NCBI GenBank assembly: GCA_950097015.1
Contig: CATNEN010000003.1
Span: 6,944,001-7,008,000, forward strand
Origin: Macrostomum hystrix
Taxonomy: Eukaryota > Animalia > Platyhelminthes
Length of the DNA: 64,000 nucleotides
Direction: 5' to 3'
The notes under the pieces are model-generated. The model ran no database searches, had not been told where the DNA came from, and was given only the letters and a program-made list of their open reading frames with translations. The position numbers and the translations under genes are program-made. Within the stretch, counting starts at the first letter, position 1. Every line of letters starts with the position of its first letter. Shown in pieces: positions 1-64,000 of the stretch.

Positions 1-3000
1 CTTCGGAGCCAAGGTCAGCGGCGCGGTGGTTGGCAAAGTCAGATACCAGACTAGTCAGGATGAGCTGACTTGGATGCAGAGATTCAGGACTCGATGCCTG
101 CGATTGAAAGTCACCTGCAGCCTGGATGACGTCAAGCCTATCAGAGAGGAACTGGACAGTAATCCCGACCTTATTGGTATTCCCCTGAGGGTGAGTGCAC
201 TGCTAAGCTCTTCAGCACAGCAGTTTAGTAACCATGCCGTGAGTCGGCTGCTGTTTCAAGTTGATGCATCGGTTCCATATAGGACTTTAAATATATATTG
301 GGATCTTTGCATCTAATCAGGAATCTGTATTGTTGAGGAGGAAAAATTGAAATAGCCTTAGTAAGGATTTTTGGATGCTTAGGATAAATGGCCTATAGGG
401 ATTAGGGATAGGGATAGGGGATTAGGGATAGATGACCTATTAGAATATCTGGGATAGATGGTCAATTAGGGGATTTGGTATCTGATGGACTATTAGGGGA
501 TTTAGAATATATGTTTCATTGTGTGATTAGGGATAGATGGCTTATTAGAATATTTGGGATAGAGAGCCAATTAGGGGATTTAGGAGCTGATGGAATATTA
601 TGGGGATTTGTGATTGATGGTCTATTGGGGGGTTGGAATAGTTGGGTAATTATGGGATCGGTATAGCGGACCTATAAGCGGATTTGGGATTGATGGAGAC
701 TTGTTGAGGCCAAATCTAAATAGATCTAAATAGACCATTTGAACTAGATAAAGTAACATTTGCTCAATCAGCTGCCATGATGAGCTAAAAAAACTCACTG
801 CTTCAGGAACTGGATCCATTTTACATCGGTCGGGACACTTTCATCACGGTGTCCAGCGAGCGCGAACTCTATCGCTTCTCATCGCATCGGAGTTTGGGCC
901 TGTTCTCACCCGACAGCGAGCTCAGACAAGCCGCCATCAGTATTGTCACTAGTATGCAGTTTCAAGCTTTCATTGTCTGCGTCATAATTCTCGACTTTCT
1001 GGCACTGGTGTTTGGTTACCAAGACGAAGTTATCAGCATTGGTTCTGATTTCTTCTTTGCCGTCTACAGCGCCGAGCTCATCATCAAGATGATTGCCTAC
1101 GGCTTGGTGATTGATCAGCACTCCTTTCTGCGCAACGCTCACAGTTGCATAGAAATAGTCGTTGTCGCGTCAAATATCGTGCCACTCTTTTTACCAATAT
1201 CAACCATGTTCAAGTGAGCAGTGCTATATTTGTGATTAGAATCGTTAGAACTTAAACGGGTTTTGATGCAATTTAGGGAAATGATGAGAATGGTATTCTG
1301 GAGAATAGAGTAGCCTAGTTGTAGCCTAGTGATTAGTTAGCGGTTAGGTACAGCTGTGCGCAGCATCTATATGCCTATTTGCTTAGTATAATTTAGCACA
1401 AATGCCCTAAAATTGTTGCCAGGCAGTTGCGTGTCATCCGAGTGATCCGTCTATTCCGCCTGATTGGAACTCTGCAGTTTACTCGCAAAATCATGAAGGC
1501 CATAGTCAACTCTGTCAAGGATCTGGTGCCAGTATTCGGTCTGTTCTTTGCCCTCATCGGCTTCTTTAGCCTATGCTCGCTTGTGTTTTATAAGCGAGTG
1601 CTGTTGGCAAAGTGCGTCCATATTAACTATACGGCAATTTTCGAGGGTGCTGGCGACACCAGAAACTACAGCAGCATTGCATCTGGGTCTTTTGCGATGC
1701 ACAGTCGATTCCTTAATTGGACAGACGACTCAAAAAATTGGCAGCCGGGACCCTACGGAGCTCAAAGGTGCCCTGTAATTACTAGGGTAACCAACTTGTT
1801 GAGCGGACTCATTGATGATAGACATCTCAGAAAGTGCCCGAAACCCTATCAGTGCATCCAGACTACTTCGGGTAATCCCGACTTTGGATTTAGCAATTAT
1901 GACACCCTCATGCTGTCAATGCTTAGTACATTTCGACTACTGTGCCAAGATTGGTGGGACAATTTGTTTATTCAGCTGGTGCTGGTAAACGGTGGTCATG
2001 TGACCACTGTTTACTTTCTCGCACTGATATTTCTAGGCTCGCACTATGTCATCAATCTGGTTCTGTCAACCATCACATTGTCCTATCAGAGGAACGAGCG
2101 CTCTGAGGAGTACAGTGAAAAAGAACTATCGAAAATGATTGCAACCATGCAAATCAATCGCAACAATTTTGTTCGCCGCCAGGTTGAGATCTACAATGTC
2201 CTGGTGGACCAGGGTCGAAACGGACTGAATGAGCCGGATTATCTACGCAGATTAGTTGACTCATTGGCCAACTCGCCGATGATAAATGCCATTGCTGACG
2301 AATTAGTATTGGCTTACAATGAGAAGCCGGAGGCTGGACGAGAAAGCCGTTTGGATGGGCAGCAAGAATGCTGCCTCGGTGCACAGGACAAGCCGGGTAT
2401 TCCAGGCAGATTTGGTGCTCTTCTGAGAAGCATTGTGGCGCGAAAGCACGCATGGGATGGACTTCCAATCGACTGGCTGATCAACTTTGTCATATTGATG
2501 AACGCCACAGAAATGTTAGTAGTGACGCCGGTGCACGTGCAGTCGCTGAGAATTCTTGAAGGTACAAATTTGATTTACACCATGATATTCACTGTTGAAG
2601 CCATCATCAAAATTAGATACCAAAGGATTCGTTATTTAAGAAATGTAATGAACGGATTCGATCTATTGATTGTATTAATCTGCTTGGTAGAGATGATGTT
2701 ACCCTCGAGCCACAGCCGACTAGCCATGATACTTCGCATGACTCGCTTTCTGCGTCTGTTTAAATTGGCGCGAGTTTCTAAAGAGCTCGAGAAACTCATC
2801 ACCGTCATGCTACGATCGTTCAAGTCCGAAATGCCTTTGATTTTTGTCAGCTTTGTCATTGTCCTGATCAGTGCTGGTATCGGCATGGTGATGTTTCAGG
2901 AAACATACATGAAGCACCCGCAATATTTGAGGCCAACACAAAACTTTGCCGATCTCTATAATAGCATCTTGTTAGTGTTTCGTATTATGTGCGGCGAGTG

Positions 3001-5530
3001 GATTGAAAATTTGTGGGTCTGTATGAAAATTATGGAGACTGCAACAGACAAAGGATTTTGCGTTGTGTACTTCCTCACTAACCAGATCATAGTCAGTCTG
3101 ATTATTTTCCAACTCTACATTGGTATTCTGTTGAGCAAGTTTTCAGAAAACCGATTGGAGCAAGACAAAATAGCCAAGCAGGCCAAGGACGCCCTGGACG
3201 GAACCAACGGACAGGGTGCCGTCCGGGTCACCGAGGACGAACGCGCCAAGCTAAGCGGACAGCAGCTGCTGCTGAGAATAAAGAACTCTCTCCTTAAAAA
3301 GCTTGGCCTCAAAAGTGGCAAAGGCAGCCAGAGTAGTAAAGAGTCGGTGAATGACACTGCGTTCACGCGTTTTCAAGCCCGGCTAGGCTCTATCGCTAGC
3401 AACAATTCCAGCTCCTATCCAAACTATATTTTGGTAATGACTATTCTGAGCTCGACTGCTCTAGTGCTTGACGACTATCACTTAAAGAGTGACCCGGGGC
3501 TGCAGAGGATCTGCGATCATCTGGAAATTATTTTCCTGTGTGTATTTGGCGCCGAGGTAATCATCAAGATGACCGCTTACGGACCAAAAGAATACATGAG
3601 CAGTCAATGGCGAATACTGGACCTTGTGATTGTCGTTGTATCTCTGCTAGACATCATAATTAGCAACTTGTATCATAGTGACGAGGTGAATCTGGCAGTT
3701 CTGCGAGTGTTTCGCACACTCAGATGTCTGCGGATTCTTCGCACAGCCAATGTGTGGGACGGCTTCAAGCTAACGATCGGCGCCCTGTTCCGCTCCGTTG
3801 GAAGATTGTTGTTCGCGTTTTTCGTCGTCATCATTGTCTGGCTGATGTTCGCGCTGGTCTCTACAAGCCTATTCTCTAACAAGTTCTACAGGTGTATGAA
3901 CAATAGCGAAGTGATTGATAGGCTAATAGTTCCGAATAAGACTGTCTGTCTGAGCGCCAATCATAGCTGGGTCAATAAGCGAATTAATTTTGATAACACA
4001 CTGAATGCTATGCTTGCACTGCTAGAGATTTCAGTGTTCAAGGGATGGATTGACATTTTCCAGGACATCTCCAATGCGCCCGACAATGTTAACGAACAGC
4101 CGAAAATTGACCAAAACTCTTCCGTCACTGTGTTGATTTATATACTATTTATTATCATTGGCTCATTTTTCATGATAGGCATGCTTATTGGTGTCATTGT
4201 GGATAGCTTTGAGTCGGAGCGAAGCAAAATGGCTATGCTAACAGACAGCCAAAAACGACTGCAGAGCACGCTAAAGCAGTATTTAATGTTTCCACTGAAT
4301 CCATCAAAGCCAGTACCCGATGGTTGGCTGAGCAAAAGCTTGAGCAGAATTAACAACACTATCTATGTCGAGGTATTTTACCTGGTGCTCATTCTAACAA
4401 GCACTGTGTTGATGGCTCTGCAGTACCACCCAGGCAAGAGCAGCCTTGTGAATGTCTATCTAACGGCTATAGATGACCTTATTTTGTTTTTCTTCACAAT
4501 GGAGATCATTATGAAGATTATAGGCGAAGGTCCCTATTATTTGGTGCCTTTGCTAAGCTGGAATTTGCTAGATTTCACCATCGTCATGTTGTCAGTTGTC
4601 GGCGAAGTGTGCGACGAAGCCTTCGACTTGCAATACCTTCGCGTGGTGAGATTCGCTCGAATCTTTCGAATGGGCCGCCTATTGGCCAAATCGACTAATA
4701 TAAAAACGGTGCGAGATATCCTCCTAGCCATGGTCACTACGATGCCAAGCATGTTCAACATGATTGCCCTGCTCATCATGACCATCTGCATATTTTCCAT
4801 CATCGGAGTCAGCCTATTCAACGACCAAGATGGCAACGATGCGCATCCGTTTAATGAGCTCTTCAATTTCCGCAGCTTCGCAGCCACTTGGAGAATGCTG
4901 TTTATCGTGAGCACATCTGCTGGCTTCAACGACTATCTAGATGGTACCATGCAATTCTCAGCACCCTACTCAACTGTTGGCATACTGTTCTGGGTGTGCT
5001 ACCTATGTTTGTCATTCTTTGTGCTGACAAACCTGATTGTATCGGCTGTGATTTCCAGCTACAATGAGGTGTTCAATGATGAAGTTTCAGAATACCAGCT
5101 GCAAGCTGCGGAGACACTGACCAAAATGTGGAACGATTTCGACCAGCAGGGTACGGGCAGAATGCACACCAGATACATCAGTGAGCTGCTGGACCTTCTA
5201 CCAGTGCCTCTGCGCATTCCGCAGCCAAATTCCATCATCATTAGCAGCAAGCAGATACCAGTTAGCGAGGATCTGTACGTCTCGCACCGCGACATGGTCA
5301 AAGTCATTGTCAAGGGCCTATTAGAAGAGATGGGCTTTCTAAATCCGGACGAAGTACAAGCAAACATGAAAGATGCCATAGATAACAAATCTCGGCTAAA
5401 CACTAATATTCTGTACAGCCTGCGCATGGCAAGCAACACACTGAAGGCTGCTTGGCGACAGAAAATGCTTCGACAGGGCATTGCTAAACTGGAAAGCGGC
5501 GGCCAGGTGAATAAAAGCCGTCGAAATTAA
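1..5530 (+). CDS. Voltage-gated sodium channel alpha subunit (Nav1-type, DEKA filter), 5' end outside window; exons <1-190, 807-1213, 1423-5530
   Basis: Spliced N-terminus reads NPDLIGIPLR|ELDPFY..TFITVSSERELYRFS (Nav PLEDLDPYY..TFIV..IFRFS motif). Four 6-TM repeats with R-x-x-R S4 helices. Pore motifs QDWWD (1949), GEWIE (2996), FKGWID (4040), SAGFND (4919). C-terminal EF-hand-like WNDFD..GTG. GT-AG introns 191-806 (phase 0) and 1214-1422 (phase 2) keep the frame. Confidence 0.93.
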
Positions 5531-6092
5531 TAAGGACACATCGGAGGTGAACATTTAATGAAATCCAAATTCTAAATCAAACATTGATTGGATAGACTGA
5601 AGTTGATCCAGACTATCGATAAACACGCATGAACAATTTCAGCTATTGATTAAAAAAGCGCAATTAATCTGATTGACTATCATAGAGAACACACGCCACT
5701 TCCCTTAATAAAATAATCGTAGAATATCTTTCAATAATATTCCTTGTCATTTCAAACTAACTCAATCCATTTGTTAACTACATGTATCAAAACCAACAAC
5801 AGTACCTTTAATATTACAGAAGCTAATGGGAAAAACAGTCTGTCAAGTATCTATGCCGAGTTTGAATTGGCAACAAATTAATGAAAACGAATAAGTGTTC
5901 CAATTGAAGCGGTTTTCAGTTTCTGATTTTGTTATTTAATTTTCCATCGTTGCACAGTGATAAAAAGAATTGGCAATGTATAAACTATAAAATATTAGTT
6001 TTTTGCTAAATATATCGTTAACAATAACACACTAACGTCTTTCGAAGGCTCCATTTCTGATGATTACAATTAGGTGCATTAAAAAGTAGCTG

Positions 6093-6548
6093 TCACAGGC
6101 GAACATGACGCGCCAAATGTACTAGATAGACCACACTGGCCACAATGCCGGCCAGATTTAGAATCATGCTGACACCGTGCAGCCGTCTGAACGCGGCTTT
6201 ATCTTTACGCTTGAGAGCCTGGCTAACCCTAGGTCCTAGGAAGAGCTGGTGAAACAAGGCGCTCAACGAGCTAGCAAACAGTACGGCCACTATGCCGGCA
6301 TTGCTGCGAACAACCTGACTAAGGCTAGTGCCTGAAGTTGAGCAGCGCAGTTGAACATAGCTGCCTAGCAAACCAGTCGACAGCACACTCTGAGTTAGGA
6401 AGTAGCGCGGAAATATGACCGATTGCACCTCTTGAAAGGTTTCCGACGACAAAGCGCGAAACAGACTTGGGCCGTGCACGAAGGTCACCCACAATTGGGT
6501 GCCAAATTGGGCACCCCAGACAGATAGATTGACCAGAGACGAGAGCAT
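6093..6548 (-). CDS. TMEM205: TMEM205-like (DUF4149) membrane protein, single coding exon
   Basis: Motifs FGTQLWVTFVHGPSLFRALSSETFQEVQSVIFPRYF and FRRLHGVSMILNL match TMEM205 family motifs. First ATG at 6548. Confidence 0.85.
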   Translation of the reverse strand: MLSSLVNLSVWGAQFGTQLWVTFVHGPSLFRALSSETFQEVQSVIFPRYFLTQSVLSTGLLGSYVQLRCSTSGTSLSQVVRSNAGIVAVLFASSLSALFHQLFLGPRVSQALKRKDKAAFRRLHGVSMILNLAGIVASVVYLVHLARHVRL

Positions 6549-6707
6549 TTGCTTGTTGTACTGTGTGGCCCTTTTAAACTGGCTAGCCAAGACTGACTGC
6601 TTTGTATTTTGAAGTTGAGTTGTTTAAAATGTTGATTTTAACTGAAAAAAGTGCATTTAACAGAAATTTAGTCTTTGAATTTAGAATACGGAGTGGTAAA
6701 ATATATA

Positions 6708-7690
6708 TCTGAGGGAGTGACTGAATCAAGAACTGAGGGAGTGACTGAATCAAGAACTGAGGGAGTGACTGAATCAGGAACTGAGGGAGTGACTGAATCA
6801 AGAATTGAGAGAGTGACTGAATCAAGAACTGAGGGAGTGACTGAATCAGGAACTAAGGGAGTGACTGAATCAGGAACTAAGGGAGTGATTGAATCAAGAA
6901 CTGAGGGAGTGACTGAATCAGGAACTGAGGGAGTGACTGAATCAAGAACTGAGGGAGTGACTGAATCAAGAACTGAGGGAGTGACTGCATCAGGAACTGA
7001 TGGAGTGACTGCATCAGGAACTGAGGGAGTGACTGAATCAAGAACTGAGGGAGTGACTGAATCAGGAACTGAGGGAGTGACTGAATCAGGAACTGAGGGA
7101 GTGACTGAATCAGGAACTGAGGGAGTGACTGCATCAGGAACTGAGGGAGTGACTGAATCAAGAACTGAGGGAGTGACTGAATCAGGAACTGAGGGAGTGA
7201 CTGAATCAGGAGCTGAGGGAGTGAATGAATCAAGAACTGAGGGAGTGACTGAATCAGGAACTGAGGGAGTGACTGAATCAGGAACTGAGGGAGTGACTGA
7301 ATCAGGAACTGAGGGAGTGACTGAATCAGGAACTGAGGAAGTGACTGAATCAAGAACTGAGGAAGTGACTGAATCAAGAACTGAGGGAGTGACTGAATCA
7401 GGAACTGAGGGAGTGACTGAATTAAGAACTGAGGGAGTGACTGAATCAGGAACTGAGGGAGTGAGTGACTGAATCAGGAACTGAGGGAGTGACTGAATCA
7501 GGAACTGAGGGAGTGACTGAATCAGGAACTGAGGGAGTGACTGAATCAGGAACTGAGGGAGTGACTGAATCAGGAACTGAGGGAGTGACTGAATCAAGAA
7601 CTGAGGGAGTGACTGAATCAGGAACTGAGGGAGTGACTGAATCAAGAACTGAGGGAGTGACTGAATCAAGAATTGATGGACTGACTAAAT
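6708..7690. repeat. 24-bp minisatellite (GAGGGAGTGACTGAATCA(G/A)GAACT), about 40 copies
   Basis: Direct tandem periodicity. One 4-bp slip near 7462. Confidence 0.97.
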
Positions 7691-8817
7691 TCGGAACTAA
7701 GGGAGAAGCAGGAAGCTAAAAATAACTTGCAAAAATAAGAAATGTAAAAGCTAAAAAGCAATTGTTTTGTTTAACATCAGAGAAAGTAATCATCCATCAA
7801 TTTTTTTAACAAAATTTTTAGATTCTAGCTAGTTTATGAAACAGATGCTACAATACTCTGTATTTAAGTACATGTGCTTTATTATAACTACTGAGATAGT
7901 AAATAGTTTGATGCAATAGCTAGCTAAAATATGAAATAGATTTTTTATGCATTGGTCTTTCACAACAATAGGATATAATATACAAAAAGGCTAAACAAAA
8001 CGCTGTTTGTTCAGCCTTAACTGAATTTTGATGATAATAATTAAATCTAACTTTCATAACAAAAATATTATGGCTATGACATGCATATTATTAATTGGTA
8101 TTATTATGATATTGAGCTAATATATAATTGATTGAAGAATTAAAGCTTAGTAAATTGTAAATATACAAATAAAAAGCTATCTAGATGTAGAGCATACTGT
8201 TATAGTAATGTGCAATTAGCTATAATCTCAAAATGTTACTTTATTTTACATTTCTACTATTGGCTTGACTTTTTGAGTATTTCAGGCAACTTATTATATA
8301 TATTTTATGTTATATTATATAACAAATGTCGATAGAAAATGTATATATAAACAATAGCTAATAGTGTGTGTGCACAGGCCACTCATTTTACTTTTAGCAT
8401 GGCAGGATGAAATTACAAGGACATTACAAGTTTTGTACCTTATAAAGGACTATCGGATTGAATATCTTAGACTTAGTTATGAGGTCTCAATTAATCCTGT
8501 CATTTTTTAAGTCTATAATAAGGTACGTCATAATGTATTTAAGATATCTTGAGCTCAACACAAGCTGTTCTTGGAAATTTTAGTATTTTAAAACGGTGCA
8601 AAAAATGTGAGTTACGCTGCGATCTAATACACACGGCGAATGCAAAAAGTTGTACTTTTTCTTCAAAGCACACTGAAGACAAAACTATAGTGAAATTTTA
8701 CTTTATAAACAGTTATAATTTCTCTGATTTCCTATCTTTTACAAATTGTTCAACCATAAACAATGAACATGCTTGCTTGTAAAGTTCAAATGTTAATTTA
8801 TATGTAAGAGAAATCCA

Positions 8818-9847
8818 TTATACTGAATAATAAAACAGCTCAAAGAACCAATAATTTTGATCAACAGCAGTGCTGCAGATAGGCAATTGCTGCTGCTGTT
8901 GCTGCTGGGAAAACCATGGCAGCCCACCATTAGCGCCCCGGCAGGCATTTAGAAAACAGGTTTTCCCAACTGGATCAAAGTCGACGGATCCGCATCCGGC
9001 AGTTCCAGAACAATTAGCCAGACAATCAGCCAGCCGATCAACATAATATGGACCGGCGGCATTAGCCAGATTGTAGCCAGGTGCGTAACTTCCAGTGTGG
9101 CCGAGAAAAATCTTCGACGATTGCTTTAAACGGAGGATGCGTGTCAAGCTCGTTGGTTACATGTAAGTACGAAAACATGTTTATCCATCGAATTAAATTG
9201 ACGAGAGAAATCAGTCGGAATATAAACAGCATGGAAGGGCGTCACTTTAGATTGGGAGATCCGGACTTGGGAGTGTCGAGAGAAGCTTTAAGAGGGGCCG
9301 GAGTGAAGCGCAGCATGATCTTTGCCATAGGGGCGGAAATGTGACAATTTTGGAGATGCAAGCGACGGCCACCCACGCAATCAACTGTGTGGGCGATGAC
9401 ATGTGATTCAAGTACTGTTGATTGACATACCCGCACAAAAACAGCGCAGGTTCGGTTGCTGACGCCCGCATTCTGCAATGACGACGTCGTGGCATTGGCA
9501 ATGAGAAACTTAGTCGCTAAAAATGCCGAGCCATCAGCATTGACACCGGCGTCAATCAGGCAGCCTGGTCCGGCCGATCGAGAGCTCGACGCGATCGCGT
9601 CGGCAGCTTCATCGCCGGAGCAAGTCAGGAAAAACTCACAATCGTGCGGCCTTGCGGCGGCGCAGGCTGATGAGCAAACTAACGAGCGCTTTGCTGAAAT
9701 TAACTCGGTCGGATTAGTTAAGCTGTTGTAGAAATTGGAATTAGCTACAACAAACTGTTGAATTCGAGTCGACAACCCAGCAGATACTACGGGCATTGTC
9801 TGCACCGAGATTAGTCCAATGAATAGCAGGATGAACTTGCTAATCAT
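8818..9847 (-). CDS. Secreted cysteine-rich protein with C-terminal PAN/apple domain; probable exons 9246-9847 and 8818-9148
   Basis: Signal-peptide-like start MISKFILLFIGLISVQTMPVVSA. C-terminal CLANCSGTAGCGSVDFDPVGKTCFLN fits the PAN/apple C-x3-C-x5-C-x-S-x-F..C-x-L pattern, and a second C-x3-C cluster lies N-terminally. A phase-2 intron (AA|gtgacg...acgag|C) joins the two ORFs. Probable 5'UTR intron 9859-~10997. Confidence 0.6.
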
Positions 9848-10244
9848 AATTGTCAGATCTGCACAAAAGAATAAGAGAAAGAGAAATACCAAGTACAAGT
9901 GTATTGTTTTATTTTTTACAATTGCACTAATTAACTACACCAGTGTCATAGAGTACATTAGAACGAAACCATACGCCAGTACTAATAAACTATGCTAAAT
10001 ACTAGTAAAGTTCACTAGCACTAATAATTAAAGTTCACTATTACTAATCAAGTACGCTAGTACTAATAAAGTACGCTAGTACTTACTAAGTTCACTAGTA
10101 CTACACAAGTAACTTGCTAATCATAAATTTGGGATCTGCATGCTTGCGAATTGGGAGATTTTAGTCTGGATTTTTCTCCTCAATTGAAAGTAAAAAAACG
10201 TACGCACAGAAACATAAAGAATATAAATAATACCCCAATGACAA

Positions 10245-10816
10245 GTTATAGCCATCGACTCAATTTGAGCAGGTGTGTTATAGCCATAGACTCAATTTGA
10301 GCAGGTGTGTTATAGCCATCGATTCAATTTGAGCAGGTGTGTTATAGCCATAGACTCAATTTGAGCAGGTGTGTTATAGCCATCGATTCAATTTGAGCAG
10401 GTGTGTTATAGCCATAGACTCAATTTGAGCAGGTGTGTTATAGCCATAGACTCAATTTGAGCAGGTGTGTTATAACCATAGACTCAATTTGAGCAGGTGT
10501 GTTATAGCCATAGACTCAATTTGAGCAGGTGTGTTATAGCCATAGACTCAATTTGAGCAGGTGTGTTATAGCCATAGACTCAATTTGAGCAGGTGTGTTA
10601 TAGCCATAGACTCAATTTGAGCAGGTGTGTTATAGCCATAGGCTCAATTTGAGCAGGTGTGTTATAGCCATCGATTCAATTTGAGCAGGTGTGTTATAGC
10701 CATAGACTCAATTTGAGCAGGTGTGTTATAGCCATCGATTCAATTTGAGCAGGTGTGTTATAGCCATAGACTCTATTTGAGCAGGTGTGTTATAGCCATC
10801 GATTCAATTTGAGCAG
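10245..10816. repeat. 32-bp minisatellite (TTATAGCCATAGACTCAATTTGAGCAGGTGTG), about 18 copies
   Basis: Direct tandem periodicity of 32. Confidence 0.96.
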
Positions 10817-11158
10817 GGTGAACACAATAGGGCAGTCTAAAGTTTATTGCTGAAGAGAACTAATTGCTTATCTTTGACTAAAATTCGAACTCCCGACCAC
10901 TCTATCAGAAGTAACTAACTAAAAAGTGGAGAGCGAACTGCTCTTTAATGCAACAAAATCTTATTTTACAGAACGATAAACATTTGAAGACTCACCGTTA
11001 ATTAGATTGAATCGAACCTAAAAATGTAGAATGTGGCAAAAAATTATCATTTTGCAGTTTCACCTTAAAATAGCTTCTTTAATCAACAGTTTCACCGAAC
11101 TAGAGAGCAAAACAAAGTTGGAGCTGGTTAAATAGAAAATAATTTTCTGCTTTCTCTA

Positions 11159-11172
11159 GTTGCCATGGCAAC
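11159..11172. promoter_or_regulatory. Perfect palindromic X-box (RFX site) GTTGCCATGGCAAC upstream of the PAN-domain gene
   Basis: Exact match to the RFX consensus GTNRCC-N0-3-RGYAAC, about 160 bp upstream of the putative 5'UTR donor at ~10997. Confidence 0.4.
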
Positions 11173-12064
11173 AGTTAGGCGCATGCGAGAAAATTAAATG
11201 AAAAAGAAGAGAGAGAGTTGCGGAACCCTTTGAGAAATATTGGACTGTTTTATCAAAGTGGTCAAGGAAGAACTCAACATAGCCTCTTAAGTGAGGAACA
11301 CAAGCACCTACCTACCTGAAAGTGTTCATGATTTTAAGTGTTTATAGAACGATGCCTGGCTTCAGAGAGAAACCAATATAGATTTTTTGAGCCAGACGTG
11401 AGCAAGCAATTTAATCAGTCGATTATCGAAATCCGGATTAACTTTGTTTGTGAATTTCAACGTGGATTTTCATTTTTTGGAAAGCTCAGAGAGATTAACC
11501 GCATCGTATGCTATTTTTATATTCAACAAATCTCAAAGCTAAATCATACTTTCAGCGTGTTTCATTTCCTGAGCAAAAATTTTCGTTTTGTAGAAAAAAA
11601 AATTAAACGAATAAGCAATCATCTACTAATAGTAGCACAAAAGGCACATACTGATTATTCAATGTAACAGCGATTTTGTAAAAAGGACGGATTTTTAGAA
11701 CCGTAGCAAGGCATTGCGGAAGATAGAAAATCATTACACACTCTTCAGTTGTCTAAACTGATATTTAAACAGTTTTCTCGAATAAGATTTTTTTAAGTTA
11801 TAAAAAACAAACAGAATGAAAACATTCTGAAGATTTTACGACACTCAGTAACTCTTATCGTCGTTAAGGTCTTACAAAATCTGTAAAATCGAAAAAATGG
11901 TCAGACGAAACAATAAATCGATAAAAAAGACGAAGCTGTACATTAATCAGACCAATCCGTGAATTGATTTGAACAATCTATGAATTGGTCAGACCAAACT
12001 GCAAATTGAACAATTCAATTCGATCTGTGAAACGATGGGACTAATCGGCAGATTGCTTCGGCAA

Positions 12065-15000
12065 TTAATGTATCCAATCCAATCGACACAACCGTCCAGT
12101 GACCTGACCATCGGCCAGGACACCGCCCTGAAGCCAGGCAACGCCGGTGGTCGGGCAGACGCTAGAAACAGCGCCGGAGACGGCAGACTCGGTCGGCGCC
12201 TGGCCGCAGTCGAAAGCTGCGGAGCCGCAGCGGTCCAGAAGGACAAAATGCGATGTCGGGCCTTTGTCCCGGCCGGTGAATGTCTCGCCGCCGTAGAGCA
12301 AAATCCGACCGTCGCCAGCGGCGAAAGCGGCATGACTTCGACGACCGTTTCGGCGGGGGTCGCTCAACCGGCAGGGGATGGACTTGGCGTCAAGGACGGC
12401 GGAGGCAAAGGAAGCGGCAGCGCGACAGATGGGGCCTGGGCGGTGAAATACGACGGCTTAGTTTTTACAAGCGCACAAGTAAACGACATTAAAGTACATT
12501 CGAACAAGTACTACTTAAGTATGCTAGAACTAAAAAAGTACGTTTAAGTACTAATAAAGTACGCTAGTAATAATAAAGTACGCTAGTAATAATAAAGTAC
12601 GCAAGTAAAAATAAAGTACGCAAGTAAAAATAAAGTACGCTAGTACTAATAAAGTACTGTGTTGCTAAAGTACTGTAAGCTAGTACTAAAATAAAATTTG
12701 GCCTGTGTCCATCAGACAAAGAATACTCACTAGGCATCAGACCACGAAAAGTGTGCACCTCGGCGAGATGATCGGCTCGACCGCCAGTCACAACGAGCGA
12801 TCGTCCACGACCGGAGCCGCCGTCGTCAGCCAGGGCCACCGTGGCGTGGCCGCTGCGCGAGCCGACAACAATGCCGGGCTCTGAATAGGCGCAGGCGGCC
12901 GGTCGGCTGGCCCGGCCAGTCAGAAGGAAGGCGTTGCCGGATCTGCGCTGGGTGCGCAGCGAGCCTTCGCGACCAATCAGCAGGGCGGAAAATCTGTCGC
13001 TATCGCCACCGCTGGCTGATGGACGCCAGTAAAATGTAAAAAAAAATATTTTTGCGCGTGGGCCTCTCATCCATCTACTTTCTCGACTCATCTCTCTCAC
13101 TAAATTTCTCTTCCCATCTGATCCCAAACTTTATCTTCCTTTCTGATCCCAAACTTTATCTTCCCATCTGATCCCAAACTTTGTCCTCCTATCTGATCCC
13201 AAACTTTCTCCTCCTATCTGATCCCAAACTTTATCTTCCCATCTGATCCCAAAGTTTATCTTCCCATCTGATCCCAAACTTTGTCCTCCTATCTGATCCC
13301 AAACTTTCTCCTCCTATTTGATCCCAAACTTTATCTTCCCATCTGATCCCAAACTTTCTCTTCCCATCTGATCCCAAACTTTATCTTCCCATCTGATCCC
13401 AAACTTTCTCCTCCTATCTGATCCCAAACTTTATCTTCCCATCTGATCCCAAACTTTATCTTCCTTTCTGATCCCAAACTTTATCTTCCCATCTGATCCC
13501 AAACTTTGTCCTCCTATCTGATCCCAAACTTTCTCCTCCTATCTGATCCCAAACTTTATCTTCCCATCTGATCCCAAAGTTTATCTTCCCATCTGATCCC
13601 AAACTTTCTCCTCCTATCTGATCCCAAACTTTCTCCTCCTATTTGATCCCAAACTTTATCTTCCCATCTGATCCCAAACTTTCTCTTCCCATCTGATCCC
13701 AAACTTTATCTTCCTATCTGATCCCAAACTTTCTCCTCCTATTTGATCCCAAACTTTATCTTCCCATCAGATCCCAAACTTTCTCTTCCCATCTGATCCC
13801 AAACTTTATCTTCCCATCTGATCCCAAACTTTCTCCTCCTATCTGATCCCAAACTTTATCTTCCCATCTGATCCCAAACTTTATCTTCCCATCTGATCCC
13901 AAACTTTATCTTCCCATCTGATCCCAAACTTTATCTTCCCATCTGATCCCAAAATTTATCTTCCCATCTGATCCCAAACTTTCTCCTCCTATCTGATCCC
14001 AAACTTTATCTTCCCATCTGATCCCAAAGTTTATCTTCCCATCTGATCCCAAACTTTGTCCTCCTATCTGATCCCAAACTTTCTCCTCCTATCTGATCCC
14101 AAACTTTATCTTCCCATCTGATCCCAAAGTTTATCTTCCCATCTGATCCCAAACTTTCTCCTCCTATCTGATCCCAAACTTTCTCCTCCTATTTGATCCC
14201 AAACTTTATCTTCCCATCTGATCCCAAACTTTCTCTTCCCATCCGATCCCAAACTTTATCTTCCCATCTGATCCCAAACTTTGTCCTCCTATCTGATCCC
14301 AAACTTTCTCCTCCTATCTGATCCCAAACTTTATCTTCCCATCTGATCCCAAAGTTTAGCCTCCTATCTGATCCCAAACTTTATCTTCCCATCTGATCCC
14401 AAACTTTCTCCTCCTATCTGATCCCAAACTTTCTCCTCCTATTTGATCCCAAACTTTATCTTCCCATCTGATCCCAAACTTTCTCTTCCCATCTGATCCC
14501 AAACTTTATCTTCCCATCTGATCCCAAACTTTCTCCTCCTATCTGATCCCAAACTTTATCTTCCCATCTGATCCCAAACTTTATCTTCCCATCTGATCCC
14601 AAACTTTATCTTCCCATCTGATCCCAAACTTTATCTTCCCATCTGATCCCAAAATTTATCTTCCCATCTGATCCCAAACTTTATCTTCCCATCTGATCCC
14701 AAACTTTATCTTCCCATCTGATCCCAAACTTTATCTTCCCATCTGATCCCAAACTTTGTCCTCCTATCTGATCCCAAACTTTCTCCTCCTATCTGATCCC
14801 AAACTTTATCTTCCCATCTGATCCCAAAGTTTATCTTCCCATCTGATCCCAAACTTTCTCCTCCTATCTGATCCCAAACTTTCTCCTCCTATTTGATCCC
14901 AAACTTTATCTTCCCATCTGATCCCAAACTTTCTCTTCCCATCCGATCCCAAACTTTATCTTCCCATCTGATCCCAAACTTTCTCCTCCTATCTGATCCC

Positions 15001-15779
15001 AAACTTTATCTTCCCATCTGATCCCAAAGTTTATCTTCCCATCTGATCCCAAACTTTATCTTCCCATCTGATCCCAAACTTTCTCTTCCCATCTGATCCC
15101 AAACTTTATCTTCCCATCTGATCCCAAACTTTGTCCTCCTATCTGATCCCAAACTTTCTCCTCCTATCTGATCCCAAACTTTATCTTCCCATCTGATCCC
15201 AAACTTTCTCTTCCCATATGATCCCAAACTTTATCTTCCCATCTGATCCCAAACTTTATTTTCCCATCTGATACAAACTTTCTCTTCCTATCTGATCCCA
15301 AACTTTCTCTTCCCATAAGATCCCCAGTTTCTCTACCCACCGGTAGCGCCGCTGGTCGTAGCAACCGCGGTGGCCGTGTGGCCACTGAGTCCAGCTCCCT
15401 TGGGGAAATCAGCCGGCTGAGCACTGCCGACCCATCTGCTCTCGACCGTGTCGTAGCAGGCCAATCCGCTGGTCCGTTGACGACCATCCCAACCGCCTAG
15501 CAACAACAGGTAGCGGTTGGCAACGGCCAGAGAGGCGTGACCGCACAGCGCGGGAGATTCCGAGCTAGTCAGATTGGTCCAAGCTCCACTATCTAATTGG
15601 CACCGGTGCAATTGATTGACAGGTGTCTGGCCGCGATACTGCTCCACACCGCCGTGAATGTACAGGCAGCCGGCAATCACCTGGCCAGTGTGTTCCGTCA
15701 CACGAGGTCCGCCAACTGGACTAACAGAATGCCAGGTTAGGCCAATCGAATCCGAACCAGCTGGCGAAGGTTTCGACAT
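12065..15779 (-). CDS. KLHDC9: Kelch domain-containing protein 9-like; exons 15341-15779, 12731-13015, 12065-12456
   Basis: Kelch motifs LYIHGG, LLLLGGWDGRQR, AGLSGHT, GREGSLRTQRR, SRSGH, LLYGGETFT and terminal LDWI match KLHDC9. Both introns are phase 1 with GT-AG ends. Confidence 0.85.
13105..15325. repeat. 25-bp minisatellite (ATCTGATCCCAAACTTTATCTTCCC) filling KLHDC9 intron 1, about 88 copies
   Basis: Direct tandem periodicity with recurrent variant units. Confidence 0.97.
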
Positions 15780-15917
15780 TTGGCTGACGTTAGCCGACGA
15801 CCTGCGACACCGAAGGCGGCAGCTGCCTTCTAGTTGGTAACTGCTGGGAGACACGACTAGCGGTAATACTGACTCACTCTGGCTTCACAAGCTTGCACAG
15901 TGACTGTCCTGCCATAT

Positions 15918-17000
15918 GATGTCCTATAGTGTCCTATCCTATCCTGTCCTATAGTGTCCTATCCTATCCTGTCCTATAGTGTCCTATCCTATCCTGTCCT
16001 ATAGTGTCCTATCCTATCCTGTCCTATAGTGTCCTATCCTATCCTGTCCTAGTGTCCTATCCTATCCTGTCCTATAGTGTCCTATCCTATCCTGTCCTAT
16101 AGTGTCCTATCCTATCCTGCCCTATAGTGTCCTATCCTATCCTGTCCTGTTGTGTCCTATCCTATCATGTCCTATATAGTGTCCTATCCTATCCTGTCCT
16201 ATAGTGTCCTATCCTATCCTGTCCTATAGTGTCCTATCCTATCCTGTCCTATAGTGTCCTATCCTATCCTGTCCTATAGTGTCCTATCCTATCCTGTCCT
16301 ATAGTGTCCTATCCTATCCTGTCCTATAGTGTCCTATCCTATCCTGTCCTATAGTGTCCTATCCTATCCTGTCCTATAGTGTCCTATCCTATCCTGTCCT
16401 ATAGTGTCCTATCCTATCCTGCCCTATAGTGTCCTATCCTATCCTGTCCTGTTGTGTCCTATCCTATCCTGTCCTGTTGTGTCCTATCCTATCCTGTCCT
16501 GTTGTGTCCTATCCTGTCCTGTTGTGTCCTATCCTATCCTGTCCTGTTGTGTCCTATCCTATCCTGTCCTGTTGTGTCCTATCCTATCCAGTCCTATCCT
16601 GTCCTATAGTGTCCTATCCTATCCTGTCCTATAGTGTCCTATCCTATCCTGTCCTATAGTGTCCTATCCTATCCTGCCCTATAGTGTCCTATCCTATCCT
16701 GTCCTATAGTGTCCTATCCTATCCTGTCCTATAGTGTCCTATCCTATCCTGCCCTATAGTGTCCTATCCTATCCTGTCCTGTTGTGTCCTATCCTATCCT
16801 GTCCTGTTGTGTCCTATCCTATCCAGTCCTATCCTGTCCTATAGTGTCCTATCCTATCCTGTCCTATAGTGTCCTATCCTATCCTGTCCTATCCTATCCT
16901 GTCCAGTCCTATTCAATCCAGTCCAGTCCTATCCTATCATGTCCAGTCCTATTCTATTTTGTCCTATCCTGTCCTGTCCTATCCTGTCTTGTCTTATTCT
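15918..17000. repeat. 25-bp satellite built from CCTAT/CCTGT pentamers (ATAGTGTCCTATCCTATCCTGTCCT)
   Basis: Direct tandem periodicity between NPRL3 and KLHDC9. Confidence 0.95.
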
Positions 17001-17409
17001 ATCGTATACAATTTTTCGTCTTTCTACCAGTTTTTTCATTCAGTTGAAAGGCAATAAGAAGCAGAAAAAGAATAAGCTTTAATCACATAATTATTGATCT
17101 ATTGAGTCTGAATCTGTTTACAGCAATATTGCATTCAGAGTGATTTGCCTAGTGACACTTCGATTTTAATAGTTACGAAATGATTAGTGGATGGAAAACA
17201 ACACTATACATGCGGCTCTAGAGTGCATTTTACTGTATCATATCTGTAAGATAAATAAATAACAAAGCAAACAATAACATGACTTGTAATCAGAATAGAG
17301 AGAACAATCAATCTAAAAAATGTACATAAAAATTTAAAACAAACTAATAAAATACGTTTTATTTCCTTAAGTAGCCTACTAACAGTAGAAATAGAAGAAA
17401 AACGCCAGA

Positions 17410-20400
17410 TTAGGAAAGACCGAAAAAAGGCTGGCAAGCCCTATCAGGCAGCATGGTGGCTACCAGTATCGGTTGGAATTTGTCTACTAGGGCCACAATC
17501 TGAGACCGATGCCTGACCAGGTGATGAGCCAGGTGTTCAATGTGACAGCTGCGCGATTCGTCCAATTCTAATAGGTCGACAGCGTCGGCTAGCAGTTCTA
17601 GATCGGCCGGCTCGGCAGACTGGGGCAGACGTTGAATCACCAGCTGGGCGCACGGGGCCAGGCGCTCTCGGAGACGGGCTGGAAGCTGCGGCAATCTGGG
17701 ATTGGAATGAACGGTTGCTACGGTAAATAACTATTGGCTGCTAGGGAAAAAATTATTTGTTAGGGTAAATAACAAATAGTTGCTAAGGTCAATAATTAAT
17801 GGTTGCTAAGTCCGGCAGTTATCGTTTGCCAGGGAAAAAATAGTTTTGCTAGTTTAAATTTCGAATGGTTGCTAGGGAAAAATTATACTTTGCTACAGTT
17901 GCTAGGCGCAATTAGTTAATTGTTGCTATGGTAAATATTGAATGGTCACTTTGGAAAACATTGGTTGCTAAGGTAAATAAGTGGTTGCTAGGTTGGTAGA
18001 CGAATTAATAAATAGCTGCTAGAGAAAAAAGGTTGCTAAGGTAAATAACTAATGGTTTCTAGGGGCTATACCGAGCGTTTGCTTGGGTCGAAAGTAATTA
18101 GGTGAATGATCAGAAAGGGTCTGTAATAAATGGTTGCTATGGTCAATAGAAATGTTGTTAGGGTCAATATAAGTTTATAAAAAGGTACAAAATTAGAACT
18201 TATTTACAAACGGAAACTATGATGCATTTAGAGGCTAAAGTCTACATAAATTGGTTGCTAAGGACAGCAAAACTCATGGATTTGGAGACATTTGATTGTC
18301 GGCGCCGCCAAAAACGGCGTCGGTAACGTCGATCGGATCGGGCAGGAAGGTCACGTAGGTGTGCAGCTGAAGAAGCAGGCGCCGTCTGATCAGCCAGGTC
18401 AGGAGGTCGGGTGGCAGGTCGGCGGCCGGCTCGCGATCGCGCAGATCGCCCAGAGGAGCGTGCAGAGAGAATGCGGCCAACACCTGCGAGATGGTGGGAT
18501 CAGATGTGAGCTTGGATTGGGATCTATGGATTAGGATTGGGATCTATGGATTAGGATTGGGATTTGTAGATTAGGATTGGGATCTATGGATTAGGATTGG
18601 GATCTGTAGATTGGGATTGGGATCTGTAGATTAGGATTGGGATCTATGGATTAGGATTGGGATCTGTAGATAAGGATTGGGATTTGTAGATTAGGATTGG
18701 GATCTGTGGATTAGGATTGGGATCTATGGATTAGGATTGAGATCTGTAGATTAGGATTGGGATCTATGGAATAGGATTGAGATCTGTAGATTAGGATTGG
18801 GATCTATGGATTAGGATTAAGATCTATGGATTAGGATTGGGATCTTTGGATTAGGATTGAGATCTGTAGATTAGGATTGGGATCTATGGATTAGGATTGA
18901 GATCTGTAGATAAGGATTGGGATCTATGGATTAGGATTGGGATCTGTAGATAAGGATTGGGATTTGTAGATTAGGATTGGGATCTGTGGATTAGGATTGG
19001 GATTTGTAGATTAGGATTGGGATCTATGGATTAGGATTGGGATCTGTAGATTGGGATTGGGATCTGTAGATTAGGATTGGGATCTATGGATTAGGATTGA
19101 GATCTGTAGATTAGGATTGGGATCTATGGATTAGGATTGAGATCTGTAGATTAGGATTGGGATCTATGGATTAGGATTGGGATCTGTAGATAAGGATTGG
19201 GATCTATGGATTAGGATTGAGATCTGTAGATTAGGATTGGGATCTATGGATTAGGATTGAGATCTGTAGATTAGGATTGGGATCTATGGATTAGGATTGA
19301 GATCTGTAGATTAGGATTGGGATCTATGGATTAGGATTGAGATCTGTAGATTAGGATTGGGATCTATGTATTAGGATTGAGATCTGTAGATTAGGATTGG
19401 GATCTATGGATTAGGATTGAGATCTGTAGATAAGGATTGGGATCTATGGATTAGGATTGGGATCTGTAGATAAGGATTGGGATTTGTAGATTAGGATTGG
19501 GATCTGTGGATTAGGATTGGGATTTGTAGATTAGGATTGGGATCTATGGATTAGGATTGGGATCTGTAGATTGGGATTGGGATCTGTAGATTAGGATTGG
19601 GATCTATGGATTAGGATTGAGATCTGTAGATTAGGATTGGGATCTATGGATTAGGATTGAGATCTGTAGATTAGGATTGGGATCTATGGATTAGGATTGA
19701 GATCTGTAGATTAGGATTGGGATCTATGGATTAGGATTGGGATCTGTAGATAAGGATTGGGATTTGTAGATTAGGATTGGGATCTGTGGATTAGGATTGG
19801 GATCTATGGATTAGGATTGGGATCTGTAGATTGGGATTGGGATCTGTAGATTAGGATTGGGATCTATGGATTAGGATTGAGATCTGTAGATTAGGATTGG
19901 GATCTATGGATTAGGATTGAGATCTGTAGATTAGGATTGGGATCTATGGATTAGGATTGAGATCTGTAGATTAGGATTGGGATCTGTGGATTAGGATTGG
20001 GATCTGTGGATTAGGATTGGGATCTGTGGATTAGGATTGGGATCTGTGGATAAGGATTGGGATTTGTAGATTAGGATTGGGATCTATGGATTAGGATTGG
20101 GATCTGTGGATTAGGATTGGGATCTGTGGATTAGGATTGGGATCTGTGGATTAAGGTTTGGATGTTTCGATCAAGATTTTGATCAAAAGTACAATTCGAA
20201 TCTTCGAATCCCAGAAATATCCCAGAGGAGAGAAGTACCTCAGCCAAGCTTGGCAGCGGCTGCGAGAATTTATCGCACTGACTCTGATAGTCGGCAATAA
20301 TGTTCGGACTCTCTTCTAGAAGCACATCCATTCTAGGATTGAGCACGTAGACGTTGGTCTCGGAGATGGGATGACAGACAATGGCCCAGCCCCACCGGAT

Positions 20401-23042
20401 CAGATGCTGAGCCAATTGTAGAGCAACAGAATAAGCTATGTCGGTCTCCAAGCGGACATCCAGAAGTGTTTTTTCAGGTGCCAGGGCTCGTAGAAACCGA
20501 AGCAGCAGCGGATTGCAGTCGATTGGCAGGTCGACGCCAGGACAGCCGTCAAGCCCGCCGATCACATTCGGATTCGATTTCACATCAATCAGTGGCAGAA
20601 TGCAGTGATAGGGCTGCAGGCCGGCTAGACAAGACTCAACTAGGCTGGGTAGCACATAACAACGACCTGTTTGAGAGCATGTGGGCCACTTTGGAATTTG
20701 AGTACAATTCAATCTGATCAACTACACTGTCCGGGTCATTCACATTTGATATAAGAGTTTGCGATTTGGAGGAATGCTTGGGAATGGGATAGATTCTTTC
20801 CAGATTAACCTTATCTTGTCCTGCCCTGTCCTGTCTTATATTGTCCTATCCTATCTAATTCTGTCTTATCCTGTACTATCCTGTCCTATCCTAGATCCTA
20901 GCCTGTTCTATTCTAGATCCTAGCCTGTCCTATCCTAGATCCTAGCCTGTCCTATCCTAGATCCTAGCCTGTCCTATCCTAGATCCTATTCAGTCTTATC
21001 CTGTCCAATCCTATCCTAGATCCTGTCCTGTCCTGTCCTGTCCTATCCTAGATCCTATCCTGTCCTGTCCTATCCTAGATCCTATCCTATCCTAGATCCT
21101 ATCCTGTCCTGTCCTATCCTAGATCCTATCCTGTCCTGTACTATCCTAGATCCTATCCTGTCCTGTCCTATCCTAGATCCTATCCTGTCCTATCCTAGAT
21201 CCTGTCCTGTCCTATCCTATCCTAGATCCTATCCTATCTTATCCTGTCATATCCTATCCTCTCCTATCCTATCTTTATCTCGACACAATTTCTCACATAC
21301 AGTTATAAAATTGGAAGTAAAGTCTTCGCTTTTGATTGCTATTTTCAAACCGTTTTCCCAATGCTTTTTAACAAAGGAAACATGACACTTAAAAAAACAT
21401 CATCGCCAAAACAGCGAGTAGTTGATGTTGTTTCACCTGCCAAACGGTGCATCTTGTGAGCCAGACAGAAACTAACAGGCAGCCAGTTGTTAACCCGTAG
21501 GCTAACCCGGCCAGTTTTGCATATCTGGCGAAATACTGTGGTGAGACTGCCGCACAGCTGGCAGCGGTCGCTTAGACGATCTACGATTTGCTGCGGGTGT
21601 GAAAAATTATTCAAAGTTTACCTCTTAAAAAACTATTAATTACTGTCGGATTTAAGAAGAAATGATAACAGAGTTTTTGAGCATAAGATATAATAAATAT
21701 ATCTTAACTACGAGTATTACAAAAAGGAACGAATTACAGAATTTCAAATAATTTTGATGGACAAAAAAGAAAATTCGTTACTTTTTTAACCTAAAGTAAC
21801 CTAAAGATATTTTATTAATCCGTAGTTTTTTACCGAAAAATTTTGTTTACTACAAAAGTCACTTTCACAAAATTTATAAATTTATTAAAAACCCGTTACT
21901 TTTATTTCAAGAAAACAACAGGATATATTTATTATCCGTTAATTCTATAAAACAAATAATGGATCGACTTTTTATTATTTCGGATTAACGCTTTAATTCT
22001 AAAAAAACTAACGATTCAAGAATTATCCGTTATCTAAGAAGGAAATAGCAAGAATACTTCAGAACTTAGTGGCACTGACCAGTTTATCCTGCCTCGCGTC
22101 ATCAAACTCAGACATCAGCTGATTAATAAGATCCTGCTGATTGTGCAAATATCTGCAGCGCTTCTCTTCGTGTCTCAAAGCAGTTGTGAGCTGGCGAGCC
22201 AGCTGAATGTAAAGCTTGTTGATGCTCTTCGGTGCGCTGCACTTGACGGCGAATATGATGCAGAATGTGCTGATAGAAGACCGGGCACTTTTGTGATGCT
22301 GCTGCTGCTGCTGCTGCTGATTCTGATGCTGTTGGGCAAGGCTCAATGATGATGAGTCGTTAACCCCAGACGAAGCATTATCGCATTTTCCGACAATATC
22401 TCCGGCACTACAAGTTGTATCCCCAGCTGCTGACAGACTCTCAGAATAGCCCAGAAAAACAATGTCGTCAACTTTGATTTCAAATGCTCGCTGAGTCATA
22501 ACAGCTTTAGCTGATAGTATCGATGCTAATGCTTCGTCAGGCAGGCAGACTGTGACCTCGGCTGAATTATTGCCAGTGTGTACAAGCAGGCTAAACTGGC
22601 TAGACACTGACGCTGCGTCGGCAGCCACAGAAGCCGCCGAGGCCGCCGCCGCCGCAGCAGCGGCTGCGATGGCTTGGGCGCCACCGCTGGACGAAGCCAA
22701 AATGTCAGTAGTTAAAGCCGCAGCAGGCGCGGTCGCTGGAGACGACGCAGCGGCGGTCGCCGCGACCGAGTTGACGGAGGCGGCTGATGACACGGACTTG
22801 CTGGGACTCGATACGGCGGCTGCGGCTGCGGCGGCGACCGCACCAGCCGAGGAGTTGACAGCCATGGCTGAGGCGGACGCTGCTGACGAAGGCGCCATGC
22901 TGGCATCGGGATTCGAAGCCAATGGCAGCGGAGGATAGCGGAATAACAGTCGATCGCCAGTGGAACCGGAAGTGACAAGAAAGATACCGATTGGGTCCAG
23001 CTGACCGGCCGACCAGCGGGCGTACGAGGCGCCGACTGTCAT
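17410..23042 (-). CDS. NPRL3: GATOR1 subunit NPRL3; exons 22080-23042, 21437-21590, 20239-20666, ~18278-18483, 17410-17695
   Basis: Conserved blocks PIGIFLVTSGSTGDRLLFRYP, FEIKVDDIVFLG, LRHEEKRCRYL, VNNWLPVSFCLAHK, PYH, HLIRWGWAIVCHPISETNVY, RRLLLQLHTYV, RSQIVALVDKF. The exon 4 donor is uncertain. Confidence 0.9.
17712..18262. repeat. Degenerate AT-rich repeat with about 15 GTTGCTA(A/G/T)GGTAAA-like cores in last NPRL3 intron
   Basis: Recurrent ggttgctaagg/gttgctatgg/gttgctaggg motifs at irregular spacing. Confidence 0.7.
18513..20153. repeat. 20-bp minisatellite (GGATTAGGATTGGGATCT(A/G)T), partly a 40-bp alternating higher-order unit, in NPRL3 intron
   Basis: Direct tandem periodicity of 20. 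Confidence 0.97.
20808..21280. repeat. CCTAT/CCTGT/CCTAGAT simple-sequence array in NPRL3 intron
   Basis: Pentamer-based repeat related to the 15918-17000 array. Confidence 0.9.
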
Positions 23043-23151
23043 TTTTGGAGAAGTTTCTAAGAAAAGAAACTAGACAGTGGCTTGACAGCTGAAGTTTTTA
23101 CATTTATATTGAGTTGTGCTTTACGTTAGGATTTAGATACCACGGTCAAAG

Positions 23152-23540
23152 TAGAGCACACCTGAAGGTCATGATGATAGAGGACACCTGAAGGTCATGA
23201 TGATAGAGGACACCTGAAGGTCATGATGACAGAGTACATCTGAAGGTCATGATAAAAGAGTACATCTGAAGGTCATGATGACAGAGTACATCTGAAGGTC
23301 ATGGTAAAAGAGTACACCTGAAGGTCATGATGACAGAGTACACCTGAAGGTCATGATGATAGAGCACACCTGAGGGTCATGATGATAGAGTACACCTGAA
23401 GGTCAAGATGACAGAGCACGCCTGAAGGTCATGATGACAGAGCACGCCTGAAGGTCATGATGACAGAGCACGCCTGAAGGTCATGATGACAGAGCACGCC
23501 TGAAGGTCATGATGACAGAGCAAAGTTAAAGGTCATGATA
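23152..23540. repeat. 25-bp minisatellite (ACACCTGAAGGTCATGATGACAGAG), about 15 copies
   Basis: Direct tandem periodicity just upstream of the NPRL3 acceptor at 23057. Confidence 0.95.
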
Positions 23541-23896
23541 GCTAGGATATTTAGACATACGAAGAACAATCTGTACAAGCAATTAAGCAATAAAAATTTA
23601 GAAAGAAAATGCTACCTTTGGAATAATAAAATTGACACCATAAAGTAATTACTATTTTATTAAAAATTTTAAATGCTTGCCTTAATAATGCAATTTGATT
23701 TAAGAAAACATGCAGAATAAATAAGCACAGAAATATTTAATATTATTGCTTCATTATGATTTTGATTAGATTTGTAAAATTACAAATGCAAAATTTAGAA
23801 GTTTTGTTGACAGTTTGTTAACAGGGTAAACGGCACGAGTAACTATCGATGCACTTACTATAGATGAATTCTTCGTCATCTAATTAGTTGATTAGA

Positions 23897-24232
23897 CTAC
23901 AGAAATTCAATAGTGTCGGCTTCAAATGAGACCACATTGTTAGGCACAGACCAAGGGGTGGCTGATGCTGCGGCTGCGGCAGTAGAAGCGGCACCTTTAT
24001 CTTCAGCTTCGATGTTGACAGACGGAGCGTGAAATTGAACCAGTGCGTCAACGAATGACTTGCGAGGCATTTGCTGCTGCTGCTGCTGTTGCTTTATTGG
24101 TTTAACAGGCTCGGCCGTTAAACTATCCTCCTTAGATCCAGACGCGACCGCGTTTAAAATATCGTCCAAATCGTCTAGCGTAGCCAGACCGCCGCCGCCG
24201 TTAGTATCCGGGCACTCCTCTTCCCACGCCTC
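23897..24232 (-). CDS. Probable last coding exon (acidic/low-complexity tail) of the POLE3-like gene
   Basis: Phase-0 acceptor ctcaacag|GAG matches the phase-0 donor CTG|gtgaga at 34053. The frame is open and acidic (EAWEEECPD..LDDLDD) with polyQ, and has no ATG at its 5' end (first in-frame ATG only after the polyQ). Confidence 0.55.
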   Translation of the reverse strand, partial: EAWEEECPDTNGGGGLATLDDLDDILNAVASGSKEDSLTAEPVKPIKQQQQQQQMPRKSFVDALVQFHAPSVNIEAEDKGAASTAAAAASATPWSVPNNVVSFEADTIEFL

Positions 24233-24266
24233 CTGTTGAGTTTGAGAACTGACTGTTAACAGCAGG

Positions 24267-27200
24267 TCTAACCTACCACTCTAGAATCTACCTTACCACT
24301 AGAATCTAACCTACCACTCTAGAATCTACCTTACCACTAGAATCTAACCTACCACTCTAGAATCTAACCTACCACTCTATAATCTAACCTACCACTCTAG
24401 AATCTAACCTACCACTCTAGAATCTAACCCACCACTCTATAATCTAACCTACCACTCTAGAATCTAACCTACCACTCTATAATCTAACCTACCACTCTAT
24501 AATCTAACCTACCACTCTATAATCTAACCTACCACTCTATAATCTAACCTACCACTCTAGAATCTAACCCACCACTCTATAATCTAACCTACCACTCTAG
24601 AATCTAACCCACCACTCCATAATCTAACCTACCACTCTAGAATCTACCTTACCACTAGAATCTAACCTACCACTCTAGAATCTAACCTACCACTCTAGAA
24701 TCTAACCTACCACTCTAGAATCTAACCTACCACTCTAGAATCTAACCTACCACTCTAGAAGCTAACCTACCACTCTAGAATCTAACCTACCACTCTAGAA
24801 TGTAACCTACCACTCTAGAATCTAACCCACCACTCTAGAATCTAACCTACCACTCTATAATCTAACCTACAACTCTAGAATCGAACCTACCACTCTAGAA
24901 TCTAACCCACCACTCTAGAATCTAACCTACCACTCTAGAATCTAACCTACCACTCTAGAATCTAACCTACCACTCTAGAATCTAACCTACCACTCTAGAA
25001 GCTAACCTACCACTCTAGAATCTAACCTACCACTCTAGAATGTAACCTACCACTCTAGAATCTAACCCACCACTCTAGAATCTAACCTACCACTCTATAA
25101 TCTAACCTACAACTCTAGAATCGAACCTACCACTCTAGAATCTAACCCACCACTCTAGAATCGAACCTACCACTCTAGAATCTAACCCACCACTCTATAA
25201 TCTAACCTACCACTCTAGAATGTAACCTACCACTCTAGAATGTAACCTACCACTCTAGAAGCTAACCTACCACTCTAGAATCTAACCCACCACTCTAGAA
25301 TCTAACCCACCACTCTATAATCTAACCTACCACTCTAGAATGTAACCTACCACTCTAGAATCTAACCTACCACTCTAGAAGCTAACCTACCACTCTAGAA
25401 TCTAACCTACCACTCTAGAATGTAACCTACCACTCTAGAATCTAACCCACCACTCTAGAATCTAACCCACCACTCTATAATCTAACCTACCACTCTAGAA
25501 TGTAACCTACCACTCTAGAATGTAACCTACCACTCTAGAATCTAACCTACCACTCTAGAATCTAACCTACCACTCTAGAATCTAACCTACCACTCTAGAA
25601 TCTAACCTACCACTCTATAATCTAACCTACCACTCTAGAATCTAACCTACCACTCTAGAATCTAACCTACCACTCTAGAATGTAACCTACCACTCTAGAA
25701 TGTAACCTACCACTCTAGAATCTAACCCACCACTCTAGAATCTTACCTACCACTCTAGAATCTTACCTACCACTCTATAATCTAACCTACCACTCTAGAA
25801 TGTAACCTACCACTCTAGAATGTAACCTACCACTCTAGAATCTAACCTACCACTCTAGAATCTAACCTACCACTCTAGAATCTAACCCACCACTCTAGAA
25901 TCTAACCTACCACTCTAGAATCTTACCTACCACTCTATAATCTAACCTACCACTCTAGAATGTAACCTACCACTCTATAATCTAACCTACCACTCTAGAA
26001 TCTAACCTACCACTCTAGAATCTAACCCACCACTCTAGAATCTAACCCACCACTCTAGAATCTAACCCACCACTCTAGAATCTAACCTACCACTCTAGAA
26101 TCTAACCCACCACTCTAGAATCTAACCTACCACTCTAGAATCTAACCTACCACTCTAGAATCTAACCTACCACTCTAGAATCTAACCTACCACTCTAGAA
26201 TCTAACCTACCACTCTATAATCTAACCTACCACTCTAGAATCTAACCTACCACTCTAGAATCTAACCCACCACTCTAGAATCTAACCCACCACTCTAGAA
26301 TCTAACCTACCACTCTAGAATCTAACCCACCACTCTAGAATCTAACCCACCACTCTAGAATCTAACCCACCACTCTAGAATCTAACCCACCACTCTAGAA
26401 TCTAACCCACCACTCTAGAATCTAACCCACCACTCTAGAATCTAACCTACCACTCTAGAATCTAACCTACCACTCTAGAATCTAACCTACCACTCTAGAA
26501 TGTAACCTACCACTCTATAATCTAACCTACCACTCTAGAATCTAACCAACCACTCTAGAATCTAACCTACCACTCTAGAATCTAACCTACCACTCTAGAA
26601 TCTAACCCACCACTCTATAATCTAACCTACCACTCTAGAATCTAACCTACCACTCTAGAATCTAACCTACCACTCTAGAATCTAACCTACCACTCTAGAA
26701 TCTAACCTACCACTCTAGAATCTAACCTACCACTCTAGAATCTAACCTACCACTCTAGAATCTAACCCACCACTCTAGAATCTAACCTACCACTCTAGAA
26801 TCTAACCTACCACTCTAGAATCTAACCTACCACTCTAGAATCTAACCTACCACTCTAGAATCTAACCTACCACTCTAGAATCTAACCTACCACTCTAGAA
26901 TATAACCTACCACTCTAGAATCTAACCTACCACTCTAGAATCTAACCTACCACTCTAGAATCTAACCTACCACTCTAGAATCTAACCTACCACTCTAGAA
27001 TCTAACCTACCACTCTAGAATCTAACCCACCACTCTATAATCTAACCTACCACTCTATAATCTAACCTACCACTCTAGAATCTAACCTACCACTCTAGAA
27101 TCTAACCTACCACTCTAGAATGTAACCTACCACTCTAGAATCTAACCCACCACTCTAGAATCTAACCTACCACTCTAGAATCTAACCCACCACTCTAGAA

Positions 27201-30200
27201 TCTAACCTACCACTCTAGAATCTAACCCACCACTCTATAATCTAACCCACCACTCTAGAATCTAACCTACCACTCTAGAATCTAACCTACCACTCTAGAA
27301 TCTAACCTACCACTCTAGAATCTAACCCACCACTCTAGAATCTAACCTACCACTCTAGAATCTAACCCACCACTCTATAATCTAACCCACCACTCTAGAA
27401 TCTAACCTACCACTCTAGAATCTAACCTACCACTCTAGAATCTAACCTACCACTCTAGAATCTAACCTACCACTCTAGAATCTAACCTACCACTCTAGAA
27501 TCTAACCTACCACTCTAGAATCTAACCCACCACTCTATAATCTAACCCACCACTCTATAATCTAACCCACCACTCTAGAATCTAACCTACCACTCTAGAA
27601 TCTAACCTACCACTCTAGAATCTAACCTACCACTCTAGAATCTAACCCACCACTCTAGAATCTAACCTACCACTCTAGAATCTAACCCACCACTCTAGAA
27701 TCTAACCTACCACTCTAGAATCTAACCCACCACTCTATAATCTAACCCACCACTCTAGAATCTAACCTACCACTCTAGAATCTAACCTACCACTCTAGAA
27801 TCTAACCTACCACTCTAGAATCTAACCAACCACTCTAGAATCTAACCCACCACTCTAGAATCTAACCTACCACTCTAGAATCTAACCTACCACTCTAGAA
27901 TCTAACCTACCACTCTAGAATCTAACCTACCACTCTAGAATGTAACCTACCACTCTAGAATCTAACCTACCACTCTAGAATCTAACCTACCACTCTAGAA
28001 TGTAACCTACCACTCTAGAATCTAACCTACCACTCTAGAATCTAACCTACCACTCTAGAATCTAACCTACCACTCTAGAATCTAACCTACCACTCTAGAA
28101 TGTAACCTACCACTCTAGAATCTAACCTACCACTCTAGAATCTAACCTACCACTCTAGAATGTAACCTACCACTCTAGAATCTAACCTACCACTCTAGAA
28201 TCTAACCTACCACTCTAGAATCTAACCTACCACTCTAGAATCTAACCTACCACTCTAGAATCTAACCCACCACTCTAGAATCTAACCTACCACTCTAGAA
28301 TCTAACCCACCACTCTAGAATCTAACCTACCACTCTAGAATCTAACCCACCACTCTAGAATCTAACCTACCACTCTAGAATCTAACCCACCACTCTAGAA
28401 TCTAACCTACCACTCTAGAATGTAACCTACCACTCTAGAATCTAACCTACCACTCTAGAATCTAACCTACCACTCTAGAATGTAACCTACCACTCTAGAA
28501 TCTAACCTACCACTCTAGAATCTAACCTACCACTCTATAATCTAACCCACCACTCTAGAATCTAACCTACCACTCTAGAATCTAACCTACCACTCTAGAA
28601 TCTAACCTACCACTCTAGAATCTAACCAACCACTCTAGAATCTAACCCACCACTCTAGAATCTAACCTACCACTCTAGAATCTAACCTACCACTCTAGAA
28701 TCTAACCAACCACTCTAGAATCTAACCCACCACTCTAGAATCTAACCTACCACTCTAGAATCTAACCTACCACTCTATAATCTAACCTACCACTCTAGAA
28801 TCTAACCTACCACTCTAGAATCTAACCTACCACTCTAGAATGTAACCTACCACTCTAGAATCTAACCTACCACTCTAGAATCTAACCTACCACTCTAGAA
28901 TCTAACCTACCACTCTAGAATCTAACCTACCACTCTAGAATCTAACCTACCACTCTAGAATCTAACCTACCTCTCTAGAATCTAATCTACCACTCTAGAA
29001 TCTAACCTACCACTCTAGAATCTAACCCACCACTCTAGAATCTAACCTACCACTCTAGAATCTAACCTACCACTCTAGAATGTAACCTACCACTCTAGAA
29101 TCTAACCTACCACTCTAGAATCTAACCTACCACTCTAGAATGTAACCTACCACTCTAGAATGTAACCTACCACTCTAGAATCTAACCTACCACTCTAGAA
29201 TGTAACCTACCACTCTAGAATCTAACCTACCACTCTAGAATGTAACCTACCACTCTAGAATCTAACCTACCACTCTAGAATCTAACCTACCACTCTAGAA
29301 TGTAACCTACCACTCTAGAATGTAACCTACCACTCTAGAATCTAACCTACCACTCTAGAATGTAACCTACCACTCTAGAATCTAACCTACCACTCTAGAA
29401 TCTAACCTACCACTCTAGAATGTAACCTACCACTCTAGAATCTAACCCACCACTCTAGAATCTAACCCACCACTCTATAATCTAACCTACCACTCTAGAA
29501 TGTAACCTACCACTCTAGAATCTAACCTACCACTCTAGAATGTAACCTACCACTCTAGAATCTAACCTACCACTCTAGAATGTAACCTACCACTCTAGAA
29601 TCTAACCTACCACTCTAGAATCTAACCTACCACTCTAGAATGTAACCTACCACTCTAGAATCTAACCTACCACTCTAGAATGTAACCTACCACTCTAGAA
29701 TCTAACCCACCACTCTAGAATCTAACCCACCACTCTATAATCTAACCTACCACTCTAGAATGTAACCTACCACTCTAGAATCTAACCTACCACTCTAGAA
29801 TGTAACCTACCACTCTAGAATCTAACCTACCACTCTAGAATCTAACCTACCACTCTAGAATCTAACCTACCACTCTAGAATCTAACCTACCACTCTAGAA
29901 TCTAACCTACCACTCTAGAATCTAACCCACCACTCTAGAATCTAACCTACCACTCTAGAATCTAACCCACCACTCTAGAATCTAACCTACCACTCTAGAA
30001 TCTAACCTACCACTCTAGAATCTAACCTACCACTCTAGAATCTAACCTACCACTCTAGAATCTAACCTACCACTCTAGAATCTAACCTACCACTCTAGAA
30101 TGTAACCTACCACTCTAGAATGTAACCTACCACTCTAGAATGTAACCTACCACTCTAGAATGTAACCTACCACTCTAGAATCTAACCTACCACTCTAGAA

Positions 30201-33200
30201 TTTAACCTACCACTCTAGAATCTAACCCACCACTCTAGAATCTAACCTACCACTCTAGAATCTAACCTACCACTCTATAATCTAACCTACCACTCTAGAA
30301 TGTAACCTACCACTCTAGAATCTAACCTACCACTCTAGAATGTAACCTACCACTCTAGAATCTAACCTACCACTCTAGAATCTAACCTACCACTCTAGAA
30401 TCTAACCTACCACTCTAGAATCTAACCTACCACTCTAGAATCTAACCTACCACTCTAGAATCTAACCTACCACTCTAGAATCTAACCTACCACTCTAGAA
30501 TGTAACCTACCACTCTAGAATGTAACCTACCACTCTAGAATGTAACCTACCACTCTAGAATGTAACCTACCACTCTAGAATCTAACCTACCACTCTAGAA
30601 TTTAACCTACCACTCTAGAATCTAACCCACCACTCTAGAATCTAACCTACCACTCTAGAATCTAACCTACCACTCTAGAATCTTACCTACCACTCTAGAA
30701 TCTAACCCACCACTCTAGAATCTAACCTACCACTCTAGAATCTAACCTACCACTCTAGAATCTAACCCACCACTCTATAATCTAACCTACCACTCTATAA
30801 TCTAACCTACCACTCTAGAATCTAACCTACCACTCTAGAATCTAACCTACCACTCTAGAATGTAACCTACCACTCTAGAATCTAACCCACCACTCTAGAA
30901 TCTAACCTACCACTCTAGAATCTAACCTACCACTCTATAATCTAACCTACCACTCTATAATCTAACCTACCACTCTAGAATCTAACCTACCACTCTAGAA
31001 TCTAACCTACCACTCTAGAATCTAACCTACCACTCTAGAATCTAACCCACCACTCTATAATCTAACCTACCACTCTATAATCTAACCTACCACTCTAGAA
31101 TCTAACCTACCACTCTAGAATCTAACCTACCACTCTAGAATGTAACCTACCACTCTAGAATCTAACCCACCACTCTAGAATCTAACCTACCACTCTAGAA
31201 TCTAACCTACCACTCTAGAATGTAACCTACCACTCTAGAATCTAACCTACCACTCTAGAATGTAACCTACCACTCTATAATCTAACCTACCACTCTAGAA
31301 TGTAACCTACCACTCTATAATCTAACCTACCACTCTAGAATGTAACCCACCACTCTATAATCTAACCCACCACTCTAGAATCTAACCTACCACTCTAGAA
31401 TCTAACCCACCACTCTAGAAGCTAACCCACCACTCTAGAATCTAACCTACCACTCTAGAATGTAACCCACCACTCTATAATCTAACCTACCACTCTAGAA
31501 TGTAACCTACCACTCTATAATCTAACCTACCACTCTAGAATGTAACCCACCACTCTATAATCTAACCCACCACTCTAGAATCTAACCTACCACTCTAGAA
31601 TCTAACCCACCACTCTAGAAGCTAACCCACCACTCTAGAATCTAACCCACCACTCTAGAATCTAACCTACCACTCTAGAATGTAACCCACCACTCTATAA
31701 TCTAACCCACCACTCTAGAATCTAACCTACCACTCTAGAATCTAACCCACCACTCTAGAAGCTAACCCACCACTCTAGAATCTAACCTACCACTCTAGAA
31801 TCTAACCTACCACTCTAGAATCTAACCCACCACTCTAGAATCTAACCTACCACTCTAGAATCTAACCTACCACTCTAGAATCTAACCTACCACTCTAGAA
31901 TCTAACCTACCACTCTAGAATCTAACCCACCACTCTAGAATCTAACCTACCACTCTAGAATCTAACCTACCACTCTAGAATCTAACCTACCACTCTAGAA
32001 TCTAACCTACCACTCTAGAATCTAACCTACCACTCTAGAATCTAACCCACCACTCTAGAATCTAACCTACCACTCTAGAATCTAACCTACCACTCTAGAA
32101 TGTAACCTACCACTCTAGAATCTAACCTACCACTCTAGAATCTAACCTACCACTCTAGAATCTAACCTACCACTCTAGAATCTAACCTACCACTCTAGAA
32201 TCTAACCTACCACTCTAGAATCTAACCTACCACTCTAGAATCTAACCTACCACTCTAGAATCTAACCTACCACTCTATAATTTAACCTACCACTCTAGAA
32301 TCTAACCTACCACTCTAGAATCTAACCTACCACTCTAGAATCTAACCTACCACTCTAGAATCTAACCCACCACTCTATAATCTAACCTACCACTCTAGAA
32401 GCTAACCTACCACTCTAGAATCTAACCTACCACTCTAGAAGCTAACCTACCACTCTAGAATCTAACCTACCACTCTAGAATCTAACCTACCACTCTAGAA
32501 TCTAACCCACCACTCTAGAATCTAACCCACCACTCTAGAATCTAACCTACCACTCTAGAAGCTAACCTACCACTCTAGAATCTAACCTACCACTCTAGAA
32601 TCTAACCCACCACTCTAGAATCTAACCTACCACTCTATAATCTAACCTACCACTCTATAATCTAACCTACCACTCTAGAATCTAACCTACCACTCTAGAA
32701 TCTAACCTACCAGTCTATAATCTAACCTACCACTCTAGAATCTAACCTTACTACTCTACCAGAGTCTACCCAACCACTGTACCAGAGTCTAACCTACCAC
32801 TCTAGAATCTAACCCACCACTCTAGAATCTAACCCACCACTCTAGAATCTAACCTACCACTCTAGAATCTAACCTACCACTCTATAATCTAACCCACCAC
32901 TCTAGAATCTAACCTACCACTCTAGAATCTAACCTACCACTCTAGAATCTAACCCACCACTCTAGAATCTAACCCACCACTCTAGAATCTAACCTACCAC
33001 TCTATAATCTAACCTACCACTCTAGAATCTAACCCACCACTCTAGAATCTAACCTACCACTCTAGAATCTAACCTACCACTCTAGAATCTAACCTACCAC
33101 TCTAGAATCTAACCTACCACTCTAGAATGTAACCCACCACTCTAGAATCTAACCTACCACTCTAGAATCTAACCTACCACTCTAGAATCTAACCCACCAC

Positions 33201-33900
33201 TCTAGAATCTAACCTACCACTCTATAATCTAACCTACCACTCTAGAATCTAACCTACCACTCTAGAATCTAACCTACCACTCTAGAATCTAACCTACCAC
33301 TCTAGAATGTAACCTACCACTCTAGAATCTAACCCACCACTCTATAATCTAACCTACCACTCTAGAATCTAACCTACCACTCTAGAATCTAACCTACCAC
33401 TCTAGAATCTAACCTACCACTCTAGAATCTAACCTACCACTCTAGAATCTAACCTACCACTCTAGAATCTAACCTACCACTCTAGAATCTAACCTACCAC
33501 TCTAGAATCTAACCTACCACTCTAGAATCTAACCTACCACTCTAGAATGTAACCTACCACTCTAGAATCTAACCTACCACTCTATAATCTAACCTACCAC
33601 TCTAGAATCTAACCTTACTACTCTACCAGAGTCTACCCAACCACTGTACCAGAGTCTAACCTACCACTCTAGAATCTAACCTACCACTCTAGAATCTAAC
33701 CTACCACTCTAGAAGCTAACCTACCACTCTAGACTCTACCAGAGTCTGACCTACAACTCTACCATAGTCTAATCAACCACTCTACCAGAGTCTACCCTAC
33801 CACTCTACCAGAGTCTACCCTACTACTCTACCATAGTCTAATCAACCACTCTACCAGAGTCTACCCTACCACTCTACCAGAGTCTACCCTACTACTCTAC
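24267..33900. repeat. 9.6-kb satellite of 20-bp unit AATCTAACCTACCACTCTAG (about 475 copies, XbaI site in most units)
   Basis: Strict 20-bp periodicity with a few recurrent point variants and degenerate ends. Confidence 0.99.
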
Positions 33901-34052
33901 CGAATCTTTATGTATACCCATCTCTCCGTATCTATCCTGAATTTTCTGAATCTAACCCATCTCTCTGAATCCACCTTATCTCTCTGAATCTATTCAGCAT
34001 AACGTCTGCACTCCCCTACTCTCCCAAAAGAAGAGAGAGACTCTTATCTCAC

Positions 34053-34654
34053 CAGCTGCATCTCTCTATCAGGATTTTGCAGGTCGTTTTCAGCAGGCGT
34101 GTCAGCTACTCGCCCTTTAGTCCTGAATTTTTCTAAGCACTCTCTAACAGCCGGTAGGAAGATTTCAAAATCAGCTTCACCTAGCGCCAGCTCAATATCT
34201 GCGGCTGTCATTGTCTTTCTAGTTGGCAGGGCGGATTTTAATTGCTGCTTGCGAAAGCCCCGACTGCGTGACGATCGATTTTGTCTGAAAAAAAAGCTCA
34301 GCTCTTTTAGTTTTATGAGTCTTGGCATGAGATTTAAATATCACATTTTACACTACTCCTGCTCTTTTTATAAAGGTAACATTATCGCGTCCATAGCAAC
34401 CACGCAAATCAAGACAATTCAACATTTAATTTTTGTATTTTAAAGTTCCAGCCTTACCTAGTAGCTTCAGCCAGCATGCTGTCGTTAGCCGCAGCTGTCA
34501 ATCTTAAAGCAAACGCTACGGCGCAGTCGCCAATCAATTTTTTTGCGTCCTTAGCAACGATGGCCGAGTCGGGTAGGGCGGATTTAATTAGGCGCGCCAG
34601 CACCGCCTGCGGCAGGGCCAACTGCTCAAATGTGACGACGGTGGATTCGGTGGA
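34053..34654 (-). CDS. POLE3: Histone-fold protein POLE3/CHRAC17/DPB4-like; exons 34458-34654 and 34053-34218 (or -34284)
   Basis: Manual translation EQLALPQAVLARLIKSALPDSAIVAKDAKKLIGDCAVAFALRLTAAAN..RKTMTAADIELALGEADFEIFLPAVRECLEKFR aligns with the POLE3 motif LNLPNAVITRIIKEALP..RKTLNASDV. Phase-2 GT-AG intron. No in-frame ATG at the 5' end of exon 1. Confidence 0.82.
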
Positions 34655-34965
34655 CTGAAAGTTAAATTAATTATTTCATCTATCAATAATTAATAAATAA
34701 ATAAAGTATAATAAATAAGAAAGTAAATAAATAAGTAAGCAAGTGCATACAAAAAATACTTTGTAAGAAAGACTTTGAATGTCAATAACTTTTATTTTGT
34801 AAATAAATTCTTACAAAATTATTTCAGATCGAGTGAACATTGTCAATTGAGCGAATAGTTGAGCAACTGCTTAAGCACACACTTCTCAATTAGCAGGTCG
34901 AGCAGATTGCTAAAACTGCTAAGCATTTCTTAAGAATTAATAAGGAATTAAGAGAATCCATCGAG

Positions 34966-35230
34966 ATAATCTACCACGACAAAGAATCTACCACGAGAGA
35001 GTATCTACTACGAGAGGGAATCTACCACGAGAGAGAATCTACCACGACAAAGAATCTACCACGAGAGAATCTACCACGAGAGAATCTACCACGAGAGAGA
35101 ATCTACCACGACAAAGAATCTACCACGAGAGAATCTACCACGAGAGAGAATCTACCACGAGAGAGAATCTACCACGAGAGAGAATCTACCACGAGAGAGA
35201 ATCTACCATGAGAGATAATCTACCACGACT
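34966..35230. repeat. 15-17-bp minisatellite (GAGAGAGAATCTACCAC)
   Basis: Direct tandem copies between IGHMBP2 and POLE3. Confidence 0.9.
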
Positions 35231-35516
35231 GAGAGATTCTGCCGAAGTATCTACTGCAGGTATCTGAAGAAAAACCTGCTGAGAGAATCTGCCGAAGAAT
35301 CTGACGAAGAATATAGCAGTGGAATCTGCCAAATAGTCTACAGAGAGAATCAGACTAAAAATCTACTAAGAATCTACTAATGTATTTACTAATGGAATCT
35401 CCCTTAGAACGTACTATGAGAATCTCCCAAAAAATCGACTCAGAGAATCGACTCAAAGAACATACTGAAACAGCTGCTCAAACAGAAGCATAAAAACTGG
35501 TACAATCAAATCCCAA

Positions 35517-38500
35517 CTATTTCTTCTTCTTCTGCTTCTGCTCCTGCTGATCGGCTGGCCGTCTAGCCTGCTCCAAATCGTCCAGTTTAGTCTCCAGTCT
35601 TCGCTGTAGATGCGCCCTCCTGATGGCCTCCTTATTCGACTTCGGCTGGAAGACAGCGGAGCTGCCGGTAGAGGCGCCTCTTCTAGCCGCGTCTCGAGCA
35701 GCCTGACCGCAGCCGTGAGTCTCCGGCACAAAATGGCTGAAGCAGTAGCGCCTGCGACAATGGCTGCACGCGTGGCCGACAGTTCTGACAGGAGTTGAGC
35801 AGCCAGGCTGACCGCAGGTTGAGTCCATGGCAACAAATTCTGCTAGAAGAGAGTCGAAATCTTCTTCTTTTTCAGTCTGCGGCTTTTCTTTGTCCTTAGC
35901 GGCTCCAGCTTGTCTTGCTTTGGCCTGCTTTGGTAGCTTCTTATTGTTGCTGTCCATTGCCGCTTCTGAAGAGGCTGTGGAAGCAGATGCTTTCGCCTTT
36001 GGGTTGCTGCCGACACCCAGGACAATACCTGGGAATTGGGAGGGCCGGTAGTTAAGCTACATGTATAATGAAGCCTACCTGGCAACAAGCGGACAATTTA
36101 GCAGCGACCATGGCAACCATTAATGAAACCGCAACAAACTATAAAAAGCGTAAATGTAATACAATTAACTTTTGCCTTTTAATACAAGCTTATTACCTCC
36201 AGTCTTGTTTTTGCTTTTCTGACTCCCGGCACCCTGCACAATGTCGTTGACAGCAGCCGTAGCTCCTTCAACAGCTGCTCGCAGTTGACGATTTCTAATC
36301 GCCCGCTCGCAGGCCAATCGGTGAAGGTCGGTGTTGCCAGGGGGCACAGGTTTGCCGCAAACTGGGCAGCTAGGAGCATCCTTAGCAACGGTTGCTGTGT
36401 CCTTAGTAACGTTGGTTGAGTCACTGGCGACGGGTTTTGCTTGGTCAGCAACGCTTTTAGCGTCCTTGGCAACTTTTTTTGAACTTTTAGAAACACTTTC
36501 TACGGCGATAGCAACGGTCGTTGCGCCCTTGGCAACAGTTGTTATCTCCTTAGCAACGGCTGTTGGGTCATTGGCAACAGTTGTTATCTCCTTAGCAACG
36601 GCTGTTGCGTCCTTGGAAACAGTGGTAACATCATTAGTTGCGATGGACGGCTCCTTCGACCCCACAGTAGCGGACACATCAATAGCCGTCGATGTACTTT
36701 TAACGGAATCTATCGCGGATATGTCAATCAATTTTAGGTCTGCGGGCGTCGCAGCTACAGAAGCCGCAGTCTTCTTAGACAAAGAAATCAGCAACACTCT
36801 AGCCCCATCGATTTCATCGTCGTCGATGCTTCGATGCTGCAGTCCCAGAGTTTCGCATTCCTGAATGGCAAGCAAGATAAAAAATTGTTTGTTTTAGGAT
36901 AAACCAAGGGCCATTCCCCGGTGCTCGATTATAATGAAAAAACCAACCTCGTGAAGTCGGGCTCTCTCGTATGGATTCAATCCGACAAAGCGCAATCCAG
37001 GTCCAGCATCTAGGCTGTGAGGGTCGCCGGCGGGAACAAATGTTACACCGAGAGTTTCAGACAGTCCAGTATCAGTTAGAGCGGGTGTTTCTGACTTGGC
37101 GAATAGGCGAACTATTGTTAGCAGTTGCTGAAGTCGCAATTCTTTAGCATCATTTTCTTGTTTCTGCTGCTTTTTATTGCCGCGTTTCTGTTGGCCTTTC
37201 TTTTGCTGCTGCTGCTGCTTGTCAGTCGTAGTGGAAGCTTTAGATGGGATCGCCATGTCTGCGAGAAAACATGAGTAGGGATTTAAATGCACAAGTACAG
37301 GCTTTAGTTGAGGGAATTCTAAATCTAGGATTTTTATGCATAAAAACTCGTGTGTTTATGGATTTAAAAATCATGGGTAAGTTTGGATTTTGGGAAATTT
37401 AAACTGAGACATTTATAAATCACGCTTTGTAATGAGGGCTTCTAAATCTAGTTTTGATTGATAAGGGCTTCTAAATCTAGTTTTGGATTATTAAGGGCTT
37501 CTAAATCTAGTTTTGGAATATTAAGGGCTTCTAAATCTAGTTTTGGAATATTAAGGGCTTCTAAATCTAGTTTTTGATTGATAAGGGCTTCTAAATCTAG
37601 TTTTGATTAATAAAGGCTTCTAAATCTAGTTTTGGATTATTAAGGGCTTCTAAATCTAGTTTTTGATTGATAAGGGCTTCTAAATCTAGTTTTTGATTAT
37701 TAAGGGCTTCTAAATCTAGTTTTTGATTATTAAGGGCTTCTAAATCTAGTTTTGGATTATTAAGGGCTTCTAAATCTTGTTTTTGAATAATAAGGGCTTC
37801 TAAATCTAGCTTTGATTATTAAGGGCTTCTAAATCTAGTTTTGGATTATTAAGGGCTTCTAAATCTAGTTTTGGATTATCAAATGCTTATAAATCTAGGT
37901 TTATGTTAAGGGCTTCTAAATCAACTTTTGCATCAAGGGCTTCTAAATCTAGTTCCATATTGGGGGACCTCTAAACCTAGCATATTCACAAAAAGATGCT
38001 TACCATCCAAAATGTGAGCGAACTCGCTGGCCGACCTAACTTTGGCATTGGCCAGCAGGTAGTCAACAAAGCCGGCTAGTACGGAGTCGCCTCGCCGTAC
38101 AGTGTCGCAGTCGCCAACAATGCACAGGTGCCGCCGAGCCCTAGTCACCGCCACATTCAACCGCCGATGCTCAGCTAAGAAGCCAACAATGCCTTTACGA
38201 TTGGACCTAACCAGCGAGATCACTACGGCTTCCTTTTCGCGTCCCTGGAAACCGTCGACGGAACGAACTTCGACTCGATGCAGTGGCAGATTTCCGGCCG
38301 GCTTGGAAGCTTCCGAACTTGTCCCAGGCCTGTTCTGCTGCTGTTCAATCAGTGCCAAGCGAATGGTTTCCACTTGAAGATTGTAGGGGCTGATGACGGC
38401 TATGTCCGATGGATCCAAACCGCTTTCAACTAGGGCTGCTACATGCTCTGCAATATTATTATGATTTATAAGCACTTTTTATCTTTTCATCTTCTGATTT

Positions 38501-41500
38501 CAAAACGGTTTGCAGAGAAAGCCCAACTCACTCCACTCTCTGTCCTCAAAAAACAACCCCATAGAAAACAGCCACCTCACTCCACTCACTGTCCCGCTAA
38601 CACCCGTCCTAGAAAACACCCACCCCACTCCACTCTCTGCCCGGCTAACACCCGTACTAGAAAACAGCCACCTCACTCCACTCTCTGCCCGGTTAACACC
38701 CGTTCTAGGAAACAGCTACCCCACTCCACTCTCTGCCTGGCTAACACCCGTACTAGAAAACACCCACCTCACTTTAGTATCTGCCCCGCTAAAAGAGAAT
38801 TAGGTCGAATTTAAAACGGTATCAAAAATTTCGAAAGATTGCGAAAAGTTGCGAAAAATTTAGTATCAAGAAAAAACAAATCTCTAAAAAATCCTATAAT
38901 TGGGATTAACGGAGTTGATACCTACTTAAATAACGTACTTCAATATAATTTGATAGAATATAACGATATAATGATAGAAATGACAGCGCTTATAAAGTAT
39001 GTTTACAGCTGTTCATTCCGTGGCCGCCACACCCACCCCAATTTCTAACTGCAGCTGATACTGTCACCCATCTTATAGCTAAATGATTTAAAGCACTGGA
39101 AGATTCGAAATCCTGACCTCTCGGTCAGAAACCCGAAGTTCTAATCGCTGGTCTAAAAGTTCTCATGTTTTTGATCAAACAGAAACAACCCCCGATATTA
39201 CCGGTAAAACTAAGCGATTTGCTTATAAATAAAATTTCTATAAAAAAATGCAAAATATCCTAACAGAGCAACCATCACAAACCGGCAACAATGGCAGCTT
39301 CGCCCGGATTGGCTTTAGACATCTCCGAGTCCTCGTTGTTGAGCTCGGCCAAATCGCATCCGGTTGTATCGATCAATAAAAGCGGCGGAAATTCTTCATC
39401 TTCGGCTACATTCGATGACGCGTCGCGTTGCGTTGCCATGGCAACGGCGGCCAAGCTGGGCAAATCGGCTAGCCGGTGACGCGCTACAGTTTTGTGAGCA
39501 ACCAACCGATCGGAATAGAAAGCGGTCGACGACCAACGCATAATGTCCTCGTGCATCCGGTACTGAACTGTAAGCAGGTGGGTGGCCTCGCCACTTGTTG
39601 GCAGAAGGCGCTCCATTAGGGTGATTGCGTAACCGCCCGCTACGGCTCGTTCACTTTTTATGGTCGGTGGCAACTGGTAGGGATCGCCAGCCAGGATACA
39701 CTTTGGGGCGCGAGGTAGCGCCAGCCAACAGGCAGCTTCGGTGGCCTTTGGGTAGATGCGGATGAAAGATCTTTAAGCTAGCGTCCACCTCACCCCACTC
39801 CGCTCCGATAACACCTCCGTAGAGAAAGCCCACCTCATTCCACTCTCTGCCCCGCTAAAACACTCCATAGATAACACCCACCTCTCTCCACTCGCTGCCC
39901 TACTAAAACAATCCATAGATAACACCCACCTCTCTCCCACTCGCTGCCCTACTAAAACAATCCATAGATAACACCCACCTCTCTCCCACTCGCTGCCCTA
40001 CTAAAACAATCCATAGATAACACCCACCTCTCTCCACTCGCTGCCCTACTAAAACAATCCATAGATAACACCCACCTCTCTCCCACTCGCTGCCCTACTA
40101 AAACAATCCATAGATAACACCCACCTCTCTCCACTCGCTGCCCTACTAAAACACTCCATAGATAACACCCACCTCTCTCCACTCTCTGCCCCGCTAAAAC
40201 ACTCAGCCCCCCTATAGCGGAGTGAGGTGAAGTAATTTCATTCCAACTCTTGCTAGAACCAACCTGAGAGCACTCGTCAATAACAGTAGCATTAAACTGT
40301 ATCTCTTTTAGCGTAGAGTCGTCATTCAGTCCGCCCACAGTCAGAGTGCACAGCACCGCTTGAGCTCGTGACAGTATCGCTTTAACGCAATTGGCCTCTC
40401 GTTGACGCAACTCCGATCTTAGATGAGATAATTCAGCGCCGATCCGACGATCGCGTCGATGGCCTTTGCCGCCGCCACCGCTAAGCAGTTTGTCAATATC
40501 GGCTCGAACATCGGCGATGATGCGGCGATCTTCGCTGCGCGCCAGCAGGGCGTCAAGAGAATGCTCGGCAACCTGAGGCAACTGTCTGGCCGGGTGGCCG
40601 AGACGGACGCAACGGATGCCGGCCGCGATTAGACGTTCGGCAAGGTTGTCCACCTGATGGTCACGAGAACAGAAGAGGAGTGAGAGGAGAAGAGGCAATG
40701 TATGTAATAAATATTTGAGTTTAAATTACTCGCTAAATGCGGCAAACAATGAAGGATATTTGCAGGGGTGAGTGGCAGAGCGGTCTAACGCGTCTGCCTC
40801 TCGCACCAAGGTTCCTAAACTCGATTCCGCGGCAAGGCCACATTTATTTGCAGAGGCACACTGAGAGTGTACACAGCCTGACGATGAGAAAGAATGTGCT
40901 CAGAAGAATTGCCCAGTCGCCGGCTGCGGGTCTACTGACCCTACTCAAAATGTTTATCAGCAGAAGCTTAAAATAACAACTAACCGATATGTATCGAAAA
41001 ACCCATAATCTAAATCTGGCGTGCAAGCCAAGCTATAGGCCAAAAAAGAAACAAAAAACAGAGCAGCTCACTGCGGTGTTGGAAGGCGCGCAGCACAGTA
41101 GCCGCTCGCCCCTAGCAACCAGCTGACGGACCAGCTCTACCAGAGTGGTAGTCTTCCCCGTGCCTGGCGGGCCATGGATCATCACCAGATCACTGCGCCG
41201 AAGGCCCAGCTCCACGGCGGCGCGCTGGGATTCGTCCAGATTGGGATTGAAGTACACGATTTTATTAGCGCCAGACTCCGTAGGCTCAGCGGGGAGGTCA
41301 CGCGTTGGTCCCAGAGACCGTTCGCCTAGCAACAGGTCGGCTAGGGGCGGCGGACTTCTCAGTAGAGCTAGTAGGCCCCTGTGTTTGAAGGCATTTTTAT
41401 ACATACACTAGGCACAAATTTATTATCCCGGAAATTCTGAGACAAACTATCTATTGCTGCGTACAGCTGTTCAGTCCGTGGACATCATAGGGAGCCGTCC

Positions 41501-42230
41501 CATGGGCTGAGTGGCAGAGCGGCTAACGCGTTTGCCTTTTGCACTAAGGTCCCTGAGCTCGATTCCACGGAGAGGTCACAACGCCATTGAGGGCCAACCT
41601 CCAAGGCACAGTGAGTGTACACTGCCCGACGGTGAGAAAGTCAGAGGAATGGGGAGAATATTGCCTCCTCGCTGGCTGCGGGTCTAGTGTCACCTGATGT
41701 ACCAGTGCCCGCATTCCTGACTGATTGAAGTGATTGACATACTATCTTACTCTTACAAGCAGCAAAATGAATCCTCACTTTTTAAGCCTTTTAAAAGTGA
41801 CATCGGAGCCAAGCTTCACAACACTAAATCTGCAGCCAATGTCCATTTGCGTGGAGTCTCCACCGGAGATAAGCTGATCAGGTTCAACTGCAACATAGAT
41901 AGACCTGGATAGCACCTTTGTGACAATGCCGGATACAATCTGCTGCTGCTGCTGCTGTTGCTGAGAATGAAACACGCCGACAATATCGCCAGAAGCTATA
42001 GAATGCGACGGTAGATCTTTAGATTTTTGATAAGTTTCAAACTCAAGCACGCGGCGACCGTACATTCCAGTGGATTGGTTGGCCAAATAGACCTTGTGCA
42101 AAGCCAAGCCTTTGTCTTGCAATGCTCGCGCTGACGACTTCAACAGATCCTCTTCGGCTGCCATCTCTTCTTGACGTTCAAGAGACACCAACTCCAGCTG
42201 GTGCTGAACGAATTCCTCCAACTGTTGCAT
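35517..42230 (-). CDS. IGHMBP2: IGHMBP2/SMUBP-2 SF1 helicase with R3H and AN1 zinc finger; exons 41779-42230, 41072-41378, 40264-40653, 39283-39745, 38004-38447, 36948-37258, 36197-36860, 35517-36028
   Basis: Walker A HGPPGTGKTTT, CAPSNTAVDNL, RLGHPAR, IDECSQ, AGDPYQLPPT, QYRMH, SPYNLQV, SVDGFQGREKE, RRLNVAVTRARR; R3H-like ERARLHE; AN1 finger C..PGC..C.HC..YC..H..PE.H.C. All introns are GT-AG with matching phases. Confidence 0.94.
37434..37952. repeat. 29-30-bp minisatellite (AAGGGCTTCTAAATCTAGTTTTGGATTATT) in IGHMBP2 intron
   Basis: Direct tandem periodicity. Confidence 0.94.
38560..38790. repeat. 48-bp C-rich minisatellite in IGHMBP2 intron
   Basis: About 5 copies of AGAAAACAGCCACCTCACTCCACTCTCTGCCCGGCTAACACCCGT-like units. 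Confidence 0.85.
39785..40205. repeat. 48/49-bp C-rich minisatellite in IGHMBP2 intron, related to the 38560 array
   Basis: About 8 copies of ACTAAAACAATCCATAGATAACACCCACCTCTCTCCCACTCGCTGCCCT. Confidence 0.9.
40765..40942 (+). mobile_element. tRNA-derived SINE copy 1 (internally deleted)
   Basis: A-box TGGCAGAGCGG, B-box-like CTCGATTCC, and body motifs (CTGACGATGAGAAAG, GGCTGCGGGTCTA) shared with copies at 41503 and 62470. Confidence 0.75.
41503..41725 (+). mobile_element. tRNA-derived SINE copy 2
   Basis: Same tRNA-like head. Body TGAGGGCCAACCTCCAAGGCACAGTGA..GAGAAAGTCAG..TTGCCTCCTCGCTGGCTGCGGGTCTAGTGTCACC. Confidence 0.78.
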
Positions 42231-42299
42231 CGCTTTTTCCTTGGGTTTCTGCTTGCTTCTGGTGCTGACAAGAAATTTATTGGACGAAATGTTGTGCTT

Positions 42300-42550
42300 A
42301 ACTATCTAAACTTAACTGTGCTCAACTAAATTTAATCAACTATGCTTAACTGTACTCAGTTGTGCTCATTTAAATACACTCAACTAAATCTACTCAATTG
42401 TGCTCGACTAAATCTACTCAACTGTGCTCAACTAAATCTACTTAACTGTGCTCGAATAAAAGGATTCAACCGTGCTCAACTAAGTCGACTAAACTGTGCT
42501 TAACAGCTCTTAACTGTGCTCTATTGAATCTACTCAACAGGGTTCAACTG
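42300..42550. repeat. Degenerate ~24-bp repeat (AACTGTGCTCAACTAAATCTACTC) upstream of IGHMBP2
   Basis: About 10 diverged tandem copies. Confidence 0.75.
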
Positions 42551-43415
42551 AACAGAATGCAAATGAAATGTTGTTTAATGAAAACAACATATTTATAAAT
42601 ATGAACGAATTATTAACATCTAGGTTGCAACTATGGCTTGACTGAATACAAAAAAATTATTTATGGAAATAAATTTAGCCAAATATGTAAACAGCAAGGT
42701 TTAAACAGAGCTATTAGCTAAAGACCAAATGTTTTTTTCTTAAACCGAAACCGTATTAATTATTTTTTCAATCAAACAAGATGAAATCGAAAACGAAAAA
42801 AAACTAATAAAATGACATTTCTAATTTATTCAAGTGTTATAATCTGATCTTCTAATAAGAAAGTTTTTTGATAATGGCAAATTATAAAACATTAAAGCTA
42901 CTATAAGTAGTATTAAAAACACATTTTAACAGTTATTTTTGTCGCTTGGAAAATACGTTAAATAGCTTTAAATAAGACGAATTTATAAGTAGGATATTTT
43001 TTATTTAGACTAAATTTAGACTAAACATGGATCTACATGGCCAGAAAAGTATAACTATAAAGTCAAATATAGGAAATGCAAAAGATAATTAATAGAACAT
43101 TAGATTATAGGTGAGGGCAGAGTACACTTACTTTATTAATTTAAAAAATTAATCTCGGCAGAAAATATGAAAAACTTTACCGGCAAAGTTTTCACTCGGG
43201 ATAATAATAGTAGTTGTATAGAATCGCACTTTTCTAAGGTAAATAACATTTAGTTAAGCTTTCAAAAGGTGTGATTTTCCTGTTTCCAAATTGTCAGCTA
43301 TACTCCAATTCCTTCACATTTAGCTTCCGCTTAAAGCGGTCACTTTAGGAAAGTAAATTTTCAGCAAATAAAATTCCCACCTGTGCCAGTAGATACTGTC
43401 AGAATAGATAAGCAA

Positions 43416-46400
43416 TCAGCCAACAACTCTCTCGTAGCAGTATAGATAGCCCATATGTTTAGGAGGCTCATTCGAAACGCACACCTTGTCGTCGTTAAAT
43501 ATGTACCAGACGTTGCCCCGACGAAGATGGCACACATAGTGACCGCTGTGCGTTGAAGCACCCATGTGGCTAATGAAGCCTAGTAGGCGATAATTTGGCG
43601 GTCCATCTGTTGGCGCTCGTGAATGAGCCGGCTCGCCGAAGCCAGTCTCGCCAGCTCCGGCGGTACTATAACTGGCGTTAGCAGCATCGGGGATGTCCGG
43701 CGCATTCAGTTCGTCCATATGGGAGAAAATCCAGTCGACGGCTCGTTCGGCGCTGTTGTCAGTCTGTTTCAGAGCTCTAGCTGCCTGCTCAGGCGTGAAT
43801 CCCATGGCAACAATGGATTCGACAGCTTCAGCGTTGGGAATAAATGCCGATTTGGCCGCGGCTGCTGTTGATGTCCGCGACGGCGGCGGTGGCAGGTCAA
43901 AGTCCGCATCCTGACTATGATCCATGGCCCAGTTGATAGCGGCTTCAAGACCGCCGCCTCGAGTGGCCAGCACCGCTCGGGTGGCGCCGTGTTCGCTGAA
44001 GCCGAGCTCGCGCACCTGAGCTACCAGCGACTGGTCCACCTGGGGGATGGGATTATTCTAGGATTATAAAGTATTTCCCCGACTTCTCGAGCTTTTGAGC
44101 CTATTCATAGTTATTATTGGGATTCCGATCCCATTTTATATTATTATTCGGATTCTAATACCATTTATGGCTATTAATCGGATTCTGATCCCATTTATGG
44201 CTATTATTCGGATTCTGATCCCATTTATGGCTATTATTCGGATTCTGATCCCATTTATGGCTATTATTCGGATTCTGATCCCATTAATGGTTATTATTCG
44301 GATTCTGATCCCATTAATGGTTATAATTCGGATTCTGATCCCATTAATGGCTATTATTCGGATTCTGATCCCATTAATGGCTATTATTCGGATTCTGATC
44401 CCATTAATGGTTATTATTCGGATTCTGATCGCATTAATGGTTATTATTCGGATTCTGATCCCATTAATGGCTATTATTCGGATTCTGATCCCATTAATGG
44501 CTATTATTCGGATTCTGATCCCATTAATGGTTATTATTCGGATTCTGATCCCATTAATGGTTATAATTCGGATTCTGATCCCATTAATGGTTATTATTCG
44601 GATTCTGATCCCATTAATGGTTATTATTCGGATTCTGATCCCATTTATGGTTATTATTCGGATTCTGATCCCATTTATGGTTATTATTCGGATTCTGATC
44701 CCATTAATGGTTATTATTCGGATTCTGATCCCATTCATGGTATCACTAGGATATTATACTAGGTTATTACTAGGATTATGATCCCATCATACATTCAATT
44801 ATAGTTACTTTATTTTAGGTTTAGGATCCCGGTCAATGCAATCTTTGAATGACTGTATCTCTGTCAGAGTGATAAAAAATAGGGATTTTTATCCCCAGCC
44901 AAGTAAATGGCGCTCACCAGAGGCTCCGCAGCAGCGGCCGTCGATTCAGCGGGAAATGCGAGCTCAACTTCGCCAGGCTGCAGGCCGCCGCCGGCGCGGA
45001 GAAAGCCCAGATCAACAAACTCCGGCACGTCTAATTCGATGTCCAGCTTCTTCGGGCACCAGTTGTTGTCGATGGTAAATTTTCTGGCGTGCAGCATAAG
45101 GTAGTCGGGAAAGCTAGCCAGGCGACTCTGCTTATTAGCTGGGCCTTTCGCGTTGGTGGCCGGACTAAAGAAATCTTCGATAGTCTCGGCTGCGGCAAAG
45201 GCTTCAAGGCAGGCCTTCAACGATACAGTCCGAGGCGCAAGCTGTTGATCAGCTTCGCCGGAGGCGCCGCCAATCGTAGAAACTCCAGCGGCAGAGTCGT
45301 CCAACGGGATAGGGAATGATAGGGACAGTTCTCGTCTCTGTTTGTAAGCTACGCGATTTGAAACGCAGCATTGAATGCGCTCTTCGATGTCGAATGCGAA
45401 CACGCTGCCGGGATTAGAACGGTGAACACTGCTGCGCTCCACCTGGCCTAGCAGGTGAAGAAAGTATTCGAAGGCGTCCTGCTGCCGAGTGCTGGAGAAC
45501 TCCGCGTGGCCGCGACCCACCTGCGGGCGGAATGGATTGTTGGGTCAGGTGTGTCGTGTGTGTCAGCTAATTGAGTCAGGTGTGTCAGCTGATTGAGTCA
45601 GGTGTGTGTCAGCTGATTGAGTCACGTGTGTGTCAGCTGACTGAGTCTGGTGTGTGTCTGCTGGTTGAGTCACGTGTGTGTCAGCTGATTGAGTCTGGTG
45701 TGTGTCAGCTGATTGAGTCAGGTGTGTGTCAGCTGATTGAGTCTGGTGTGTCAGCTAGGTGATTGAGGTGTTTCAGCTAGGTAACTCAGGAGTGTCAGCT
45801 ATGTAACTCAGGAGTGTCAGCTAGGTAACTCAGGAGTGTCAGCTATGTAACTCAGGAGTGTCAGCTAGGTAACTCAGGAGTGTCAGCTAGGTAACTCAGG
45901 AGTGTCAGCTAGGTAACTCAGGAGTGTCAGCTAGGTAACTCAGGAGTGTCAGCTAGGTAACTCAGGAGTGTCAGCTAGGTAACTCAGGAGTGTCAGCTAG
46001 GTAACTCAGGAGTGTCAGCTAGGTAACTCAGGAGTGTCAGCTAGGTAACTCAGGAGTGTCAGCTAGGTAACTCAGGAGTGTCAGCTAGGTAACTCAGGAG
46101 TGTCAGCTAGGTAACTCAGGAGTGTCAGCTAGGTAACTTAGGTGTGTCAGCTAGGTAACTCATGAGTTACCTGCAGGAGTGTCAGCTAGGTAACTCAGGA
46201 GTGTCAGCTAGGTAACTCAGGAGTGTCAGCTATGTAACTCAGGAGTGTCAGCTAGGTAACTCATGAGTTACCTGCAGGAGTGTCAGCTAGGTAACTCAGG
46301 AGTGTCAGCTAGGTAACTCAGGAGTGTCAGCTAGGTAACTCAGGAGTGTCAGCTAGGTAACTCAGGAGTGTCAGCTAGGTAACTCAGGAGTGTCAGCTAG

Positions 46401-48312
46401 GTAACTCAGGAGTGTCAGCTAGGTAACTTAGGTGTGTCAGCTAGGTGAGTCAGGTGTCTAAGCTACGTGAGTCAGCTAGACTCGCAGATTAAGCAGGCTA
46501 AAGCATGACTAACCAATGTCTTCAGCATCTGAGGCCGGACACCGTAACTAGGCGCTAGATCACCAGGCTTAGGCGAAGGCACTTCCACAGCTAGGCCATC
46601 CACACTTGGCGGCGAATATTGACCAGAAAGCAGGCCGTGAGCAACTTTGGCCAGTTGAACATCCAGACTGTTGATTGGGTCGGTTGTATCCCGCTCCAAT
46701 ATGTCATATCGCTGCTCAAAGTAGCGATTAACAAAAGCTGGCACAGAGAACAGAAGCTGCAGAACGGAATTCATGTAGCAGGAGTTGCCAAGGTTGCGAA
46801 GGCCGGTGAGTCCCGGACCTCCAGCTGGTTGCAGCGCCTTGCCAGTCTCCTGAATAGAGTCCCACTCCTTCATGTTGGCTTCGATTTCTAATTCGTTCAT
46901 TGTTTTATCAACCTTTCGCATAGCCATTAGATCGATGCCGAAGTGTTTGAGATGCTGCTCAAGCTTGCTATCCAATACCATATTGTCCTCAGCGTATGAG
47001 TACACATCGGCGCCTTGAGCACAGATGGTGCCAAGTTTTACAGCTAGCGGATAGCCGGTCTTATCGTAGTGCTCAACTGCGTGATTGTTACCGCCGGAGC
47101 CGTCAAAGTAGCGCCGGCCGCAGTGGATGGCACCGTCGGTCAAGTTAAGCCAGAGATTGTCGCGCTTGTCACAATTGGCGCACTGCCAACCACTGGGTGG
47201 GATTTTAATCCCATTGTCCAGTTGAACTAGCTTAGCAGAGTGCTTGGATTCTTGCCGTGTTTCGCCCTCCCAGGTGTTCGTAGCCTAATTAACGAAAATT
47301 TTAGTGATTAACAGTTAAAATAAATTTTTTACTTAAAGTTTGAAGGGTTCTGGCAAGAGGATGCAAAAATTGGGTGGTGGGTGCGGAGGGGTTAGAGTCG
47401 GAAGGGTTCTGGCGAGAGGGAGTGAAATTTGGGGTGGTGGGCGCGCTGGGGTTAGAGTCGGAAGGGTTCTGGCGAGAGGGAGTGAAATTTGGGGTGGTGG
47501 GCGCGCTGGGGTTAGAGTCGGAAGGGTTCTGGCGAGAGGGAGTAAAATTTGGGGTGGTGGGCGCGCTGGGGTTAGAGTCGGAAGGGTTCTGGCGAGAGGG
47601 AGTAAAATTTGGGGTGGTGGGCGCGCTGGGGTTAGAGTCGGAAGGGTTCTGGCGAGAGGGAGTGAAATTTGGCGTGGTGGGCGCGGTGGGGTTAGAGTAG
47701 AAAGGGTTCTGGCGAGAGGGAGTAAAATTTGGGGTGGTGGGCGCGCTGGGGTTAGAGTCGGAAGGGTTCTGGCGAGAAGGAGTGTGCCCTGAAGTGGTGG
47801 GTGCGGAAGTTAGATTGCAGAAATATATATCTTACCTGAGCCAAAAGCTCCAACATGTGCGCCGACTGGGCGGCCAACACACCGTCAACACTAGCCCGAA
47901 CTAGTTCTGGCAAATTATCGCTTGGTAACGGCATAGCAACGCCTTCCGGCATCAGATAGAGGGAGTTGATCTCCTCGAAAACAAATTGAGACTCGTTGCC
48001 AGCAAAGCCGTCGGACGTTCCAATAGCAAGGCGAGTTGGCTTCTTAGCTGGCGGATCTTCCACAGTCGATGGCACCTCCTTCCAGCGACGAATGCGCCGA
48101 TGCTGTAGGTAAAGTCTATGGCCATACCTGGTGTAGTACAACTGCAGATAGTCGCGACCAACGCCGTGAAACGATTTCAAACAGATGAATAGGCCGTGCT
48201 CGCTGTCTGGACTGTCGCAAGAGTACACGCACTCGTCTTTGTAGACTCGACTGTGTTCATTGGGCACGGAACATTGGCTAGAGGCCAAGCTAGCTAGCAG
48301 TTGCTGATCCAT
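43416..48312 (-). CDS. USP5: Ubiquitin carboxyl-terminal hydrolase USP5/USP13 (isopeptidase T); exons 47836-48312, 46514-47284, 44918-45520, 43416-44039
   Basis: nUBP (VYKDECVYSCDSP), ZnF-UBP (NLWLNLTDGAIHCGRRYFDGSGGNNHA..YPLAVKLGTI..DVYSY), Cys box GLRNLGNSCYMNS, QQDAFEY, two UBA domains, His box HMGASTHSGHYVCH, FNDDKV. All introns are phase 0 GT-AG. Confidence 0.95.
44128..44740. repeat. 30-bp minisatellite (CCATTAATGGTTATTATTCGGATTCTGATC) in USP5 intron 3
   Basis: About 20 direct copies. Confidence 0.96.
45545..46470. repeat. Compound minisatellite: 24-bp (TGTGTCAGCTGATTGAGTCAGGTG) grading into 22-bp (AGGTAACTCAGGAGTGTCAGCT) in USP5 intron 2
   Basis: Two related tandem units sharing GTGTCAGCT. 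Confidence 0.94.
47341..47790. repeat. 60-bp G-rich minisatellite in USP5 intron 1
   Basis: About 7.5 copies with GGG/GGGG runs. Confidence 0.95.
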
Positions 48313-48509
48313 TTCTGATTAGATTCGTTATATATTAATTCCAGATAACTTCGTTAATAGTTTTCGATTCTTTGACGATACTCAGGGCTGTGGAATGAAT
48401 TCAAACTTGAAATGTTTTAAACAGTTTACGATGTATTTTCTTCATTCCAGGGCGAGGGAAAAAACTTCAAAACCATGATTCAGTGGCCCCTTTAAAACAG
48501 AGAGAAATT

Positions 48510-49512
48510 AAGGCACCACACTTAACTTCCTAGATATTGAAACAACACTTAATTCTCTAGATATTGAGACACCGCACTTAATTATCTAGATATTGAAACA
48601 CCACACTTATAATTCCCTAGATATTAAGACACCACACTTAACCCCCTAGATATAGAGACACAACACTTAATTCCCTAGATATAGAGACACCACACTTAAT
48701 TCCCTAGACATTGAGACACCCATTTAACCCCCTAGATATAGAGACACCCACTTAACCCCCTGGATATAGAGACACTACACTAAATTCGCTGGATATAGAG
48801 ACACCACACCTAATTCCCTAGATATTGAGACATCCACTCAACCCACTAGACATTTAGACACCCATTTAACCCCCTAGATATAGAGACACCAGACTTAACC
48901 CCCTAGATATAGAGACACCAGACTTAACCCCCTAGATATTGAGACACTAGACTTCCCCTAGATATTGAGACGCAACACCTATTTCCCTAGATATACAGAC
49001 ACCACACTTAATTATCTAGATAATGAGACACACCACACTTAACCCCCTAGATAATGAGACACCACACTTAACCCCCTAGATAATGAGACACCACACTTAA
49101 CCCCCTAGATAATGAGACACCACACTTAACCCCGTAGATATTGAGACACCAGACTTAACCCCCTGGATATTGAGACACAACACCTATTTCCCTAGATAAT
49201 GAGACACCACACTTAACCCCCTAGATATTGAGACACCAGACTTAACCCCTGGATATTGAGACACCAGACTTAATTCCCTAGATATTGAGACACAACACCT
49301 ATTTCCCTAGATATTGAGACACAACACCTATTTCCCTAGATATTGAGACACAACACCTATTTCCCTAGATATTGAGACACAACACCTATTTCCCTAGATA
49401 TTGAGACACAACACCTATTTCCCTAGATATTGAGACACAACACCTATTTCCCTAGATATTGAGACACAACACCTATTTCCCTAGATATACAGACACCAGA
49501 CTTAATTCCCTG
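48510..49512. repeat. ~29-bp minisatellite (CTAGATATTGAGACACAACACCTATTTCC and variants)
   Basis: Direct tandem periodicity, more homogeneous toward the right end. Confidence 0.93.
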
Positions 49513-50131
49513 AACCATCTATGATGTATAATAAAAAAAGCAATAAATTCAAAGACATTGCTTGATGCTATCTGATAGAAAAAGATGTGTATACTAGAAG
49601 AAAAGTATATTGTGCACTAAAATGTGATTAGTAATATTTTTGTGATGTGAAGACACATTTATAAAAGATTGTCAAACTTTTTTATAGTCTAAAAAACGAA
49701 AGGCGGTCACAAAAAAATAACTCATATTAAAGAAATAAAAAAATAGATTGCGAAAAAGATTTTAACCTTATAGAAACACCGAGTGTAATAAAAATTGTTT
49801 TATCACAATAAAGGGAGTATTCGTTAGACAAATGGAAAAGCGTTGAAAGATTTTTATGGCAAGATAAAAGTTAAAAAATTACAAAAATTATATCACTATC
49901 ACCTATTTATGTGAGATTACTATACGTACAAACTATATTGTATATAATATAGCAGAGACTAGATAATTTGTGTTAAGCTCTCTAGTAAATTTCAATAGAT
50001 AAATAAATGTCATTCATTATTGCTGTATTGCTGTATATGTGGACCGAAGGACAGAACAACAAACTTGTTGCTTATCATACGCTCGCTCAGAATGATCGCT
50101 CGCTTGCAAATGTACACTTGCGCTTGATCTC

Positions 50132-51225
50132 TACATTCCTGATTGAACGAGAGGGTCAATGTACATTCCTGATTGAACGAGAGGGTCAATGTACATTCCG
50201 GATTGAACGAGAGGGTCAATGTACATTCCTGATTGAACGAAAGGGTCAATGTACATTCCGGATTGAACGAGAGGGTCAATGTACATTCCGGATTGAACGA
50301 GAGGGTGAATGTACATTCCGGATTGAACGAGAGGGTGAATGTACATTCCGGATTGAACGAGAGGGTCAATGTACATTCCTGATTGAACGAGAGGGTCAAT
50401 GTACATTCCGGATTGAACGAAAGGGTCAATGTACATTGTGGATTAAACGAGAGGGTCAATGTACATTCCGGATTGAACCAGAGGGTCAATGTACATTCCT
50501 GATTGAACGAGAGGGTCAATGTATATTCCGAATTATATTTTCATTGCAAATGTACATTCCGGATTGAACAAGAGGGTCAATGTACATTCCGGATTGAACA
50601 AGAGGGTCAATGTACAGTCCAGATTGAACAAGAGGGTCAATGTACAGTCCAGATTGAACAAGAGGGTCAATGTACATTCCGGATTGAACGAGAGGGTCAA
50701 TGTACATTCCGGATTGAACGAGAGGGTCAATGTACATTCCGGATTGAACGAGAGGGTCAATGTACATTCCTGATTGAACGAGAGGGTCAATGTATATTCC
50801 GAATTATATGTTCAATGCAAATGTACATTCCGGATTGAACAAGAGGGTCAATGTACATTCCGGATTGAACAAGAGGGTCAATGTACAGTCCAGATTGAAC
50901 AAGAGGGTCAATGTACAGTCCAGATTGAACAAGAGGGTCAATGTACATTCCGGATTGAACAAGAGGGTCAATGTACAGTCCAGATTGAACAAGAGGGTCA
51001 ATGTACAGTCCAGATTGAACAAGAGGGTCAATGCACAGTCCAGATTGAACAAGAGGGTCAATGTACAGTCCAGATTGAACAAGAGGGTCAATGTACAGTC
51101 CAGATTGAACAAGAGGGTCAATGTACAGTCCAGATTGAACAAGAGGGTCAATGTACATTCCGGATTGAACAAGAGGGTCAATGTACATTCCGGATTAGAT
51201 GTTCAATGCAAATGTACATTCCAGA
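50132..51225. repeat. 30-bp minisatellite (ATGTACATTCCGGATTGAACGAGAGGGTCA) with recurring variant spacer unit
   Basis: About 36 copies. A variant GAATTATA..TTCA.TGCAA unit recurs at ~50530, ~50800 and ~51195. Confidence 0.95.
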
Positions 51226-51494
51226 TCGATAAGAGAGTGTGGGAAGTTCAAATTTATGGGGGCGTCAAATTTAAAATTACGACCTTGTATTTGGAAACTA
51301 AATTTTTATCAGAACCGCTGTCTAAACAACATATATAATAAATAATTGATAAACAGGCTGAGGTCGACTAATAAAATAACGGAATAAAATATTGAATGAG
51401 AACAACAGTTAGAACAGCAGAATAGCAAAAAAGCAAAGATAAGTAACTCCACGCCAGTTATAAAGTCCGACTAGAAATTTGATGCACAAAGTGA

Positions 51495-51899
51495 TCAGCC
51501 CTGCTGCTGCAAAGCGGCCTCCATTTCAGCCATTGATTTCTCAGTCTTGCTCATACCTGCCATGTTGATGCCGAAGTGTTTGAGATGCTGCTCAAGCTTG
51601 CTATCCAATACCATATTGTCCTCAGCGTATGAGTACACATCGGCGCCTTGAGCACAGATAGTGCCAAGTTTTACAGCTAGCGGATAGCCGGTCTTATCGT
51701 AGTGCTCAACTGCGTGATTGTTACCGCCGGAGCCGTCAAAGTAGCGCCGGCCGCAGTGGATGGCACCGTCGGTCAAGTTAAGCCAGAGATTGTCGCGCTT
51801 GTCACAATTGGCGCACTGCCAACCACTGGGTGGGATTTTAATCCCATTGTCCAGTTGAACTAGCTTAGCAGAGTGCTTGGATTCTTGCAAGTCGGACAT
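51495..51899 (-). CDS. Stand-alone ZnF-UBP (ubiquitin C-terminus-binding) domain protein, 134 aa, paralog of the USP5 zinc finger
   Basis: Intact ORF with upstream acceptor ttttcag (51925), A-rich context aaacaATG, complete ZnF-UBP motif and its own stop. Positions 51567-51888 are 321/322 nt identical to USP5 46934-47255. Confidence 0.75.
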   Translation of the reverse strand: MSDLQESKHSAKLVQLDNGIKIPPSGWQCANCDKRDNLWLNLTDGAIHCGRRYFDGSGGNNHAVEHYDKTGYPLAVKLGTICAQGADVYSYAEDNMVLDSKLEQHLKHFGINMAGMSKTEKSMAEMEAALQQQG

Positions 51900-52742
51900 T
51901 GTTTTGTTTCAAAAAATTATAGATCTGAAAATTTATGGGATTTCTTAAATAATTAGAACGACCTTTGTAACCTTCAAGATAGCTGTTCCTATTGGCGAGA
52001 GCAGTAACTTGATAGTCCATTCACCCGATAGCGACTGTAAGGTAGAAAGAATACTTTGTGGCCAATTTTCAAATTTCTGATTGCAAAGACAATTGAATAC
52101 TACCTTTGTGTCATTGTGTGTCATTATGTGTCATTTCTTAAACAGCTAATATTACCAAATTCAACTGTTAATACATCAATACAATAGGTACAACGTATAC
52201 ATACCTTTGTTGGCTAGTATGCTTAATATTAATAGGTAAAAACTCTTATTTAAGGGATGTAGTAGAAAATGCACTAATAACTGTCTTAATGGGCACTAAA
52301 TGTTTCAGTGGAGTCTGGAATCGAACCTATGACAACACTATCTAGGCTACTACTAATAAGTAGTATAGTAACAGAAAATAAATGGAAACTAAGCGACATG
52401 TGAAGTGAAATGCTACTAAAAAAGTTCTTCAAAAAGCATTTCAATGCATTGAATTTTATTTTAAATAGAAATTCGAGTTCACATTAATAAATGACACATT
52501 TATCGAAAAAATGACATGTTTAAAAATGAAATCTCTGAGCACAAAGCATAACGTTTTTTTAGTTTTTAGCACATATTCTAATTCTTTGGATTCTAACTGC
52601 ATTTCCAGAAAGGGGGGGTTAGATTGGCTAGTTCTAAAATAATATTTTCAAAAATGAGCATTTTATACAAAATTGTGATAGACCAAAATATAGGTTCAAC
52701 AAGTTAATATCTAATTTTTTTTAACAACTAAAAGTGAATTTG

Positions 52743-54197
52743 TTAAACACTCAGATCAATATGCCTCAACCATTTGCACAATAATAGCCTACTACCAGAC
52801 ACTAATCTTCGCCTAGGCTTGTGCAAGTTTACCAGATTCAAAAAGCAAAAATCCGCCAGTCGAACCATATTTAACAGGCTTCTACTGCCTATTAACGGCA
52901 AAAAGCACAGTCTAGCATCCGAGGTGAAATTGCCGCTAGCAATGGCCGATTTTAAATCAGCGCGCAAGCATTCGTGATGAGCCTCGGCTGATTCGGTGAT
53001 TTCTCTAACTAGACTAGCTAGCTTTTTGCCAGCATCAGTAGGCTGGCTGGGTGTTGAACGCACAGCCGACAATAGATCCTGCTGGGTGACGATGCCATGT
53101 CGACGAAGATCGGCTGTGGGCAGCTCGCAGCGACCCCGGTGAACGAACAAGTTGGCCGAGGCAGATAAGAATCGGAGCAGGCCAGTAAGTCTGGAGGAGT
53201 TGAGTCAGACAATCTTACTTATATTTTCCTTAATTTAACTACAATTTAATCAATCCAACATAGTCAACAAAGAGAGCCGACATGATTACACAATCAAATT
53301 TCGTGAGCAAAAAATTATTGGAGGTACGCAAGAAGGGCGATGGTACAAAGCATCAATACCGAAGGACATGTTAACGATGCTTCAATAGTACAAATGTTCG
53401 TTATGGAACCGAGAAACCTGGTATTAAATACTACAAAGGCTTCACTTGGAAAAGTAGAGCTGGATAAAAAATCTAAGAAACTTAAAAAGTGTAGAGATGA
53501 TTTCGTCTACTGGGCCGCGTCGATTGAAAGATTCGAACTTGATACCTTTTTGTTGTTTTAGTAGTATTAAAGCAAATAAAGATTTAGCTCCGTCTTACCT
53601 CCCAGCGTGACTAGCAGCCGAATAGGCTGTTGGACAAGCTTCCTTAGTAACGCCCGACGCGTGAAGCATAGAATAATAGACAGGAGAGAATGCGGCCTCA
53701 CAGTAGCGATGCAGCTCGGCCATATCTGAGCACACCCGGCCGTCTAAGTAGCGCTCTCTAGCAACTAGCAGTTTCTCTAGATAGTGTCTGGGCAGACGAT
53801 TACTGCGCACCACCTTCTCCAGTTCTCGAACTACAGGATATTCTCCTGGAACTATCTGACTAGAAGCTGTTGAAGATTCGCCGTCAGAATTTGTCGACTC
53901 GGCGTAGATTAAATCGAGACAGTCGCGCCAATAGCGCATTCTCATCTGGGCCAACTGTGCATCGGCGTTAGAGTCTCTAATCTGTGCCAATTCGATGCTG
54001 TAGGCGCTAACAGCAATGGCACAGCGCCTAATGGAGCTGGGCATTAGCAAAGCGCATGAATGAAAATGGCCATCTGCTAGGCGCACTACATTGGAACAAT
54101 ACTCGCTTGGATTCGGATACTGAGAATCTGGTTGGGTTGCTAGGTGACGAGTGGCATGCCTAGCAACATATATAAGTCTAGTTAATTTGATGATAGC
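52743..54197 (-). CDS. NDUFAF6: NADH dehydrogenase complex I assembly factor 6 (squalene/phytoene synthase fold); exons 53599-54197 (or -54177) and 52743-53190
   Basis: YC..VVR.AD....CALLMP, ELAQIRD, MRMRYWRD, PVVREL, AASHAG, LP..LRRHGI..QD match NDUFAF6. Arg-rich, acid-free N-terminal presequence. Phase-2 GT-AG intron. Start codon source uncertain. Confidence 0.87.
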
Positions 54198-55154
54198 CTG
54201 AAATAATTATTAGTTGTTAAGGTTAAGTTAGTTTTTTAACATACAAGTAAACTGTGTAATTAATCAGCTTATTATTAGAAAAATTGATTACTAGTTAATA
54301 ATTTAAATGTCTAAAAATATGGGCCTCACCTTAACATTCAGATACCTCAACTCAACTTGTCAACTCAGCTGATGCCAAAGGACTGGCCAACAAAGGCCGA
54401 TCAACTGAGGCCTAGAAAGCTTGTCTCAAACACAAACTGGGCTAAACCATGAAAGAGGCTAATAAAGTCTAAGTCATAGCACCCACCCTATACCGACTAG
54501 GCTATTCTAAGGTATCCAAAAGGCCAGTTTATAGAAGCCTTGAAAGTAGAGTGGTGGGACCCTTTAGGGAGGCCACTGCAACAGCTGGAGCAGAAACCAT
54601 AGTACAACCAATGGCAGAGAATGTGGAGAGTCTCCTTGGGGGGCAAGACCTTTGCTACCAAAGCCAAAGCTGTTAAGAGTAAAAAAAATTTAAAACATGT
54701 AATTGAGATAGGGCCCAATTTATACAATTCCTAGAAACCATTCCCTGCGAAAATTTAGTATTTTGTTTAACTTTACATAAAATTTGCTTGAATGCACCAA
54801 TTTGTTTAATCACACTGAAAATGAAAGGTTTTAATGAAGTTGCGGAGGTGAGGAGGAGGAGAAGTTTTAGTATAAATACACACAAGCGAAAGAGAGAAGA
54901 AATTAACCCTTGTTTGAGACAGAGTTCAGAAAAAAGAAAGCTTGAATCTTGAAGTGATCGTGTTGAAGTTATTTGAAAGAGACATTGCGAAAGAAAAGTA
55001 AACAGACTACAGAGTAAAGGAGAGCTGTAAATCTAGATCCACTGATAAAAGCCCAAGATGGACTGAAGATTGAATTAAAGATTGATTGAAGAGTAATTGA
55101 ATAGTGATAAAAACGTATAAAGAGTGATAAAGAATGATAAAAGAGGGATAAAGA

Positions 55155-55498
55155 GGTCCCAGGTCATTTCGGTGACAAGACATTTCGGTGACATCGTTTT
55201 GGTGACAAAATGGGTCAGTTTGGTGACAACTATTCTTGCACCTGAATATGCTTAGGAAACAGCCTTCCAGTTCCATGTGCGTAGAAAACAGCCTTCCATG
55301 TGAACTACGCACACCTATTAAGTATTATTAAATAATGATGAATAATAATGATTAGTTCACATGGAAGGCTGTTTTCTAAGCATATTCAGGTGCAAGAATA
55401 GTTGTCATTAAACTGACCAATTCTGTCACCGAAACGACTTGAGTTGTCACCGAAATGACTGTCACCGAAATGTCTTGTCACCGAAATGACCTGGGACC
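55155..55498. mobile_element. Non-autonomous DNA transposon (MITE/foldback type), 344 bp, long TIRs, 8-bp TSD
   Basis: Termini GGTCCCAGGTCATTTCGGTGACA ... TGTCACCGAAATGACCTGGGACC, internal inverted arms, and flanking direct repeat GATAAAGA (55147-55154 and 55499-55506). Confidence 0.9.
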
Positions 55499-57727
55499 GA
55501 TAAAGACTGTTAAAGAGTACTTGCAGAAATAATACAGCAAGGTTATAAGTAAAAGTAAATAGAGAGGATAAATATCATCCATATAAGGCTACCATATTAA
55601 ATACATAAATGCTAGGCCTACCAATTTCAATTGAAATAAGAAGTGCATAATTAAAGACATTCATAAGATCGATATAAAGACAGTATTTGAATAAAGTGTA
55701 CATAAGCAGTACAACAACTTTGGTGGCATTATTAGAATTAAGAGTTTAGTAAGAAAGATAGCCCTACAACATAATGTAGTAAAAAGAGGGTATTAAATCA
55801 AAATAACAAAAAATATATATAGGCAAATGTTTATAACACACAACTATTTACTTTTTAATAATCTAGCTATTAACCCTGGGATATACGATCAAGACTTAGG
55901 CCTAGGCCTACTACAAAAATAATTGAACGTTAATATTTAACAATCCTATTTTTGTATTCACAAATTAAAACATTATTAAGATATTTAGTAATGATTGATA
56001 TAATTGTAAAATTTTCATGATTTAATAATATTTATTATAGACAGGCCTATGCTTAAAGGGCCTCAATTTTAAAGAAAATGTAGATTAGGCCTTAGGCCTA
56101 TATTAAAAAGTATTGCACATAGGCCAGCAACTAAAGCATCATTAATTTGCTCCAGCCAAACTAAACCTAGGCCTAATTAGGCCCTATAATTTAAGTTTGG
56201 AGCATCAGAACTTGGGGAGATTTTGATGCCTAAGCTATAGGCACTAGCCTAGCCTTTAACTCTAATCATAGCAAAAATAAAAATGTGAAAGGCCCTAAAT
56301 TTACAGCAACAAATACATTGGATTAGAGGGATATAGTAACATTAACATTGCGACCGTCTCTAAAATATGTTAAAGTAAAAGTAAAAGTATGTATAGTAAA
56401 ATGAATATTTGTGATTTGCTTAAGTCAAGACATCTGGTCAGTGTTGGTCACTTGAGCATTTTTGACAAACAATTGTCTAACATAGAATGCGTTTCCCAAA
56501 CATGACCATGTAGCTATTTGCCAATCACAACGTATTTAGTTAATATAGTTAGAGGACTAGATATTGTGAAGAACTTATTTATATAATCTATGCAGGGTTC
56601 CACTGCACAATGTGTAGTTCGGTAACAGGCAGACAATAGAACCTGATAATTCAGACATTTTTCGAAACAATCGCTCCCGATTTTAACAAAAGAACCACAT
56701 AAAGCTTTTAAAAGCTGGCTTTAAAAGAATCTCTTACGCAACTTGTCTGCTTGATTGAAGTTAATATACTCTATTTTATGCTGCCATTTATAATTTACTC
56801 TACTCTAAACTAAACTTGAAGATTTAGATTCTGATATATCTGATATATTTACATGTAAATTACATGCAATTGCTATTACATTGTTCCTAGCACTACTAAA
56901 CACCATATTCCAAATAAAATTTTAGTCTGATTCCTACACAAAGCATAGCTTTTTCAAGACGCCTGCAACTTCTGAAGTGTGCTTTGCTGTTTTCACTTCA
57001 ACGAGGGCTGCGTATTATGCGAAACACAGTATATCGTGATCAAAATCTCTACATTTTTCTATTGTCGCATCTCCAAATAAAGTTTGCGTTTGATTTTTGA
57101 TTAAATGAATAAAAATTTATTAGCAGGATAGTTAAGTTGTGAAGTCGGTGTGAAGCGAAAACTCAGGTGCTATCGCAATACCCTGGGATCGCTGGTACAG
57201 AGCAAGAAGTGCAATGGAGGCTCCAAACAACCTCTCACACCCGCATTTTATTCGCTGTCTTCCTCTCGTATTCAGCTGGATGAGACGATATGTAAGGCCC
57301 ACACACCCCTCTCGGGCAAGGTCTTTTGATTAGCTCTAATTGGCCCTTCATGCGTTGAGAAAGAAAACTAAAGAAAGAAAGCAACAATTAGTTCTAGCTA
57401 ATAATGCATTGGAATAAAAATAAATCTACAGTGTATACTCGTATGCGAGTAAAAAATTGAAATTTACAATAGATAGTGAATCAATTGGCTTCATGCGATT
57501 GGCACAGGAAACTAAAAACAAGGCAAAATTAGCCAATGAAATATATAGATCGATTATTAAAAAACCAGTGATCAACACTTGTGCAAAATGTTTCACAATG
57601 TTTCACATGTGAGCCATAAAAAAATAAAATATTCAGCGAAATGTGAGCAAAAAATGCTATACAGCGAATTCTGACAGGAAGTTTATAGCATCTTCAGTAA
57701 AAAATCGGTTATGAGACACGATAAAGA

Positions 57728-59300
57728 TGACACAGGGGGGAGATAAGAGAGGGCAGAGATGAGACAGGAAGAGATGAGAGCAGGGGAGAGATGAGACAGG
57801 GAGAGATGAGACAGGGGAGAGATGAGACAGGGGATAGATGAGACAGCGGAGAGATGTGACAGGGGAGAGATGAGACAGGGGATAGACGAGACAGCGGAGA
57901 GATGTGACAGGGGAGAGATGAGACAGTGTGAGAGATGAGAACAGGGGAGAGATGAGACAGTGGGAGGGATGTGACAGTGTGAGAGATGAGAACATGGGAG
58001 AGATGAGACAGTGGGAGGGATGAGACAGTGGGAGAGATGAGACAGGGAGAGATGAGATCAGGGGAGAGATGAGACAGGGAGAGATAAGACAGGGGAGAGA
58101 TGAGACAGGGGAGAGATGAGACAGGGGAGAGATGAGACAGCGGAGAGATGTGACAGGGGAGAGATGAGACAGTGGGAGAGATGAGACAGGGAGAGATGAG
58201 ACAGGGGAGAGATGAGACAGCGGAGAGATGTGACAGGGGAGAGATGAGACAGTGGGAGAGATGAGACAGGGAGAGATGAGATAGGGGAGAGATAAGACGG
58301 GGGAGAGATGAGACAGGAAGAGATGAGAACAGGGGAGAGATGAGACAGGGGTGAGATGAGACAGGGAGAGATGAGACAGGGGAGAGATGAGAACAGGGGA
58401 GAGATGAGACAGGGGAGAGATGAGACAGGGAGAGATGAGATCAGGGGAGAGATGAGACAGGGAGAGATAAGACAGGGGAGAGATGAGACAGGGGAGAGAT
58501 GAGACAGGGGAGAGATGAGACAGCGGAGAGATGTGACAGGGGAGAGATGAGACAGTGGGAGAGATGAGACAGGGAGAGATGAGACAGGGGAGAGATGAGA
58601 CAGCGGAGAGATGTGACAGGGGAGAGATGAGACAGTGGGAGAGATGAGACAGGGAGAGATGAGATAGGGGAGAGATAAGACGGGGGAGAGATGAGAACAG
58701 GGGAGAGATAAGACAGGGGAGAGATAAGACAGGAAGAGATGAGACAGGGGAGAGATGAGACAGGAAAGAGATGTGACAGGGGAGAGATGAGACAGTGGGA
58801 GAGATGAGACAGGGAGAGATGAGATAGGGGAGAGATAAGACAGGGGAGAGATGAGACAGGAAGAGATGAGAACAGGGGAGAGATGAGACAGGGGAGAGAT
58901 GAGACAGGAAGAGATGAGAACAGGGGAGAGATGAGACAGGGGAGAGATGAGACAGGGAGAGATGTGACAGGGGAGAGATGAGAACAGGGGAGAGATGAGA
59001 CAGGGGAGAGATGAGACAGTGGGAGAGATGAGACAGGGAGAGATGAGAACAGGGGAGAGATAAGACAGGGGAGAGATGAGACAGGAAGAGATGAGAACAG
59101 GGGAGAGATGAGACAGGAAGAGATGAGAACAGGGGAGAGATGAGACAGAGGAGAGATGAGACAGGAAGAGATGAGAACAGGGGAGAGATGAGACAGGGGA
59201 GAGATGAGACAGGGAGAGATGAGAAAGGGAGAGATGTGACAGGGGAGAGATGATGCTCGGGAGAGATAAGACAGGAAGAGAGATGAGACAGGGAAGAGAT
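57728..59300. repeat. GA-rich compound minisatellite (GAGATGAGACAGGG(G)A variants)
   Basis: Tandem 16-18-bp variant units with larger duplicated blocks. Confidence 0.95.
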
Positions 59301-59489
59301 AAGAAACGGAGAAGGTAGGACAGGGTTGAATAGAGGTTTTGGAATTGGGGCCAAGGGCCGGCTTTAGGAGCTTCGAGGACCGGACCTGCCCACGGGTCGC
59401 CAGCCTCTATAAAAAAGATCAAATCAGTCACAGCAAACAAATAGCACAAAGAACAACAAAGTGACGTCACTTTTATTAAGCACAAACGA

Positions 59490-62400
59490 TTAGACTGAAG
59501 TCGAAATAGAACTAGATCCACCAAATGCTGGCATTTTGATGAGCAGACGAGGTAGCTGCGACGAAGTTATAGATGCAGTAGTCCTCAAGCACTGCTGCTG
59601 CTGCTGCTCTTGCTGTTCTTGCTGCTCCATTCTAGGACAACTATCTTCCCCAGTTTTCCTGCACCTGGCCCTACGATTCTTAAACCAGAGCCGGACATTC
59701 TTGGCCTGCATTAGACGGCGCTCGTGCCTACGAAACGGCATCGAATTGATTTCGTCGGCGATGCGGCGACAATCAGCCGCAGTAGGATGGGCGTTGGCGG
59801 CGAAGTACTTCTCTAATTGGGGAATCTCGGTGTGCGGATCGATGAACAGGCGGCAACGGACGCCCGGGAACTGCTGCTGCTGCTGCTGCTGTGATGTCAA
59901 TGAGGGACAATGAGGGATTGGTGTTCAGGAAAAAACCAATGTGTTCAGCCACTGAATTCCTCATCGTAAGTATGCACTTTCACAAGGGCGACAAGCCCCA
60001 AGCTTTCCCTCCGCGGCTGCGCCCCAAATAAATGTGACCTCGCCGCGGAATCGAGATAATATACGACAGCACCACAAAACAAAAACCTCAAATGAATTTC
60101 CTGGCGATGGTGGCAGTCTCGCAGCTTCAGTTTGAATGATAAGTTGTACTATCTGCAGCTCAGACAGTCGCTGAAGATTTTCCAGATGCGACTTGACGAC
60201 GCTTTCAACGGACTGGACGTCCAAGTCTTCCAGCTCAGCATTGTATTCCACTTCGGTGCTGTCCATTGCGTTGGCGTCTAAGGATTAAATGAGAGCGAAT
60301 CATTGTTTACTTGGACAGGTTTTCACATGTTAGACAGGTTTTCACATGTTAGACAGGTTAGCACCTGTTAAACAGGTTAGCACCTGTTACTCAGGTTAGC
60401 ACCTGTTACACAGGTTAGTACCTGTTACACAGGTTAGCACCTGTTGCACATGTTAGCACCTGTTACACAGGTTAGCACCTGTTACACAGGTTAGCACCTG
60501 TTACACAGGTTAGCACCTGTTACACAGGTTAGCACCTGTTACACAGGTTAGCACCTGTTACACAGGTTAGCACCTGTTACACAGGATAGCCCCTGTTACA
60601 CAGGTTAGCACCTGTTAGATAGTTTAGCACCTGTTACACAGGTTAGCACCTATTACACAGGTTAGCCCCTGTTACACAGGTTAGCACCTGTTAGATAGTT
60701 TAGCACCTGTTACGCAGGTTAGCACCTGATTGATAGTTTAGCACCTGTTACACAGGTTAGCACCTGTTAGAAAGGTTAGAAACTGTTAGACATGTTAGCA
60801 CCTGTTAGACATGTTAGAACCTGTTAGACATGTTAGAACTTGTACTTGTTACACAGGTTGCCAAATAACTTCAACGTACCTTTATCGCCTAAGTCATCAA
60901 CCTCCGAAGTGGCATCCGCAGACGTTGATAGTTGACAAAGTTGATGTCGCCATTCGGCTAGATCAACTAGCGACGACTCAGCCAGATTGAAGTCGATTGA
61001 AGAGCCTCGGCGTAGTGTTGCTAAGCATTGTGAGAGCTCCGACTGTAGAATGGTTAGGGTTTGAGCTTTTCATTTGTTTTTTCTACCTAGAAAGCTCAAT
61101 TATTTGGGGTAGCTATAGGAAGAAATCGCCAATATCGTTCCCAAATTTGCTTTAAAATCTTCCCATTCGCAAGTCAAAATCCCAATTGATACATGTACCA
61201 AGTAAAAATTCCGGTTGAAGAGCATAATATCAGGTGTTAATAGTAGAACTACCAAGCCATTTCCCGCCCCTAGAAATTTTTTTGGCAGCGCCTGAATGCT
61301 AACAGCGTTAGATGATGACTGATTGGTTGACAGACTAGACGATAGTGTGCTGTGGTTGAGCTGAACCTATAGTATTTAGGCTTGATGAGTGAAATTGGAG
61401 AAATTCGCGTCAGGGTGTCCACAGTGGCCTAGTTCCACCTGTTGTAGCCCTTAAAGTTCCACCAAATCCGTCTAGGTAGGTGACCACCGAAGATGGAGAT
61501 GATGCAGGTACATTCGGGTGACATGCTGATAAATTTTGAAGGCCTGGCAAGGCCACACTGGGCGCTGATAAATTTGTGTATAGGGGTGTATGAAATACAC
61601 TAGCGCTTATGGGAAAAATCTGACCTTCGGCCATTGACGGTCTGAAGAGCTGGTGACTTGATTCTTGTTTCAGAAGATGTGCAAGTTAAAGAAGTTAAAG
61701 AAGATTTTTAACATCCAGAAGATGTTAAAAAACGCTACTAACACGCTACAGATTATAAGCTAGAAAACGGGTATTTGACTCTAGTCTGAGGTTCACCTCG
61801 TCCAATGGACATCCGGCCAGTCTGAGCCAGTAGGCCTGACGCGCTTCGTCATCCGTGTGTCGCGGCAGCAATGACCGAATGAGAGTCTGGGCGGAGGCTG
61901 GCGACAAGGGCTCGCGACTGGATCTGGAGTAGATAGATTTTGTTGATTGATTGATTGATTAGTAATTGATCAGGCAAAACAGATATAATCTATACTTACG
62001 GTGGCAGTCGAATGAGCAGCACAGCAATATTGCTAACGTTGCCTAGAAGCGAATGCACCATTGTAGCATGAGGATTTGAGCAGATCTCAGCCAGTGATAG
62101 CGTCTTCCAACCGGGCATTACAATTTTGGCTGTGAAATTGAAGCAGTTGATGAAAATCAGGATTATGAATGATTACACCTGCCCCAATCAGGCCAGATGT
62201 GCAGCCGACAGCACAACCACAGCTATTCCGCGGCGCATCTGGAGGCTGTTCAGTCCATGGACTGGGGGGACGCCACACCCTCTCTCAATTGCTTTAGCGA
62301 AAGCTGATACCCATTTTACAACTGGTTGTTGAATGTCTTGCAAAAGGACAGATATTAATTCAGCCGAGTCGGAAATCGAATCACCGACCTTTAAGTCACC

Positions 62401-63740
62401 AGTTCGACGCCCTCACCACTATGTTATAACCCTCGCTAGCGCAGTCGTATTAATTAGTAGTAGTTAAGAGGGGTCGATGGCAGAGCGGATAACGCGTTTG
62501 CCTCTCGCGCCAAGGTCCCTAAGTTCGATTCCGCGGCGAGACCACATTTATTTGGGGGCTTGTCGTGCAGTTTACGCCCTTGAGGGCTAACCTCCAAGGC
62601 ACAGTGAAGTGTATGTATTGTATACTTCCTGACGATGAGAAAGTCAGGGCAGATGTACACATCTGTGAGAGCGCATGCCTGCGTTCGGTATCTGTGTGCG
62701 TGTGTGCTCAGGAGTCAGCAAAATGGGCAGAATTGCCTCCTCGCTGGCTGCGGGTCTAGTGTCACCAAATAATGTACCATGGCCTGCAGCTTAGGTTACT
62801 TGCCTTGTCTTGCTTACTAGGCTAGGCTACAAGACCCTTAAACTCACCGTTGCATTTTGTCGGGCTGTCCTTAATTCCTAGCTGATTGAGCACGAATTCC
62901 ATGAGATTGGCCACAGTAATGGAGCTTGGAATCAAAGCGAACTTCTGTTCAGAAGCTTCAGAAGCAGTGCCATTCTCGTCTATTTCATGCGTGTCTGCGT
63001 TCTCCTCGTTTGCCGGTGACCTCAACGCGATGCTTCGCGGCCGTTGGCGTTGCAGAATGCAGCGCAGTGACATTCTATCTTCTGTAGTAATTTGAGTTTA
63101 GATTGAGTTCTCTTGACAATAGGTCCCGTGAGGTACAGTAGCTAGTTGACTATGGACAGACTGACAGTTAAGTTATGACCCAAATATGCACTATAGCTAA
63201 ATATACCAAGCGGTAGGGCAGATAGGTGAGATCTCAAAGGTGAGAAAAGGTGGATAGGTGAGATCTGAGAGGGTAGAGAGGGTGGATAGGTGAGATCTCA
63301 AAGGGGAGGGAGGGTGGATAGGTGAGATCTCAGAGGGGTGATTGTAAATAACAAAGGAGAATGAAAATTCTTATTTTAGTATGAAATATGTCAAAAGCCA
63401 GACTTTTAAAAGTTAAAGTCCTCCTAACGTTACCGTTCTCTTGATCCTTGGACTTAATATAAAAACTAGTAGACTGTAGCTGTTTAAACTGTAAGGCCTG
63501 TCTCTGAACTGGCTTCTGTTGAAGCAGATTCTGTAGAATATTCGAATTTGACGCAATAGCCAAGACCGGTATAGGATTGTTACTTCTGCTGACGATGCTA
63601 GTCGCAGGGTTTCGGCCAGTTCTAGCAAAACTAGGCATATTTGCTTTAGACGATCCTTCATTTGATGGATTAAATTTAAAGCTAAATTTCTCACGCAGAG
63701 CTTTCATGTACGGGTTTCTTGAAGCAGACGGCTCGTTCAT
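59490..63740 (-). CDS. Defective proventriculus (dve)/SATB-like homeobox protein; exons 63434-63740, 62848-63081, 62000-62129, 61797-61923, 60880-61042, ?-60277, 59490-59888
   Basis: CMP/ULD-like domain across exons (LRCIL..FALIPS..LMEFVLNQLG..KIVMPGWKTL..ICSNP..LLGNVSNIAVLLI), CUTL-like GCPLDE motif, and atypical homeodomain RCRLFIDPHTEIPQLEKYF..N.HP..INSMPFR..KNVRLWFKNRRAR typical of dve. Phases match for all introns except one unresolved donor near 60040-60150. Confidence 0.8.
60314..60860. repeat. 19-bp minisatellite (ACACAGGTTAGCACCTGTT) in dve-like intron
   Basis: Direct tandem periodicity. Each unit is a quasi-palindrome. Confidence 0.93.
62470..62790 (+). mobile_element. tRNA-derived SINE copy 3 (longest copy)
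   Basis: A-box TGGCAGAGCGG, B-box GTTCGATTCC, and the same body blocks as copies 1 and 2. Confidence 0.8.
63215..63338. repeat. Short ~30-bp tandem repeat (GGTGGATAGGTGAGATCTC)
   Basis: Four diverged copies in the dve-like first intron. Confidence 0.75.
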
Positions 63741-64000
63741 TGTGTAATTTCTTCGTTTTTTACTCGTAGTTTTGTAACAACAACTAGCGACAGCGAGTTT
63801 GTAAAGAAATTAGGGATGCCTCTTTGGAATCATAAAGCAGGGTTATATGGACAGGCAGGCAGGGGTAAAGTGAACTGACTCACTGAGAAAGTTGCTTATG
63901 TCTGGTTTTTATTCAGATGGTATGGGAAGAAATAAAGAGAGCGGCTGGCAAATCGTGTAGGGGAAGAGGCTGTAATTCAGTTCAAGCCATATTAGAAACA

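What the first reader, a model, noticed from the sequence alone, without database searches (positions are those of the whole stretch)
51495..51925. Stand-alone ZnF-UBP gene beside USP5, kept near-identical by apparent gene conversion
Seen: 51567-51888 matches USP5 46934-47255 at 321/322 nt, and the single difference (51660 vs 47027) is synonymous. Beyond the identity block the tail is DNA-diverged yet aligns without gaps and conservatively in protein (NMAGMSKTEKSMAEME vs DLMAMRKVDKTMNELE). The copy has its own acceptor, ATG and stop. Known: the USP5 ZnF-UBP binds the free C-terminal diglycine of unanchored ubiquitin chains and activates the enzyme. Inference: this is an old, selected, catalytically empty paralog whose binding domain was recently homogenised with USP5. 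It could act as a sensor, buffer or decoy for free ubiquitin chains, co-transcribed with its parent DUB.
Basis: partly seen in the sequence, partly recalled or inferred. Interest (0 to 1): 0.78.

Follow-up and report, generated by a model that had tools for sequence, protein, structure and literature searches.

The report
Ubiquitin-binding mini-gene kept matched to USP5
Macrostomum flatworms carry and transcribe a small extra gene that encodes only the ubiquitin-gripping domain of the recycling enzyme USP5; the domain is kept almost letter-for-letter the same as the parent's, likely by repeated gene conversion, and it likely acts as a natural decoy that caps free ubiquitin without cutting it.

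Summary
In detail: 321 of 322 bases match USP5, one synonymous difference. The host is Macrostomum-like (USP5 exon 84% identical to M. lignano). The 134-aa ZnF-UBP-only gene is real and transcribed: a flatworm spliced leader is joined at 51925, tail contigs of a second study end at 51284-51285, and one carries the copy's own allele. M. lignano has two orthologs (133/137 aa) beside USP5, hidden in USP5's cluster. Within the block, 6 sites group by species and 0 by paralog; in the flanks 8 group by paralog and 0 by species: an old duplicate, repeatedly homogenised. The tail is constrained (at most 49 of 20,000 neutral simulations score as well). All zinc and Gly-Gly pocket residues are USP5-type. 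Function is untested: best guess a catalytically empty cap/decoy for free ubiquitin C-termini; rivals are a trans-activator of product-inhibited USPs or a decoy for USP5's partners. Closest logic: CARD16/caspase-1.

The parts
51495..51899 (-). ORF of the stand-alone ZnF-UBP protein, 134 aa, single exon
   Evidence: Pfam zf-UBP E 1e-17 only; AlphaFold2 mean pLDDT 88.6; orthologs P0242/P0243 in M. lignano at 86-87%
51567..51888 (-). Homogenised block (codons 5-111, the folded ubiquitin-binding domain)
   Evidence: 321 of 322 bases equal to USP5; site patterns
46934..47255 (-). Partner block in USP5 exon 2 (the enzyme's ubiquitin-binding ZnF-UBP)
51498..51566 (-). Paralog-specific tail (codons 112-134); homologous to the USP5 segment after the zinc finger, predicted helix 123-130 at low confidence
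51889..51899 (-). Own start codon and three paralog-specific N-terminal residues, shared with the M. lignano orthologs
51900..51931 (-). Trans-splice acceptor (TTTTCAG, AG at 51926-51925) and 25-nt 5' UTR
   Evidence: 22 loose letters at 51925 in run X3 equal the reverse complement of part of the M. lignano spliced leader given in PMC8629364; 22 loose letters at the same place in X2, letters not shown
51285..51494 (-). 3' UTR with a likely poly(A) signal variant GATAAA at 51310-51305
   Evidence: X6 and X7 contigs end at 51285 and 51284; context; X2 and X3 contigs run on past it
43416..48387 (-). Parent USP5 gene, four exons, ATG at 48312; 5' acceptor at 48388 inferred
52477..54198 (-). Upstream squalene/phytoene-synthase-fold gene (likely NDUFAF6; name recalled), same strand, likely same operon
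   Evidence: Pfam SQS_PSY; spliced contig in X2 with 24 loose 5' letters; same order in the fused M. lignano model P0245

Best explanation
This is a transcribed, spliced-leader-capped gene encoding only USP5's ubiquitin-binding zinc finger, an old duplicate whose binding domain is likely overwritten again and again by gene conversion with USP5, and whose protein is predicted to grip the free Gly-Gly end of ubiquitin and so likely act as a non-cutting cap or decoy that competes with USP5. Steps. (1) Shown: own spliced-leader 5' end and own tail in transcript contigs. (2) Shown: orthologs beside USP5 in M. lignano, so the duplicate predates the split of the two species. (3) Inferred, strongly: non-allelic conversion between the two copies 4.6 kb apart keeps codons 5-111 matched while start and tail stay distinct. 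(4) Inferred: the protein is made and folds, since start, frame, stop position and tail are conserved. (5) Inferred from identity with USP5's domain: it binds free ubiquitin and the proximal end of unanchored chains. (6) Inferred, weakest: by occupying that end it withholds chains (and activating mono-ubiquitin) from USP5, tuning chain disassembly, co-expressed from the same operon. Odds: real protein-coding gene kept matched by conversion about 0.9; binds free ubiquitin about 0.85; the USP5-decoy role about 0.45.
For: Spliced leader at 51925 and tail contigs in two studies. M. lignano P0242 and P0243 have accession numbers consecutive with the two USP5 copies on contigs of the same lengths, and a mis-fused model gives the order synthase-fold gene, mini, USP5 as in the window. 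Site patterns 6:0 in the block vs 0:8 in the flanks, Fisher p 3.3e-4 (about 0.002 by hand if the three N-terminal sites are dropped); one site is shared by mini and USP5 of one M. lignano contig against the other contig. Flank tree: minis 100/99, USP5s 97/96, AU test rejects pairing the window's two copies, p 0.018. Tail: 13 and 49 of 20,000 neutral simulations with 12 base changes reach the window and M. lignano scores, 0 of 20,000 with 18 or 24. Zinc ligands C29, C32, C49, H62 and pocket residues W39, R51, Y53, Y89, Y91, D94 equal those at the matching USP5 positions; the model matches USP5 ZnF-UBP crystal structures at 0.8-1.4 A rmsd. USP5's domain anchors the proximal ubiquitin and free ubiquitin accelerates USP5 (PMC13493902, passages). 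CARD16/17 are domain-only, converted neighbours of CASP1 that inhibit it by competition (PMC11630849, passages).
Against: No protein-level detection and no binding assay. Measured ZnF-UBP affinities are 6 to about 175 uM and free ubiquitin is about 20 uM (PMC13493902 sections 6 and 16), so a lone domain would mostly be filled by mono-ubiquitin and lacks the extra ubiquitin sites that give USP5 avidity for chains; strong competition needs high or local concentration (inference). Ubiquitin barely changes, so matching to USP5 need not be selected: conversion may be a by-product of proximity. The tail is less conserved than USP5's (10 of 18 vs 17 of 18). The spliced leader's terminal ATG is out of frame and opens a 20-codon frame that overlaps the start, which could lower translation. 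The block tree was uninformative because identical rows were collapsed.
Confidence: 0.5

Rival explanations
1. Natural product-capture factor: the mini-protein soaks up ubiquitin released by product-inhibited USP enzymes and so activates them in trans.
For: An engineered high-affinity USP16 ZnF-UBP added in trans raised the activity of USP16, USP15 and USP21, and the authors suggest that activating exo-factors might exist (PMC13493902 sections 14 and 16). The mini-protein has that architecture.
Against: That effect used an affinity-raised mutant, reached three catalytic domains of the panel, and USP5's catalytic domain showed no mono-ubiquitin binding; it does not explain the tie to USP5.
Confidence: 0.15
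2. Partner decoy: it blocks USP5 from protein substrates or partners that dock on the zinc finger's surface; conversion is selected because the decoy must track that surface.
For: A peptide of USP5 residues 206-244 displaces USP5 from Cav3.2 channels (PMC4955966, abstract and passages); that stretch lies inside the block (mini 36-74, by the offset). The same argument was made for CARD16/CASP1. It would explain why species-specific surface changes are shared.
Against: No partner known in flatworms; both M. lignano minis keep Met at position 31 where USP5 has Lys, so matching is not perfect.
Confidence: 0.15
3. Conversion-sustained passenger: a near-neutral operon gene whose frame is kept intact by copying from USP5, with little function.
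For: Conversion from an essential donor repairs 80% of the frame for free; residues 112-119 may be kept only for folding; the tail evolves faster; no second lineage found.
Against: The unconverted start, tail, frame and stop are kept in three copies of two species whose neighbouring synthase-fold gene is 60-71% identical; residues 120-129 still score 19-22 bits on the family profile.
Confidence: 0.14
4. It is (also) an alternative first exon spliced into USP5, giving an enzyme with an extra zinc finger.
For: Two M. lignano gene models (P0245, P0246) join the mini in frame to USP5.
Against: No loose end or joint near the stop codon in the listed records of X3, X6, X7 (9 records) or X2 (table cut); X6 and X7 contigs run through the stop into a 3' UTR; P0245 also swallows the upstream synthase-fold gene, as expected of mis-annotated operons. 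Contigs drop rare forms.
Confidence: 0.04
5. Assembly or polishing artefact, or a very recent partial duplication.
For: Near-identity of the block; contigs of X1, X2, X3, X7, X9 and X11 show only the USP5 letter at 51660.
Against: X6 shows the copy's letter on a contig that bridges into the tail; unique flanks occur in DNA and transcript contigs; the same gene is in another species' assembly with species-specific block residues.
Confidence: 0.02

Closest known systems
USP5/isopeptidase T ZnF-UBP domain (PF02148; PDB 2G43, 2G45, 6DXH, 3IHP)
   Same: Same fold and pocket; the mini-protein spans about the same stretch as the crystallised isolated domain (query 5-121 matches 2G43 13-129; rmsd 0.8-1.4 A).
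   Different: It is a gene of its own, without nUBP, catalytic core or UBA domains.
CARD-only proteins CARD16/CARD17 beside CASP1 in primates (PMC11630849)
   Same: Single binding domain duplicated from a neighbouring protease, kept matched by repeated gene conversion, reported to compete with the parent.
   Different: CARDs bind homotypically in a fast-evolving immune pathway; here the likely ligand is nearly invariant ubiquitin, the parent is a housekeeping deubiquitinase, and the gene sits in a trans-spliced operon.
Engineered ZnF-UBP 'sequester domain' (USP16 N85Y; PMC13493902)
   Same: A free ZnF-UBP that captures ubiquitin's C-terminus in trans.
   Different: Engineered, affinity-raised, from USP16; this one is natural and USP5-type.
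HDAC6 and BRAP2 ZnF-UBP domains
   Same: ZnF-UBP outside a USP enzyme that binds free ubiquitin ends (PMC13493902 passage).
   Different: Both are parts of large enzymes and only about 17-20% identical in structural alignment (HDAC6); the human set in that paper lists 14 enzymes and no ZnF-UBP-only protein.

Membership tests
Ubiquitin-binding ZnF-UBP, USP5 type | Pfam zf-UBP match and ZnF-UBP fold | tested here: met
   E 1e-17, 64.5 bits over a cut-off of 22.7; model pLDDT 88.6, Foldseek best hits USP5 ZnF-UBP
Ubiquitin-binding ZnF-UBP, USP5 type | Zinc ligands (three Cys, one His) | tested here: met
   C29, C32, C49, H62 match USP5 positions 199, 202, 219, 232 (their role as ligands is recalled)
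Ubiquitin-binding ZnF-UBP, USP5 type | Key Arg plus aromatic pocket for the Gly-Gly end | tested here: met
   W39, R51, Y53, Y89, Y91, D94 match USP5 209, 221, 223, 259, 261, 264 (position list recalled from Reyes-Turcu 2006, not read; Arg-plus-aromatics rule from PMC13493902 section 7). The non-binding USP13 domain differs here (P0054)
Ubiquitin-binding ZnF-UBP, USP5 type | Measured binding to free ubiquitin | not testable with these tools
   needs SPR, ITC or pull-down
USP5/13 deubiquitinase | USP catalytic domain, nUBP and UBA domains | tested here: not met
   Only zf-UBP in 134 aa; stop codon 23 codons after the block
Domain-only paralog kept matched by gene conversion (CARD16-like logic) | Single binding domain next to its parent and older than its sequence identity implies | tested here: met
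Domain-only paralog kept matched by gene conversion (CARD16-like logic) | Conversion shown on DNA across species | tested here: inconclusive
   DNA only for the window (321 of 322); cross-species evidence is at protein level; block tree uninformative
Domain-only paralog kept matched by gene conversion (CARD16-like logic) | Inhibits the parent by competition | not testable with these tools
   needs enzyme assay or knock-down
Macrostomum spliced-leader trans-spliced operon gene | Spliced leader joined at a [T/C]TNCAG acceptor | tested here: met
Macrostomum spliced-leader trans-spliced operon gene | Same-strand neighbours within 1 kb after repeat subtraction | tested here: met
   551 nt to the upstream gene's last covered base; 820 nt to USP5 after removing two tandem arrays (rule)
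Macrostomum spliced-leader trans-spliced operon gene | One polycistronic precursor with USP5 | tested here: inconclusive

The most novel reading that the evidence does not exclude
A natural ZnF-UBP-only protein: an endogenous, freely diffusing cap for ubiquitin's C-terminus that tunes deubiquitinases in trans (damping USP5, activating product-inhibited USPs), the kind of exo-factor that a 2026 biochemical study could only engineer, kept tuned to its parent by gene conversion inside a trans-spliced operon of a genetically tractable regenerating flatworm.
Probability: 0.35. Interest if true: 0.78.

Novelty: new variant of a known kind. Interest (0 to 1): 0.6.

Why it matters
How cells sense or shield free ubiquitin and unanchored chains is an open question, and isolated ZnF-UBP domains have so far been laboratory reagents; PMC13493902 suggests that natural product-capture factors might exist. 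A natural single-domain version, present in M. lignano (where that species' literature reports transgenesis) and carrying a unique 3' UTR for selective knock-down, makes the question testable in an animal. It also extends the converted domain-only-decoy pattern from immune caspases to a housekeeping deubiquitinase, and shows that such genes hide inside the parent's sequence cluster or in fused gene models, so they may be under-counted. Practical point: RNAi or read mapping aimed at Macrostomum USP5's zinc finger hits both genes.

Tried and rejected
No whole genome is held for this window, and M. lignano DNA could not be fetched, so there is no cross-species dN/dS or DNA conversion test. Run search: no listed holder is on record as RNA; that X2, X3, X6 and X7 are RNA is my inference (X2 spliced intron, X3 spliced leader, X6/X7 cover that stops at transcript-like ends although tagged 'DNA?'). 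Runs X9, X10, X11 (coded as other organisms) are 99-100% identical on the pieces laid and gave no cross-species data; none showed the copy's tail. The mini's 5' piece was not seen in X6 or X7 (a part without cover proves nothing). Complex prediction of M. lignano mini with full USP5: no answer, score 0.00, no evidence either way. Block tree: identical rows collapsed, test uninformative. My early idea that the tail is closer to the family consensus than USP5's own held only on a motif-filtered profile (36.1 vs 27.0) and not on the unfiltered one (37.8 vs 42.4): rejected. Search for other lineages: none of the 120 listed of 563 short hits plus 5 cluster members, none of 19 short ones among the 135 new ids in the 150 listed of 1470 representatives, 1 hit for the tail region, a USP5 fragment, 0 of 80 metagenome loci with two zinc fingers, but only 15 of 80 have 5 kb upstream and the scan covered 42 of 64 parts; 10 further clusters gave one flatworm singleton and two short unnamed Varroa members that I did not inspect. 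These are weak negatives, since a converted copy hides in its parent's cluster. ESM Atlas: only general zf-UBP clusters. Papers: Macrostomum+USP5 0 hits; deubiquitinase+zinc finger+gene conversion+concerted evolution+paralog 0; ZnF-UBP dominant-negative, sequester and 'only protein' searches showed no natural stand-alone protein in their listings; no divergence time found; no useful theory paper. Supplements of PMC8629364 (operon lists, which might name this locus) were not readable. Earlier notes of this scan: one unrelated hit, two empty look-ups.

Full report
Observation. Window 51567-51888 and 46934-47255 differ at 1 of 322 bases, a synonymous Thr codon. The copy is a 134-codon frame on the minus strand (51899-51495) whose only Pfam family is zf-UBP. 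Four codons before the block and 23 after it are its own; the first 18 tail codons align without gaps to USP5 at 30 of 54 bases and 6 of 18 residues. The parent lies downstream on the same strand, with four exons and all USP5 domains.

Host. The best full-length hit of the USP5 exon is Macrostomum lignano USP5 at 84%; other animals give 56-60%. The window is therefore from a Macrostomum-like flatworm that is not M. lignano (inference). No whole genome is held.

Is the copy real and transcribed? Eight public runs were laid, all as contigs, four on 51200-55050 and four on 51200-52250. In DNA run X1 the contigs break exactly at the block's edges, with unique flanks 51200-51596 and 51859-54776; X1 may be the assembly's source. 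X2 is RNA by a spliced intron in the upstream gene; X2 and X3 (one study) each hold an 89-letter contig that matches 51859-51925 and then carries 22 loose letters. In X3 these are shown and equal the reverse complement of part of the 35-nt M. lignano spliced leader printed in PMC8629364 (part 1 of 4 of the text and passages read; comparison). The acceptor fits that paper's [T/C]TNCAG motif. X6 and X7 (another study, tagged 'DNA?' but inferred RNA) hold the tail and end at 51285 and 51284, 20 bases after a GATAAA. One X6 contig spans 51285-51888 with no mismatch, so the copy's own letter at 51660 is real and linked to the tail. Against: six other runs show only the USP5 letter (contig assembly drops one side of such a pair); the mini's 5' piece is missing in X6 and X7; the X6 contig continues into USP5's 5' part, most simply a graph path through the shared block, though an unequal-crossover allele would look the same; the 5' edge is overlapped by 30 letters only.

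Age and conversion. The search for short relatives showed no Macrostomum protein, but the 90% cluster of M. lignano USP5 has 8 members, among them two of 133 and 137 aa (P0242, P0243) whose accession numbers follow those of the two USP5 copies on contigs of equal length, and two fused models, one of which reads synthase-fold gene, mini, USP5: the window's order. Comparing three minis and three USP5s over 128 positions: in codons 5-111, 6 sites group by species and 0 by paralog, and one more (position 69) is shared by mini and USP5 of one M. lignano contig against the other; in the flanks 8 sites group by paralog and 0 by species (Fisher p 3.3e-4). Block identity is 107 of 107 within the window, 106 and 104 of 107 within the two M. 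lignano contigs, and 99 of 107 between species. A tree of the 22 flank residues puts the minis together (100/99) and rejects pairing the window's copies (AU p 0.018); the block tree could not test anything because identical rows were collapsed. Independent duplications in each species do not explain shared start, tail and position; parallel change does not explain 321 of 322 bases. Repeated conversion is the inference. Both M. lignano minis keep Met31 against Lys in USP5, so tracts are patchy or that site is selected. Caveat: polishing in the M. lignano assembly could mimic the position-69 pattern, and I had no M. lignano DNA.

Selection on the unconverted part. The tail is 10 of 18 identical between species, against 17 of 18 for USP5 and 60-71% for the neighbouring synthase-fold gene. 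On a profile of 63 full-length outgroup tails the minis score 37.8, 33.7 and 36.2 bits (outgroup median 45.4, tenth percentile 30.8; Macrostomum USP5 42.4 and 38.9). Neutral drift of 12 bases in 54 from real outgroup tails reached the window's score in 13 and the lower M. lignano score in 49 of 20,000 trials, and never with 18 or 24 changes; 0 of 100,000 trials from the window's USP5 tail did so on a motif-filtered profile. The tail is constrained but relaxed relative to USP5. Residues 112-119 are likely part of the fold; 123-130 form a low-confidence helix.

What the protein can do. The model (pLDDT 88.6) matches USP5 ZnF-UBP structures at 0.8-1.4 A over about 110 residues, and the protein spans about the stretch crystallised alone. 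Zinc ligands and pocket residues equal USP5's at all 10 positions checked (the position list is recalled). [quoted passage not shown] The mini is USP5-type. Binding to free ubiquitin ends is thus likely but unmeasured.

Mechanism. Its weakness is concentration: with about 20 uM free ubiquitin and no extra ubiquitin sites, the mini would compete well only if abundant or localised, which also makes bulk buffering unlikely. Rivals: product capture that activates USP15/16/21-type enzymes in trans (shown for an engineered domain, not for USP5); a decoy for protein partners of the zinc finger (a USP5 206-244 peptide displaces USP5 from Cav3.2; PMC4955966 abstract and passages), which would give conversion a selective reason; a passenger kept intact by conversion; an alternative USP5 exon. 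PMC7659471 (passages) gives background on unanchored chains as signals and proteasome competitors.

Comparison and novelty. It works like the CARD-only proteins beside caspase-1 (PMC11630849, passages): a single binding domain, next to its parent, repeatedly converted. It is a member of the ZnF-UBP domain family, not of the USP enzymes. The M. lignano orthologs are in databases as hypothetical proteins or fused models; my paper searches found no account of them or of any natural ZnF-UBP-only eukaryotic protein, in a library that lacks most subscription journals. Searches for a second lineage were negative but weak. Verdict: a real, well-supported gene and evolutionary pattern; a new variant of a known kind; function open. 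Interest 0.6.

Noticed in passing
window 35517-42305 (-): A SMUBP-2/IGHMBP2-type helicase gene (Pfam SMUBP-2_HCS1_1B, AAA_11, AAA_12, zf-AN1) starts about 1.1 kb after USP5's stop on the same strand and may extend the operon to four genes.
   Followed up: partly
window 48388 (-): USP5's likely trans-splice acceptor lies 76 nt before its ATG, not at the AG 2 nt before it: contig lengths in X3 and X6 fit 48388 with and without a 23-letter leader.
   Followed up: partly
window 51924-51860 (-): The spliced leader's final ATG is out of frame with the mini's start and opens a 20-codon frame that overlaps it; for USP5 the equivalent frame stops before the start. A possible translational brake.
   Followed up: no
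M. lignano models P0245, P0246: Public models fuse two or three genes of this locus into one protein of 670 or 1232 aa; likely operon mis-annotation.
   Followed up: partly
run X6, window 51285-51888: One contig joins USP5's 5' part, the block with the copy's allele and the copy's tail: likely a graph path, but also the shape of an unequal-crossover allele.
   Followed up: no
window 24267-33738 and most introns: A 20-nt tandem array of about 473 copies (9.5 kb); all three USP5 introns and the mini-USP5 gap hold their own minisatellites.
   Followed up: no
window 55194-55437: Inverted repeat with 76-nt arms, 92% complementary, within a stretch that looks like a small mobile element.
   Followed up: no
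window 52287-52347, 53241-53290, 54700-55050: Short stretches hit by many contigs of high summed depth in run X1: dispersed repeats; the first reads like a tRNA-derived element (by eye).
   Followed up: no
P0122 (Cordylochernes scorpioides USP5, 1144 aa): Holds an identical internal duplication of the nUBP and ZnF-UBP region; may be an assembly or annotation artefact.
   Followed up: no
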